Assembly (NCBI GenBank): GCA_029953675.1 | Contig: JAMWBK010000005.1 | Span: forward strand, 372,001-436,000 | Reading direction: 5' to 3' | DNA: 64,000 nucleotides | Origin: Rhodosorus marinus CCMP1338 | Lineage: Eukaryota; Plantae; Rhodophyta | In this document: in pieces, positions 1-64,000 of the stretch | Layout of the letters: every line of letters starts with the position of its first letter | Position numbering within the stretch: the stretch's first letter is position 1 | Notes under the pieces: model-generated | Databases searched by the model: none | The model's input: the letters and a program-made list of their open reading frames with translations, nothing else | Told to the model about the DNA's origin: nothing | Program-made: the position numbers and the translations under genes

Positions 1-1434
1 AATCGCGCTTTTTTCCATTGCTTTCTTCGTTCTTCGTTCTTGGTCATCGCCTCTCTGTCTGCTGCACGGATTGCGTCCTGGTCGTGCTTTCTTCTTCCCT
101 CGTTGGTCTGTCTGAGCTTATACGTATGTTCAAGCATCAGGTTCTCAATCGCTTCAAATTCCCCGAAGTCTCGAATCTGCAAGCAATCGCTGGATGAAAA
201 CAGGCCGTGTCGCAGGCGCTTGAGGTATACGACGTGCCCTACACTTTTCTGAAACGGATAAAAGTCGACCCATTCAGCTTGGGCGTACGATGGGAGTTGA
301 AAATCAACCCCTATTAGAACGGTACCATGGTTTCTGCAATCCTCGGAGCTAACTCCAGTACTGATCCTGGTGATGACGTCTGGAATTCAATCGCAATCGA
401 TTTCTGATCTTGGTCTGTGACTTCGAGGCTAATCAACTTTGGCTATTGGTTCAAGTAGTGAATACGATAAGGATTAGCGGGGTCACTTGTTTTACAACCA
501 TTTCCACAATTAGTTCTGGGGACGTAGTTGTTTGTTCCACAACGTACCGAAGACAGATCATAGTCCACCCTTCGTGAAATTTCATCCGAGACTAGATTGT
601 CGAACTTCGCCAGACCAGGATATCTCCTCGCTACTAGTGCTTTGGTATGACTTGCTGATGATGCCGTTGGGAACTACGCCCAGCACAAGAAAACTTGTGA
701 TTTAGGAATCGTGAAGCATGCGCTGACTGTCACAGGAGGTTCCATTTGAGTTCTCTACGTACTCTGTTCCAGCTTTCGTTGTACATGCGGATGATCTCCT
801 CTGGCGTCGGGAGATCAACTAGTTGATCGCTGCCATATCCTTCGCTCGTTATACGCTTCGGTGGCCAGGTCTGAATAGATCGCGTAACCAGAAATGAGAA
901 TGATGAAAAGGTTTCGCTGATGAGTTTAACCGGGACGCGTACGTTTGTCTTGGTTCCCTTGCCCAGGCTGATTGTGCAAGAATATTCACACGTGTTATCC
1001 ACATCCGCTAGATGCGTCTCGGGCTCGTTTATTGAGACAATGAGGGTCCCTGAAGCCACCTGGTCAAGAAAGCCAAGGTGTTTGACTGAAATAAAGGATG
1101 TGAAAAGATCTCTTTAGTGCTGCTATTCGAAATCTGTTCGATGACACGCGATTATACCTTCCACGCTCTCAGGCCATCCGCACTTGACCAACTGCTGGCT
1201 GCCCATGGAAGCCGAGCGCTTCCTGAATGTGTCTCTTATTCTGACGAGGACATCTTCTATCGTCCACTCTTCAGGCTTGTCAACAGCAACAAATCCTGAA
1301 GGCAACTGATACTTTGGACCAGGGTTGCCAACCAAGTAGGGATAGCAGAACCGCCGATTTGCTCGTATGGATAGTCCACGTTTGATTGTCAGTCTATGAC
1401 TCCACAATGATCGTCGAGAGACTACGGTTTCCAT
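1..1434 (-). CDS. truB: TruB-family tRNA pseudouridine synthase, spliced, 3' end outside the window
   Basis: Joined exons give GFVAVDKPEEWT (motif I), then after a GT-AG intron (~1087-1155) KHLGFLDQVASGTLIV (GHxGxLD with catalytic Asp), EY..ISLGKGTKT, and near position 200 GHVVYLKRLRHGLFSSSDCL (C-terminal L.R...G.F motif). The Arg-rich N-terminus resembles an organellar targeting peptide. Confidence 0.8.
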
Positions 1435-1910
1435 CCTAAGCTTTCCAAACCCCGAACCTGCGTGCTCATCAATGCATCAACTCAGCCATCAATAGCGCAA
1501 GCACAATGCTTGTCTCAGAACTCGGGTCACTCCCTCCTGGCCGCTGAACTCAACGACTTCCCGAAGCCCGTGCGTCGATGACTCTGCAATTCGCAGTTGC
1601 TTCTGGAAGAAATAATCTACTCTAGATGATGCTCAGTCACCTTTCCTACCAGCCGGGGAGGACATAGTGTCGGTTTGAACGACCAGGAACTTGTCCCATC
1701 CTTGTAAGATAAGAGCTCTTCTTGAATTCTAAAGCAGTCCAGCGTTGTGGTGTATTTGGAACGACTGACACTCCTCTGTACACGGTGTTCATCGTCGATT
1801 GTTGGTTTCTGCCTAAGTGCGTTTTTATTTATCTCATCCGCTTCACTATTCTTCAACCTTTGCATAGTACTTCCTTTTCTTCGTTCCATTTTCGGGGAGC
1901 GGGAAAGAAG

Positions 1911-4279
1911 CTAATCGATCTTGACGGAAGAGAACATTTTCGAGACGAACAAGAACGCCGACTCAAACCCGATAAACCCTGCGAGCATTGAAAAGGTCAA
2001 GGAGATGAGGAACATATAGCCGATGTACATTATCGATGAGCCAATGTGCAACCCTCTCATCTCTGGTCGTAGAATGTGGAAGAACATGCTGTAGATGAAC
2101 ACGTAAAGTCCCGCACTCGCCGTGCTGAAATACGCCCTCCACCACCAGTTGTAGTCCTCGTTGGAGAGGAAAAAATACGTAATCACAATGCTGACTTCAG
2201 CGCAGGAGATCGCAAGAATTATGAAGACAACAAAAAGAAATCCGAACATGTAGAATAGCTTGTCTTGCCACAAGGCGTAAAGAATGAACCTCAGTTCAAT
2301 CAGGACACACGCAAAAGGCACAAGACCCGCAGCCAAAACGAACAGAGCGGAGTTCGTGCTAGCTCCTTCAGGAATTGGTCTGTGCACAGTATTGGTTTTC
2401 GTCTGAAACGAAGCCAAGCAGAAAAAATACCCGAGTTCAGCTAAAGGCAAATTCGCAAAAAGCTATTGCAATTGCGGGAAACGACCTACCGGATACTTGT
2501 ACTCGGCCCATCGGGATCCAAGGAATGATCCAACAAATGAAAGAGGAACGGAAATCGCAAACCAAAGCCCCATCAGGAAAAGGAGAGTGAAGAAGTTCAC
2601 CTTCGCAGTACTCCCAGAGAACCACAGGGTCATGTTGATCAAGAAGAAAATTCCAAACACAATACCGGGAAATACGAACAAAGAGCCGAAGTACACGAGC
2701 CTTTTATACTCTCCGCGGAACCCGACATACATTCTTGCAGTAACAAATCCTGCTACCGAGGTGGTGAGTACCCAAAAGAGCATGAGTCCGCTCAACAAAC
2801 CTCCTCTCCAAGCCGGAGAAAAGAATCCAAGCACAGCGAAGCCAAGGGTAAAAACAACGATAATGACAAGCTGCGCTCCATGACCACACAGTACGCAGAG
2901 TACACCGGCTGCTATCGGTGGACGGAAAACATCTCCGTGGACCTGCGAATTGAAGGAGAAGATCTAAGCAAACAACGGACGACACAACCCAAGCTTCATT
3001 TCGAGGTTCAAGTACTCACCTGCTTCCAGCCAGTTTCCTCCTGGGCTTCTGCGGAATCGTCGATGTTGTTGTACCGCGCAAAGTCCAAGTAGATCGTCCT
3101 GAAAAGCACGACTGCGACGAGTGCTGTCAGAAACAGCGTAATCGCAATCGAGTTCAGAATGACCAGCCATTGAACATGACGGAGCTCCGGGTCAGCTTCC
3201 AAGAGGTTGTCCCATCTCGTTGGCCATTTTATGTCGCTCTCCTCAAAGGTAACATCGTAAGTGAAAGTGATTTTCTGGCCCGCAGGATTGCCTGAAACAA
3301 CGAGCGGCTTCCCAGCATTGTTCTGAATAGAGCATAACAAAACCCGCCAACTCAGTTAGTGCCCCTCTCGTTCTATAGATTCGATCCTGCCCCTCGGATC
3401 TCGAGAAAGGGACCACGCGAAACCCAAATCGCACACTCTGAACCGTGGCCATGATCTTGCTGGCCAACGAGCTGGGCCTACTTCGTTGGCATTGGAGAAT
3501 TAGCCTACCTTGCACTGCTTGATTATCTCCTTGTCGCTGGCATCTCCGTAGTCCCTTGACTCGGGGCTACCCTCAAAGCCGACGATGTTGAAAACCTCCT
3601 CATCCTTTCTATTCTTGATGTTAAGATCAGTCGCGGAAAACTCGGACTTGTGATATTTTATGAGAAGTTTGTAGTGGTTGTACAGAACCGCATCGCCATT
3701 TTGGAATTTGCCGATCGGCATACCCAATATGGGGTACGATCCTTCACCACTCGTGCCCCTGATGACCAACGCCATGTTGTCCACGTTCAGATGCATGTAG
3801 TAATCCTCCTGGATCTTCTCACGAAGTGCCTTGAGCTGCTTTCCATTCAGAGTCTTCGTGCATTGAATACTGCACGTCCTATCTCCGAGCATGTACGCTT
3901 TCATAGCTGTGAGCTCATCTCTTTCTCCCATCAAGATCTCACCAAGGTTTGGCATATTTGTCCGTTTCTACGAAAATGTAGAACAATTGAAGAACAAAAC
4001 GAAGGATGAAGTCATTAGTCAGACTAGACAAATTCGACCAGAGTTGATCCCCTTCAGTGGATCCAAATGTACCTTCTCGACCTCAGGTTCACAGAAAGCC
4101 AGATTGTAGTAGTTGAAAGGCAACGAATCGTGGGTCGACTCCAACCGATCGGCGTAAACATCTATCGGAGAATCCTGCGTGTATGATGTGGTCGAGATCC
4201 CAGGCAAATAAAAGCCCGATACCATTCCAGTGACCATTACAGCCACCAACCCTACTACCCAACATCCCAACGCACCCAT
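1911..4279 (-). CDS. TM9SF: Transmembrane 9 superfamily (EMP70/nonaspanin) protein, 5 exons
   Basis: Signal peptide then FYLPG; LPFNYYNLAFC; NLGEILMGER; WPTRWDNLL; ETGWKQ|VHGDVFRPP; DYNWWWRAY; C-terminal FSSVKID. Four GT-AG introns join the ORF fragments in frame. Confidence 0.95.
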
Positions 4280-5872
4280 CTCGAACCTCCCACCCAAGAA
4301 CCCTTCCCGCAACCCACCAGTCCCCGAAGATAACTCAAACACAAAGTAAAATGCGCATGCAATCTTATCTCTTACAGAACGATCTTCACTCTCATGGCCC
4401 CTCAAGCCTCTAACTATTCCATATACTCTCACATTCCGCTTTGCCGATCGAATCCCCCATTCGCTCCTCCCCTTCAAAGCTAGAGTAGGTGACAATCCGA
4501 TATCATACTCCCAAACAGAAAACCCTTTTTTAGTACTTTTTCGAAAAGACACTTATGGCCCCCCTTAAAAACGTACGCATGTCAGCCCGTTCCAAAAAGA
4601 ATTAAATTTCAATCCAGTATAGGTTTTTTTTGACCATACCCACAAGACCACAGTTAAGTTTTCAGAACGAAGAAATGATGTATTCATAGTACCCTACTTT
4701 TAACCTCAGTTCCTCTCTTAGTATAGTTAATAATTAACTTTCAGCTTCATTTGAAGTTGACTCATAAAAGGGGGGGGGGGGAGAGGATGTGTCGTTTCAT
4801 ACGGTTTCTTCCCTCCCCCCCTATTTTGGGTATTCGGGGTATTTGCTCAGTTGCTCTGTTCCACGTGGCCGTGAACGCTGGTTGAATTTAGCCTTTGATG
4901 ACTTCAAGATTTGGGCTTATTCAATCCATATATCTCATTTATTCGGATAATATGAACTCATCTAGACCTTTCTTGGCCCTTATTTAGACAATCGTCCTAA
5001 GGATAGGGGGTATGATGAAAATGATTGAAATGCTCCTTTTTATTATAGTATTGAATTAATGTAAGCTTGAAAATTTTGAAACTTTCGATAGAGATGGGGT
5101 ATTTTGACTGCGAGGATGGTGGCGATTTCAAGGCTCGGCTGACATGTTGAGCAGAAACTGTTGACATTGCCGGCTTGGTCCCGTCAAGGCGTCCTTGAGC
5201 ATGACATGAGCTCATAAACCTCCCGGTTCCATGCCCTTTTCTTCTACAGATTTTCGTTTTATTTCGTTCATATCTTCACACGCTAGACACGTGAAAGTGC
5301 TGCATCCAGCCTGTCGCTTTGGTGAGAGGCTTACATCAGGAAACGGCGGCCCATGGCTGCCTCCAGCTCATTGCGATAACAAATTTTCTCCCTGTACAAG
5401 CACTAATGATACATCAGAACACTGTAACTCTTCTACAGCTGTTCACAACCCCGGATCGAGTCCAGCCCCATGTCGGACACCCAACAACACTTTTGGCAAC
5501 AACATTTTTGGAACTCCTCGTCCCAGCTCATGCGGACCCTCCCAGGCATATTCTCGCCAAGATGTCGGCGATGTGTTGATTCCTGCGTACTGAGGACATG
5601 CTCGAAGTCGTCGATTCCTCCCCGTATATTACAGGAAACCCTGAAAACACGACACGCTCGTCAAACCGTTTGAAAATGGACTTCCCAAGCTTGCTCTAGT
5701 CCCTATCCGTCTCCTTTGCCGCCATCGGTTGCTCGTGGATCTGGTGGCTCTTGCAAATCCGACACGTCTTGAAGGTCGTCAAAGCCCCTGTATGTGCACA
5801 GCAAAGACCGGGCAACGTGAGTAACGTACAAATCCAAAAAGTGCGTCTAGAACATTCGCTGGAACGGTAGCC

Positions 5873-8674
5873 TTACGAGTTGAAAAGAGGGTTAAACTTA
5901 GCGAACGACTGAACGTCCGAGCTCTTGTTCTGCTCCACCGGGTCACTATTTTCTATAGGCACATAGACGTTGAAGCCTCGAGCCGAAGTACCGCTGTTGG
6001 TCTCCTTCGCCAACGGAGCTGCATACTGCTGGACCCTGGTTGGTACAGTGTACAAAACAGGGGGGGCAAACCCAGGCTGACTGCTCCGTGGAAAACCAGA
6101 GTTCGGGCCATCATCCAGGGGCCAGGACGGCTGGCTCGGATTCAAGTCATAGTTAGGTCCTGTTGGTACATAAGGCGGTGGGGAAGCACGGCTGCCAAGA
6201 GGGCTAGGGTTTTTGTACAACTGCGGCGCTTTTGATCGATCCACCTGAATATTGTTAGGTTGGTGCTCATCCCATCCCACATTAAGATTCTGGAAAGCCT
6301 CGTCGATTCCGCGATTATCCACCTCAATCTCGCCTCGACTGCTCTGCCAAGTACCACCGGCGCCGCTCTGACCACGCCTTGACCGAGCGCTGCCCTCCTC
6401 TTCCGATGCGTTCCTCTCCGACAAACCCGATACTGGCGGGTATAGGCTTGGCTTTTTGATAGCAGCTGATTCCATGCTCTGTCCAGCGCTTTGATGGTGC
6501 ACTTGATGATTCATTGTTGGTGAAGCAAGGGGCGGTGGTGACACTGAGCGCCTTGCGAATTGTGCGCCAATTGCGGCGGTTTCAACCTCCAGCGCTCGCT
6601 GGTGAAGCTGCACATCGAGGTCGTTCCGCTCGGGTTGTACAAAGGTGTTCTGTCCAGTTGGCAAGTTCGTTCTCGGCTTTCCAGCCCCGATTGGTCTCGA
6701 GCCCATCAAATCGGGTCGAGGCGGCGAGGCGGAATTCCTAGCCATCCGCTGTTTGAAAGACTCATAAGCAGGTGCTTGTGCCGGTGCCACACTGGGTTGC
6801 CTTAGACCAGCCGCGTTCATCTGTCGGGGCGACTTCACAGGTCCGTTTCGATGGCCTTGATGATCAACAGTCCCGTCGAATGCACCATGTGTGTTTGTTC
6901 CCGTTCTCAGCCCATGATAGTTGGTGGGTTGGGGAGGGGGTGTGACCTGGCCTCCAATTCCAGCTCGACGATCAGCACTGTTGTAAACCTCCGATGGTCT
7001 CGAGCTCTGACCAGGCAATGGTGCGTTTATCTGCACGCCGTTATGTGGTCTCTGCTGGTTCGAGCCCCGCTGTTGAAACTGACTAGCATTGTCCATCGTG
7101 CGCGCGTGTGAAGTCGTGTCCCTGCTATGGTATCCTTCAGTAGACCCCGCCTGCGCGCCGGACTCAAACTGCGCTCGCATCATGCGATCGTCGAGTTGAC
7201 CCGTAGTCCCATCTAGAATCGGGATAACGAAGGAAAGAGGAGTGAGCGGGAAGCCTCTATAGGACGCTTGAGCCAGTGAGGTGCTGATCAAGTCCCGTTT
7301 GTGTTGGTGTCCAGAGGAAAACTTACTTGGTCCATCCCACCGATCCGGAAACCCGTTAACCATAGGAGAAACAAACTTTCCTCCGTTCTGAGGCCATTGC
7401 TGTTCGTGCACCTTCTGCTGCGGAAAGCGAGTAGCAGTATTCAGGTTCTGGGCTGCAGTTGGTCTTTCTGGCAGGATTTCAGGATAGCGATCGGGAGCCG
7501 CTGAGACAACGTTACGTTGAACAGCCAGGGAATCGGTGAAAAACGGATACTGCATCGCCTGTTCCGCAGTTGGGCGACGTGATGGCTCATAGCTGATCAT
7601 ATTGGCAATCAACTGACGCGCACTTGAGCTCGCAAAAGGAATAATTTTCTCTAGTGGCGCCGGCTGAAGCTCTCTAGCATACGAGAATCTCATTTTGGAC
7701 GTAAGCTTTTTTCCGTCAGGCCAATTCGATTGAGTCGGAGTTCCCAGGATCTGCGCTATCTTCATCAACTGGTCGGCCTCGTTCCGTCCTTTGCAGTCGC
7801 CGAGAATGGAAATATGATTGTGAGCATCACAGGTTCCGACATAAGTTAGAAAGGGATGAAGAGAAGCTTGGAACCAGCATACCAGGAAAAAGAGGTCTTA
7901 GCGAGAACACTTCAGCCACAATAGCTCCCACAGCCCAAATGTCTGTGGGAATGCTATAAGATCCACGTAGTAGAACCTCCGGAGCTCTGTACCAACGAGT
8001 TGAGATGTACCTACACAAGATTAGCTCAAAGAATCAGTCTCTGCTTTCGGACCAATCAAAGCAGCTTTGTCATCCTTTTTGTCTGAAAGTGGCTCTACAG
8101 GGCGCTTACTCTGTGTATGGTGGGGCAGATTCGACCTCTCTAGCAAGGCCAAAGTCGGCGATCTTCAAAGTTTCGAAATCAGCCCCCCCAAGGAGCAAGT
8201 TTTCGGGCTTCAGATCCCGATGAAAAAAGCCTTGCTTATGCACCGCCGCTAGCCCTCTCAGGACCTGAAAGAACCAGCTCCTGAGCAGCTTCTCCGAGAA
8301 AGGTGTCTCTCTGTCCTTTATCACCTCATACAAATTGCAGGACATGTGCTCGAATACCAAGTAGAGGACATCCTTTTCTCGCAGCACTTCTCTAAGTCGG
8401 ATAACATTAGGATGGTTGATGACTCGGAGGGCCTTCACCTCCCGCAATTGGAGGCACTCCTCCCAGGTCGCGAAGCGCTTTTTCATCTTCTTAATCGCCA
8501 CCTGATGACAAAAATGAGAGTACAATCAGAAACCGGCTTTCGGATACTAGCAGAGCCATCTGCAGCTACCACGGAGACTAATCTCACCTGTTCCCCAGTC
8601 TTGGAGTCCTGGGCAAGCATGACAGTGCCATAAGTTCCATGGCCTATAACTTGCCCTACCCAATATCGATCCAT
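5873..8674 (-). CDS. MAK: MAK/ICK (RCK-family) CMGC Ser/Thr kinase with a long low-complexity C-terminal tail, 4 exons
   Basis: [56 protein letters not shown]|[11 protein letters not shown] (TEY activation motif). Three introns. Confidence 0.93.
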
Positions 8675-11120
8675 CTTGAAATCTAGCACCTCAAAAGCTT
8701 AAGGTCTCAGTTCACAGGGCCACGAGATGGAAGTTCATACTAGCCTCAAGTTGGGCTATACCTCGAACAAAGAAGTTCGTAATTATGTCGCGCAAACTCT
8801 CCATGCAAATTCCCTCTCTGTCACAAAGACAGAAAAACCCGGAAAACCTCTCGCTCAAGTGCAACAGACACCCGTTACATACCGCAGTGCGCAAAAGCTT
8901 TCAAACCACATAGCACTTCCAAAGGAAGCCGTTTTCCAGGCAACTCAGACCAACACCCAGCTCCTCAAAGACCCAACAAACTGCTTTTCCTCTAGCCCTC
9001 CCACTCAGATCCCACCAAACCCTAAAACTCACCCTTCCAATCGCCTCCAGAGCAAACCACCGACTTCCCAACGTGAGCCAAAGCCCCCCAAACCAATTCA
9101 CCCCTTTCCTCACGAAGCCCCTCCCAAACAAAAACAAAACAACCCCTCAATAATACAAAATAGCTCTCTGCTATCCAATCTCATAAAAACTCTTCACATA
9201 CTATTGCCAAATCCTCCTTTCCAAAGCAAAACGTCTACAGCTCTTCCATCCTTGCGTCTCCCATACACCCAACACACACCTTTCCCACCCCCCCCCCCAC
9301 AGAAGCCCCTCTTCCACAGCTCTCACAACCTCTGAAAAAAGCAAAAACTCCTCTGCCCTTCCCCAAAATATCCAATATTTTAAATGCCATTCAAAACCAT
9401 CCATCCCAAATCTAAATGATCAATCTCCACACGATTTTAAAATGACTGACTCAACTAAAACTAGGGTTGTCATGTTTTGTCCAAAACAAATCTTAGTACT
9501 AATATTAGTACATGTAGAACGTACTAAATGACGGAATTTCCGCTCCGATCAAAACAAATCAAAAAAAATTTGTCCGCTAAACGACCTCAAATAAAACAGG
9601 TTTTTAGAAATTTTCTTGAAAATATACTGTAAATTAGTTCGTTTATTGGATATTTCATGTCCTTCCGTTTTTATCAGACTCGTCCGATAAAAATTTTACC
9701 GGACATTTTATGACATATTGCTAAAACAAATATTATGCCACTTTATATTGACTGACAAATTGTTTTTCTTCCGTCAGAACATAAAATCAAGGTTTCCACA
9801 AATTCAAAGGGAAGAAGGAAAAAGCATGGAAAAACTGGACTTGTTTTTAACGATATTTCACGATAGAAAATTATGGAAAAGGATGAAACGCATTTTCAAT
9901 CAAAATACACTTGTTTAGTCAACTAATGGCCAATGGAAGCGAAGAAACGTCTTTCTGCGCAAGCGTGTTTTTGGGGGGTTCGTTTTTAGTTCTCCTGAGG
10001 GGCAACCCTGAAATCAGTATGGTGAGGAAAAGAGTGTTGCACGCGTTGACCAGGGTAGGGCTTAAGGAAACCAAAACCACACTTGAACCCCGCTTCGTAG
10101 TTGAGTGAGCGTCTTCGATTATGTCCTTGGAAAAAATCATCACCCGGCTATAGCGATGGACAAACCATGGGAGGTCAATGTTGACGACGACAAGCATAGG
10201 AAGTTGGTGCTGGGTTGGTCAAGCGCGAGCGTACCCCGCGTCTTTTGTTGCATCGCATATTCGCTGCAGTTGCACTTGGAACACTCGGTTATGCTATTGT
10301 TAGATCCATATCTGTATATGCCATTGGGGGCTCACTGCCTACTCGCGGTTCGACCTGCAAAATCCGGAAGACTGGAAAGGGTTGCGGGATGTACCTTTGC
10401 GCACCACGGCATGAAGGCGGTGTTGATCGCCTGCACAGGAGTCGGTTGAAATGGTACGGTGCCACGTGCAAACAGGAGCCAATAACTGCAGCCCAAAGGT
10501 AATTCGCGTTTGATTTACAATCGGCAAACGCGTCTTCGGTGGAGCCCACGGAAAGGACCGTGTTTGCTAATGTCTTGGGAAACTATGTCTGAACGAGGAA
10601 AGTCATCGCAGAATGAGCAAGAAAATATAGAATCGTACAACCCCGAAGTTATTCTCCGATAGGACTTTAGCGAGGAAGGATCGCTGTTTACACAGAAATA
10701 ATCAGGCTGCACGAATCTTTTCACTGCCATTGCATGAGAGACTAGGAGAGTCTCAAGTACCATCCCAAGCCAAACTATAGTAAAACGATCTGAGCTTCCG
10801 GACAACCCCCACCGTGCCCATCCGTTCTTCAAACCGTCAATATCCTCGCACGCAAAATCTGAAAACAAATTCCCATGTGCAAGGCAGGACATTAAAGGGG
10901 TCTTCACCATACCCAAAAGGCATCAGTCATCAACGTACGATGCAAGCAGCTGAATAAGCCGGCAGAAGTACATCAACCTCTGTCCACGTGCTTCTCCCCC
11001 ATCCGCAAACTGTCAGCTATTCCAGTTCTGCCAACGGCGCGCGGCGGTCTAGTACTGCGGTGTGGTAGTCTTTCGGGGAAGGGGATGCAGGTTCCAGAGA
11101 CGGCTGCTGTCTAAAGAACG

Positions 11121-13970
11121 ATGGCGCGTCCAAGCGAAAGAATACTAAACGTACTTTCTTCACTAAACACTCAAGAACGTGAGCAGAGGATCTCCAAGGC
11201 GAAGGTGTTAGGTGAAGAATCAACTGCCTACGTTCAGAAGCGGCTGGTTCGTGGTACAGCGTCATCAAATGGTTCCGCGAGAGAGGCGTTCTCCCTGGCT
11301 CTAGTATCTGTTCTCAAGAACGATCCTGAGTCCGTTCAGAGCGTGAAGAGCTTGATTGATGCCGAGTTGATCGGAAAGGGGGGGAGAAGAGAGGAGAGAG
11401 AAGCAACGCTTGGAAGGCTCTTTTGCATCGCCGCTTTCCTGAGGAGTAAAACGCTCGACTCAAGCTCAGAGCTTGTAAAATGGGCTATAGGAGAGCTTTT
11501 CAAAGCCGCAGAGACGGAGCGGGGGCTGAGCGATCTAGCATTGTTCCTGGCTGTTCAGATGCGATTGACTGTGCCGGCCAACGCTGTCGTCGAGAAGCAA
11601 TGTTCAGCGTGGGCAACGAAGAGGGACACAGCGGATGGAGCTGCGATGAAAATTCTGCTTGAGCAAGCGGATCCAGTGGATGTGGGTCCCTCTCTAATGA
11701 CGTGGTTTGACAATGGGTTTATTATGCCAAAAGCACCATATTGCTGGATCCTCTCAGTACAACAAAGCGCACGACGCGGCGCCTTGGACAAATTCTGGCT
11801 CAAAGTGGTTGAAAACCGACTGCTGCGCTCCAGCGCCGCTGAGAAGCGGAAGCTCGGTCTTAGACTTGTGCCTACCGCGCTTGCGCTGGCGAAAACCGCG
11901 ACAAACGTTGAAACCATCCTGACGAAGCGTACCGTCCTGCAACTTGCAAACGCAAAAGTCACCGCTGATGAGGTACGTCGCTCTCCGTCCTCAACAAGCT
12001 AGTAATAACTCGACTCGGCACCAATTAACTCCTTTTGCCTTCTGTTCCTGACATGAAAAAGCTCGTAGCAGCTATAGGGGAAACGGCTCCGAAAGCACTA
12101 CCATCCATTGCGTCAACTTTTGGACGACTAGGTGGATTTGGGGCTGCTCTGGTAGCGGCTGTAGAAAGGATGAACTCGGACGAAGAGGCCGCACTGATTA
12201 GAAGAACGCGCGAATGGGAGCAGGTAAAAGCTGTATCAACCCTGTCGGCAATATGGAAAGCTCGCAAATCGTTTCACGAGGACGTCGCGAAGGAACTGAG
12301 CGCTAGAGATGCGACAACTTCGGTTATCCAGCTGGCTGCGGAGTTCGGACCTTCGACATTGATAGATTTGTACAATCTCCTCTCTGATATGACTGAGATG
12401 AAGTACATCGATTCCGACACGGCTCGTGAGGAGAATGCAAAGAATCTAATTGCCGGTTCTGGCCGGCTTTGTGGAGAGGAGTTAGACGAGAATAATTCTA
12501 TCATGCAGTCTATCGCGGACCTGCTTCAGTTGGAAAGTGCAACAATGCGATCTGTGGCTGTCCTCGCGTTCAATGAGATCATGCGTCAAATTACCTTTGA
12601 GGATCTGCAACCTCTTTTCGAGCTGCTTGATGAGCCGATAAGCGACGACGAAGAAGATGATGCGGAGGAGGAGGAGCTCTCTGAGGATGAGGATGAGGAA
12701 TCGGAGGGTGGCTCCTCCAGTGAAGATGGAGATGAAGCGGAAGGGGATGGGCAAGTCGAGGAGACGAATTCGTTGGAAAGAGTCGAATCGGAGGCGGAAG
12801 AGGAAGAGGAGAACAGATCTATGTCGGACATTGACATGGACGATGAAGACCCGGAAGTGCTTGCAAGATATGATCAAATGCTGGGATCAGTGGTCAAGGA
12901 AGCCACACTTTCTGAGAGGCAGCAGAGAAAACGAGATCTTGAGGCACGAACGCACGTTCGCTCCAAAGCACTTGATCTTCTTGCAAAGTACATCACAGCA
13001 ACAAGGAAGACCAAAAAAGGACTAGAGAACATTCTTCTGCTGATCCCGCTACTTCTGGATGTGTCCATGATGCAAGATAGAACATCAAGCGACAAGGCAG
13101 AAGGTCTTTTGATTAAGAAAGTTCTTCGATCACCCGCCGAGTTTAGTAGCTGCAATTCTGAGCGTGTATTAGAAGTGCTGAAAATGAGCATGGACAAGGT
13201 GCTCCTTCCGGAAGCTCGAAAGGCCGTGCACCAATGTGAGCGTGCGGTATCCTTCCTTTTGACGGTTGCGCTGAGGAGTGGAGTACAGAGAAGTCTAGTC
13301 TCTGCAGAGTTCGAGAGGGGCTGGACTACGTTCGCGAGCGCGCGGAAAGACCTAGGCCTGGGCAGAGAGTTTGGCGAGCTGGTGAGTTCATCAAATCCCA
13401 GCGTGGTCCTGGACTGCTTTGACTCTATACTGGATACTGCGGTGGACGGTAAGACACCATTCGTACAGGGTATCGCCTTGCAAACTCTTGCAGCGACGCT
13501 CAAGTCTGCTCCACGGAATGGTAGGACCTTTGAAAAAAGTGCTTCTTCGCTTAACGATGACAACCCCCGCGAATTCTACTTAATGCGATTCTGCCGTATT
13601 CACCTTTTTTGCAGAAGAAAGCATTTTGGACCCATCCAAATGCACAGCTGCTGAGGAGGCTATTGCGAAAATAGCACGTAAGGACGGGAGCAATTTCAAA
13701 GCTGCACGCGTACGCGATGTTTTGGCCTTATGTAGTGTCCTCACAGAACTGGAATATATGGGGAAGAACGCGAGAGCAATCGGCGATTCGCTTCAAGCAA
13801 TGTCATCGTGGCAAGTGGTTCAAAACAATGGAGGATTGCGGAATATCGTCGAGCAGTTAGAGGAACGGCTTGGGGAGGGCACTGCAGATGGCGACGAAGA
13901 AGAAGGTGCAAGGAAGAGGAAGTCCAAGGCGTCAGGAGCTGGTGACAGAAAATCTCAAAGAAGGAAGTGA
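11121..13970 (+). CDS. MYBBP1A: Myb-binding protein 1A / DNA polymerase phi (Pol5) family nucleolar protein, 3 exons
   Basis: YVQKRLVRGTASSNGSAREAFSLAL matches the family N-terminal motif; helical repeats; central acidic tract followed by MSDIDMDDEDPEVLARYDQMLG; basic C-terminus. Introns at ~11972-12061 and ~13521-13614. Confidence 0.85.
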
Positions 13971-14097
13971 ATGGACTTCAACCGCTTGTACTAATACTAC
14001 TACGACCGTAACCGCAAATTTAATTTCGCCATTCCGCTCTTGTAGAACTCGCGCTTATTTAGAAATGTAAACTTGGAACGTTGAAGCTAGATTTGGG

Positions 14098-15096
14098 CTA
14101 TGCTGCACAGTAGCTAAAGTGATCCTCGTCTATTGTCGAATAGAGATGCCCTTCTCGATGCAGGTAGTCTATTGCCGCATTGACTTGCACGTCGCTAAAT
14201 TTGTTGCTCAGGGCCTGAATCATATCTTGCCTTGGGATCCCTTGGGGATTCCCAGGCACGTTCTTCACATAGTTAGCAAGCTGAGTCACTGCAGGGGGTA
14301 TGGAGTCACCATTGTAAACTCCAACAGCCTGCCCATTATCGTCGCCCGAAGTCGTCATGGGAGCGGCTCCCATACCAGATCCCTTGTTGAGCACTCCTCG
14401 AGTGTGGTGCAGATATGTCTAAAAGCACAAGAACGACATAGAAGAATTCTCAGTCAGCGATCGACGTCTTACATGGGCTAGAGCTGATCACAACGCACCT
14501 CGATCACCTCCAAACGGTGAAACGTGAGCTCATTGAAATCTTCCAACGGTCGAATACCGACAGCAATCAACGTGCTAATACCCGAAATGGATTGTATGCT
14601 TCCGTGAGCCCGTACTATTGTCCCAGCCTTCCATGCCAACCTCTCGTTTACCTTGTAGGGTTTCTCATCCCCATCAAGCCAGAACTTCATGCTCAACGAT
14701 CCAGTAAAGTCGTTTATGACAAACTCAATATTCGTAGACAGTGTCTCCATTTTCTCGATAACTCCAACCACAGTTACTGTGGACAACTGTGCACCATTCA
14801 GAACAAAGTTGTCCCCAGAACTTGAGCGTTCAGCTTCGTTCAGCTGCTTGATCGTGACAGGGGTTATATGCTGTTTGTACACTGGACCAGCGTTCCGATC
14901 AACATTTTCAGAGTCCCTAGAGGGCATCATAAACCCGCCACCGCCTCCTCCACCCATGAATCCGCCACCACCACCACCGCCGCCACCTCCACCGCCTATG
15001 CAGAAGAAAACCAAACCACCGTCAGATACCCACACTTCTGCAAAGCGCTTGTAGTACTTGTGAGAATCTACTTTGCCGCTTACCAAAATAGGACAT
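14098..15096 (-). CDS. RPA2: Replication protein A 32-kDa subunit, 3 exons
   Basis: MSYFG|poly-Gly N-terminus; ITPVTIKQL; OB fold VTVVGVI...INDFTGSL; IRPLEDFNELTFHRLEVI; C-terminal winged helix ending LHREGHLYSTIDEDHF. Confidence 0.95.
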
Positions 15097-16776
15097 CTTC
15101 TATGCAGCACTATGGCTCCCTTAAAAAATCTTTATGTTTCTTTCCGAAAAATTATCCTGCTCCGTCCAGTCAAAACCGACAGCTACACCTCAACATCTAA
15201 AGCCTCGCCCTTCCCAACCCTACCAAGCTCCTCGATACACCCTCCCGAACGCCCTCTTCTTCACCATTTGGCGGGACCCGTTTTTCGCGTATTGGAGACT
15301 CTTAGAAAAGTGATATATTTCATAAAAAGAATATTTTTGGCCGGCCATATAGGATGCCCAATCTTCTTCCGGCACTATAAATTGGTCCACACAAAAATTC
15401 GGATAGCATCCTGTTTGCCATGATCTAGACGAAGGAGAAAATTCCCGCTAAAAAGTTGTCCGCTCTAAAAAAAGGACGAGAATATGAAAAATATATATTA
15501 AAAAGGGAATAATTAAAAGAACAATTGTAGATCAATGGTCATAGCACCATTTGAAGCCTTACCCCTCGGCCAGAATAGTAATATGACTTGTGGTTGTTTT
15601 TAAACAATATTTGGTAAATTCTATAATATGCAACTACCCCTATGTACCACTAAATAATTCAAGCTCTTGTTCTGAGGAGGGTTGATCTTAGATCAAGACT
15701 TGGACTGCCCAATGAATGACTCCATGCCTTGAGGAGGGGGATTGACATGTGCAATGGTGCTCTCCGTCTTCAGCCCGGGCTCAGATATTGCTCGTAATCA
15801 GCAAGTTTCTGGTAGAAAGAATACCTCAGTTCATGCATGTTCACGCGTCCCACATCTGGAAACCTACGCCTCCTAGCAGTTCTCTATTAAATCCCTTCGC
15901 GCTAATGGTTGAACATCCCAACTCTAGCGGACATATGTGCCACTTTTCTAGACCATTCCCAAACTCGAAACGTGATGAATCACATGGCCTGATCTGCTTC
16001 AACAGCAAGTCCGTACGCCGAAAACAGATCCAAATCTGGTAGGCCAAAAAAAAAACAGAGCTATTACAACCGACGAGCACGAAGGAAACTCTCCCAATTA
16101 CATAGCCACCACCCCACCCACTCCGACCTCGTCCTCAACGCAGAAGGCAACACACCCATCAACATTCTCCAACATGTGCATAACCTTTCAAGATCCAGAC
16201 ATACCCCTGACAACTACTGCCAATCCCAAGACCACCTTACAAGGGTTCGCTCAAGTATCGTCATCTTCACAATCACCACCAAGTGAATATCTCAAATATT
16301 TCGGAATGTCCGGACGGCGTAATAAATTTCAATACCGTTTAACTGTCAAATACTGTTAATCAAATAAATAGCAAAATTCAATCATTAAATAATTAATTAA
16401 ATTCATTTTTAATAATTTCAATCAATATAAAAGAAGACGATTAAAGAGTTGTGTTTTGTCCACTACATTGGATTGATTGAAATGGGATTTTTTTCGTTGC
16501 TGCTGGGGAGGAAGCTGGAAAGGACGGTTAAGGACGCTTGCTGGGGATGGAAGTGCGTGAGTGCAGGTAGGCAAGCAAGGAGTGGTGTATGGGAAGAGGG
16601 ATTTTTTGTTTAGGTTACTATGTACAGCTGTCCTGGACTTTATATGGGAGGGTAACTTTATTTTGCACTCGTGTTTGGGCGTGATCCTGTTTTGAACGTC
16701 AAACTCCTGTTTAGGTGCACGGGAGAATTTGGCTTTTCAGCTCTCTTCCGGGCCAGTTATTGGTGTGTGCAATAGG

Positions 16777-19575
16777 ATGGGTAGGGGCGATTTGGGGTTC
16801 TTGGGGTTAAATGCCCCCTTAGTTACACCGATGGGCAGGGGCCATGGATTGTGTGGTTCTTCCAGATCGGACAGAGGAGCAATAACCGCTCCTAGTATGA
16901 GCTATGCGAAGAAGAACAAGAAGAAGAAGAAATTAATGAAGAAGGGCCTCATTAGGAAACCTGAGGATACGAGGCTATTGGATCTACCAGTCCCGGAGGC
17001 GTTGGAAGGCAGCATAGCTATTGTGTGGTTTCGAAAGGATTTGAGGTTGAGGGACAATGAAGCACTAGCTTTGGCGAACACAGCAGATCAGTAAGGGCTC
17101 CAGAAATTTGCCTCAATTTGGGGTGTTCGCTGAGTCGTGGAGCCGCGAAAATGACTGACTTTTTCTGACTTTTTGGTTTATGATCAGCGTCATCCTTCTG
17201 TACGTTTTCGACGAGCGCGAGTTTGGCCCGGACAGCCTCTCCTCATTCGGATTCGAGAAAACCGGACCTTTCCAAGCGGCCTTCCTGATTGAATCTGTTA
17301 AGAATTTAAGGAGAAACTGCCGAATGCGCGGTGTCGAGCTACTAATCAGAACCGGAAAGCCAGAAAAAATCATTACTGACGTAAGCTGCAAACTACGCGT
17401 TGAGAAAAACGCTCTCTCGTAATGCGTCACCAAGCTTACCGACTGTTTCTCGTTGGTGTGTAACAGATGTGTAGAGAGTACCTGAGCAATGGAATGGACG
17501 TCAACGTGTTAGCTCAAAAAGAAGTGACCAAGGTAGCCAAATAGCGAAAGCAACCCAGTATCGTCAGCGATTTGTCTGAATAGCAGGTTTTCATGGTCAT
17601 CAGGAAGAGACAACAGTTGAGTTCCTGCTTCAGAGGTCGTTGAAGAGAATTTCGACTGAAGAAGCTCGGTCAAAGCTTCACCTCCTGTGGGGTTCAACCT
17701 TGCATCACATCCAAGATTTGCCGTACACCGCGTCCAACTTCTTCCCAATCAGTTTCACGACTTTCAAACAGGTAAGTTCGACTCTCTCGTTGATATTGCG
17801 GACTAATGCGTAGCCGAAGAGAAACTTTCTGATATCTTCAACAATATCTAAAATTCTCTTTCGTTGCGTAGAGGGTGGACAGGAAAAAGAGGAAGGGGAT
17901 TGTTCGACCTGAAATCGAGATACCCGAGTTCATAAAACCCCCGCCGGAACCGGAACTGGAGCCTGGAGATGTCCCCTCTCTTAGTCAAGGTATCATTTCC
18001 TGTAACATCTCGGAGCCAAGGCAAGCCGTTCTTACTTGAATGTATATCGGATCGTAGATCTCAAGGTTCATGGGCTCATGGAACCGCTGGAACTGGAGCA
18101 ACCTTTCCCGATGCCTCAATCTTGCTACGATTTCAGAGGTGGTGAAGACCAAGCCCTCGAGAGAATTGACGATTTCATATGGAAGAAGGTTCGACAATGC
18201 TCTCCAGACTAGCCTCCAGAGCATTCACCGCATGAAATTTCGAACTCAGCTGTTGCTTTTTGTGGTTTGCTCGTTTTCTTGCTTTGAAAAGGATGCACTG
18301 TACCAGTACTCGGAGTTGAAAAATTCAATGGGAACAAGCGACTTCTCCACCAAGCTATCTCCGTATCTTGCTCTCGGGTGCGTGTCCGCGAGGACCGTAT
18401 GGTGGGAGGCCATGAGGTATCAGGAAAAACACCCTAGGAAGGTCCAGCAGGGAACCTTCAATCTCGAGGTCAATCTCCAGTGGCGGGACTTTTTCCGGCT
18501 CACCGCCGTTGTGTACAAAAATCAGCTATTTGCCCGTGATGGTCTCGGTCAGCGGGATAAGAAAGGGCGTTTGACCTCGAGAACGTTTGCCAAGAGGGAC
18601 CCCACGGAAGAGCAATGGGATAGGATCAGAAAGTGGATGGACGGCGAAACCGGTGTCCCTTTCATCGATGCTCCCATGCGCGAACTCAAGTATTCCGGCT
18701 ATATGTCAAATCGCTGTCGCCAGAACTGCGCGTCTTATCTCGTGAACGACCTCGGTTGTCCAGACTGGCGTATCGGAGCAGAATACTTTCAGAGCAAATT
18801 GGTTGATCACGATGTCACTTCAAACTGGATGGGATGGCAGTATATTTCTGCAGTGTCAAACGATCCGAAGCACGGGAGAAGGTATCCAGTCCTAAAGCAA
18901 GCCCTGGCGTACGATCCTTACGGAATCTTTGTTAGAAGGTGGTTGCCCGAGCTGGCCTTGTGCCCCGCGCCTGAGATTCACGCTCCGTTTCTGTTCAGCG
19001 AGGAGGAGCAGGAGGCGTACAAGATGAAAGTTGGGGAGACCTACCCAGTCCCGGTCGTTGCGCCCTGGAAAATACCAGAGGAAATTGATCGGCCTAGTGA
19101 AGTTCCGGTTGAGGAGGAGGCGGAGGTTCGAGAGAGAAAGCCCAAGCTGCAGGAGGAAGTTGAAGCCCTTGTAGGTGATATAGATGGTTCCGAAGATCTT
19201 GAGGAAGACGAATCGGAGCGCTTCTTCACCGCGGATTCTGATGAGCATGTGGACTCTGAAGAGGACTTTTTGGCAGAGCTGATGGCATTGGAGGAGGACG
19301 GTACTGAGGATATGGAAGATGATGATGAAGAACTCGAAGAGGTGGAGGGTCTGGGAGACTTGGAAGCGAGCGCTGAGGAGGCTGAGTACGAAGCGGATGA
19401 GGAAGTGGACGTTGATCTTGAAGAAGACGATGACGAGCTGGATTTCGACGATCTTGAAGACAACCTACTAGAGGATGACGAAGATGATCAGAGTGGAAAG
19501 GCGGTTGCAGCTGACGAAGAAAGTCAGGAAGCTGTAGCCGAAGCCGGGGCGAAGGATGTGTCCAAGTTCTGGTAA
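16777..19575 (+). CDS. Cryptochrome DASH-like photolyase-family protein with a predicted organellar transit peptide and an acidic C-terminal tail, 7 exons; start codon uncertain
   Basis: IVWFRKDLRLRDNEAL; FEKTGPFQAAFLIESVKNLR; LWGSTLHHIQDLP; FRGGEDQALERI; STKLSPYLALGCVS; TGVPFIDAPMREL; MSNRCRQ; SNDPKHGR; KQALAYDPYG...RRWLPEL. These are DASH-type motifs. Confidence 0.88.
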
Positions 19576-20229
19576 AGTCCAGGTATCTTGCTGGACACCG
19601 AGCTCAAATTTTTGTTTTGTCCGCACACCAGTGGCCGTCAGGCTGCGCATGAAAGTAACCAGTGTAATGCACCCGAAGATTAGAGGTTCGCTGATTGAGC
19701 AGCACGATCGGAGGCTCGTACCTCGGCCCCCCTGGAAGTACGCTTATGGAGGGAAGGCTGCTTCACATGCGTACCAAGTACTGTCGTTTTAACTGGTAAA
19801 ATTTTAAGGTCAAGAACTCTTCAACCACAGGTCTGCCATGGGTGAGCGAGACCAAGCACTTCATGGAAGGTCCACTTCTCAGTATCATTTCTCTCGGTCA
19901 AGCGGAAAATCCAATCCGTTATACTCAATTTCCATCAAGATGGACTCTACCCAGTAGCCGAGGTCCACCCCCCAACTTGACCGTTGTCAAGTACCTACAA
20001 GAACGAAACTTGCTATGAATTATTTCAAATGATTGCAGGATTCAGCGACGTGCTCCTCAAGTTCGTCAACCATCACAATCATGTTTCACTCTTGAAGAAC
20101 AAGACCCAAGGGTTGTGCCATCGCACTATATCCCCGCTCGAGATCCCTCGCGAAGAGCCCCAAAAGGCCAAAAAAGAAAGGACTGGGACACTCAAACATG
20201 GGACATGGGACAAATCGTTCGCGTTGACA

Positions 20230-20960
20230 GAGGGAATTCCTCTTGATGAGGATTACGAGGACAATGGAGGATTCCTTGCGAAGCCTGACGAAGAGTGCAG
20301 TTGAGGTGCTGAGAAATTTCAACATGAGCGGGTGCATTCGCACGGCTGTGCCGATGGCGGAGCAGGATTAGAAGGACTAAAAGCACCAGGATACCGTGCG
20401 GAGACTAGCGAGTCGTTTAAGGGCTCTAGTGGGATCCCTCCTGTACCTGAGCCCGGGAGTAGACCATACATTTCATATGCAGTAGGTCGGTGCGCACGGC
20501 GTATGCACGAATACAGGGCGATGGACTCTCATTGGGCGAAGAGGGGGCTCGCTACCTTTCGGGAACTAGGTAGCTGAGTGTGAAACTGGGGGGGACTAGT
20601 TTGTGATAGGGTGTCCAGAGTGGCGGGGGTACCCGCAATCAACTGGGCGTCGTGTTTAGACAGGAAGAGCGCCAGTGGCATCATCACTGCCTGGCTGAGT
20701 AGTGCCCCCGAGCATCTCCACTTCTAAGAAACAGATGTCAGCTCCCGGTCGAGTGCGGAAGCTGAGTACCAGGCACTCGGAGACTTGACGGTACTTCAGC
20801 GCTGGTTGAAGCAATTTCTAGAGCATGTAGGACCATGGTGAAGAAACCAGTACATGCATTCTCGCTCAAGAGCTCCTCTCACCAAGTGGGTAACAGGAGA
20901 CGACAACAAGACGCCTCTACACATCAGAGGAAATATCATGGGAGCGGACCGATGTACAAC
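20230..20960 (+). mobile_element. Degenerate Ty1/copia RT-RNase H relic
   Basis: Frameshifted translations AVEVLRNFNMSGC, SRPYISYAVGRCARRMH, WASCLDRKSASG and SRSSAEAEYQAL match copia RT C-terminus and RNase H motifs; stops and frameshifts present. Confidence 0.8.
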
Positions 20961-21541
20961 GATATTTCCCACAGCCGCGCACGGGCTCTCTTGGCAGATA
21001 TGGGAACTCTTTAACCGTCACCCCCATAATACATCAAATTTAGATTTTCAATCAACAACTACTGGTATTATATAAATTAAAACAATATCAATCTTTACAA
21101 TAGATAGGAAACAAAATGACACTTAATTTGGAAATAGGGTTGCCTGCTTCGATGGGGTTCCGAATAGATAACTTTAACTGTCATCTGAGATTTTAGGACT
21201 TTTTATATCCACCGCCAAAATATACATAAAATCGTTATTAAAAACTATCTCAATCTAGTATGTTGATTGAATATAGATGACGATTAAAGGAGATTTTCGC
21301 ACCCGCAGCTTCTGGTGGGTGGGTTTGAGTATGTGTCCTGAATGTGTGAATGAGATGTATTCAGCCAAGGGGAGGATGCTGGGGGCTGGATGCGATGAGG
21401 CTTGGGATTGCGCTCTGTATGTGAATATGAAAGTAGGATGGGGACACGTTGCTTTTGGTATTTTTACTTGTATAGGCTGATGGTTGTGGACAAGGCTTTG
21501 CGGGGGTGTTTGGTGTTGTAGGGTTTTTGGTCCGTGTCAGC

Positions 21542-22667
21542 ATGGCTTTGAAGGGACACGAGCGGGCTTCTACAGGGGACCACCATCCGATTCGCGGTAA
21601 GGTTTTTGTAGGGTTATTTATTGCCGCTTGGATTACGACCTCCGTGGTGAGTCTGTTCCTGGCGAATTCGATGTTGAAGGGGGCTGAGATTGGCGAGGAT
21701 GTTTTCACTGTGTGGCAGCTGTCGTGTTCCATTATGTATGGTCTTCTGGTCACCAAGGTACTCCGGCTACGTAAACTGTCGGAGCTGAGTCGGAAGCAGG
21801 TCCGAGCAATAGTTCCACTTTCCATTGCCTATTTGGTGAAGGAGCTGCTGAAGTATGCGTCCCTCGGACGAGTGAGCGTTAACTTATTTAACACCATCCG
21901 GGTATGACGAATCTGCTCAACGTCAAGCATGGATAGGAAGCTTTTGTTTTTCGCGACCTAATCCTCATATTACCCTGTGCTGTTTTAACGGTTTTCAGTC
22001 GTTGGGGCCAATGTTTTCGATTATTCTAGAGATTCTGTTCTTCAAGCATTATCCCACGAGCGGAATAATATTAGCGCTGCTTCCTATCGTTCTGGGAGTA
22101 ACTGCAACCTCCATAGACGAGATGCACGCCTCGTTGCAGACTTCAGGAATCTTCGTCCAAGGGGTGGGGCTGGTAGCGGCGATTGCGTCGACTGCCATTA
22201 ACAACGCGCAGAACATCTACTCGAAGGTGTTGTTTGGGCAGAAGCGCATTGATCCTTTTAGTCTACAGATTTACCTGTCAGCTATTTCGCTCCTGATGAT
22301 AATTCCGTGCAAGGTGACGACGTCGTTGTCAATCGGTGGTGTCAGCAATGTTCAGCAAATGTTCTTCCCGAGCAGATCGACATCGCTAATGCTGCTTCTG
22401 TGCGGATTCATCAATTTCCTTTCCTCTCAGTTCGCATTTCGTACGTTGCATATGATCTCACCAGTATCATACTCGGTGTCAAACACTTTCAAGAGGATCG
22501 TAATCACCGTAACGGCAGTCAGTATATTTGGTGAGCGGCTATCCATCCTGAATGGGTTGGGAATAGCAACTTCAATCGTTGGTGTGTTTTTCTATGAGAG
22601 GGCCGTGAGGTCGTACAAGCAAGCTAAGCTGTACGAAACAGGTCACGAGGCGAAGACCATTGTGTAA
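21542..22667 (+). CDS. Triose-phosphate/nucleotide-sugar transporter family (TPT, SLC35E-like), 2 exons
   Basis: About ten hydrophobic segments; SLGRVSVNLFNTIR|SLGPMF; QNIYSKVLF; ISPVSYSVSNTFKRIVIT...FGERLSILNGLGIATSIVGVFFY. No obvious transit peptide. Confidence 0.85.
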
Positions 22668-23039
22668 CAGGCTCTACAGGCAGCCCAGCCTTGGGAATCG
22701 AGTGAATGCTGTGGAACTCATTGATCCTGACATGGGTCTCAAGGGTTGTATCCAAAATAGAAGCTGTCTTCTTTAGAACGTACGCGCACAAGCGGGAGCA
22801 CCTAGGCACGGACTCCGGAGGAAAGCTGGACTAGATAGGACATATCGAGGCGAGAAACCGATTACTAACTGTTGAAAAGTGTAAGATAACAGAGCGAGTG
22901 CTAGGGGAGCAAGTCCACCGTCTACTAATAAATCGACTAATAAACTGACGCGCTTTTCGATGAGCGCGTTATGACTAAATCCTCTTGTACAGTAGTTTGT
23001 CAGGCAAGTGGTCGTCAAACAGCAACATAAACAGTTCAG

Positions 23040-23480
23040 AAAACAGGAATGGACAACCTTGGCGGGTATCTCAACTCAGGATTTATGAACAACAGGTCAG
23101 ACGTGTGCTGACGTCAAAAATGTGTTTTTCATGGCAAAGATCTGCACAATGACTAGATGAGACCCACTGTACTGGTGGTCTGATAGAAGGCGGTGTTGGA
23201 TTTCCGTATTTTCCTGTTGGTTCCATCACGATCTATATACCCGAAGGTCAAGGTTCGTGGAATAACGCCGGGTGAACTTCTTGACTGCTCCCGCTCCCAC
23301 CCGGTCTCTCAACCTCCATTCTCACATGAAGAATGTGTATCCTTTCGGTTGCGAAGTTTTAATTCACCTTCGGAAGGACCAACGAAAAGATAAACTGGCC
23401 ATCGCCCTCAAGAGTTTATTCTTTTTTGTTCTGGAAAGTTCACCTTGAAGGGCCATCATCCATACGCGAACCAGACCCGT
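23040..23480 (+). mobile_element. Degenerate Ty1/copia integrase relic
   Basis: DNLGGYLNSGF (cf. DNGGEY..F), ITPGELL (cf. TPYELW) and YPFGCEVLIHLRKDQRKDKL (cf. FGC.A.VH.PK.KR.KL), broken by frameshifts. Confidence 0.55.
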
Positions 23481-25346
23481 GCTGCCATTAACGACGCTGG
23501 TCCATTCTATTCTTTTGCGGTTGGTTAATCTTGACATGCTTGGCGACGTGTCTACATACTGGTTGGCACCACCCTGATGTTGAGGATGGATTAGTTCATC
23601 AATTAAACTTAGCATTGCTCCTGTACCGCTGACGGATCAGCACGGACAATCCATCCGGATTCCTCGAACCTATGCACGGCTTGCCGGGAGACACTACAAA
23701 CTACGAGTAGAAACATTCCCCCCCTTCCGCACAGATGAAAAGCTTCGGGATCCAGCTTACTAGAATAATCAACTTTGTGTGGACCGCAAATTATCACGAG
23801 CAGGATCCATCTAAATACCACTCCACATCCCACAGTCAGCACTTCCACTATTAACCCTCTGAAACGGGATGGTTCGGCCAATTTCATTACGGTCGAACCA
23901 TATAGCCCAAACCGCAAAAATTAATAATTATAATGATTTTGTATTGAATGAATAAATTGCTCTCTCAAGTGGAAATTGGAGGATATGGATTTCTATCAAA
24001 GTAAATTCAGAACCATGGAATTTCCTTGCCATCAACAGAATTTACTAATTTACATGTCCCTTTTCACGCAAAGCGGTCCACATTTTTAATGAACATTCAA
24101 GCGTCCTCGAAACTCAAAAAAAAATACAAATGCAGAGACTGAGATGCCCTCACTCCCTCCCCCCCAAAACAAAAAATTGGTTTCCTGATTAAAATATTTG
24201 ATGTTTCCTTTGCGGGTGGATGTTCGCGGCCTTCAAGTCCCGTATTTCATAGAAAAAATTAGAACGGATCGAGGTTTTATTGTTTTAAAATAATTTCTGA
24301 ATTGTAAGGGGAAAAACCATGAGTGGCGTCGTATAACTCTTTACCAACGGGAGCAAATTTCTCTGTCTAGAAAGTATTGTACGGACGCTCTCAGCAAAAC
24401 TAGGGAAAAACGATGTGGATTAATACGATAGTTGCATAGAAATTATTAGTTTGAATGGTAGTACATTTTTGGTAAGTAGAAAAAAAAGAAGAGAAAATGA
24501 TAGAGTCTGGGCTAAAACGGCCTAAAAACTATTTTAAAACGCGGTTGGTTTTTGGGTGTTTTTGGAATGCGGAACATTTCCTAGGGGTTGAGTGCGCAAA
24601 CGGGGGAGGAGTGGGGAGGAGTCCTATGGGCTTTCTTTTTTTCTTTTGACGGGGGGGTTGTAAAATTGATTTGGCAAGTGGTAAAGTTTGGTTTTCTTGG
24701 TTGGAAGAATCTAATCTTAGAAATGAAAATATTTCCGAAAGGGGAGGGGGAGGGAGTTGGAAAGTCGGTGTTACTAGTGAACGGAAATAATTAGTCGTGC
24801 ATGAAATTGGATTCTTTTACTATTCGTGAAATATTTTTTTCTAGGGGGAGAGAACCGACCTGATCAATATCTGGTGTTCGATACTGAGGAAGTGGATTCT
24901 AGTTTGCTTACCTATGATGAAGACGGATGACGTCTTAGGGCATGAGGGATCTCTTTGAGTGATTTTTATGATGGGGTTGAAGGTGATTTTGGAGATGTTT
25001 GTTTGAAAGGAAGGGGAAGGGGAAGGGGAAGGGTAGGAGGTATTTCGGGGATTTTTTTTCGTATGGTTATAAATTCTTGGGTTCTTGGAGTTGGGAGGAG
25101 TGGATTTAGGTGTTGACATTGGGCGGGGTGGAGAGGGGTTTGGATGTTTGTTTTGGTTTTTTGAGAGCGCTTAGTTCGGGGCTGTTTGTTTTTTTTTGAC
25201 TCGGTTAGTTGTTAACAAGTGGATGAGAAATAGCAATGAAGTGTTTAGAGTGATAGTGAACGGCTTCGAGGTTGTGAGTTGTGAATAGGGGAGGGTTGGG
25301 GTTTTTGTATTTTTGTGGGTAGGCAGGGTGTTTTGTATTCTTAATT

Positions 25347-27185
25347 ATGGCTGGTGAACCGCGGAGTAAGGAGACTGTCACTTTCGCGGCTGCTCCGTTT
25401 ATCGAGAGCTCGCCGTTGACAAGCTCAAATCATACTACTACGGGAAACACTAATGTGGATGATAGTGAAAAACTGAGCAGACTTCTCGACGTTCCATTGT
25501 CGTCCAGAAGTATTTTCTTGAACGATGAAACGAATGCGGATGACAATCTGAGGGCAGAACTCGAGGAAGCGGCTTCGAGAAATGAGGTCAGAAAAAAGAG
25601 GCGCAGGGGAAGGTTGGGAAAGTTTTTAAGTGCGTGCCGAATGAATTTGTTTGACTGCTTCATGGTTCCAGACGAGCTGCCAGAGGTGGGGAAGCTTTCG
25701 TTCAAGACAAAGGTCCAGTTCGTGCTGCAGTCTAGGGGTGTCTTTTGGTTCACTTTGTTCGTGTTGGTTTTAAACATTCTGATTTTCTCCTGGGAGTTCA
25801 ACCAACAAGAGTGGGAAGGGCTGCAGACAACAATCTTAACATTACAGTTGATCTTTAACACTCTCTTCGCAACTGAAATCGGGCTAAGAATTTGGGTATC
25901 CGGAGTGAAGAACTATTTCCGCAACGCCTGGCATTTAATTGACTTCCTTCTGGTCGCCGTGGCTTTAATATCGGTGTTGTTTTGCTCAATTATTGTATTC
26001 GCGCACATCCTAAAGGGCAGCGAATTTTACATATGTAACTTTCGGCATTTGATTATTCTCCGGTTGATCCCTGTCGTTCAACGTTTATCTGAAGATGATC
26101 TCCAGTTACGAGTGGAACATGATGCTTCTCAACTGGATGTACATGGGCTGACAATTGCGTCACACGAGCTCCGAAAAGGGAGGAAGCTCGGCGCGGGGGC
26201 CTTCGCGGAGGTGTATTTAGGTCTTTACTCGGGCACGCTCGTTGCCGTGAAGGTTCTTCATGATACAGAGACGGAGAATTCTGAAGCTTTTCACCGAGAG
26301 GTTAACATTCTGACCCTGCTTAGGCATCCCAATATTGTGCTTTTCATGGGTGTAGTGGATGAAGCTGACAAGCTCTGGTTCATAACGGAGTACTGTGCCA
26401 AGGGATCTCTAAACTCACTTCTTGGGGACGAAGCTCTGTTCCCGTCGGGTGCAATAACGCAACTTACCTTGCAATTAGCAGTCGACATTTGCAGGGGTAT
26501 GGCTTACCTTCATGGGCACAAGAGGCCGATTCTGCATCGCGACTTGAAAACAGCAAATGTTCTCGTGTCAATGTCACTAGAAGCGAAGGTGTCTGATTTC
26601 GGAGAAAGTGTAATTCGCTTGAACGTGAAGAAATCGTCGCCGATAGTGGGGACAGTACAGTACACCGCTCCAGAGGTTTTGAGGGCAGAAGAGTATGCAG
26701 CACCAGCCGATATTTATTCTCTTGGGGTAGTTTTATGGGAAATGGCTTCGAAAGAGCTTCCATATCGAAACAAAAATCTGGTTCATGTCGGCTACTCTGT
26801 TGGCTTTGAAGGATTGCGACCGGATATGATCGCCTTCCCGAAAGCCTATTTACCGGAGACGAATTCCTTCAAGGGAGGTGACCATTCCATGTTCACTAGA
26901 GCCGAGCTATCCGAGAGGAGATCATCAGACGTAATTCGTAGATATAGGGAGCTTGTGGAGCGCTGCTGGGATGAGGAGCCGGAGCTCAGACCCTCCGCAT
27001 CGGCATGTCTCTCGGAGCTGGAGAGCATTCGCAGTTTAGCAGGATGTAGCGTTATGTCTATTGAGGATTTGGAGGACCAATCCGCGGAACCAATGAAGAC
27101 TGAGACTGGCGAGCAATTCCTGCCCAGCGGGGTGGACTTCTTCCCGACGTCGAGAGCAGACTCAGATTCGAGATTAGATGTGTGA
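25347..27185 (+). CDS. Voltage-sensor-like domain (S1-S4, no pore) fused to a TKL/Raf-like protein kinase; single exon, 612 aa
   Basis: Four TM helices: FVLVLNILIFSWE (S1), LFATEIGLRIW (S2, F-x-x-E-x-x-x-R), YFRNAWHLIDFLLV (S3, conserved Asp), FRHLIILRLIPVVQRL (S4). Then kinase motifs LGAGAFAEV, VAVK, REVNIL, HRDLKTANVLV, DFG, GTVQYTAPE, DIYSLGVVLWEM, RCW...RPS. Confidence 0.9.
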   Translation: MAGEPRSKETVTFAAAPFIESSPLTSSNHTTTGNTNVDDSEKLSRLLDVPLSSRSIFLNDETNADDNLRAELEEAASRNEVRKKRRRGRLGKFLSACRMNLFDCFMVPDELPEVGKLSFKTKVQFVLQSRGVFWFTLFVLVLNILIFSWEFNQQEWEGLQTTILTLQLIFNTLFATEIGLRIWVSGVKNYFRNAWHLIDFLLVAVALISVLFCSIIVFAHILKGSEFYICNFRHLIILRLIPVVQRLSEDDLQLRVEHDASQLDVHGLTIASHELRKGRKLGAGAFAEVYLGLYSGTLVAVKVLHDTETENSEAFHREVNILTLLRHPNIVLFMGVVDEADKLWFITEYCAKGSLNSLLGDEALFPSGAITQLTLQLAVDICRGMAYLHGHKRPILHRDLKTANVLVSMSLEAKVSDFGESVIRLNVKKSSPIVGTVQYTAPEVLRAEEYAAPADIYSLGVVLWEMASKELPYRNKNLVHVGYSVGFEGLRPDMIAFPKAYLPETNSFKGGDHSMFTRAELSERRSSDVIRRYRELVERCWDEEPELRPSASACLSELESIRSLAGCSVMSIEDLEDQSAEPMKTETGEQFLPSGVDFFPTSRADSDSRLDV

Positions 27186-27575
27186 GCCTCGAGTACTTCA
27201 CGTTAAAGAGACGATGAGGAAAGAACTTGTAGGGTGGCACAAGAATGCCGCAGTGGAGTAGGCGAGAGGGAGTAGATTTCACGGGGGTTTGCAGCTTCTT
27301 GTATTATGAGTACATTCATAGCAGATATATAACTTTGTATACTATTAAACGGGCACGTATCTATGCGATTCCGAGATGGTGAAGTTCTGGTTGGATAATT
27401 CGAATGGACTACTTGTGCACATGAAGTTGTCGAGGAGATCTGGTCCTTGCAAGCGGTTGCCTCTGTTAATGCGAGAAAGCCCTTCGATCCCACTCATCTG
27501 GTGGATACTTGCACGCCTACACAATTGAGGGCGGGTTTCCCTTCGTGTGTTTGCGCCAAGTGAGCATGTCATGTC

Positions 27576-30500
27576 CTACCATCGACGGCGCTTGGCGGGT
27601 GACGTGGTTCTGGGCTTGGGTTCATTCTCCGCCGTTGAAGATGCCATTTTGGAGTCGACATCGCTACCATCAGTGCTCAGCTCGATTTCACTTCGCTTTC
27701 GCCCAATCGAACCCTCCTCATCATCGGATCGCTGCTCTTGGACTACTTGCTTAGAGGCTTCGGAGCCAGTGGAATGCCCCGCGTTGTCATCTGGGATCAA
27801 TGAGAGCTGGCCGAACCCGTAAAATAGAGGAAGCGAGTTGATATCCACATCAGTCTCCCTCTGAGCATCCATGTCCCGTGCCATCATCTTGTTCAGAACC
27901 TCCTCAATCCCGAGGAGGCGCTTCCAGTCAGCAGCGTTTCTTAAAGGCCCAACGGGAACTTGACTCAAGCGGAGCTGAAGAGCAGATTTAACGGTGCTGG
28001 CTCTTTCGTAATGCAGTTTTTGCACAAGGGGAGGAAGCGCTGCTGATAGAAATTTGAGCATCTTGCGATCCGGGGCCGTGTTCATGTTGTATCTTAGGAG
28101 AGCACAGGTTAAGGAGGCCACCGCTGACGTGTCCTTCCAGAACGGATATCTGGCAGTAGGACATTTCAAACAACTCGGCTCAGCTCGAAGAAAATTGACT
28201 GTAGCCAGGGCTTCAATTAGCATTTGGAGATCCTATGAACTGACCTCATAGCCAGAGAGCGAGAAAGGCTAGCCACCATATTCGCGCTTTCGATGTCCTT
28301 CCCGCCCAAAAAAATTAGAGCCCCTAGCTCAAATTCCCATGCGACACTCTGATCCCTGCTACGATTTTTTTCAGCTTACCATTGCTGGTAGTTAACTGTG
28401 CAGAGTAAAAGCAACCGTACCTATCTCTCAGCCGTTGATGGTACTCCCTCGCGAGAAAGAACAGTTCCTGGTCCCTGGAACCCTTTTTAGCGAGCATGGT
28501 CAGTGGCAGGTGAGCAACTCTTTCGGGCAGTCCACCCAAGAGGCAAGCTTGGCATATCGAAGCGAGGCATCGAATCCTCCAATCCTCGAATCCTAATCAT
28601 GAAATTCGCTGCCAGCTTAGATTAGAAAACGTACGCGATGGATCGATATGCTGAAGCTCACGACTTGTACCTTTGGGTTCAACCGCTTCTGACAATCCCA
28701 CTAGGTCCCCGAAGAGAGCACCAACGGTCTCTGAGAGGGCGTGCTCTTCAGCCTGAGCCGCGACGTCCGCGTTTGGAGGGAGCGTGCCAGGGCGACTTTC
28801 TCTTCTGCATTGAGCAGCTAGAATGTCGCAAGCAGATTGAACAGATGCCGCTCTTACTCGAAAGACAGAGTCGTCAGTTGCCAGTCTAGAAAGTCTCGAC
28901 AGGATTTCAGAGGACGAAGCATCCCTTGCCTATGCAAATCAAACGGATGGTAGAATATCATAGTCAACATTTGACAAGGTCAGTCGTGCTCGATGCAAGG
29001 TGTTTTCCCCGCGTACCTTTTGGATGTCAGATTTCCAGGCCCAGTTCAGAAAGTTCAGCTCAATTGCGGGAATCGCAACATTGCCTTCTTCCAACAACTC
29101 AGCTTCCTTCAAGCGATCGTCCAACAAGTCCACGAGGAGGCCACCAAGCTCGCCTACAGGAGCGACAAACCGTGCAAGCACTCCGAAGTTGACCAATCGC
29201 CAGGAGAACTACCACCAAAAAAAAGTTTCTGGATAAGTTCAGAGATACGAGCTCCTCAGGAATGACGAATCCTACCTCATCCTTTTCGCCCAGTCCAGTC
29301 GAGTACGCTCTGTTGAGGTCGGCCTCCGATTCTGAAACCAAGGTTTTCAGCTTCGACCTACATTCCGATACAAATCCGTGCTCGGAATCGGCCAAACTGG
29401 CCCACGTACTATAGACAGCCTCAGAGAATCTCAGATTGCTCGAACTCGACGCACGCTTCCAGTATTCCGCAAGGAAACGCAGCGTGAGATTGAACTCCCG
29501 CTCAAGAAGTGACGATCGGAATACACCGGCGCCAACATGCTGCGATAGTAGCACTACCAGAGTCAGAAGATGCTCATCTCCTTGAAACTTCTCCAGCAAT
29601 AGTGGTAGCTGGGCGGCCAACACGGCAAGGTTGAAAGCAACATTGTTGACTTTCTCCTGGAATTGGGGATTGACCAAAAAAAGTAAATAGTTCACATCTA
29701 TAAGGAAAACTTTTAGGTACAGTGTGTGTGTGATACCTTTGAAGCCGCTGATTGACAGACCACGGCGATGAGTATCATGAGCAGATATTGGGTTTCGGAC
29801 GAATTGAGAGGAGAATCCGGCGAGTCGGTGAGTAGTTCCACGAAAGCCTCAGTGATTCGCAGAGCTGGTAGCTGTTCTCCGATGCTCTTCGCGAACGGCA
29901 TGATCGTCCTCAGCGTAGACGTCGTGGAACGGATCGGTTTGAGTTTATGCAGCATTTTTACGAGCTCAACGATCTCTTTCACTGCGAGATCGTGATCTGG
30001 CACTGTAAGAAGCAAGGACGAGTCAGAACGATGGCACATTTTCGACTACTTGTCAGGGACTTCCGGGATGCTATCGTGATGGCTCAACCTGTTCTCGTCG
30101 ATCTCCTGGGTTTAGTATCGGATCTGATCTGCTTGACAAGCTTCGTCGTTGAAATGGACGGATTATCGTTCCCTCTGATAGTCTCGTATAGCCGCACGGA
30201 TGGACTCAGCCGGCGTTGAACTTCGTCGGAGACCTTGTGCGGTCATCACGGGTTCGAGCGGGTCACAAGAATCAGGAAGATGAAGCTGGGTTGGCGTTTT
30301 CCGCGAGGTTAGGATTAGCGCACGTACTACAGAAGTTGCAGCCTCTCTGATCTTGGGGGAGGTGTCGCGCATGGAGAGGTCGAAGAAGAGCTTGACGTCT
30401 CGCTGCTCATGCAACCCATAATCGAAGATCAGGGCGGATAGCTTTATGGCTAGTACTGCAACAGTGTCGTTCGGATCACGGCAAGCCTCACGGAGTCTCA

Positions 30501-31784
30501 CCCTGAACCGCCTGAGAAGCATCTCCACGTTGGCTACCGGCCCCTGCCATTGCGAAACGAAACGTTAACAAGCAAGTACCCGCTGGCCCCTACTAGCAAC
30601 ATTCAACGTACTAGCGCCTGTAAAATTCTGTCAAGAGCCCGCAGGGCAGAGCACCTGACTGTAGAGTCTTTGTCAAACAGAAGCCATCCAATGTGCTTTA
30701 TGTAGTCTTCGTCCATAAAGCTCTCGGGAGCCGCCTCAATCCATCTGGTGAAGCAAGAAGAGTATTTTCGAATTCATGGACCCGCCCCTCGAATCTACCT
30801 CTTCACACTAGGCGCTCTACGTACCTGGACAGTGCGGTTATCGACAAGGCGCGAATGTCCGGAAAACAATCTCGACTCCTATGGACGAACACTTCCGCGA
30901 AGGTCCTGTCCGAAGTTGCCGCAACCTTGTCCGCCGCGGAAGCCGCAGACTCGAGGGTTCCCTCAATAGAGCCAAGTTTTTCCGATGACCGGCGCCTGCG
31001 AGTAGAGGTCTCCTCTCCTATTTTCTGCTCTAGAGCATTCAGATCGTGCTTAAGCGATCGGTGAAACTGTAGAGGGGGAGGTGGCGATTCAGCGACTAGT
31101 CAGGTGATTCCGCTGAAGGCGTCTCCAACCTCGAGTAAACCATCCATCATGCAGTAGACCGTTAAGCATGAGATGAAGCGGAGTGACCTGGACCCCGACT
31201 CCGATAGCGATATGAGGAACTCCAGCAAATTTTCGAATAGCTCCGACTTGATCAAGTCATCTGGAGGATAGTTAGTAATAAAACGGCGCCAAAACTCCTC
31301 GTAGGCTGCCTGGAACTTTCTTGATTCTGCATCGCTTCCGAAAACCAGGATGTTGCTCCCCACGTCGGATTTTCCTGAACACACCGTGCTTTCGTTTAAG
31401 CCGTTGTCCTGCTTGTCATTCTCGAACTAGTGTGTCGAGACGACCTACCCATGAATTCGGTGAAATCGTTTGCGACACAATCTGCTTGAAGATCGTCAAC
31501 CTTTTTCATGTCCAATTGGAACAGTGATTCTTGGATAGTGTTTGAGTACGAGCTCCTCGTCACCAGTTCCAGCAAATGATACATTTGAAGAGGGGCACCG
31601 TCCTTGCATCTACGAACGCACAATCAGTAAACCTGAGGAGCACGCTACAGAAACAGGAAACTTTATTTTGGCACTGGTGCAGAGCTTACTTTAAGATGAA
31701 TCCCCTCAATGTTGATCCAATACTACTAGCATGATCTCTCAGCACATAGTACAAACCGCCATCATCCCCTGGCGCGACACTCAT
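27576..31784 (-). CDS. SCC3: Cohesin subunit SCC3/STAG (stromalin), multi-exon, divergent
   Basis: STAG domain YEEFWRRFI...LFENLLEFLISLSESGSRSLRFISCL; SCD motif FVHRSRDCFPDIRALSITAL; RLREACRDPNDTVAVLAI; LSMRDTSPKIREAA; C-terminal basic PAKRRRW. First exon MSVAPGDDGGLYYVL starts at 31784. Internal exon boundaries only partly resolved. Confidence 0.85.
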
Positions 31785-31971
31785 TCTAAACGCTCAAAGC
31801 TCTTCAGATGAAGAAACGACCTATCGTCTGCACCTAGGGTGGACAAGTTGGATGTCTCTCTTCTTTCACTCCTCTGCTTCCTTTACCAACTCTCCTTTCA
31901 ACCAGAAAAGTTCTGCGCACTCTCCCGCCCTTTAAAGCCCAATCGGTGCAGCGTCCATCATCATTGTAGCG

Positions 31972-32225
31972 TTCACTCATCAGAGCGGTCACCCATCACA
32001 GTGGTCAACCATCAACGTAAGCACCCATCACAGTAGTCACCCATCAGAGTGGTCACCCATCAGAGTGTTCACCCATCAGTGGTCACCCATCAGAGTGGTC
32101 ACCCATCAGAGTGGTCACCCATCAGAGTGGTCACCCATCAGAGTGGTCACCCATCAGAGTGGTCACCCATCAGAGTGGTCACCCATCAGAGTGGTCACCC
32201 ATCAGAGTGGTTAACATTAGAGTTG
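31972..32225. repeat. 16-bp tandem minisatellite (GTCACCCATCAGAGTG), about 16 units
   Basis: Eight consecutive perfect copies at 32082-32209, with degenerate copies on both sides and one 14-bp unit. Confidence 0.97.
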
Positions 32226-32240
32226 GTCATCCGTCCGGGT

Positions 32241-32700
32241 GGTCATCCGTCAATGTGATCATCCGTCAAAACGTTCGTCAAACTGTCACATGTCAAGGTG
32301 TCACAGGTCAAAATGTCACCCATCAGAGCGCTACCCATCAAAATGGGTCATCCGTCAATGTGGTCAGCCGTCAAAACGTTAGGCAAACTGCCACATGTCA
32401 AGGTGTCGCACGTCAAGATGTCACCCATCAGAGCGCTACCCATCAAAAAGGGTCATCCATCAAGGTGCCCCAAGTGACCCCGTCAGCCATCAAAATTTGT
32501 CCCTGATCAAAGTGTCCCAAGCCAGGGCGTCCAAGCTCATTGTCGATCTGTCACATCTGAATTTGCCACCCGTTCAAATCTTCACCCTTCAAGAATTGTC
32601 GCACGTCAGAAATGAGACGGGTCAGGGAGTCAACCGTCATCGTTCATTTTACATCGCTCGTCACCTGTCATCAGTTTGTGATCAAGAATGCATGTGCTTA
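32241..32700. repeat. Degenerate ~15-bp-period array with a 105-bp (7 x 15) higher-order duplication
   Basis: GGTCATCC(G/A)TCAA begins at 32241, 32346 and 32451 (105-bp spacing); monomers share a GTCA.CC.TCA core that fades out toward 32700. Confidence 0.85.
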
Positions 32701-33559
32701 TGAAATGAACGAAAACAATTAAGGATGTGTTTCAGTTTTTCCATAAATTCACCTAATTTTTAACCAATGACGACTCCGAATACTGTTGTCAGCACGATGC
32801 TACCCCTTTTCATTGGTCAGTAGAAGATATTCAATCGATTTTCTTTTAAATATCGAAACTTTATGAAGTCTTAGGGTCTTAGGTCCCTGAATTGGGGTAT
32901 ATCATCGATGGCTATTCGTACCTGATCTTAATAAGAGCATAAGATTCTTATTAATCGTTTCTGGTCAGAGCTCAAGAAACACAAGAATGAGTCTATGTGC
33001 TGTTGGACAGCCTGTCGATCAGACGAGTGGCACAGGGGGTAGTCGATACAGTTGCGGCAAATTCAACATCTGCATCGGGGTTCCAGCCCCACGAACCATG
33101 TTGATGGTCACCTCTCGAGCCAGCTGCCCTCAGTTTGTCTCCCTAGTCGATACCTAGCAGAACCGGGAGCATGCTGAGAACGCGCATTCACAATAGAACG
33201 ACGCAGAAAAACATAAAAGTTCAAGCCAACTTCGCAGTTTCCTGAGCGGATTCTCCCCAAGGTAAGCCACAGATCCCAAACCAAACGAGCTCCTTGTCAT
33301 GGTCATGAGCTAAGAGACAGCAACCCGAGAGGAGGAAAACTTAGCCTGATGGAGAGATCGGGCCTCACAACCTATGTAGGCGGTTGCAACGCAAGCTCCT
33401 TTTACCGTAGCTGGTGATCTTCAAGGTGTCTGACGACTTCTAAGCTAATGCTGATACGCATCAACGGAACGCCCTTGGAAGTTGTCTGAAACTTCAAAGC
33501 TGGAGTATCGGCTAGGGCTCAGCTCCTCGCTCGAAGGGACAGCCGGGGAGACGAGCAAG

Positions 33560-34000
33560 CCTCCAGTCTTGGGGTGTACGTGGATGATATGGGACAAAAA
33601 ACAGAGGACCATATAGTTGATCCAAAAGAGATACGCTGATAGAGTGTTGACGAACTTCAGCATGAGTGGCTATAGCCACTCAGTCGTACCAATAGGGGAA
33701 CAAGAGAAGAAGTATGCACGCCGAGGACGCCGGTGAGGCAAATTAGCCGTTTCAAGCACTTTTTGAGGTCTCCCGTATACCTGAGCACCAGGAGCAGGCC
33801 AGACCTTGGGTACGCAGTAGGTCAATGTGCAAGACACGTGCACGACTACAAGGCAATTCAATACAATTGGGGGAAGATGATGCTTCGGTATTTGCAGGAA
33901 AGCGTTCAAGGCACGAGGTACTTTAGCTTGAAGCTTGGAGGAATACTCTATGATGGGGAATATCAGATGACGGCTATTCAATACAGAATCCAAGATACGT
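33560..34000 (+). mobile_element. Degenerate Ty1/copia reverse transcriptase relic with an internal deletion
   Basis: LGVYVDDM (YVDD at 33577-33588), QKRYADRVLTNFSMSG, YLSTRSRPDLGYAVGQCARHVH...MLRYL; closely parallels the relic at 20.4 kb. Confidence 0.8.
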
Positions 34001-34673
34001 AATCCACGCCAGAAGGCTAGCCTGTCTCCCAGTCCGGCCGCTCTGTCGCCAACGCCAACCCGACCACGTTGTCGGCGAGGATAGCGTTCGAGAAACCATC
34101 GCTTTACTCTTGAGTATGCTCTATCAAAACCCTGGTACTTTGTCTCTTGTCCATCTCAAGAGTCTCTGTGAGATCGGATGTGGAACAATTTCGCTCAAGT
34201 GGTCACCGTACATCTGCCGAGGAGAATTTCTCATGCTATTCGTTACTAAAGAATGCCGGACTAGAACGTATGAATTTATCCTCAGCCAACTACGTGCCCC
34301 TCAGCATCCACGCAACCAATCACCAAACGTGGCGATTGCCTCAATGGAGCGCAGAGGAAGTACCCTCAACTCACGCAAGTCGAATTCTGTGATACAACGC
34401 TCCGTCTCTCGTAGGCTTAGCGACAAAGGCTCGTTTTTCATTCAGCCTGCTCACAGGCCCAAGTGTAAAATTGTTTAGTAAGGGATCCACGGCGAACCTT
34501 AAGATCCGGCGGAATGAAAACTGAGTGAATCGACAAGAGCACGGAGGAGATGTAGCAAGGTCCCTTTCCAGCAGAGGACGATTCAAGCCCCATCAATCTC
34601 AGGAAAATCCTGACACCAGCGGGAACAAAACCTAGCAATTGAAAACGTCACTCGACCAACGGTGATGAGTTCA

Positions 34674-35681
34674 CTAGATGAGCTTGAGCCTCTTCAAGTC
34701 GTTCTTCGCGAGATATACTCTGTACACTCCACTAAGGATCAAGAACACGCAGGAAAATACGCTGTAGATGACCACGGCTTTGCTGGTCCTCTCACTTTGT
34801 TCGTAGACCTGTCTCTCCATTTGAGCGGTCATCTCAATTCCTTCAGATACACCGTCGAACATTTCCATCACTGTGTCCAGGGTGACTGCAAGCTGCGACG
34901 AGTAACACAATCAAGAAAGCAAGAGACTGTTAGCCTCGCTTTGTAGGGAACAGAAAGCGGAAATCTGTTGAAATATTTCGTACCCGATCAAGACGAGTTT
35001 CGTTGGATTTCACGCTCTCGTTTCTCTTATCACCCGGCTTCTCTGAGTAGTATTTAAGGACGACTTCTCTTCGGGCTTCAACTGCTGCAGAGCCTTTGCT
35101 TCTTTGAATAACACAGAACCTAACGATTTCTCTTTGGGGGATATTGCCCTGACTATCTCTTTCGTTCGACCCGGGCAAGGTGAATTTAAACGCTTCATGC
35201 GCAATAGACCGTTTGGAGAAAAGAACCGCTCCTCCTTTCACCTTCGAGACCTATACAATAAGCATCGCACAACACGGAGCTGCACATCAGCATCAATGAT
35301 TCAATTGATCCGCGAAAGGATCAACCTCCTTGAATAGAAGAGGCTTAAACTTACGAAAATATCGACATGGACATCACCCGGACCGTCAGTCAAAAGGATT
35401 TCTCCCTTAACCTTCAGATGAAGAATCGGAAGGCACGCATAAAAACCCACGTAAGCAAAAAGAGATCTTACATTCAGCTGAAACTACTGCTTTCAAGTGA
35501 GAAAAAGTTTCTTGCACATATATCATACAATTAAGCCCGGAGCAAATCCGTCAAGGATACACCTAGAGCTTGATTTCGGCACCTCAAACTTGATTTCCTC
35601 AGAAACTCCTTCACAGCAAACAACCAAAAATCCGCCCAAAATCAACCCTAAGGAGACCCAAACCCGTCGCCTACCCACCAT
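34674..35681 (-). CDS. p24/emp24/GOLD family cargo receptor (p24-delta-like), 4 exons
   Basis: Signal peptide MVGRRRVWVSLGLILGGFLVVCCEG; GOLD domain RCILDGF..|VKGEILL..|..FKFTL..VRFCV; coiled coil; TM VVIYSVFSCVFLILSGVY; tail LKRLKLI. Confidence 0.8.
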
Positions 35682-37018
35682 CCTTCTTGATTTCTAAACC
35701 GGCTCAACACAAGCAAATCAGAACACCTTTCTCCAAACTTTTGGTTTCTCTGTCCTTCTATTCTTTCAAGATCTCTTCAAGGACTCTTAGATAAACAACT
35801 AGACATCTTTCTCACCCACTCCACACTTCTCGAATCCAATCCAAACCCATTCTACCCCCGATGACAACGACGCTCTTGCCATATCGGTAAGTACTGCAGA
35901 TCTTTGGTAGCAGGCGGTTGTCCTGTATGGCACGCTGTACTTAGTTTCTGAATATTGTATACTAGAGTCTTCTGCATGAGTCTAGCTAGTTGTCCGAAGG
36001 GTTTTGGACTTTGCCAGCGGCTTCAAGCATCCAAAAAATCCTTTCAAGGCAATTTGCACGATGGCGTGTTGGGAAGTTGAGTACTCATTGGGACTGTCGT
36101 AGGAAAGGTCCGACTCCTCATCGTAGATGTTCTCATTCATGAGGTGGGGCTTTGGTGTGTAATCTAGAGTCTCCATTGTTCCAGTATTTTCTCAATTGTT
36201 TTAAGATCTCTGACAGGCTTTAGAAGCCCCAATCTTTTTTCTTTCCTACGTCGGCATTGCCGTAGTGAAGTACGGACTCTTTGGGTCTCTGTTGTAAAGG
36301 CCGTTCCATGCAAGGGCAGCTTCGATGATGGAATGGTGTGTCCAGTATACTTCCTTCCTCTAGCTTTCTTAAGGATCCCAGACTTGGACATGCTCTGGAA
36401 TCCCAAATCCTATCGACGCCGTGTCGGTTGTTCCGTATCGAAGTAGAAAACGGCTCTGGCGATCAGCACGATGCTCGACTGCCGTATTTAACTAGACTCT
36501 TTTAAGATAAGAGTCTGAAGCACCGATTTAGGTCGCGTCAAAGTTTCTTAGGGTTTGCCAGACTTCAGCATCACAGACTCCTCTTTTTCTTGCCTATTTT
36601 GGGTGTTTAGTACTTCTTAGCTCTTAGCTTTGGGATCTGTCCTCAAGCTGATTCAGTGCACGGCCGGTTTCCAGACTGGAACGGTTTATGATAGATCCTT
36701 TATCGAACTAGTATTCTCACGGTGTGTATTCGGTGACCAGCTCAAGGCTTCGGTTTGCTGTACAGAGCTGACGCCGAAAATTCGAGAGAGTCTAAGGAAC
36801 TTGAGCCTTCGCTCATTTCGGAGCGGCAACTTTCCCAGTTGCGGGGGAGTAGTGAAGCAGTCAGAGGGCTCCAATCTCCGTGATTGCGATGTCTAGGTTT
36901 TGATACTCACGAAAGAACTGAGTTTTGTACTTGACATGGAGGAAACGGGATGAAAGACAAGAAGAAGGATCGTGAAGTCAGTGTTTTGGGACGGTGACGA
37001 AGGTAGCGCTTTAGGGCG

Positions 37019-37812
37019 ATGTCGTTTTCATACGTTCTTTTTGCCCTGAGCCTCTTAATTTTGGTCCTACAAGTGGAAGCGATTCAGTTTTATCTGCGTT
37101 CTGGTCACAAGCTCTGCTTCACAGAAGACTTTGAGCCCGGCAAGAACGTTCGCGGAGAATACGTCGTCATGACCGGGAACGGAACGATGGCAGTGGATCT
37201 TACGGTAAGAGGAAACAGTCCAGGTGATCATCCAGCGAAGGTAGGAAGCATGTGAATTTGACCACGAAGGCTACGAATCAGCAGGTACGAGATGAGAAAG
37301 GGGAAGTTGCCTTCATGAAACGAGATATTGACCATGGAAGCTTTACCTTCAAAACGCGTGAAGCGAGAGGTCCTAAAGAGCCTGTGGGAGAGGATGACTA
37401 CTTTTATGATGCGATTGAGGATGAAGGTGATCAAGATGAGACGAAACCTATTAATGAGCTCAAGTACGAGCTCTGTGTAAAGCACCATGGCGAGCAAAAA
37501 GAGGGAGTAAGAAGACGGGTTTCTCTTAGAGTCGTTCAAGGGGCAATGGCCAAGGATTATAACGAGATGGCCAAGAAGGAGCATCTTGATGAACTGGCGG
37601 CGCAGTTGCTCTACGTCACTGACTCGCTGGTAGAGCTGGAAGCGGCTTTCCAGAAGCTCTTTCTCAGTGAGCATGACGTCCGTATAGCGAACGAGAAGAT
37701 CCTCAGTTCGATGATGTATGCGAGCCTCGGATCGGTGGCAGCTCTTGCGATCTTCAGCGCGTTCTACATGCGACTATTCAGGAAGGGACTTGAGAAAGTC
37801 AAAGCAATCTAA
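37019..37812 (+). CDS. p24/emp24/GOLD family cargo receptor (TMED10/p24-delta-like), 2 exons
   Basis: Signal peptide; KLCFTED..VRGEY; YELCVK; AKDYNEMAKKEHLDEL (p24-delta motif); TM; tail EKVKAI (KxKxx). Intron ~37206-37284. Confidence 0.88.
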
Positions 37813-38239
37813 CATAATCGCATCGGTTGGAACCGATCGGCGATAAAACCTTTGCTCTGACCGGGCTACTCAACGAACGTAACCGAACTAAGAGAAGAAA
37901 GAAACACGAACGATGCCCACCAGCATCGAATGTGTCAATGGATTCAAGGGACGAAGAGAGTATGCATGTGATAACTGATGTCTAACGGACAATACTGCAC
38001 TGCCGAGCGTACAATTTCCTTCTTAAAGACGTCTGAACTATAGTCCACAAGGGGACAGATACCTCCAGAAAGCACTGGTCCCTTCAAGAAACCTCTCGTA
38101 CGATGACAAGCGTTTGAGAACGAAACAAGAAGCAAGTAGAACAGCAATGGACGGCTAACACTCCTGGCACGCTCTCTCAACGACTCTACGCAACAAGTTG
38201 TTATGTTAACTTCCGTGAAGACGCCTCCAACATCTTCAA

Positions 38240-40030
38240 GAGGGAAGATGATGAGAGCTGAGCTTGGGATTGGATAGGTTTGGAAACTCATGCGCAGCTT
38301 GCACTTGATATCTTATGGATTTGCTCTCCAACACTCTTCGACCTGCTGGCTAACAATCACTAAGACAACAACCCTGCACCAAGCTACACTGTTAACTTTG
38401 GTGAGAACGTCTCCAAGAGCTTCAAGAGGGAAAGAAGCGATGTAGTTGGAGCTTGCTTGATCCATTATAGATCTCATTCTCGTCTTGTCTGTTGAAACGT
38501 CTTACTGAAGTCACACCACGAGTTACTTCGTTGAGTGTTCAAGAGAGTTTTGACAGAGAAGGCGATGAGAGCCCAAAAGTGTGTATCGAGTCAGTTGGAA
38601 AATGCTTTGGAAGATGTAGTAACAAAACCATACACAGCTTGCGCTTGATCCACTAGAAACCTCTTGCCCTATACCTACACATCCTCGTCCTGTGCGCAGA
38701 TGAGGTCGTGTCAAAGTTGAGGCAGGTGAGGGCGTCCTCAACCATAACGGGGGAATGAGAATAAGAACGGTACGCGTGAATCGATTCAGCTGAAAAAAGC
38801 AGTTAGAAACCTGTTTGAAAGATGGAGCTTTTAAACTTCATCTTCCATGCCGTACGCAACTTGATTGCGATCCCACGAACAAATCACCGTCCCGTCTGGT
38901 GAAGAAGTCTTAGTTGCAAAACCGTACGCAGCTTGCCTGCGATTCCGTCCAACAAATACCCGTACCGTCCATTGAAGACGTCCCTAACCAAGTTTTGGTA
39001 GATGGAGTTTGGTCCTCGAAGAAAACTTGAAGAGGGAAAGCGATGAGAACTGAACATGTGAATCACTTAAGCTGGAAAAAAGTGTGGAACAAGTCGTACA
39101 CAGCTTGAATGCTATTTCGCCCAGCAAATCCACGTACCGTCCAGTGAAGACGTCTTTAACCACGTTCAGGTAGATGGAGTATGGTCCTCCAAGAAAGTTT
39201 GATGAGGGAAAGCGCTGAGAACTGAACATGTGAATCAACTCAGCTGGAAAACATGTTGGAGCATGTAGTTGCAAAACCGTACGCGGCTTGCTTGCGATTC
39301 GGCGCGGCAAATCCTCGTACTGTCTGGTGGAGACGTCTCGACCAGGTCCTTGCGGTGGATGTAGAGGTGCGGCAAGAAAGCTTGAAGAGGGAAAGCGATG
39401 AGAACTGAACATGTGAATCTGCTCAGCTGAAAAACCCAGTCGGAAAACAGTTTGGAACATATAGTTGCATAACCTGTAAGAAAGCTTGCTTGCGATTTCG
39501 CCCAGCAAATCCCCGTACTGTCTGGTGAAGACGTCTTAACCAAGCTGAGGTACTTGGGGTGTAGTCCTCCAAGTAAGCTTGAACGGGAAAGCGACGAGAA
39601 CCGAACATGTGAATCAACTGAGCTGAAAAACAGTTTGGAACTGTTAATTGCATAACCGCACGCAACCTGCTTGCGATTCCGCCCAGCAAATCCCCTTACT
39701 GTCTCTTGAAGTCATCCTAACCAGGTTACGGTAGATCGAGTGTGGTCCTCGAAGAAAGCTTGGAGAGGGAAAGCGATGAGAACCGAACATGTGAATCAAC
39801 TCAGCTGAAAAAAACAGTTTGGAACAGTTTGTTGCATCACCGTACCCAGTTTGCTTGCGATTCCGCGAAGCAAATCCCCGTACCTTCCAGTGAAGACGTC
39901 CTTACCAAGTTGAGTGTAGATGGAGTGTGACCCTTCCAAGAAAGTTTGAAGAGGGAAAGCGATGAGAACTGAACATGTGAATCAATTGAGCTTGAACAAT
40001 CAATTGGAAAACAGTTTGGAAGATGAGAAC
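38240..40030. repeat. Tandem array of ~170-195-bp units, about 10 copies, more degenerate on the left
   Basis: Core GAGGGAAAGCGATGAGAACTGAACATGTGAATC at 39032, 39204, 39387, ~39583, 39765 and 39951; degenerate cores at ~38240, 38426, 38556 and ~38749. Intervening sequences are homologous to one another. Confidence 0.92.
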
Positions 40031-40186
40031 CCATGAAGGAGCTTCGTATTAGATATAGGATGTAGTGGAATGGTCGATGTTGTGAGGTTGGTCGAACTTT
40101 GTCAAGGATGAGAGGATGATAGTCGTCCAAAAGAAGTTGTTTTTTGAGGTGGGGTGGAGGGGGTTGCGGGGTAGACTATCTAAGGA

Positions 40187-41737
40187 ATGGCGCGAGGTGG
40201 GAATTCGTTTTTGAGGAGGAACGAACCGAGATCCGCAGGAGGAAAACGTCTCGTATGGATGTTGCTTGTGATCGTGACTTCGTTTTTGATGCTCAGCTTC
40301 AGGCGATTGGCTGGTGGTTCTGATTTCCAGCCCGGGTCGAGCAGGGTTACCGTAGAGAACGACATTAACAAGGTGCTAGGACTAATTGATAGCAAACAGG
40401 ATGAGCTGATCAAATGGCTCAGCGATGCTGTAAGAATCCAGTCGGTTTCAGTCGGAGAAATGCGGAATAACAGCGGACTAGACTCCGCTCGAGAATTCTA
40501 TATCAACCTCGCCAAACGAGTAGGATTAGATGAAATCAAAGTTGCGGGATCTAACCCCGGCACTGTTCTTGCAAAACGTCGAGGACAAGCTTCAAAATCA
40601 GTTCTCGTTTACGTACATTGGGATGTTCAACCAGCTGCGAATGGACAAGGAGGTTGGGACCACGATCCATTCGATGCACAAGTCCAGGGAGACAGACTGT
40701 TCGGACGTGGTGTTTCTGACGATAAGGCTGCTGCAATAGGATGGTTGTGGGTACTTGAACAGTTTAACAAGGCTGGTGTTCCACTGTCCGTTGATATACG
40801 GATCATGGCTGAGGGTGAAGAGGAGATTGGATCTCCGCAGTTGAAGCAGGTTGTGGATATGGAGAGTTTAGAGGGTGGATTTCTGTCTGGTGTGAAGTAT
40901 ATGATGGTGAGTGATGGATCCTTTGTGTCTGATCGACCTTGCGTCGTGCAAGGAACCAGAGGAGTTGTACATTTTTATGTATCAGTGTCTGGAGCGTCGC
41001 GAGATTTGCATTCCGGGACATTTGGAGGTGGAGTTTACGAGCCTTTGAGCGAGATGTCGATGTTGATGACTTCGCTATCGGATGGTAAGGGCACCGTGAT
41101 GGTTGAAGGTTTCAACGAAATAAAGTATCCTCGAATAGACCGGGAGGAATTGAAGCAATTCGGACTTGACGTATCGGCATGGGAAAGACAGGCTGGAACT
41201 GAAAAAGCAACAACTCGAGTGCCTGAGGCGCTCCTCGAGCGCGTGTGGGGATCGCCATCGGTATCTGTTCACGGGATTCGCTCATCAGCTGACTTTGAAG
41301 CGGCTGCGATTTCTGGCAACGCCAATGCACACTTCTCCATTCGCATCCCCGCTGGTATGAATCCTGATGAAGTCGCGGAGGCTACCGTACGACATCTCAC
41401 ATCCAAATTCGAAGCATTCAAGACCCCAAACAAACTCGAAATTAACGTAGCCCAAAAGGCGCCAGGCTTTTCCGTCCAGGCCGGATCACAGCTCCACGCA
41501 GCCATCAGCCGGGCAGTAAAGCGCGCTAGGAACGTCGGACCTGAAAACGCTAGACTTGGTGGAGCGATTCCCGTGGCTGCATTCCTTTCGACCGCAAATC
41601 CAGAATCGGAGGTGCTCGTGCTCCCAATCGGAGGAAGAGCAGATAACGCACACGGACATGAAAGTATCTCCAGGCAAGATCTGCATTACGGAACCAGGAC
41701 CTTTGCGTTAATACTGGACGAACTCTCTCGCTTGTAG
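40187..41737 (+). CDS. Peptidase M20A family dipeptidase (CNDP/Dug1-like) with an N-terminal signal anchor; single exon
   Basis: YVHWDVQP, GRGVSDDK, EGEEEIGS, SDG, RDLHSGTFGG, GGAIP, DNAHG: all metal ligands and the catalytic Glu are present. TM segment RLVWMLLVIVTSFLMLSFRR. Confidence 0.9.
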   Translation: MARGGNSFLRRNEPRSAGGKRLVWMLLVIVTSFLMLSFRRLAGGSDFQPGSSRVTVENDINKVLGLIDSKQDELIKWLSDAVRIQSVSVGEMRNNSGLDSAREFYINLAKRVGLDEIKVAGSNPGTVLAKRRGQASKSVLVYVHWDVQPAANGQGGWDHDPFDAQVQGDRLFGRGVSDDKAAAIGWLWVLEQFNKAGVPLSVDIRIMAEGEEEIGSPQLKQVVDMESLEGGFLSGVKYMMVSDGSFVSDRPCVVQGTRGVVHFYVSVSGASRDLHSGTFGGGVYEPLSEMSMLMTSLSDGKGTVMVEGFNEIKYPRIDREELKQFGLDVSAWERQAGTEKATTRVPEALLERVWGSPSVSVHGIRSSADFEAAAISGNANAHFSIRIPAGMNPDEVAEATVRHLTSKFEAFKTPNKLEINVAQKAPGFSVQAGSQLHAAISRAVKRARNVGPENARLGGAIPVAAFLSTANPESEVLVLPIGGRADNAHGHESISRQDLHYGTRTFALILDELSRL

Positions 41738-42155
41738 ACAAAAGGGGTGATCGGCAGCTTATCTGGGTAAGAAGCCATAGGAGGAAACAGATGATCAGAT
41801 GAAGACCCCAAGTAGACCTCTACCATCCATTGACCGGCGGATCCATGGGACTGGGTGGCTGGAAATCTTGCGGTACCAACAGAGATGAGCAGGAATTCAG
41901 AATGGAGCGAGTACGGCTGTTGCGCGAGGTGTCCAACCCAGTAGCAAGGAGTAGCAAACCCGTCACAGACACGGACTCCTGATGCGTCACGCGAAAAGCC
42001 TGAACCTCTTCCTGGTCCGTGTTGAGGCCTTGGGCCTTGAGTGGCTTTAGGAGATCGCAATCTGAGTCTTGTGCGAACGGGCTAAGACGCTTCACCTCTT
42101 TCGACAGAGAAAGACTTGTAGAGTTAGATTGCTTTTAACGTATAAAACAATTGAA

Positions 42156-44734
42156 TCACGTGGATGGAACTTTGTTGTCTTCCGCGGCGACCTTTTCGAT
42201 TTCGGGCTTTTCAGGATCGACCCTTAATGATTCAAGGAATTGGATTCCCACCTGTGGCGGTTGCGTTGCACCCTCCCCAGCTGGCATGACCTGGAGAAGA
42301 ATCGGCTTTGAATACAGGTCGGTCTCCGCTCTCGGAGCGAGGTGGACAAATTCTGCTTGTTCGTGGACGTAACCGAAAATAGAACCAAGCTCCACCACGT
42401 TCTGCCGGTCGCTCGTTTCCACGTGCTGAGAGAGCTTCTTCTCCAGTACTTCCTTGGTCAGAACGCCCGTTTGCATCTGCCGTACGTATTCGGCGGAGAC
42501 GGTTGGGGATTTTACGCTCTCAAAGAACTTCATAATCGCGTTGGCAACGTCAGGGATGTACCGCTTCAGGTTCCGACTGCGATCTTGCCTGCTCTTCAGT
42601 TCAGCCCTCCGAGCAAGCTTGGTCTTCAGTTGAGCGCAGCACGATTGAATGGCCTTTCGGACTGATTGTTTAATTGTTAGCGAATCATCGCCGATGTACT
42701 CCTTGCCGGTTCCTTTGAAGGGGATCTTTGTGCTGACTATCGAGCAGAACACTCCGATCCGATCCGTGTTAGCAGAAATCTTGTACTGCCCCCAGGGTAT
42801 GTCCTGAGCTGTCTTCGTCACGATGTCGTTCCCTTGCTCGAAAAGCAGCGGGATTCGATTCGCGAATCGATAGATACTAAGGCCATTTCGCACATTGTCC
42901 CCACCCAGCGAGACTCCCGCTTCGACAATAAACGGGTGGCCTTCAAAGGCATCAGCGGACTCTGCGTGCGTAGCCACCATGTCCGGGCGTAGCTCCTTCA
43001 TAATTCCCAACCGCAGGTTGTACTCTCCAGCAGGAGAAAGGCATTCTCCCTTTGGCTTTCCGAATCTTGCCTCTTTCAGGAGCTTGTCTAAGATTCTGAT
43101 CTCGTTTAGCCCGAGCTCGCTAATGGGCATGGTCGGTGAAAACGTTTCACCCAGTTCCTTGATAAGTCGCTCCGCAAGTGGCTTATCGATGTTGCTCAGT
43201 TCCCGAGTCAGAAACCGCACGAGGGGGGTCTTCCCCGGAATATTAGAGATGAGCTGCTTGAGGAGAAGCTGGTTGATTGAGGCTGGATGATGCTTGACTT
43301 CTTCCGGTTCCGGAGGCATCTGGTCAGATCTCCTCGAAAATGTTACTTCAAACGACTTTTCTGCTCTGCAAGTGCAGATTCGACAGGCAGGTGGCACAAG
43401 CCCCCGACAAGTAAGCCAAATTGACAGAAGGATGAACGGCTGAATTGTGAGGAGGGACTCGCACGGCTGCACTGTGACTTACCGCGGAGAATGAAACTTG
43501 AAGTTAAACTGTGCGTATGGTGTGATAACAGCCATTTGACGCATGTATTGCAAAATTTTTGCTCGATACGTTGTCCAGCTTCCTTGAATCGTCACCTTGA
43601 TTTCCGTGCCTCTCCAGTTGTTCTCGTTCGGCAGCTATATTCTCACACAAAGTTGAAGCCGGATTAGAGGACGTGCGCAGAAGTCAGTCGGAGACTCTTG
43701 CCTATCTGCAGACCCCTTTCGCGACCGCAACATACCTTCTCATGCACAATGACGTTCGGAATATTCTTGGAAATATCGATATCCAAAACGCAGTGGGTAA
43801 TTTCGCAACCAGCCTTCGCAGTGCGGATATCTACTGGCAAAGAAGTGCTCATCTTACTCCAGATCAGGGCCATCTTCGATCCGAGACCGAACTTTCCTCG
43901 CGACTGTTTCACGCAGTATTTTGTCCCTTAGTGTTTGTGAGGACGGACAAGAGCCAAGGTGGTCGTATATACCATGCTGTGAGAATACATAAGAAGATAC
44001 GGAGCAAGGCTCCACAGTGAATATGACAGTCAATCGTCTATACCTGCAAGCACTCGACCGAGCATATCTGGGACGTCGTCGTGAGCCATTCCGATTCCGT
44101 TGTCGCTGACGAATACTCTGAGCGTGCTCACGTCACCTCGTGAACCTTTTTGAGTTGCCTGTGATGGCTGAGAGGGTTGCTCAGAGGGCGGGGGTTGTGA
44201 AGGTAATTCCGCTGGTTGCGAGCTCATTTGCGAAGCCGAAGCTTGAGTCTCTTCCATCAAAGAATCCGGCTGAGTTTGACTTTCGGCTTTCACCTGCATG
44301 TTTGCGTCCGTATCTTCTGGTGGATTTGTTTTCTGCTTCTTTGCCTCCTGGTGGTTTTCAGAGGGTTGGTTCTTTTTCCTTTTCGCTTCGCGTTTTTCTT
44401 TAGCCTCTCGTTTCTTTCTCTCCTTGCCTGTCTCAACGTCCTTGTAAAGAGTCTCATCAAGTCGCTCCCGGTCATTGATTCCCACCATCTTGTTAAATTC
44501 GGAAATCGACAGCTCGTCGACAACCACATCAATCATAGGGAGCACCGGAACGCTTTCCGCCGCGTCCAAACCATTCTCCACCAGTTCCCTGATCGTGGTA
44601 TACAGAGATTTCCCAGGATTGTCGAACCCAGCGATGTTCTTATTCTCCGCAAAGAACTCCGCCGGAGAGCGGAATCTCAACTTTGGCCCTCCATCATCAG
44701 CTTCCGCAGCTGGCTTGGCAGATTTTCTTACCAT
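42156..44734 (-). CDS. TOP6B: DNA topoisomerase VI subunit B, multi-exon
   Basis: SPAEFFAENKNIAGFDNPGKSLYTTIRELVENGLDA, DNGIGM, G|TKYCVKQSRGKFGLGSKMAL, KHHPASIN, LSPAGEYNLRLG, RFANRIPLLFE, KIPFKGTGKEYIG. Confidence 0.96.
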
Positions 44735-45664
44735 TCCAGCTCCAAGACCGGCCACCGCCGACTAAAACACCCAAACAAAAAAAAGGCGACCCTCGAAAAT
44801 TCCCGCAGGATGAAACCATTCAGCACATCTTCAATCAATACACTCTTGTTCCCATTTATTCTTCCGAAACGACGTCCGATATATCTACAATTCCGTCCAC
44901 AAAATCATGAAGAATCCCTAAACCAGGATTCTACCACATCCATCTCTAAAACCCCCCTAGCCCCTATCAAACACAATGTCTTTACGCAGACATTCATCTT
45001 CTTCGAGCGGGAAAAATGGTAGCACAACCCTCTCCACGCAGAAGTAACCTTTTTACTGATAATTCTAAAGTATTTACGATACATAAATTGTCTAATGTTT
45101 TTTTAACGCCGTATTTAGTATCACATATATATCTTCTATACGTTCCACGCGGACGTGCGTAGCTACCTGGCTGAGGTTCAATACTGTGAAGCCGAGAAGC
45201 GGGAGGCTTCAAGAGGACGTGATGAGAATTTCGCAACCAGAGCGAGGAAAATTAAAATGACGCTTTGCTGATGCTACACGGAGCGATGGGGGCTAGCAAA
45301 ACTCGAGCCCCGCAGGTAGACCTGGGAAGAGGATGACTAGCTTACCATTCCATACCATAGCCGGACGTCTGGGGCGACGTTTTGAGAGGAACTACTTCAA
45401 TGACTACCTGCAGGTGTCGCAGGATTCTCATTGACAGCCAGCCAGAGGTTGTCTCCAGAAGCTCGGTCGCACTGAGGGCAAAACATTTCCAACGGCGCCT
45501 ATTACTGATCTGCATAAGCATTGGTTTCGGTCTGTGATGACCATCCGAAAGTACAACAAACTGGGGCCTGCAAGGGCCCGGCAAAGAGGCTAAGATTTCG
45601 ATATCAGACTGGACAATCGGGGAAGATTTACTGAGACGCGGAAATACAGGCGTTCCGCTGGTCC

Positions 45665-46461
45665 TTAATAGTTCCAGTTCGACCTAGCGCTGTCCTCTGG
45701 CAATGGTCTCATATAGTCAGGCAGATCCGAGGTGTCTTCTTCCTCGACAATGTCCTGAAATTGAGAAAAGTTAAGGGTCAGAAAAAGATTCTTCGTTTGT
45801 TTTTCGTCCTTGCAATTGCATACCGCGGATTGCAGATAGTCGGGCAGCGATGTCCTCACAACGTTTGTCGAAACCTTCTTCTCTGCTGCCTTTTCCGCTA
45901 ACTTTTCCGCTTTCTCGAGCGCTTCAAGCTCCGAGACCTTCATCGACTGCGTAAACGGTGCTTGGTAGCCGTATTCTCCGGGCTGGGCCTTGAGATCGAA
46001 CTGAGCTGCCCCGGACATCGTGACCTCCTTTGAAGGCCCCTGCTGCTTCTTCTTCTTCTTCGTCACCTTCTTCTTGTCGAGGGGATCCCTGTACCCATAC
46101 TCACCGGGTTGGACACTTGCGGATGCGGAGTTGTCCTGCACGGTACCGATGACCCTCGAAGGAGCCTGCTCCAGAATTTGATCTGTTACGTCCTTCTTGA
46201 GGAGGTCCAGGCCTCTCATGAAGGTCGAACGATTCTCCTCCCCTTCCATCATTACCACCACGCCCTTTCGGACTGCGGGAGCCTTTCAAAAAACAAGCAA
46301 ACAGACTTTCTTCAGCACTTGGACAAGACCAGCCACAGGCCTTAATCCCTTGGCGGCACCGCGTAAACAGCATAGGCGGCACTTCCTTTTTTGCTTACCT
46401 GGCACACTTTACCGCGGATCTTTGATCCAGCGGATACGCTCAACCCTCCAACGAAAGCCAT
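45665..46461 (-). CDS. Unknown plastid-targeted protein with paired internal motifs, 3 exons
   Basis: MAFVGGLSVSAGSKIRGKVCQ|APAVRKGVVVM looks like a red-algal-type transit peptide. The mature part has QPGEYGY x2 and LPDY(L/M) x2. Two GT-AG introns restore the frame. Confidence 0.7.
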
Positions 46462-47758
46462 CTTTGAGACGTGATCGAAACTCAGTCCAAGTTCTTTTCC
46501 CAACTGACCAGCCGATACGTCACAATCGTCTCCCAACTGTCTGTAGACTACAACGCCTCGTCTCACCCACTCCCCAAAAGCCCTCTCTCTTAGACACTAC
46601 TTATCAAACACTTTAGAAAGACATGCTCTTCATCCCAGAAGATAATAATATCCTAACCATTTAGTTTTTCCTACAAAACAAGAATCCTGAGCTCGAGCTC
46701 CAAAAACCGAAAGGATCTCAACAAACAATTCTCATTTCTAAGCGTAAGGTCACTCCGAAATTCTGGTCTAGGGTATTGCCAGACTGACTAATCTAGGCTC
46801 CTTTTGACATGATCACCCCGGACGTCACACACCAAGTTCTCGGGGTTGGGGTCTCGGGGGGTGTGGACTTCATTGTCCACCTTGGTTGGACTGTTTCCAT
46901 AAGGACGTCCGTGTCCATATGCTCACAAGATTTCAATTGACAAGACTCCCTCGCTTGCGCAGTCAGTGAGCCATCATATGACCAGCGTTGGACTCCTGCC
47001 AAATCGAAACAAGGTGAATCCCATTCCAAATATTAGGGTAGATGGACTAGAAACGAGCTAAATTGCTGAGTATGGAAACAGGTAAAAACATGTTCGCAAT
47101 TTCACTCTTAAATCTCCAAGCTAACAAAAATGAGAACCGTCGGTAAAAAGGCCTCCTAGGATTCTCGTCCTCACAAACACCACAGTCCATACGGTAGCAA
47201 ACTCTCCCTTTCCTTCCCCCTAAAGAAAAATTCATAGTGTAAAGCCCGTCCTAAAACCCAACCCCTATTAAGAACACCATTAAATACTCAATAACAAGCA
47301 ATAAAGGCGACAAAATTTCCAAAAACCAATAACTAGATCACCACATATATCCAACAAATCACAGGTATAAATAAGGCAAAATATATGTATCGAGAATCTA
47401 TCTGAGGGTATCTCGGTGAGAAAGTTTACCGTTATCTCAGGAATATCTTAAATTCAATCAAAAAATTCTGAGGTTGTCCTAAAAGTTTTTTTTTTCTGTA
47501 TATGGTATTGAAAATTGTTGGTGGACAGAAGAGGATTCGGAGCGCGCTCTGGCGAAACGGATTGAGTGGGAAGAGGGGTTGGCGGGTGGGGGCTTCTCAG
47601 CTCCACGAGTTGTGGGATTCATGAACGTCGAAAGCCGGAGAGAGCCATTCATCATCATCTCTTTTTGGTGGTGTGAATCAAGGTTCATAAATATATTTAC
47701 CAAAGAAAGAATGTTGGAGAAATGTGTTTTTCAGCGAAATCGTGGCTACGACTGATTG

Positions 47759-48094
47759 TTAACATCGGCAGCTTTTCGTAAAATGATTTTCCTACAATTT
47801 GAGCAGACTTTAGGCATGGCGACGCGATGATGATGACGCGTGCTCGGCATTGAGTTTGGTTTGGAGATGCTTAGCTGATTGAGCTTGCCGTTAACATGCG
47901 ACTTGACGCTGTTAGATTTGGGCAGTCCTTAACATCGGCAGCTCTCGTAAAATGAGTTTCCCACAATTTGAGTAGACTTGAGGCATGGCGACGCAATGAT
48001 GAGGCGTGCTTCGCATTGAGTTTGTTAGGAGATGCTTAGCTGACTAACCATGCCGTTGACATGTAGACTTGACGCATGTTAGATTTGGGTAGTC
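47759..48094. repeat. Tandem duplication of a 170-bp unit (2 diverged copies)
   Basis: TTAACATCGGCAGC...GTTAGATTTGGG(C/T)AGTC begins at 47759 and again at 47929. Confidence 0.92.
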
Positions 48095-48539
48095 AAATGT
48101 CGTCGTATAGTATTTGCTGTTTCTCGAGCATATGCCGTTGATAGATGACTGCAGGCATCGAAGATCTGGGGCGGCCTATAAATTCATCTGTTATCCTGCT
48201 TCTTGATCTATCAGAAACAAGGAACTGTCGCGCGGATTGGGTGGTATACCCAACCTGAGTCATTGTCGGGGCTAGGAAGGAAGAGCAAGCAAACAGGATG
48301 AGGGCACATTCCGTGCACAGTTCTCAGTAGATCAGCTCATCCGATGTATGCTAGGTGCGCCGTTAGAGTGATGAAGCTGGTTGCTCGTTTCCGGCACACC
48401 TCATAACAAAGATGAATCGTTGATAGCCTGGTTGGGATCTGCTAGGTCTCTTCGTCTAGTTGCTCTGTCACATAGCCTAACTCCGGATAGTGCTGGTTAA
48501 CTTTGGAAAAGTAATGTCCGTATTCCCGGGACTCAAGAA

Positions 48540-49100
48540 CTTTTCAAAGCTCGACTTGCGGTAAAAGGCTCCGAGCAGGAAATTGGAGAGTATGACCAGA
48601 CCATCATTCCAACCGGTGAGGTAATGGGGGCGCCGCGAGTTGCGATCGCAAATGCTCCCCATGAGTACTGGTTCAGAATGGGCGGGCTTTCAAGGATTTT
48701 ATGGGGACGGATGTGCTTTTAAGAGAGGCGGTCTTGTCCTATTCGTTAGTGTGGATGGTATCTTGATTGCTGTAGAAAGACACAAGCGGACGACGGGACC
48801 TAAAACAAATCTACGATGTTAAGGTCTAGGAGAAAGCGAAGTTAAATCTTCTGATCTGGCGGCCTCTCCGCGATCTTCCAAGTTTTTCGAGAAGATCCTA
48901 AAGAAGCGATACGCCTTCTAGATCAAGATCAGCGAATCCAGCCGAAGGCGTTGAACGAGTCAAGGCACGACTGATATTCCTACCCCATTGCCATTTATGA
49001 CTCGCTCACAAGTCTCCTAGCTTTCGCGGAGACCACATCGTTGCCCTAGCCCTGGGCATCAGTCGTGCTATCTGAACTGTTCCGTGGTTTCGTCCGCGAA
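48540..49100 (+). mobile_element. Degenerate Ty1/copia reverse transcriptase relic
   Basis: FKARLAVKGSEQEIGEYDQT (cf. YKARLVAKGF.Q..G.DY.ET), DGCAF...LVLFVSVDGILIA (decayed YVDD region), KQIYDVK.LGE. Confidence 0.7.
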
Positions 49101-49345
49101 ATACCCCCTTACTTTGTTACGAACCTCTTGATCTATTCAATCTGATCGACAGTGCAAAGGCCCGCCGATGCGTTCGGTACAAAACGCATTTCACGTGTGG
49201 TAGATCTCTCAGGCGACTGCAGGGGTCGAAGAGCATATTGTGTTGCGCGAACTTGACATGTTCCATCTTTTAATATGTTGTACAAGCCCGTTCCGTTGCC
49301 GATCATTAGAAAGCTGTTATCTTCAGTGAGTAATAGTGACCATAG

Positions 49346-50810
49346 TCATCGACGAGTTTTCGTTCTTGTTCTCCGAGGGGGTTTCCCTTTGTCCATGGGC
49401 TTCTTCCTCTTTCCTGCATACTCGACATCGCTATCTGCATCCTCCGAAACATCATCCGCATCAACATCGTCATCGTCGTCATCGCCTTCGTCGTTATCCC
49501 CAACTTCGTTCGCGCCCTTTCGTTTTTGCTTAGCCAACTGCTTTCTTTTTACATTCTCCTCTTGAACCTTTCGCCTTAGAGCCTTTTCCTCTTTGCGCAC
49601 GTCATGCCTTCTCTGCATTTCATAAACCTCATCAGCGCTTCGATGGATATACGCATGATAGAAAACCTTGCCCTCGCAAAAGAGTTCCTCCACTTTGACG
49701 AGCTTCATCGTTAGTCGTGGGCCAACCTCACGAAGACGGAGAGTAGTTTTTCCTCCCTTCCTTTTGGTTTTTCCTAAATTCTGTGGGAGATTCACTTGAG
49801 ATTCCTCAGGGCCTTCTCCTTCAGAATCAGAGGATACAAACCCAGTCCCTCCCTCTTCCGCGATCTGTGAGATGTCCTTCAAGCCCTTGAGATGTGGTAT
49901 CTGCGCATAAACGAAAAGCTTTTCTCAATCTTCTTGTGGAACTAGACGCACAATCCAGAGAACCACACCGGCGACAGATTTTCTTACCTTGTGCCTGACT
50001 ACAATGGATCGCACAGGTTTTGACAAGCCTGCTAAAGTAGCCCTCAGCAAGAAGTGCCGTATCGAAACAGTCTCGGTATGGGAATCGTAATCAACCAGAA
50101 TAACCCTTCGCACGTTGGACAGAGCCACATTCTTCACGTCAAGCTTTGGGAACATGTTCTCAAACACTGTAGCCATAATCTTAACATGATCTGGTCCGTT
50201 CCTGTTCATCAACAAATGCCTCGACTCGTTTAGCGTTATCAAAATGATGATCTTGCTACTTCAGCGCCTTCAGCGATATCTTCGCTTACGTAAAGTTATT
50301 CAACACAAGAAGCGGAGGCTCCTTCATGTCGTTTGACTCTAGAGAAATTGGTCTTCTCTGTGACGCCTTAACATCTTTGGACAAGGAAAACCCTTCCAGA
50401 TGAAACGTCAACGTTGGGCCGCGAGGATATTTCCCCACGCGCAGATAGGCTCCTCTCTGGACAGCAAAATAGAAAACAAGCGTCAGACCAGGGTGACATT
50501 GTGCGTAATTTTAAGAATCCACTGCTCCCACCTCAGTACAAGACACAAGCCAGAAATGCGAGATACCCAACCTTCCTGCAACCCCAAAGTAATCCTTCAT
50601 CTTCCCCTTCTTCCTCTCCTTCAAATGGAGAGCAGTATGAGGCATGAACATACGCCTCATATCTGGAACTAAATCCTTCAAGGAGACCGGCAATTCCCCA
50701 CGACGGATGACGAAAGATCTCGGAATCTTCCGTCCGCCATCCGCTCCCTCCTCCCCTCCATCAACAACGTGCGTTCGCCTCTTCCTTCTCCTACCCTTCT
50801 TCCTCGGCAT
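49346..50810 (-). CDS. PPAN: Peter Pan / SSF1 Brix-domain ribosome biogenesis protein, multi-exon
   Basis: KIPRSFVIRRG...DMRRMFMPHTALHLKERK; FENMFPKLDVKNVALSNVRRVIL; IRHF; LREVGPRLTMKLVKVEELFCEGKVFYH; basic/acidic tail. Confidence 0.93.
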
Positions 50811-51074
50811 CCTGGCAAAATGCTAGCACTCACGGAAAAGTACGCTTCCAATATCCTACTCCATTCCCACAATCCAGCGAACCATCACCCTTCCGACAAC
50901 CCTGCCCAGTATCCCCTTCCTCACATCTCATACCAGTACAATCCCCCCAACGGAACGACGACCGAATTCCTAAAATTCTCCTGACCGCTAACAAGTGAAA
51001 AATTCAGAACAGCCTGTCTATATATAATGGCCAGCCTGTTGTTTCCTAAGGACAGTCTGTCCTTTGTGATCGTG

Positions 51075-51321
51075 GCAAGTTACAGGGGTTTGTGGGAATG
51101 GGGGGTGGGGTCGCTGGATTGAACATGTCCTAGGCTTGCAAAGGTAGAGTTAGCTCGCATGCGACGGATGAGATGAATTTTTGTCAGTTGAATAAAAGGA
51201 AAATGCGGAAGGTTAATGTCGTTTGAGTTTCCGTAAGGCCTCACGACGCCAACCCCCCTCCCCGTTTCCGGACCTCCAACGGATGTTGTGATGTTAATGA
51301 GATACTGTCAGCAGCGCTAAT
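51075..51321. repeat. Left copy of a ~247-bp direct repeat (block A) abutting the outer end of the LTR
   Basis: GCAAG..ACAGGGGTTTGTGG...GTCAGCAGCGCTAAT aligns along its whole length with 56280-56527. Confidence 0.92.
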
Positions 51322-51609
51322 TGACACGTTCTCCATTAACGCGTGTCGGCGATCCAAAACAATTTTGAATTCCCTTTTTGTTTTTTATCTTTTATCGATC
51401 TTGGATGCTCCCTCTCTAGCTCTAATCCTGAGACGGAAGGTCGTAACTTCCGTATTTATAGGCTTCCAGTTCTTGTCCTGGGTTTGCTAGACTACTATTA
51501 TTAAATCTATCTTATCTAGTATTAGCCAAATGTCAGCCATTTGGCTCGACTATTATTAGACCTGTTTTGGCCTACACTCCTGACGGCTGACTTGTTCGGT
51601 CAGGGCGTT
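51322..51609 (-). repeat. 3' LTR of the chromovirus (inner boundary altered)
   Basis: Aligns with 55966-56279; ends ...GTGTCA on the minus strand. The expected TG start is replaced by a hairpin-forming sequence. Confidence 0.85.
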
Positions 51610-54600
51610 GTTACGCCCTTCAGTAGTTGTTACTACTGAAAGAAAGAACTATCCGGTGGAAGAAGAAGCTGCCTTGTGGAGGTTTGTATAAAACCGGATT
51701 TGTTTCTTGGTATTCTGGTTCTGCGGTAGTTGATGTTAGGGTAACCATCTCAAATCGTCCTTTGTCTCGCCTTCAAAGTAAACGAGATATTCATTCAGGT
51801 TCTTTTCATCTCGACGATGTCCCAAAACTGACTTCAACTCGCGCTGTGGTACGTCTGGTTGTAATGCAGGAACTACATGCGAACCTTCAGGTTCCGGTCC
51901 ATTGAACTTCCATAATAACGAGACATGAAAAACATCATGTAGTTGAGAATTCCCAGGGAGCTCCAGCTTACATGCTACGTTACCAATTTTTCGTAGAATT
52001 TTAAACGGTCCGACATACCTGGGCCGAAAAACTTTTGAATCTGGGAGTTGAAGATTCCGTGTTGACAAAGAGCACATATTCGCCTGTTTCAAAGTGGAGG
52101 TCTCTTTTGCCTCGGTCATAGTAGGAGCGTTGTCTTTCTTGGGCGTAGCGTAGATTGGCGCGGGCCAAGGAGTGTTGATCCTGTTGGCGGCGTAGGAGGT
52201 TTGTGGCTGCTTCCGGTAAAGGAGTAGCCGGGGTATCGTCCGGAATAATGAGATCAGGTAGTAAGGATGGATTTGCCCCATAAAGTAGCTCAAATGGGGA
52301 GAACTGCGTTGCTTCCGAGATCTGACGATTGTACACCAGCTCTGCAATCGATAGGTCTTCTGCCCAATTCGTTCCAGTCGAATTACAGCTCAGGTACGTC
52401 TCCAGCGTCTGATTGACTCGCTCTGTCTGTCCGTCTGTCTGTGGATGATATGCTGTACTCAAGTTTTGCCTTACTTGCAGCCTCTTCAACAATTCCCTCC
52501 AGAGCAGTCCCGTAAATTTTGGATCTCGGCCTCTCTAGGTATACCAGCAAACCTAACCCAATGACGTAAGAACAGTTTCGCGGTTTGTTGCACAGTCGCC
52601 GTTGTCGTCGTCGGTAAGAAACGGGCATACTTCGTGAACCGATCGACGATCACGAAGATCGCGTCGAACCCGTCCTCGGTTTGAGGTAGGGTGACAATGA
52701 AATCCATCGATACTGATTGAAATCTCCCGTCTGGAGCAGGTAGTGGATTCAACCTTCCCGCTGCAGTGTCGGAGTGGTTTTTGCCTCTGGCAAACTTCGC
52801 GGATTCTTAAGAATTTCTCGATATCCTGCTTCAGGGTTGACAAGTAGTATTTTCTCTTAATCAGGTTCCGGGTCTTGGTGATCCCAAAATGTCCCCCGGT
52901 GGGTACATTATGGTAACTTTGGAGGAGAGGGGTGACCATGATTTCCGGAACACATATTCGGTTATGCAAATACAAGGAGTCATTTCGCCGAACGAATCCT
53001 TGCTGCCGGTATCGCTCCGGATGCTCAAAGATGTCACTGAACGCCAGATCCTGCAGGTACGCTTGCCGCCACTCTGGATTTGGTACAACTGAAACGACTG
53101 TTAGTTGTTGTATGGCGTGACGACTTAGCGCATCCGCAATATTCTCCTTGCCCTGTTTATAGTTGATATTGAACTGAAAGGGCATTAACCGATATAAATA
53201 TCGGGCTTGCCGCTTCGTAAGTTCCTTCTGTGAATGTAAGAATCTCAATGGGTTGTGATCCGTGCGAACCGTAAACTCGACCCCCTCCAGATATGTGTGC
53301 CAGTGAAGGACTGCAGCGGCTAAAGCGAACAACTCTTGTTCATAGGTTGAGTATTTTACCTCTGCTTCTGTAAACCTTTTCGAGTAGTACGCGATCGGGT
53401 GTTCCCCGTCGTCAAAGGTTTGAAGAAGTACGGCACCTGCGCCCTTGTTGCTGGCGTCCGTACAAACGATGAACCCTTTCCCGAAGTCCGGGTTATGTAA
53501 AACTGGTTCGCTTGATAGTTTTGTCCGCAAACTATCGAAAGCTTGTTGCTGCTGTGCTCCCCCACTGAAACTTAACTCTTCTGTGTCAACTCTGTCAGCG
53601 GTGCCGCAATTAGGCTGAATCGCGATACATGATTTCGTAGGTAGCCCGTAAAAAGAAAGGACCTGACGTCTTGAACATTCTTCGGGGTTCGCCAGTTTTT
53701 GAGAGCAGCTACTTTGCCGGGGTCCGGTCGCCGTTTCCCGCTTCCAACTAGGTGTCCCAAATACTTCGTCTCGGGAACTCCAAAAGTACACTTTGATAGC
53801 TTGGCAAACAATTTATGTTTGCGTAGTTTGTTGAACACCACACCCAGGTGCCTTCTGTGTGTTTCCAGGTTCGGTGAATAAATGACAAGATCGTCGAAGA
53901 AAATCATGACAAAGTCATTAAGCTCGTTGAAAAAGATGTGGTTCAAAAGTCTGGTGAACACTGCTGGTGCATTTGTCAGACCGAATGGCATGACAAGCCA
54001 TTCGTATAGTCCGAATGGTGTTGTGAATGCCGTCTTCTGGATATCCTCCTCCTTCACTCTTAGTTGCCGGTATCCACCCCGCAGATCGACCACACTGAGG
54101 TAAGATGCAGTACCCAACGCATCGAGGCAATCATCAACCCGCGGCGGCTTCGTTTGATTCGCAATTGTCTGCTGGTTCAATCTCCTGTAATCAATAGACA
54201 ACCGCTTACCGCCATCCTTTTTGTCAACAAAAGGCAGGGGGACGCGAAAGGAGATGAACTCGGCCGAATCAGCTTCCTCTGTAAACAAGTTCTGTAGCTG
54301 CTTCTTTAGTTCGCGTTGGTCTGGGAGATTCATCCGGTACGGTCGTTCTGCCACTGCTTCTGCTCCCGGTTGTAGCTCGATATCAAAGTTAACCTCGCGC
54401 CATGGAGGTAGCTCATGAACTTCGTCGGCGAATACCGTTTCGTATGTTGAGGTGATCCAACCTTTCAACTCCATAGCTTCTCTCTTTCGTGTTGCTTCTT
54501 GGGTTTTCACATCCGGTTCCTCTTTTTCAATTTTTCCTGTTGTAAAACTTTCTGATTCATTTTCTGGTTTCTTTTCGGGTTGTATTCTGGTTCCAGGTAT

Positions 54601-55947
54601 CATTCCGCCTGGGTTTAAGATCAGCATCTGGTTGGAGATGTCGACTCGCGCTTGATAGTTGCGTAGGAAGTCTTGTCCCAAGTATGCCGGGCTCGCCGCT
54701 TCTTCTACGATATAGGGCTGCCACTCAAAGTAGTGATCACTTAGCTGTAAGGTTACGTTCACTTCGCCCAAAATCTCAATTGATGCTCCTGGGGCAGCGG
54801 TGTCCAATCGCCTATGTTGAGTTGGGACTATTGGAGTGGCGTCTGGGATGCCACGCAGGACGGAATGGCTACTTCCGGTATCGATCAGGAGGGCCTGCTT
54901 CTTCCCATTCAAGAACCCTGTGACCGTGAAGTTTGCACTGAAGGGAACCCGAACGCCTTTGTCAGCAACAGTGTCGGCGCTTCCTACTGCTGCTCCTCGT
55001 TTAACTCCTGTGTTTTAGGGGGTGCCGATTTCGAAAAAGTCGGATCCCGGTCTGGGTTGTCCCAGCATATCCATTGGGTATGCCCCTTTTTCCCGCAAAA
55101 ATAATTACAGATAACGTTGGCATAGCTGCGCCTTTTCATCTCCTGGTTGGTCGGTTGGTACGGGCGTCCGGAACGGGTTCCTCGGCTCACGAGGGGAAGA
55201 GGCGTCACGGATTTCACAGCTTCTGTTTTCCGCTGACTTGAACCTTGATGGTTTCTCATTCCCGATGTGCAGCTAGCCATCTCAGCGCCTTCGATTTTTA
55301 GAGCAAGGGCCTGCGCCGCTTCATAGGTCTGCACGTCTTAGATATATATGTATGCAAGATGTGCAGACCTGAAGCGGAGCAGGATATATATGTATTTCTT
55401 GATGTCCGGTTTGTTGCCTTCGACGAATCTATCAAATTTCTCGGAGTCCGAGATTTCTCCAACCTGGATCAGGCATTTTATTGAATTTTGCCGAATATGC
55501 CGCATGTACAGGCGTTTTCTGTTCTGCCTGTGCGAGTTGCTGTTTCGCACGGATCTTAGCGTCCGCTGGGTAGAACTGGGCTTTAAGCGTATTCTCGAAA
55601 CCTGCATATGTCGACAGTCTCTGGCTGTCGGGAAGTAGTGACCACCAATAGGAAGCGTCACCAGTGAGATAACCCTCGGCCAGGGTAAGCTTATATTCAT
55701 CGTCATCTTCGGGTAGTCGCGCTAATTTAAAATATGCTCGTAAGCTGTTTAGGAACCTGCTAATCAGCAATGCATCCCTGCGTCCGTCGTAAGCCTTCGG
55801 TTGCGGGGCCTGGATATTAATGAGTGACGACATTCTAACTCTGGTTCCTAGGTCTCAGGTTTTCAGGTTTTCCAGGTTCTTCAGGTTTTTTGAGGTTCTG
55901 GGCTCATTCGTGTTCCTCAATCGCAAAACTCATGCGGATGAGTTTTG

Positions 55948-55963
55948 CGGTGAGATGAGACCA
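55948..55963 (-). promoter_or_regulatory. Putative primer-binding site
   Basis: Minus strand reads LTR-CA, AT, then TGGTCTCATCTCACCG. TGG two bases after the LTR is the canonical PBS position; the cognate tRNA is not identified. Confidence 0.55.
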
Positions 55964-55965
55964 AT

Positions 55966-56279
55966 TGACACGTTCTCCATTAACGCGTGTCGGTGATCCA
56001 AAATAATTTTAAATTCCCTTTTGGGTTTTGTCTTTTATCTATCTTGGATACTCCTTCTCTAGCTCTAATCCTGTAACCATTCATTCAATCCTGAGACGGA
56101 AGGTCGTAACTTCCGTATTTATAGGCTTCCGGTTCATGTCCTGGGTTTGCTAGACTACTATTATTAGATCTAGACATATCTAGTATTAGCCAAATGTCAG
56201 CCATTTGGCCCGACTATTATTAGACCTGTTTTGGGCTACACTCCTGACGGCTGACTTGTTGTTCGGTCAGGACGTCACA
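55966..56279 (-). repeat. 5' LTR of the chromovirus
   Basis: Minus strand starts TGTGACGTCC and ends GTGTCA; carries a ~20-bp insertion relative to the other LTR. Confidence 0.9.
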
Positions 56280-56527
56280 GCAAAGTCACAGGGGTTTGTG
56301 GGGCGGGGGTGGGGTCGCTGGATTGAACATGTCCTAAGCTCGCAAAGTTAGATTTAGCTCGCATGCGACGGATGAGATGAATTTCTGTCAGCTGAATAAA
56401 ACGAAAATGCGGAAGCTTAATGTCGTTTGAGTAAGGCCTCACGACGCCAACCCCCCCCCCCCCCACCCCCTTTCCTGACCTCCAATGGATGTTGTGATGT
56501 TGATGAGATAGTGTCAGCAGCGCTAAT
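56280..56527. repeat. Right copy of the ~247-bp direct repeat (block A)
   Basis: Same orientation as 51075-51321 and directly abuts the LTR end at 56279. Confidence 0.92.
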
Positions 56528-56531
56528 AGTA

Positions 56532-56651
56532 GGGTTGTGCCCAGTGGGTCGAGTTTTTTCGCTGTTTACCCCTCTAAACCCCCCTGTTTTCGGGGGTTTA
56601 ACCACGTCAGGGTCGTAGGCAGAGAAAAACTCGACCCACTTGGCACAACCC
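56532..56651. mobile_element. 120-bp MITE with 27-bp TIRs and TA target duplication
   Basis: TA|GGGTTGTGCCCAGTGGGTCGAGTTTTT ... AAAAACTCGACCCACTTGGCACAACCC|TA; one mismatch between the TIRs. Confidence 0.88.
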
Positions 56652-58394
56652 TACTTATAGGGTCTCGTGTCTACTCCTGCGGGTTTGGACGTAGACTGTA
56701 GTTCTTGAGTAGGTAATGTGGACAGAAGATAGAGTTCTAGCAACGTGGCATGTTTCGATATACATGCACGTGTGACACTAGTCTCGCGATTGAGTATCCG
56801 ACCGATTTTGCCGAAAATCATGACATCCCCTGTTGATCTGTAGTGTGCTAAATTTCAGAGTTCGTGTAGACCTCACTACATGTGCATACAGAAAATGAGG
56901 AGCTTTTCGTCGCACATCTACTGCAGGAATTGTCCCGCGTGGGCAGAGACATCCGCTGTCCACGTGGGAGCTGTTGGAGAATGGTTTCACAGTTCGGGCA
57001 CAGAACACAGTCGCTGGTCTCAGGTCTTGAAGACGATGGCCTCGCATGTAGCTAGCAGTACTACTGGTACTCTCTCATGTAGTACTCTAAGCGAAACTGT
57101 ACCGAGCAAAACCTGCCGATTCCCTTGCGCCGCATTTCGACAGCGGTCTTATGACTGGTAAATAAGTGGAAGGCATCTGGCTGATAGGAAGAAACCCAGG
57201 ACCCGCATGCATCGGGTTGGGTCAAGCCTGTTGTGCTTTTCAATATTCCTCCCCCCCAAGTCGGGAGTTGGAGAACGCAGGGTCGTTTTCGCGGGGTTAG
57301 CGGGAATTAGTTGGCAATAGGTGTATTCCGGTACGTCCGTTGAACAGCCAAATTTGGCTAAGCGGTCTGTGGACAGGACAGGGAAGCAGTTCTTCGGAGG
57401 GGGCGAAACAGAGGGCAGGGGATCCACAGAGTATGGGTGAGGAGAGATACCTGCCTCGACTAGGGCTTGGGAGCATTGCCCATTTTGTAGACAATTGAAT
57501 TTTTTGCAGTAAGCGGACTGATTGTCCTTCGCCCAAGAGCATTGGAAGGCCGAGGGAGAGTGCGGAAATAGAAGCGGATGCTTGCGCAGTCAGTTCTAGC
57601 TTGTCAACATCGAGTTTTTGTGGACGCCAGGCATAGACAAGTTTCTGGAGGTCGTTTCTTGACGAACTCCAGAAACTAATCATAACTCCTTAGCTTTTTT
57701 CGTTTGAAGTTGCACAAGCTTCGCATAACTTTCTTATAGGAACCGTCCGAAACCCGACTAGCTGGTAAGGCCCGGGCTAAACTCATCGTACCTGGGACAC
57801 TGTCGGGTTGGCATCCTGAAGCTGTGATGGACTCCGTAAAACTTTCTCCTCCACATCTGGCACATAGCTGGGTTGCATCAATCTCACGATCACCTATGTT
57901 TGCTCCAATCTACTCAATAATCGCAGGGCAGTATGTCAACCCACAGTCGCCCAGCTTTCACATTTGTAGCAGGCCTTCAATCAATTCTCTCCTCTCTACA
58001 ATATATTAAAATACTTAACAAAAACATGATGCAAAATTTATAGCCAATAGAAAAGGCTTGCTGCGGTGATCTACCATTCATAAACCCCTAAGAACCCAGA
58101 ATCCTTATTATTGGTGTTTGTTTCTTGAATATGAGTATAAAAGAGGTTATTCTTTAGAATACTACTTTATACAATTTAATCCTTTAGGTTTATCCAATGG
58201 TTGACCGTTAATTCAGATGTTAGCCAATCATGTAATTCCCGACCAAATCAAAACAGGTCTACCCAAACTGGGCTTTGTTTTGCAGGGCATATCTACTCGA
58301 TTTCACTCACTGACTAAACGGGCAACCCACTTTCAAGGTTCGGGGCAATTTATTATATTCTAAAGAGCGCGGGAAATGTGAAATATTCCCCACC

Positions 58395-58470
58395 TGTAAC
58401 ACCCGGCCGGCAACCCTACTTAGTATGCAGAGGCCTGCATACCAAGCAAGGCTGCCGGCCGGGTGCTACA
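58395..58470. repeat. 76-bp inverted repeat (36-bp arms, 4-nt loop) with TG...CA ends
   Basis: TGTAACACCCGGCCGGCAACCCTACTTAGTATGCAG-AGGC-CTGCATACCAAGCAAGGCTGCCGGCCGGGTGCTACA; 5 mismatches between the arms. Confidence 0.9.
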
Positions 58471-59243
58471 GCCTGTTTAATCGAGAAGTTTCTGTCCAAG
58501 CGCCGATGCTCGTTGGTTCTCCTCATCTGTAGAGTTCAGAGGCAACCAACCGAAGCTAACAATCTCGTACGTGCAAACTGCAAGTCTGGAGACCAAGGTT
58601 TTCAAAGTTTTCGAGGAAACCTCGCAACTGGCACAAGTCATGGAGTACCCATGTATCACTCACCCCGAAGAGCCCCAAGTTGATGGCAACTACTAACCCT
58701 GACCAACCTTTGGCAGTGTGGGGTAGTGCCAGGTGCCTAACAGGAAGATGCCAGTAAGCTCCGCACGTTTAGTTCTCCAAAGGCTCTTGAGAGAAACTCT
58801 CATTTCAGGAAACTCCATAGAAGCCTGGGCAAGAGACCGAAGGTTTGAAAAAGAAAATGACTGGTCATCGGGGACGCCACGCTCTACCAAGTACATCGCT
58901 GTACTGAACGAGAGCGGCAGAAACGCAGAACACGTAATCCTTCGCCTTTCATATTCCTTAATAGTTTACAGCGGGATCAATGCCCCAAGTCCCACCATGT
59001 AGGTCCCGATTCTTCCTGAGCCGGTGTAGGAGCGACGGTTGTTCCAAGATAAGGTATACTATTCTCTGAGCAGACGATCACAAATATTTCTATAAACATC
59101 TCTAGCCAAGCTCGCACTCCATAGGAACCACCGCAGGTTCAGAATGCCTCATTTAAAAATAAGATCAACGCCCCGGGAGGGTTTGTAAGGATAGATAATT
59201 TGGCCCCCCAGCTGATTCCCATCATACAACGATACTACAATTA

Positions 59244-59365
59244 GGGTTGTTCCAAGTGGGTCGGGTCTTTTGCTGTATACGATCCTCTTAAACCCCCCTG
59301 TTTTCGCGGGTTTAAACACTTCTGGGTCGTCAACAGCGAAAAACCCGACCCACTTGGCACAGCCC
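59244..59365. mobile_element. Second, more diverged copy of the MITE (122 bp)
   Basis: TA|GGGTTGTTCCAAGTGGGTCGGG ... CCCGACCCACTTGGCACAGCCC|TG; internal TAAACCCCCCTGTTTTCG shared with 56532-56651. Confidence 0.85.
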
Positions 59366-59815
59366 TGCGCTACTGTTGTGGTGTGTGTAGCCCTGAGGTC
59401 TCTATGGTCTCCATCAACCCGACCAAATCCTAAACGTACACGAAAAATCAGCAGCCAGAGAACTTCTAAAAGTAGAAATTCCATAGAAAGCCTAACAGGC
59501 GCTCCTCAACCCTAAAAATAATAAACAATTCCATCTACATTCCGTCATTTTTGCATGGACTAGATTTGTAATGTTTTTTTTTATGAAAACCCGCCAAAAA
59601 TATGGGAGCAGACTGTAGAGCCAGAGAAAGTGGAGGCGACTGTAGGGAAGGGACCGCTTTCATCACATGCTGCGAGTCGCTCGTTTTTGTGTATGACATC
59701 ATGAATAGCGTGGGAAAAAAAATACTCAAGGCGGGTGAGAATCTTATTTCGGCATGAATTTTGATCCTCTCCATGCAGAGTACGTTCTAAAATGTCATCT
59801 TCCGTTTGCTCACGA

Positions 59816-59875
59816 GATCTTGTCGCTACTGAATTGACTGCATATGATCTTGTCGCTACTGAATTGACTACATAC
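59816..59875. repeat. 30-bp tandem duplication
   Basis: GATCTTGTCGCTACTGAATTGACT(G/A)CATA(T/C) x2; a partial GATCTTGTCGC recurs near 60041. Confidence 0.9.
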
Positions 59876-62433
59876 ATACATGCACGCGGAAGGCACATCA
59901 CAATGGCCAGCCCACAAATGATAGATCAAAGAGCGGTCCGCGCATCGCCGTGCTCGCTTCTTGGTCCCGTCGGAACTCCCAGGGCGCTCCTTTCTTGCCC
60001 ATATCCAGTTCCGCATTTGGCATAGTAACCGTGTGTGGGAGATCTTGTCGCGCATGGGCTATCGATTTGTTCGGGTCAGATGTTCAAGACTCGCACCGGC
60101 AAGACAAAGCGAATTCCAAGTGAACCTGCAGGTCCATGCAGACGAACAGGGTCTTGTCCCCAGGACGAGTGATAGGTGGGTGATCCACTCATCGTCCCGA
60201 GGGGAAGAATCACCTCCTCCCGCCCCAGCACAGCGTCCTCGGATGAGATTCTGTTGTCACGAGTATATTCAATCATGTGTAGCTCTCCTCTCAATACTTT
60301 GTTCTATTGGAATTTGTCCGACAGGTCCTCAGTCAAAGCTGACTCCAAGCTGGTCGCCGATCTCCAGCCGGGGCTCCTCTCCGCTCGCAATTACGTACTA
60401 ATCCCTCCGGCCGACATTAACCGGAACTCCATATTTTCGTAACTTTTAGATCGTTCTTCCACATGTTCAATTGTCGTTCCAACAAAGAAATTCGTTAAAT
60501 ATATATCCGTTTAAGTTCACCTCGAATTCAATTCAATTTCCCTATTAAACCTAGAAAACAGGCACGACGCGCGTCACCGACTTGGAACGTTGTGACTAAC
60601 AAACCTACCCAATGGACTGGAGCTTTGTTCTTTGTTAAGAGCTCTATAAAAAGCAGGGGATACCAGGACGAGAAAAAAATGCCATATACTAACAAATTTA
60701 TTTCATATTTCTGAATTTAGTAAAGGTCGACGAACTTTACCCTGTAGACATGTAGACCAGAAATTCATAGCGTGATTGTCCATAGTAGGGGTAGGTATTC
60801 CTTCCACGCATGGAAAAATGCCGCTGTTCTCGTATTCGATAGAAAGAGGAGGAGCGTAAGAAGCACTTGCTTATGGAGCGCGCGCGCCCACTGGCTAATC
60901 GGCCCCCCCCAAAAAGATATAATTAATTCCCCTTGTTGTTGTACTTTCTAAAACCAACTTATTTTATGGTGAAATGGACGTGTAAACAGTACGGGAGAAG
61001 TTGGTTGCTCCCAGTTTTCGCCATATTTGGTCTTCAAAAATGAGTGAATTTCATTGCGGTCAGACGTCGCGACGGAACAAGCTTAAGCCAGCATCTGTCT
61101 AAAAATAATACGAATACTTGTTGTCGTGAGAGACACCCTACAGGAATAGTGGGTCCTATGGAAGGGGAAGAGAGGATCATGATTCCATGATTTCTAAAGA
61201 TGGATTCATCCCCCAGTTACTATATTTCGTTTTCACTAAAAAAACGGAGGACATCAGACGAAACTGCACGGAAATGAAAAACAGCTTACAAAATCCTAAG
61301 GATAGAATCAGTAGAGAGATGAAGAAACCCCCTTTTTGAACTATTAAGGAGAGGGTAGAATAGGGATGCTTAGTCGGCATATACCTTACCCAAAGTTGCA
61401 CATCCAAAAATACAAATAGTTTTGTAATGATTTGTGCTCACCCTAAATATGACTTCATTTTAAGACTTCATACTTGTTATCTAAAGTGGTGCGGAAAGGG
61501 GAGGGGTGGTCGGCGGTCCTGGGCAGCCCCAAGAGGTTCCTAAAAAGAAAACAAATAAATGAATTGTGTATGTACGTGCTAGTTTTCAAGCAGTAAAACA
61601 CTTCTACCCCATTGTTGGAAAGAGTCTAAAACAAAACAAAACGAAATGCAGCGCTTAGGAAGAATTTTTTTACCAAAATAACCCCATGATACATTTTCTT
61701 AACTTCACTTCCCCCCCCACCCACCCCGTTTCTTTTTTCATTTTCAGCAGAGCTCATCCAAGCCGATTTAGAAAAATATTACAATTCAAGAACAATCCAT
61801 AGCGTCGTACCGTTTTTGGATCCATGGCTTCCATTTAACAAAAACTTGTTTTTCCTGAAATCTATTAAACTCCATCTCTTGCATGCACATTTTTCTATTT
61901 GTATTCATTCATACCTTCTGTTTTTATTGGCTATTATTTTCTAATATGTATATATTAAATAAATAAATAAGCGGTGAAAATAAGTGAAAATGGAAATGCG
62001 CTTAGATTCCGCCAAAGTTAGAAAAATGACGTGTGCTGTGAGCAGACTGAGGAATTAAGGTTTTTTTCTTCATTGAGAAGGAGAGAGGGAAGCAGTCATT
62101 TGGGGAAATCCCGGACTTTGAGAGTTCGGTGGAGCTGCTCGCATATTTATTTTGCTCTCTGTTGGGGGTTGTGGGGGGGGGCGAGGTGGAGAAAGGCATT
62201 TTCTATTGGAGTGACTGCAAGATTTTTGATCGAATTTTTTTTGAAGGCGAGATTCTTTGTTTCATTCTCCACAGAGGAATTCGTGTTTTTTTTTTTCTCC
62301 TTCCTGTACTGTGCGAGCGCCTTCGAATTTTTGCCACTGTATGCATATATAGTGTGAGTTGGGTGGGGTGGAATGGGTTGTTGCGTGGGCTGTAGCGATC
62401 AGCGTAGCGGGCGGGGTGCTTTCGTGATTGATT

Positions 62434-62961
62434 ATGTTTAGAGAAGGGCGACGCGGTGTTTATGGAAATGGGATGACAGTCGCGAAGAGGACTGGTGGAC
62501 CTAGACGGGATCTGAAGTATCGGTGTACATGGGAAGGATGCGAGAAGAGTTTTTCTCGTCATTATAATTTTAATGTGCATTTGCGGTTACACACCGGATT
62601 GGAGCCCTATGCTTGTCCACATGAGGGCTGTTCGAAGCGCTTCAAGTGGCAGTCGGGGTTGACAAACCATATTCGAAAACATGAGAACGGTCTCGCTGGA
62701 CAGGATAGCGAGGATATGAAACGATCTGCTGGATGGTATACGAGAGCTCTGGACGGAAAGCGTAGGCTGGAGAACCGGGATTTCACGAGTTCCAGTGATG
62801 AAGATGGGTCCATGTTTGAATTTGAAGTACGAGAAATAGGCATCCAGTCATCGGGAGTCGTGCTCGGCGGAGACAGCTACGGGGTAGAATATGTTGTGAA
62901 AGACAAAGTCCTGATAAGGGCCTCAATTGAGAAACAAGAACCTTCTGTAAATGAAGCGTAG
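62434..62961 (+). CDS. Small C2H2 zinc-finger transcription factor (2 fingers); start codon uncertain
   Basis: YRCTWEGCEKSFSRHYNFNVHLRLHTGLEPYACPHEGCSKRFKWQSGLTNHIRKH with a canonical HTGxxPY linker. Confidence 0.9.
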   Translation: MFREGRRGVYGNGMTVAKRTGGPRRDLKYRCTWEGCEKSFSRHYNFNVHLRLHTGLEPYACPHEGCSKRFKWQSGLTNHIRKHENGLAGQDSEDMKRSAGWYTRALDGKRRLENRDFTSSSDEDGSMFEFEVREIGIQSSGVVLGGDSYGVEYVVKDKVLIRASIEKQEPSVNEA

Positions 62962-63315
62962 TCTATACATAGCGACGATTGTAGAGCTGAGAGAGATCGC
63001 TGCAACGTTGATTTTCCTTTTTTCATTTCTAACTGCATTTATGTAAATCTAACATCATTTCGCTAAGCATACTTAGATGATCAAAAAATTGGTCATCACA
63101 CTCAGTATTCACATTTTTGTGAAGGCAAGGTGTTAGTTCGGTTAGTCTTAGTCCAACGGCGAGCCAGAAAACCGAAATCTGAACCCAAAGGGACATCGAG
63201 ACAGCTGCAATGCAGCCATGTCCATTTTGTCCAATAATCCTCTCCACGCTGTCCACAATCTTGGTTGTCAGAGGTTGTTCTAGGCGGACAGCCATCGGCT
63301 CGAACGGGCTTGACG

Positions 63316-64000
63316 TTAGTTGGACGGGAGGAATCTTTTTGATTTATACTGATCGTGACGTTTGGTTGGGGAACCAGACTCGTCGGGTATGATATTCAGC
63401 TCTTTCCGCACCCCCTCTGCGAGTGCTTCAATTCTTCGCTGGACATCCCTCATGAAAAACTTGTCCAGAATCGTCTCATTGTAATTTCTCAGTTTGAGCA
63501 TCTTCATTGCTTCTCTATCTCGAGCCAGAGAGTGCTCCTTCAAAAGCATCACCTCCCGCGTGTTACGATAGGCGTCGAACTCCTCCCGGCTACATTGGAA
63601 GAGATGTACCAATGTTTCGTCCAGGGATTGCGCATCTACTGTGTCTACCCACACGAAATCCGGTTCCTTCTTGAAAACCTTGAGCTGATTCCGAGCCAAC
63701 TTCCTGTTATTGTACACCATTTGCTGTGCCCAACAAAAGAGCAAGATCTCAGGGCATCAGGATAAGCACAGCTTGGGTGTACATGCTAGTTTGTCCCAAC
63801 TTGTTCAAACCTACCTCTACGTAATGCACCACTGCAGGCCTCTTCCGAGTTTGCTCTATGCCCCGGGCAAACTTGAGGAGAACCTCCTTGGTCTCCGCAT
63901 AGCCGACGCTCCTTGATACAGCAAATCCGTCTGGAATCAGATCGTTTTCAAGGAGGAACGCGACCTCTTCTATAATACCGTTATGTCGCAGCATCGATCG
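63316..64000 (-). CDS. C-terminal part of a MiaA/IPT-family (tRNA dimethylallyltransferase-like) protein; 5' end outside the window
   Basis: MLRHNGIIEEVAFLL...AVSRSVGYAE (cf. ML..GL.EEV..L...A..AIGY.E); after an intron (~63727-63814), NNRKLARNQLKVFKKEPDFVWVD (cf. TR.YAKRQ.TWF....W.D). Confidence 0.7.

What the first reader, a model, noticed from the sequence alone, without database searches (positions are those of the whole stretch)
25347..27185. Candidate voltage-sensing protein kinase: a pore-less S1-S4 voltage-sensor domain fused to an intact TKL/Raf-like kinase
Seen: one uninterrupted 612-aa ORF with ~130 aa of cytosolic N-terminus, exactly four TM helices carrying VSD signatures (S2 F-x-x-E-x-x-x-R, S3 W-x-x-x-D, Arg-bearing S4), a ~25-aa linker and a kinase with all catalytic motifs (VAVK, alphaC Glu, HRDLKxxN, DFG, APE). 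There is no S5-P-S6 pore. Established: VSDs work as portable modules in Ci-VSP/TPTE (VSD + PTEN-like phosphatase), Hv1 (VSD alone) and SLC9C1; the channel-kinases TRPM6/7 use an unrelated alpha-kinase on a full channel. Inference: this is the kinase counterpart of VSP, coupling membrane potential, pH or mechanical state directly to phosphorylation. I know of no characterised protein with this architecture, but I could not search for one.
Basis: partly seen in the sequence, partly recalled or inferred. Interest (0 to 1): 0.92.

Follow-up and report, generated by a model that had tools for sequence, protein, structure and literature searches.

The report
Pore-less voltage sensor fused to kinase
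One intronless, transcribed gene joins the four-helix voltage-sensor module of ion channels, without any pore, to an intact Raf/CTR1-like protein kinase. It belongs to a small, apparently unstudied family otherwise named only from red algae, which could let membrane voltage control phosphorylation directly, although this copy has lost some of its sensor charges.

Summary
Window 25347-27185 (+) is one 612-aa ORF. Its N-terminal half matches only the S1-S4 part of Pfam Ion_trans (E 4.5e-12). Its C-terminal half is a complete TKL kinase, closest to CTR1, Raf and MLK. The TM block matches Cav/Nav sensors and the crystallised Ci-VSP sensor by sequence. Its AlphaFold model retrieves only voltage-sensor structures.

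A spliced cDNA contig from a sister strain covers the whole ORF without a gap, so both halves are on one mRNA. All parts are under purifying selection.

The protein is not an orphan. About 20 proteins share the layout, and the named ones come from Pyropia, Gracilariopsis and Galdieria. Their kinase domains form one clade, which implies one ancient fusion.

Only R233 and R239 are in register, the R2 position is Ile, and the outer counter-charges are neutral. Several relatives keep three to five in-register Arg and all four acidic counter-charge positions.

Eight literature searches and a 2023 catalogue of all reported VSD proteins found no VSD-kinase. Voltage control of the kinase is plausible but untested, and less certain for this copy than for those relatives.

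The parts
25347..27185 (+). Complete intronless coding sequence, 612 aa plus stop, of the VSD-TKL kinase
   Evidence: ORF. Colinear without gaps with the spliced cDNA contig L001 from a sister strain. dN/dS 0.13 overall.
25347..25700 (+). Cytosolic N-terminal region, aa 1-118. Low-complexity, with a basic cluster RKKRRRGR (aa 82-89) and a KLSxxLDVP motif shared with P0005
   Evidence: pLDDT below 50. Conserved motifs in alignment A2. dN/dS 0.13.
25701..25727 (+). S0, a pre-S1 helix (aa 119-127) ahead of the family-invariant Ser129
   Evidence: AlphaFold helix 119-127. S129 invariant in the 18-sequence alignment.
25734..25799 (+). S1, aa 130-151. It has N143 where most relatives have Asp
   Evidence: Site table.
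25815..25901 (+). S2, aa 157-185. The outer counter-charge position is Q167 (neutral). F174, E177 and R181 are the charge-transfer-centre motif
   Evidence: Alignment to Cav2.2 repeat II. F174, E177 and R181 are at least 90% conserved. Site table.
25926..26015 (+). S3, aa 194-223, with the N-A-W195-H-L-I-D199-F motif typical of Cav/Nav S3
26034..26087 (+). S4, aa 230-247 (CNFRHLIILRLIPVVQRL). R233 aligns with R1, I236 with R2 and R239 with R3. R239 is invariant in the whole family
   Evidence: The AlphaFold helix 233-265 continues past the membrane.
26088..26165 (+). S4-kinase linker, aa 248-273. It is an acidic, helical continuation of S4, followed by about 9 residues to kinase strand beta1
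   Evidence: Helix to residue 265 and beta1 from 275. 0 nonsynonymous versus 4 synonymous changes against the sister strain. pLDDT only 52-55 here.
26166..27020 (+). TKL (CTR1/Raf/MLK-like) Ser/Thr protein kinase domain, aa 274-558, with all catalytic motifs. A variable insert at about aa 495-530 is several hundred residues long in the Pyropia/Gracilariopsis clade
   Evidence: Pfam. PDB phmmer, CTR1 at 1.7e-45. Foldseek, CTR1/Raf/MLK1/DLK/RIPK2. Motif table. Split kinase hits in relatives.
27021..27185 (+). C-terminal tail, aa 559-612, acidic and predicted disordered, plus the stop codon
   Evidence: pLDDT below 50 from residue 568. Absent from P0005.

Best explanation
Shown:
- The gene encodes a membrane protein with an ion-channel-type voltage-sensor domain (S0-S4, no pore).
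- S4 runs as one helix into a short conserved linker that ends a few residues before the N-lobe of a catalytically complete TKL Ser/Thr kinase.
- It is transcribed as one mRNA and is under purifying selection.
- It belongs to a single-origin family whose named members are all red algal.

Inferred:
- The sensor is a regulatory input, not just an anchor.
- Movement of S4 relative to the conserved F174/E177/D199 charge-transfer centre is passed through the rigid S4-linker helix. The driver would be membrane potential, or another stimulus that shifts the sensor's equilibrium, such as pH or lipid state.
- That movement changes the position, dimerisation or autoinhibition of the kinase at the membrane, and so its activity. 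This parallels how Ci-VSP couples S4 to its phosphatase. It also fits the dimer-dependent activation usual for Raf/CTR1/MLK kinases.
- The ancestral and Pyropia/Gracilariopsis forms, with R-x-x-R-x-x-R and four acidic counter-charges, are the strongest candidates for true voltage control. The window protein keeps R1, R3 and the inner centre, so I expect a smaller or shifted voltage dependence.
For: Architecture and sensor identity:
- Pfam Ion_trans, S1-S4 part only, plus Pkinase.
- In an exhaustive HMMER search of 1.84 billion representatives, every hit other than the one close relative P0005 that I checked was an Ion_trans channel, and nearly all of the 150 listed are 1,200-2,900 aa with 3-4 matched stretches, as in four-repeat Cav/Nav channels.
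- PDB sequence hits: Cav2.2 VSD-II/IV at 1.3e-16 and the Ci-VSP sensor at 3.5e-9.
- The TM-block model (pLDDT 79, pTM 0.69) retrieves only voltage sensors in the Foldseek top 50. Ci-VSP 4g7v gives TM 0.58/0.67 and Nav1.7-VSD4 gives 0.64.

Family:
- Same layout in Pyropia, Gracilariopsis, Galdieria and unnamed contigs.
- Profiles of the two other clades, built without the window sequence, hit Cav3.3 (3.9e-18), human VSP TPTE2 (5.9e-12), Hv1 (6.8e-12) and Cav1 (4.8e-9).
- The kinase domains are monophyletic, with support 0.975.

Signs of a working charge network:
- F174 (Tyr in P0160), E177, R181, D199 (Glu in three members) and R239 are conserved in every member except P0005, which has Gln and Thr at the E177 and R181 positions.
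- In nearly all members the outer acidic residues (S1 Asp, outer-S2 Asp) and the outer S4 Arg are present or absent together.

Coupling:
- S4 is a continuous helix to residue 265, and beta1 starts at 275.
- The linker has 0 nonsynonymous versus 4 synonymous changes between strains. dN/dS is 0.22 for the TM block and 0.10 for the kinase.

One mRNA and an active kinase:
- The cDNA contig L001 is spliced in the neighbouring gene but colinear across this ORF.
- All catalytic motifs are present.
Against: - There is no functional data of any kind.
- S4 of this copy has only two in-register Arg, and the S1 and outer S2 counter-charge positions are Asn and Gln.
- Its closest relative, P0005, has also lost E177 (to Gln) and R181 (to Thr) and falls below Pfam Ion_trans at E 0.001. 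Decay of the sensor in this clade is therefore possible.
- The linker and the relative placement of the domains are poorly predicted: pLDDT 52-55 at residues 250-270, and pTM 0.46 for the full model.
- The alignment behind the models has only 18 sequences.
- Foldseek E-values for the sensor are modest, 2e-3 to 7e-2.
- The window linker is acidic. It is unlike the basic membrane-binding linker that couples Ci-VSP, which I know from the literature rather than from a test here.
- A kinase-only transcript variant (P0003) may exist in a sister strain.
Confidence: 0.45

Rival explanations
1. The TM block is a voltage-sensor fossil. It now serves only to anchor the kinase at a membrane, and perhaps to dimerise it. 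The kinase is regulated by other inputs such as phosphorylation, partners or the N-terminal region, and its activity does not depend on voltage.
For: - Charge loss in this clade: R2 is Ile, S1 Asp is Asn, and outer S2 Asp is Gln.
- P0005 has also lost E177 and R181.
- Galdieria members have Gln at R1 and R2.
- VSD-like domains with little voltage sensitivity are known in TRP channels and in one TPC repeat (established knowledge).
- dN/dS of the TM block (0.22) is higher than that of the kinase (0.10).
Against: - A plain anchor would not need F174, E177, R181, D199 and R239 kept almost invariant from Galdieria to Pyropia.
- It would not need the outer charges lost together.
- It would not need an unchanged S4-linker.
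- The long-linker clade keeps three to five S4 Arg and all four acidic counter-charges.
Confidence: 0.33
2. The sensor itself conducts ions. This would be a proton or gating-pore ('omega') current through the S1-S4 bundle, as in Hv1 or in S4 mutants lacking an Arg. The protein would then be a channel-enzyme, with the kinase modulating the conductance or reporting on it.
For: - The R2 position of S4 is Ile. The review PMC10651576 states that gating-pore currents are usually seen in sensors lacking one or more S4 charges.
- One subclade has His at the R1 position. From established knowledge, a His at this position makes a proton pore in Shaker.
- S4 continues into a cytosolic helix, as it does in Hv1.
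Against: - The Hv1 signature RxWRxxR/K (PMC10377628) is absent.
- S1 has Asn where Hv1 needs Asp.
- There is no experimental hint of conduction.
- Red algae are reported to have separate Hv channels.
Confidence: 0.1
3. The fusion is an artefact. Two adjacent genes, a small VSD protein and a kinase, merely happen to read through in this assembly.
For: A 389-aa MMETSP product (P0003) starts with 23 unrelated residues and then matches from the linker onward. This could be a kinase-only transcript.
Against: - The ORF is uninterrupted.
- The same 611-aa ORF is on a spliced cDNA contig in a sister strain.
- The layout is the same in about 20 proteins from at least three red-algal classes, on independent genomic, metagenomic and transcript contigs.
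- The linker is the most conserved stretch between strains.
Confidence: 0.02

Closest known systems
Voltage-sensing phosphatases (Ci-VSP, TPTE/TPTE2)
   Same: A pore-less S1-S4 sensor sits at the N-terminus, followed on the same chain by a cytosolic enzyme through a short linker after S4. The TM block hits the Ci-VSP sensor (3.5e-9; Foldseek TM 0.58/0.67). The relatives' profile hits human TPTE2 over the whole sensor (5.9e-12).
   Different: The enzyme is a eukaryotic protein kinase (TKL), not a PTEN-like lipid phosphatase with a C2 domain. The window linker is acidic rather than a basic lipid-binding motif. S4 has two in-register Arg instead of four. The sensor is closer in sequence to Cav/Nav repeats than to VSP.
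Voltage-gated Ca/Na channels (Cav, Nav, NavAb): sensor of repeats II and IV
   Same: These are the closest sequence relatives of the TM block. The S2 F-x-x-E-x-x-x-K/R motif, the S2-S3 G-x-x-x-Y-F-R motif and the S3 W-N/H-x-x-D-F motif match.
   Different: There is no S4-S5 linker, no S5-P-S6 pore and no repeats. S4 leads into a kinase instead.
Hv1 voltage-gated proton channel
   Same: A sensor without a separate pore, with S4 continuing into a cytosolic helix. The relatives' profile hits Hv1 structures (6.8e-12 and 3.4e-6).
   Different: It lacks the RxWRxxR/K motif and the S1 Asp. It carries a 285-aa kinase instead of a short coiled coil.
VSD-nucleotide cyclase fusions (Phytophthora PPTG_13136/13761; Paramecium and Plasmodium channel-cyclases)
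   Same: Protist proteins in which an Ion_trans-type sensor is fused to a signalling enzyme (PMC12223298; PMC10651576).
   Different: The enzyme there is a class III cyclase. The ciliate and apicomplexan forms keep a K-channel pore. None of them has a protein kinase.
CTR1 / Raf / MLK (TKL) kinases
   Same: These are the closest solved kinase domains: CTR1 at 1.7e-45 and 32-33% identity, plus B/C-Raf, MLK1, DLK and RIPK2. They work at membranes and are activated through dimers (established knowledge).
   Different: Those kinases are recruited to membranes by partners (ethylene receptors, Ras) or by lipidation, and have no TM domain of their own. This one is hard-wired to a sensor.
TRPM6/TRPM7 channel-kinases
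   Same: A membrane ion-channel-type module and a kinase on one polypeptide.
   Different: TRPM6/7 have a full pore-forming TRP channel and an atypical alpha-kinase. This protein has a pore-less sensor and a conventional kinase fold.

Membership tests
Voltage-sensor domain superfamily (S1-S4 of Pfam Ion_trans) | Significant sequence similarity to established voltage sensors | tested here: met
   Pfam Ion_trans 4.5e-12, above the curated cut-off. Cav2.2 at 1.3e-16 and Ci-VSP at 3.5e-9. In the exhaustive search, all checked non-family hits were Ion_trans channels.
Voltage-sensor domain superfamily (S1-S4 of Pfam Ion_trans) | Four-helix antiparallel TM bundle with the VSD fold | tested here: met
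   AlphaFold model with pLDDT 79 and pTM 0.69. The Foldseek top 50 are all voltage sensors, with TMq 0.51-0.64. This is a prediction, not a solved structure.
Voltage-sensor domain superfamily (S1-S4 of Pfam Ion_trans) | Charge-transfer centre: an S2 aromatic, an S2 acidic and an S3 acidic residue | tested here: met
   F174, E177 and D199 align with the Cav2.2 equivalents and are conserved in the family.
Functional voltage sensor | S4 with three or more basic residues at every third position | tested here: inconclusive
   The window has two (R233, R239) with Ile at R2. Relatives have three to five, e.g. P0170 with RWLRITRFIRLIR. Sensors with few charges can still sense voltage, but weakly.
Functional voltage sensor | Gating charge movement on a voltage step | not testable with these tools
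   Needs electrophysiology or voltage-clamp fluorometry.
Voltage-gated ion channel | Pore domain S5-P-loop-S6 after S4 | tested here: not met
   The Ion_trans match ends at profile position 113 of 241. There is no TM-like segment after residue 250. The kinase starts at residue 274.
Voltage-sensing phosphatase (VSP) | PTEN-like phosphatase and C2 domain after the sensor | tested here: not met
   The only C-terminal domain is Pkinase / PK_Tyr_Ser-Thr.
Voltage-sensing phosphatase (VSP) | Basic phosphoinositide-binding linker directly after S4 | tested here: not met
   The window linker RLSEDDLQLRVEHD is acidic. The long-linker clade does have a basic stretch, KVRERALKWRAR. The definition of this motif is from my own knowledge.
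Hv1 proton channel | S4 motif RxWRxxR/K, and Asp in mid-S1 | tested here: not met
   S4 is FRHLIILRL with no Trp motif, and S1 has N143. The motif is as given in PMC10377628.
TKL protein kinases (CTR1/Raf/MLK group) | Complete catalytic core: VAIK Lys, alphaC Glu, HRDLKxxN, DFG, APE | tested here: met
   K302, E318, H397-N404, D417-G419 and A441-E443, invariant in the family alignment.
TKL protein kinases (CTR1/Raf/MLK group) | Closest relatives among solved and annotated kinases are TKL members | tested here: met
   CTR1, MLK, DLK, B/C-Raf, TNNI3K and RIPK2 top both the sequence search and the fold search. Plant CTR1-type kinases fill the profile hit list.
TRPM6/7-type channel-kinase | Alpha-kinase domain on a pore-forming TRP channel | tested here: not met
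   Conventional Pkinase fold, and no TRP or alpha-kinase hit.
Red-algal VSD-TKL kinase family (delimited here) | S0-S4 block with invariant Ser before S1, a helical linker and a TKL kinase, with kinase domains forming one clade | tested here: met
   Shared layout. Monophyly with support 0.975 in FastTree and the same topology in an interim IQ-TREE tree. The window clade is sister to the Pyropia/Gracilariopsis clade.

The most novel reading that the evidence does not exclude
The family is a genuine voltage-regulated protein kinase and the kinase counterpart of VSP. It arose once in early red algae by capture of a Cav/Nav-type sensor. Membrane potential moves S4, and S4 switches a Raf/CTR1-like kinase directly, with no ion flux or second messenger. 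The window protein would be a low-charge variant tuned to a different voltage range or stimulus.
Probability: 0.35. Interest if true: 0.92.

Novelty: new variant of a known kind. Interest (0 to 1): 0.78.

Why it matters
Only a few ways are known for membrane voltage to act without an ion pore: the voltage-sensing phosphatases, the sperm Na/H exchanger SLC9C1, and candidate sensor-cyclases.

A sensor wired to a protein kinase would be a new output class for voltage sensing. It would turn electrical state directly into protein phosphorylation.

It would also:
- give red algae a signalling route that has not been described;
- offer a natural scaffold for voltage-controlled kinases as research tools;
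- provide a graded natural series, from five to one S4 charges, for studying how sensors lose or retune voltage dependence.

The family is small, conserved and made of single-exon genes. Cloning and electrophysiology are therefore straightforward, and the question is directly testable.

Tried and rejected
- **Word-index searches restricted to the TM block.** With the window protein this found only itself. With P0169 it found only five close relatives. The index is too coarse for this divergent block, so the profile and exhaustive searches were needed.
- **Oomycete top hits.** P0155-P0158 and P0161 outscore the red-algal proteins, but they are tandem double kinases with an unrelated multi-TM N-terminus, not this architecture.
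- **Foldseek on the full-length model.** It returned only kinases, so a sensor-only model was required.
- **hhalign between the three clades' TM blocks.** It gave E 4e-6 to 3.5e-5. This shows homology but cannot by itself show one origin, because each clade is about as similar to Cav sensors. The kinase tree was used instead.
- **IQ-TREE with bootstraps.** Only its interim tree was inspected.
- **Literature.** Eight full-text searches and four papers read found no VSD-protein kinase. The nearest is the Phytophthora VSD-cyclase.
- **Organism.** It could not be named. It is a marine microbial eukaryote present in MMETSP with many short GT-AG introns. A red alga fits the family tree but is not shown.
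- **Paralogues.** There is no second copy in the window.
- **Model coordinates.** They were not available to scripts, so distances between the Arg residues and the charge-transfer centre could not be measured.
Full report
**1. The observation**

Window 25347..27185 (+) is one uninterrupted 612-aa ORF. There is an in-frame stop eight codons upstream of its ATG.

Pfam finds two things:
- Ion_trans over aa 134-248, matching only profile positions 6-113 of 241, i.e. S1-S4 (E 4.5e-12, 46 bits against a cut-off of 25).
- A full protein kinase domain over aa 277-556 (E 4.3e-52).

- S2 F174-x-x-E177-x-x-x-R181.
- S3 W195-x-x-x-D199.
- VAVK 299-302, E318, HRDLKTAN 397-404, DFG 417-419 and APE 441-443.

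After S4 there is no further membrane-like segment, so there is no S5-P-S6 pore.

Aligned to the S4 of Cav2.2 repeat II:
- R233 corresponds to R1 and R239 to R3.
- The R2, K4 and K5 positions are Ile236, Pro242 and Gln245.
- R246 is out of register.

**2. Is the TM block really a voltage sensor?**

By sequence, yes.
- The 176-aa block alone was scored by HMMER against 1.84 billion representative proteins. It found one close relative, P0005 (E 1.5e-36). Nearly all other listed hits are 1,200-2,900 aa with three or four matched stretches. The ones I scanned with Pfam, including the short ones, are Ion_trans channels.
- Against the PDB it hits Cav2.2 VSD-II/IV (1.3e-16), T- and L-type Cav, Nav, and the isolated Ci-VSP sensor (3.5e-9).

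By predicted fold, also yes.
- The full-length AlphaFold model is poor overall (pLDDT 59, pTM 0.46), but residues 120-250 score 70-83. It shows S0, S1, S2 and S3, and an S4 helix running from 233 to 265.
- A model of the block alone reaches pLDDT 79 and pTM 0.69.
- The 50 best Foldseek matches to that model in the PDB are all voltage sensors: NavAb, NavMs, CavAb, Nav1.7-VSD4, Cav1.1, Cav1.2, Cav2.2 and Ci-VSP (4g7v, TM 0.58/0.67). The E-values are modest, 2e-3 to 7e-2, as is usual for small helical bundles.

**3. Is the kinase intact, and of what kind?**

The closest solved sequence is Arabidopsis CTR1 (1.7e-45), followed by CSK, MLK/DLK, B/C-Raf and TNNI3K. Foldseek on the full model gives CTR1, Raf, MLK1, DLK and RIPK2. 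All catalytic residues are present and invariant in the family. HRDLKxxN marks it as a Ser/Thr-type TKL kinase. The glycine loop is GAGAFA.

**4. One gene, one transcript**

The 90% identity cluster of this protein contains a 611-aa MMETSP transcript product and a 617-aa JGI product, both 93% identical to it.

The contig that encodes the 611-aa product, L001, aligns to window 25310-28357 in a single gapless block. Further on, across the convergent cohesin (STAG/SCC3) gene, it lacks seven segments of 58-90 nt. Six of the seven clearly begin with GT and end with AG on the minus strand.

L001 is therefore spliced cDNA, and the VSD-kinase ORF is intronless and lies on one mRNA.

Between the two strains, dN/dS is 0.13 overall, 0.22 for the TM block and 0.10 for the kinase. 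The S4-kinase linker has 0 nonsynonymous and 4 synonymous changes.

One caveat: a 389-aa MMETSP product (P0003) has 23 unrelated residues followed by the sequence from the linker onward. It may be a kinase-only variant or a mis-assembly.

**5. It has a family**

P0005 (586 aa, 53% identical) has the same layout.

A profile search of 5.8 billion proteins brought up further kinases with the same N-terminal block:
- Pyropia yezoensis (P0160).
- Gracilariopsis chorda (P0177).
- Galdieria sulphuraria, G. partita and G. phlegrea (P0172, P0175, P0174, P0193).
- Unnamed contigs (P0166, P0167, P0169, P0170, P0173, P0176, P0178, P0184, P0273).

P0005 and P0273 are single ORFs on their contigs.

Profiles of the two other clades' TM blocks, built without the window sequence, hit voltage sensors on their own:
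- Long-linker clade: Cav3.3 at 3.9e-18, human VSP (TPTE2) at 5.9e-12 over the whole domain, Hv1 at 6.8e-12 and 3.4e-6, Ci-VSP at 1.9e-6.
- Galdieria clade: Cav1 at 4.8e-9 and TPTE2 at 1.1e-4.

A tree of 78 kinase domains, including oomycete, amoebozoan, ciliate, green-algal and plant CTR1-type outgroups, places all VSD-kinases in one clade with support 0.975.
- Galdieria branches first, and the window clade is sister to the Pyropia/Gracilariopsis clade.
- An interim IQ-TREE tree agrees.
- This mirrors red-algal phylogeny and indicates one ancient fusion.

The oomycete proteins that outscore the red-algal ones are tandem double kinases with an unrelated TM region.

**6. What the charges say**

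Across 18 members:
- F174 (Tyr in P0160), E177, R181, D199 (Glu in three members) and R239 (R3) are conserved in every member except P0005, which has Gln and Thr at the E177 and R181 positions.
- The outer charges largely vary together. Members with Asp in S1 and Asp in outer S2 have Arg at R2, and Arg or His at R1.
- P0170 has five in-register Arg.
- The window's close cluster (N143, Q167, I236) and Galdieria have these positions neutral. P0005 keeps the S1 Asp but has Val at R2.

Paired loss of partners is what a real electrostatic network would show. It argues that the ancestral domain worked as a sensor.

It also means this copy keeps only R1, R3 and the inner charge-transfer centre.

**7. 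Mechanism**

Shown: the architecture, its topology (four TM helices, so both ends are cytosolic), S4 continuing as a helix to about residue 265, only about nine residues from there to kinase strand beta1, a linker that does not change between strains, and a complete active site.

Inferred:
- S4 displacement relative to F174/E177/D199 is transmitted through the S4-linker helix.
- That alters the placement, dimerisation or autoinhibition of the kinase.
- This is by analogy with Ci-VSP and with dimer-activated Raf/CTR1/MLK kinases (established knowledge).

I put this at about 0.45 for the window protein's lineage. It is higher for the relatives with three or more in-register Arg.

The main rival, at 0.33, is that the block is now only an anchor or dimerisation scaffold. 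A conducting sensor gets 0.10. It is suggested by the missing R2 and by the statement in PMC10651576 that sensors lacking S4 charges tend to carry gating-pore currents. A fused-gene artefact is essentially excluded (0.02).

**8. Comparison with what is known**

The protein works most like a VSP, but it is not one. It has no PTEN-like domain, and the window linker is acidic rather than basic.
- It is not a channel, because it has no pore.
- It is not Hv1, because it lacks RxWRxxR/K and the S1 Asp (motif from PMC10377628).
- It is not a TRPM7-type chanzyme, because it has a conventional kinase and no pore.
- Sensor-cyclase fusions exist in oomycetes, ciliates and apicomplexans (PMC12223298; PMC10651576), but they carry a different enzyme.

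The 2023 review, whose Figure 1 is captioned as showing all proteins with a VSD reported until then, does not contain the word 'kinase'. Eight full-text searches found no VSD-kinase report.

The proteins are already in public databases with automatic Pfam labels, so the sequences are not new. What appears to be new is recognising them as a conserved family and any study of what they do.

**9. Verdict**

I classify it as a new variant of a known kind, the sensor-coupled enzymes. Interest is high (0.78). It is tempered by the lack of any functional evidence and by the reduced charge complement of this particular copy.

It is a marine microbial eukaryote with short GT-AG introns. A red alga outside the Bangiophyceae, Florideophyceae and Cyanidiophyceae would fit the tree, but this is not shown.

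Noticed in passing
Sister-strain protein P0003 (389 aa, MMETSP); corresponds to window about 26090-27185: A transcript product with 23 unrelated N-terminal residues (MCPPIILFRAFSIPRRLFQSAVFRT) and then the sequence from the S4-kinase linker onward. It could be a kinase-only isoform from an alternative start, or an assembly chimera.
   Followed up: partly
window about 27576-32400 (-): A convergent cohesin subunit gene (STAG / SCC3, HEAT_SCC3-SA). It has at least seven short introns of 58-90 nt that are spliced out in cDNA contig L001; six of the seven show clear GT-AG boundaries. L001 joins this gene and the VSD-kinase gene in one contig, so their 3' ends overlap or nearly abut.
   Followed up: partly
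relatives P0160, P0166, P0170, P0177, P0184: The Pyropia/Gracilariopsis subclade has HLDLK instead of HRDLK (non-RD kinases). It also has a kinase insert of several hundred residues between the catalytic core and the last helices. The window protein is an RD kinase with a short insert.
   Followed up: partly
relatives P0169, P0173, P0176, P0178 (and P0273 by inspection): This subclade has His at the R1 position of S4 (H-x-x-R-x-x-R). In Shaker, a His at this position creates a proton pore, so these members might conduct or sense protons.
   Followed up: no
window 24001-26000, especially 25000-25346: The 5' flank of the gene is AT-rich for this window (GC 0.42) and has very strong G-over-C skew (+0.31). 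It contains (GGAAGGG)n-like repeats and long T runs, and may be a promoter or 5'-UTR composition feature.
   Followed up: no
window 52553-54912 (-): Overlapping ORFs with reverse transcriptase, RNase H and integrase zinc-binding domains. This is a Ty3/gypsy-type retrotransposon pol region, apparently with a frameshift between RT and RNase H-integrase.
   Followed up: no
window 5873-8450 (-): Another, unrelated protein kinase gene. tblastn with the query kinase gives 25% identity at 7902-8444. The 631-aa ORF at 5873-7768 begins with the last kinase subdomains. It is probably a multi-exon gene and not a paralogue of the VSD-kinase.
   Followed up: partly
window 11121-13654 (+), 18070-19575 (+), 40187-41737 (+), 42156-43472 (-): Neighbouring genes: DNA polymerase phi (Myb-binding protein 1A-like), split over two ORFs; a photolyase/cryptochrome FAD-binding protein; an M20 peptidase; and a topoisomerase VI subunit B. 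None has an evident functional link to the kinase.
   Followed up: no
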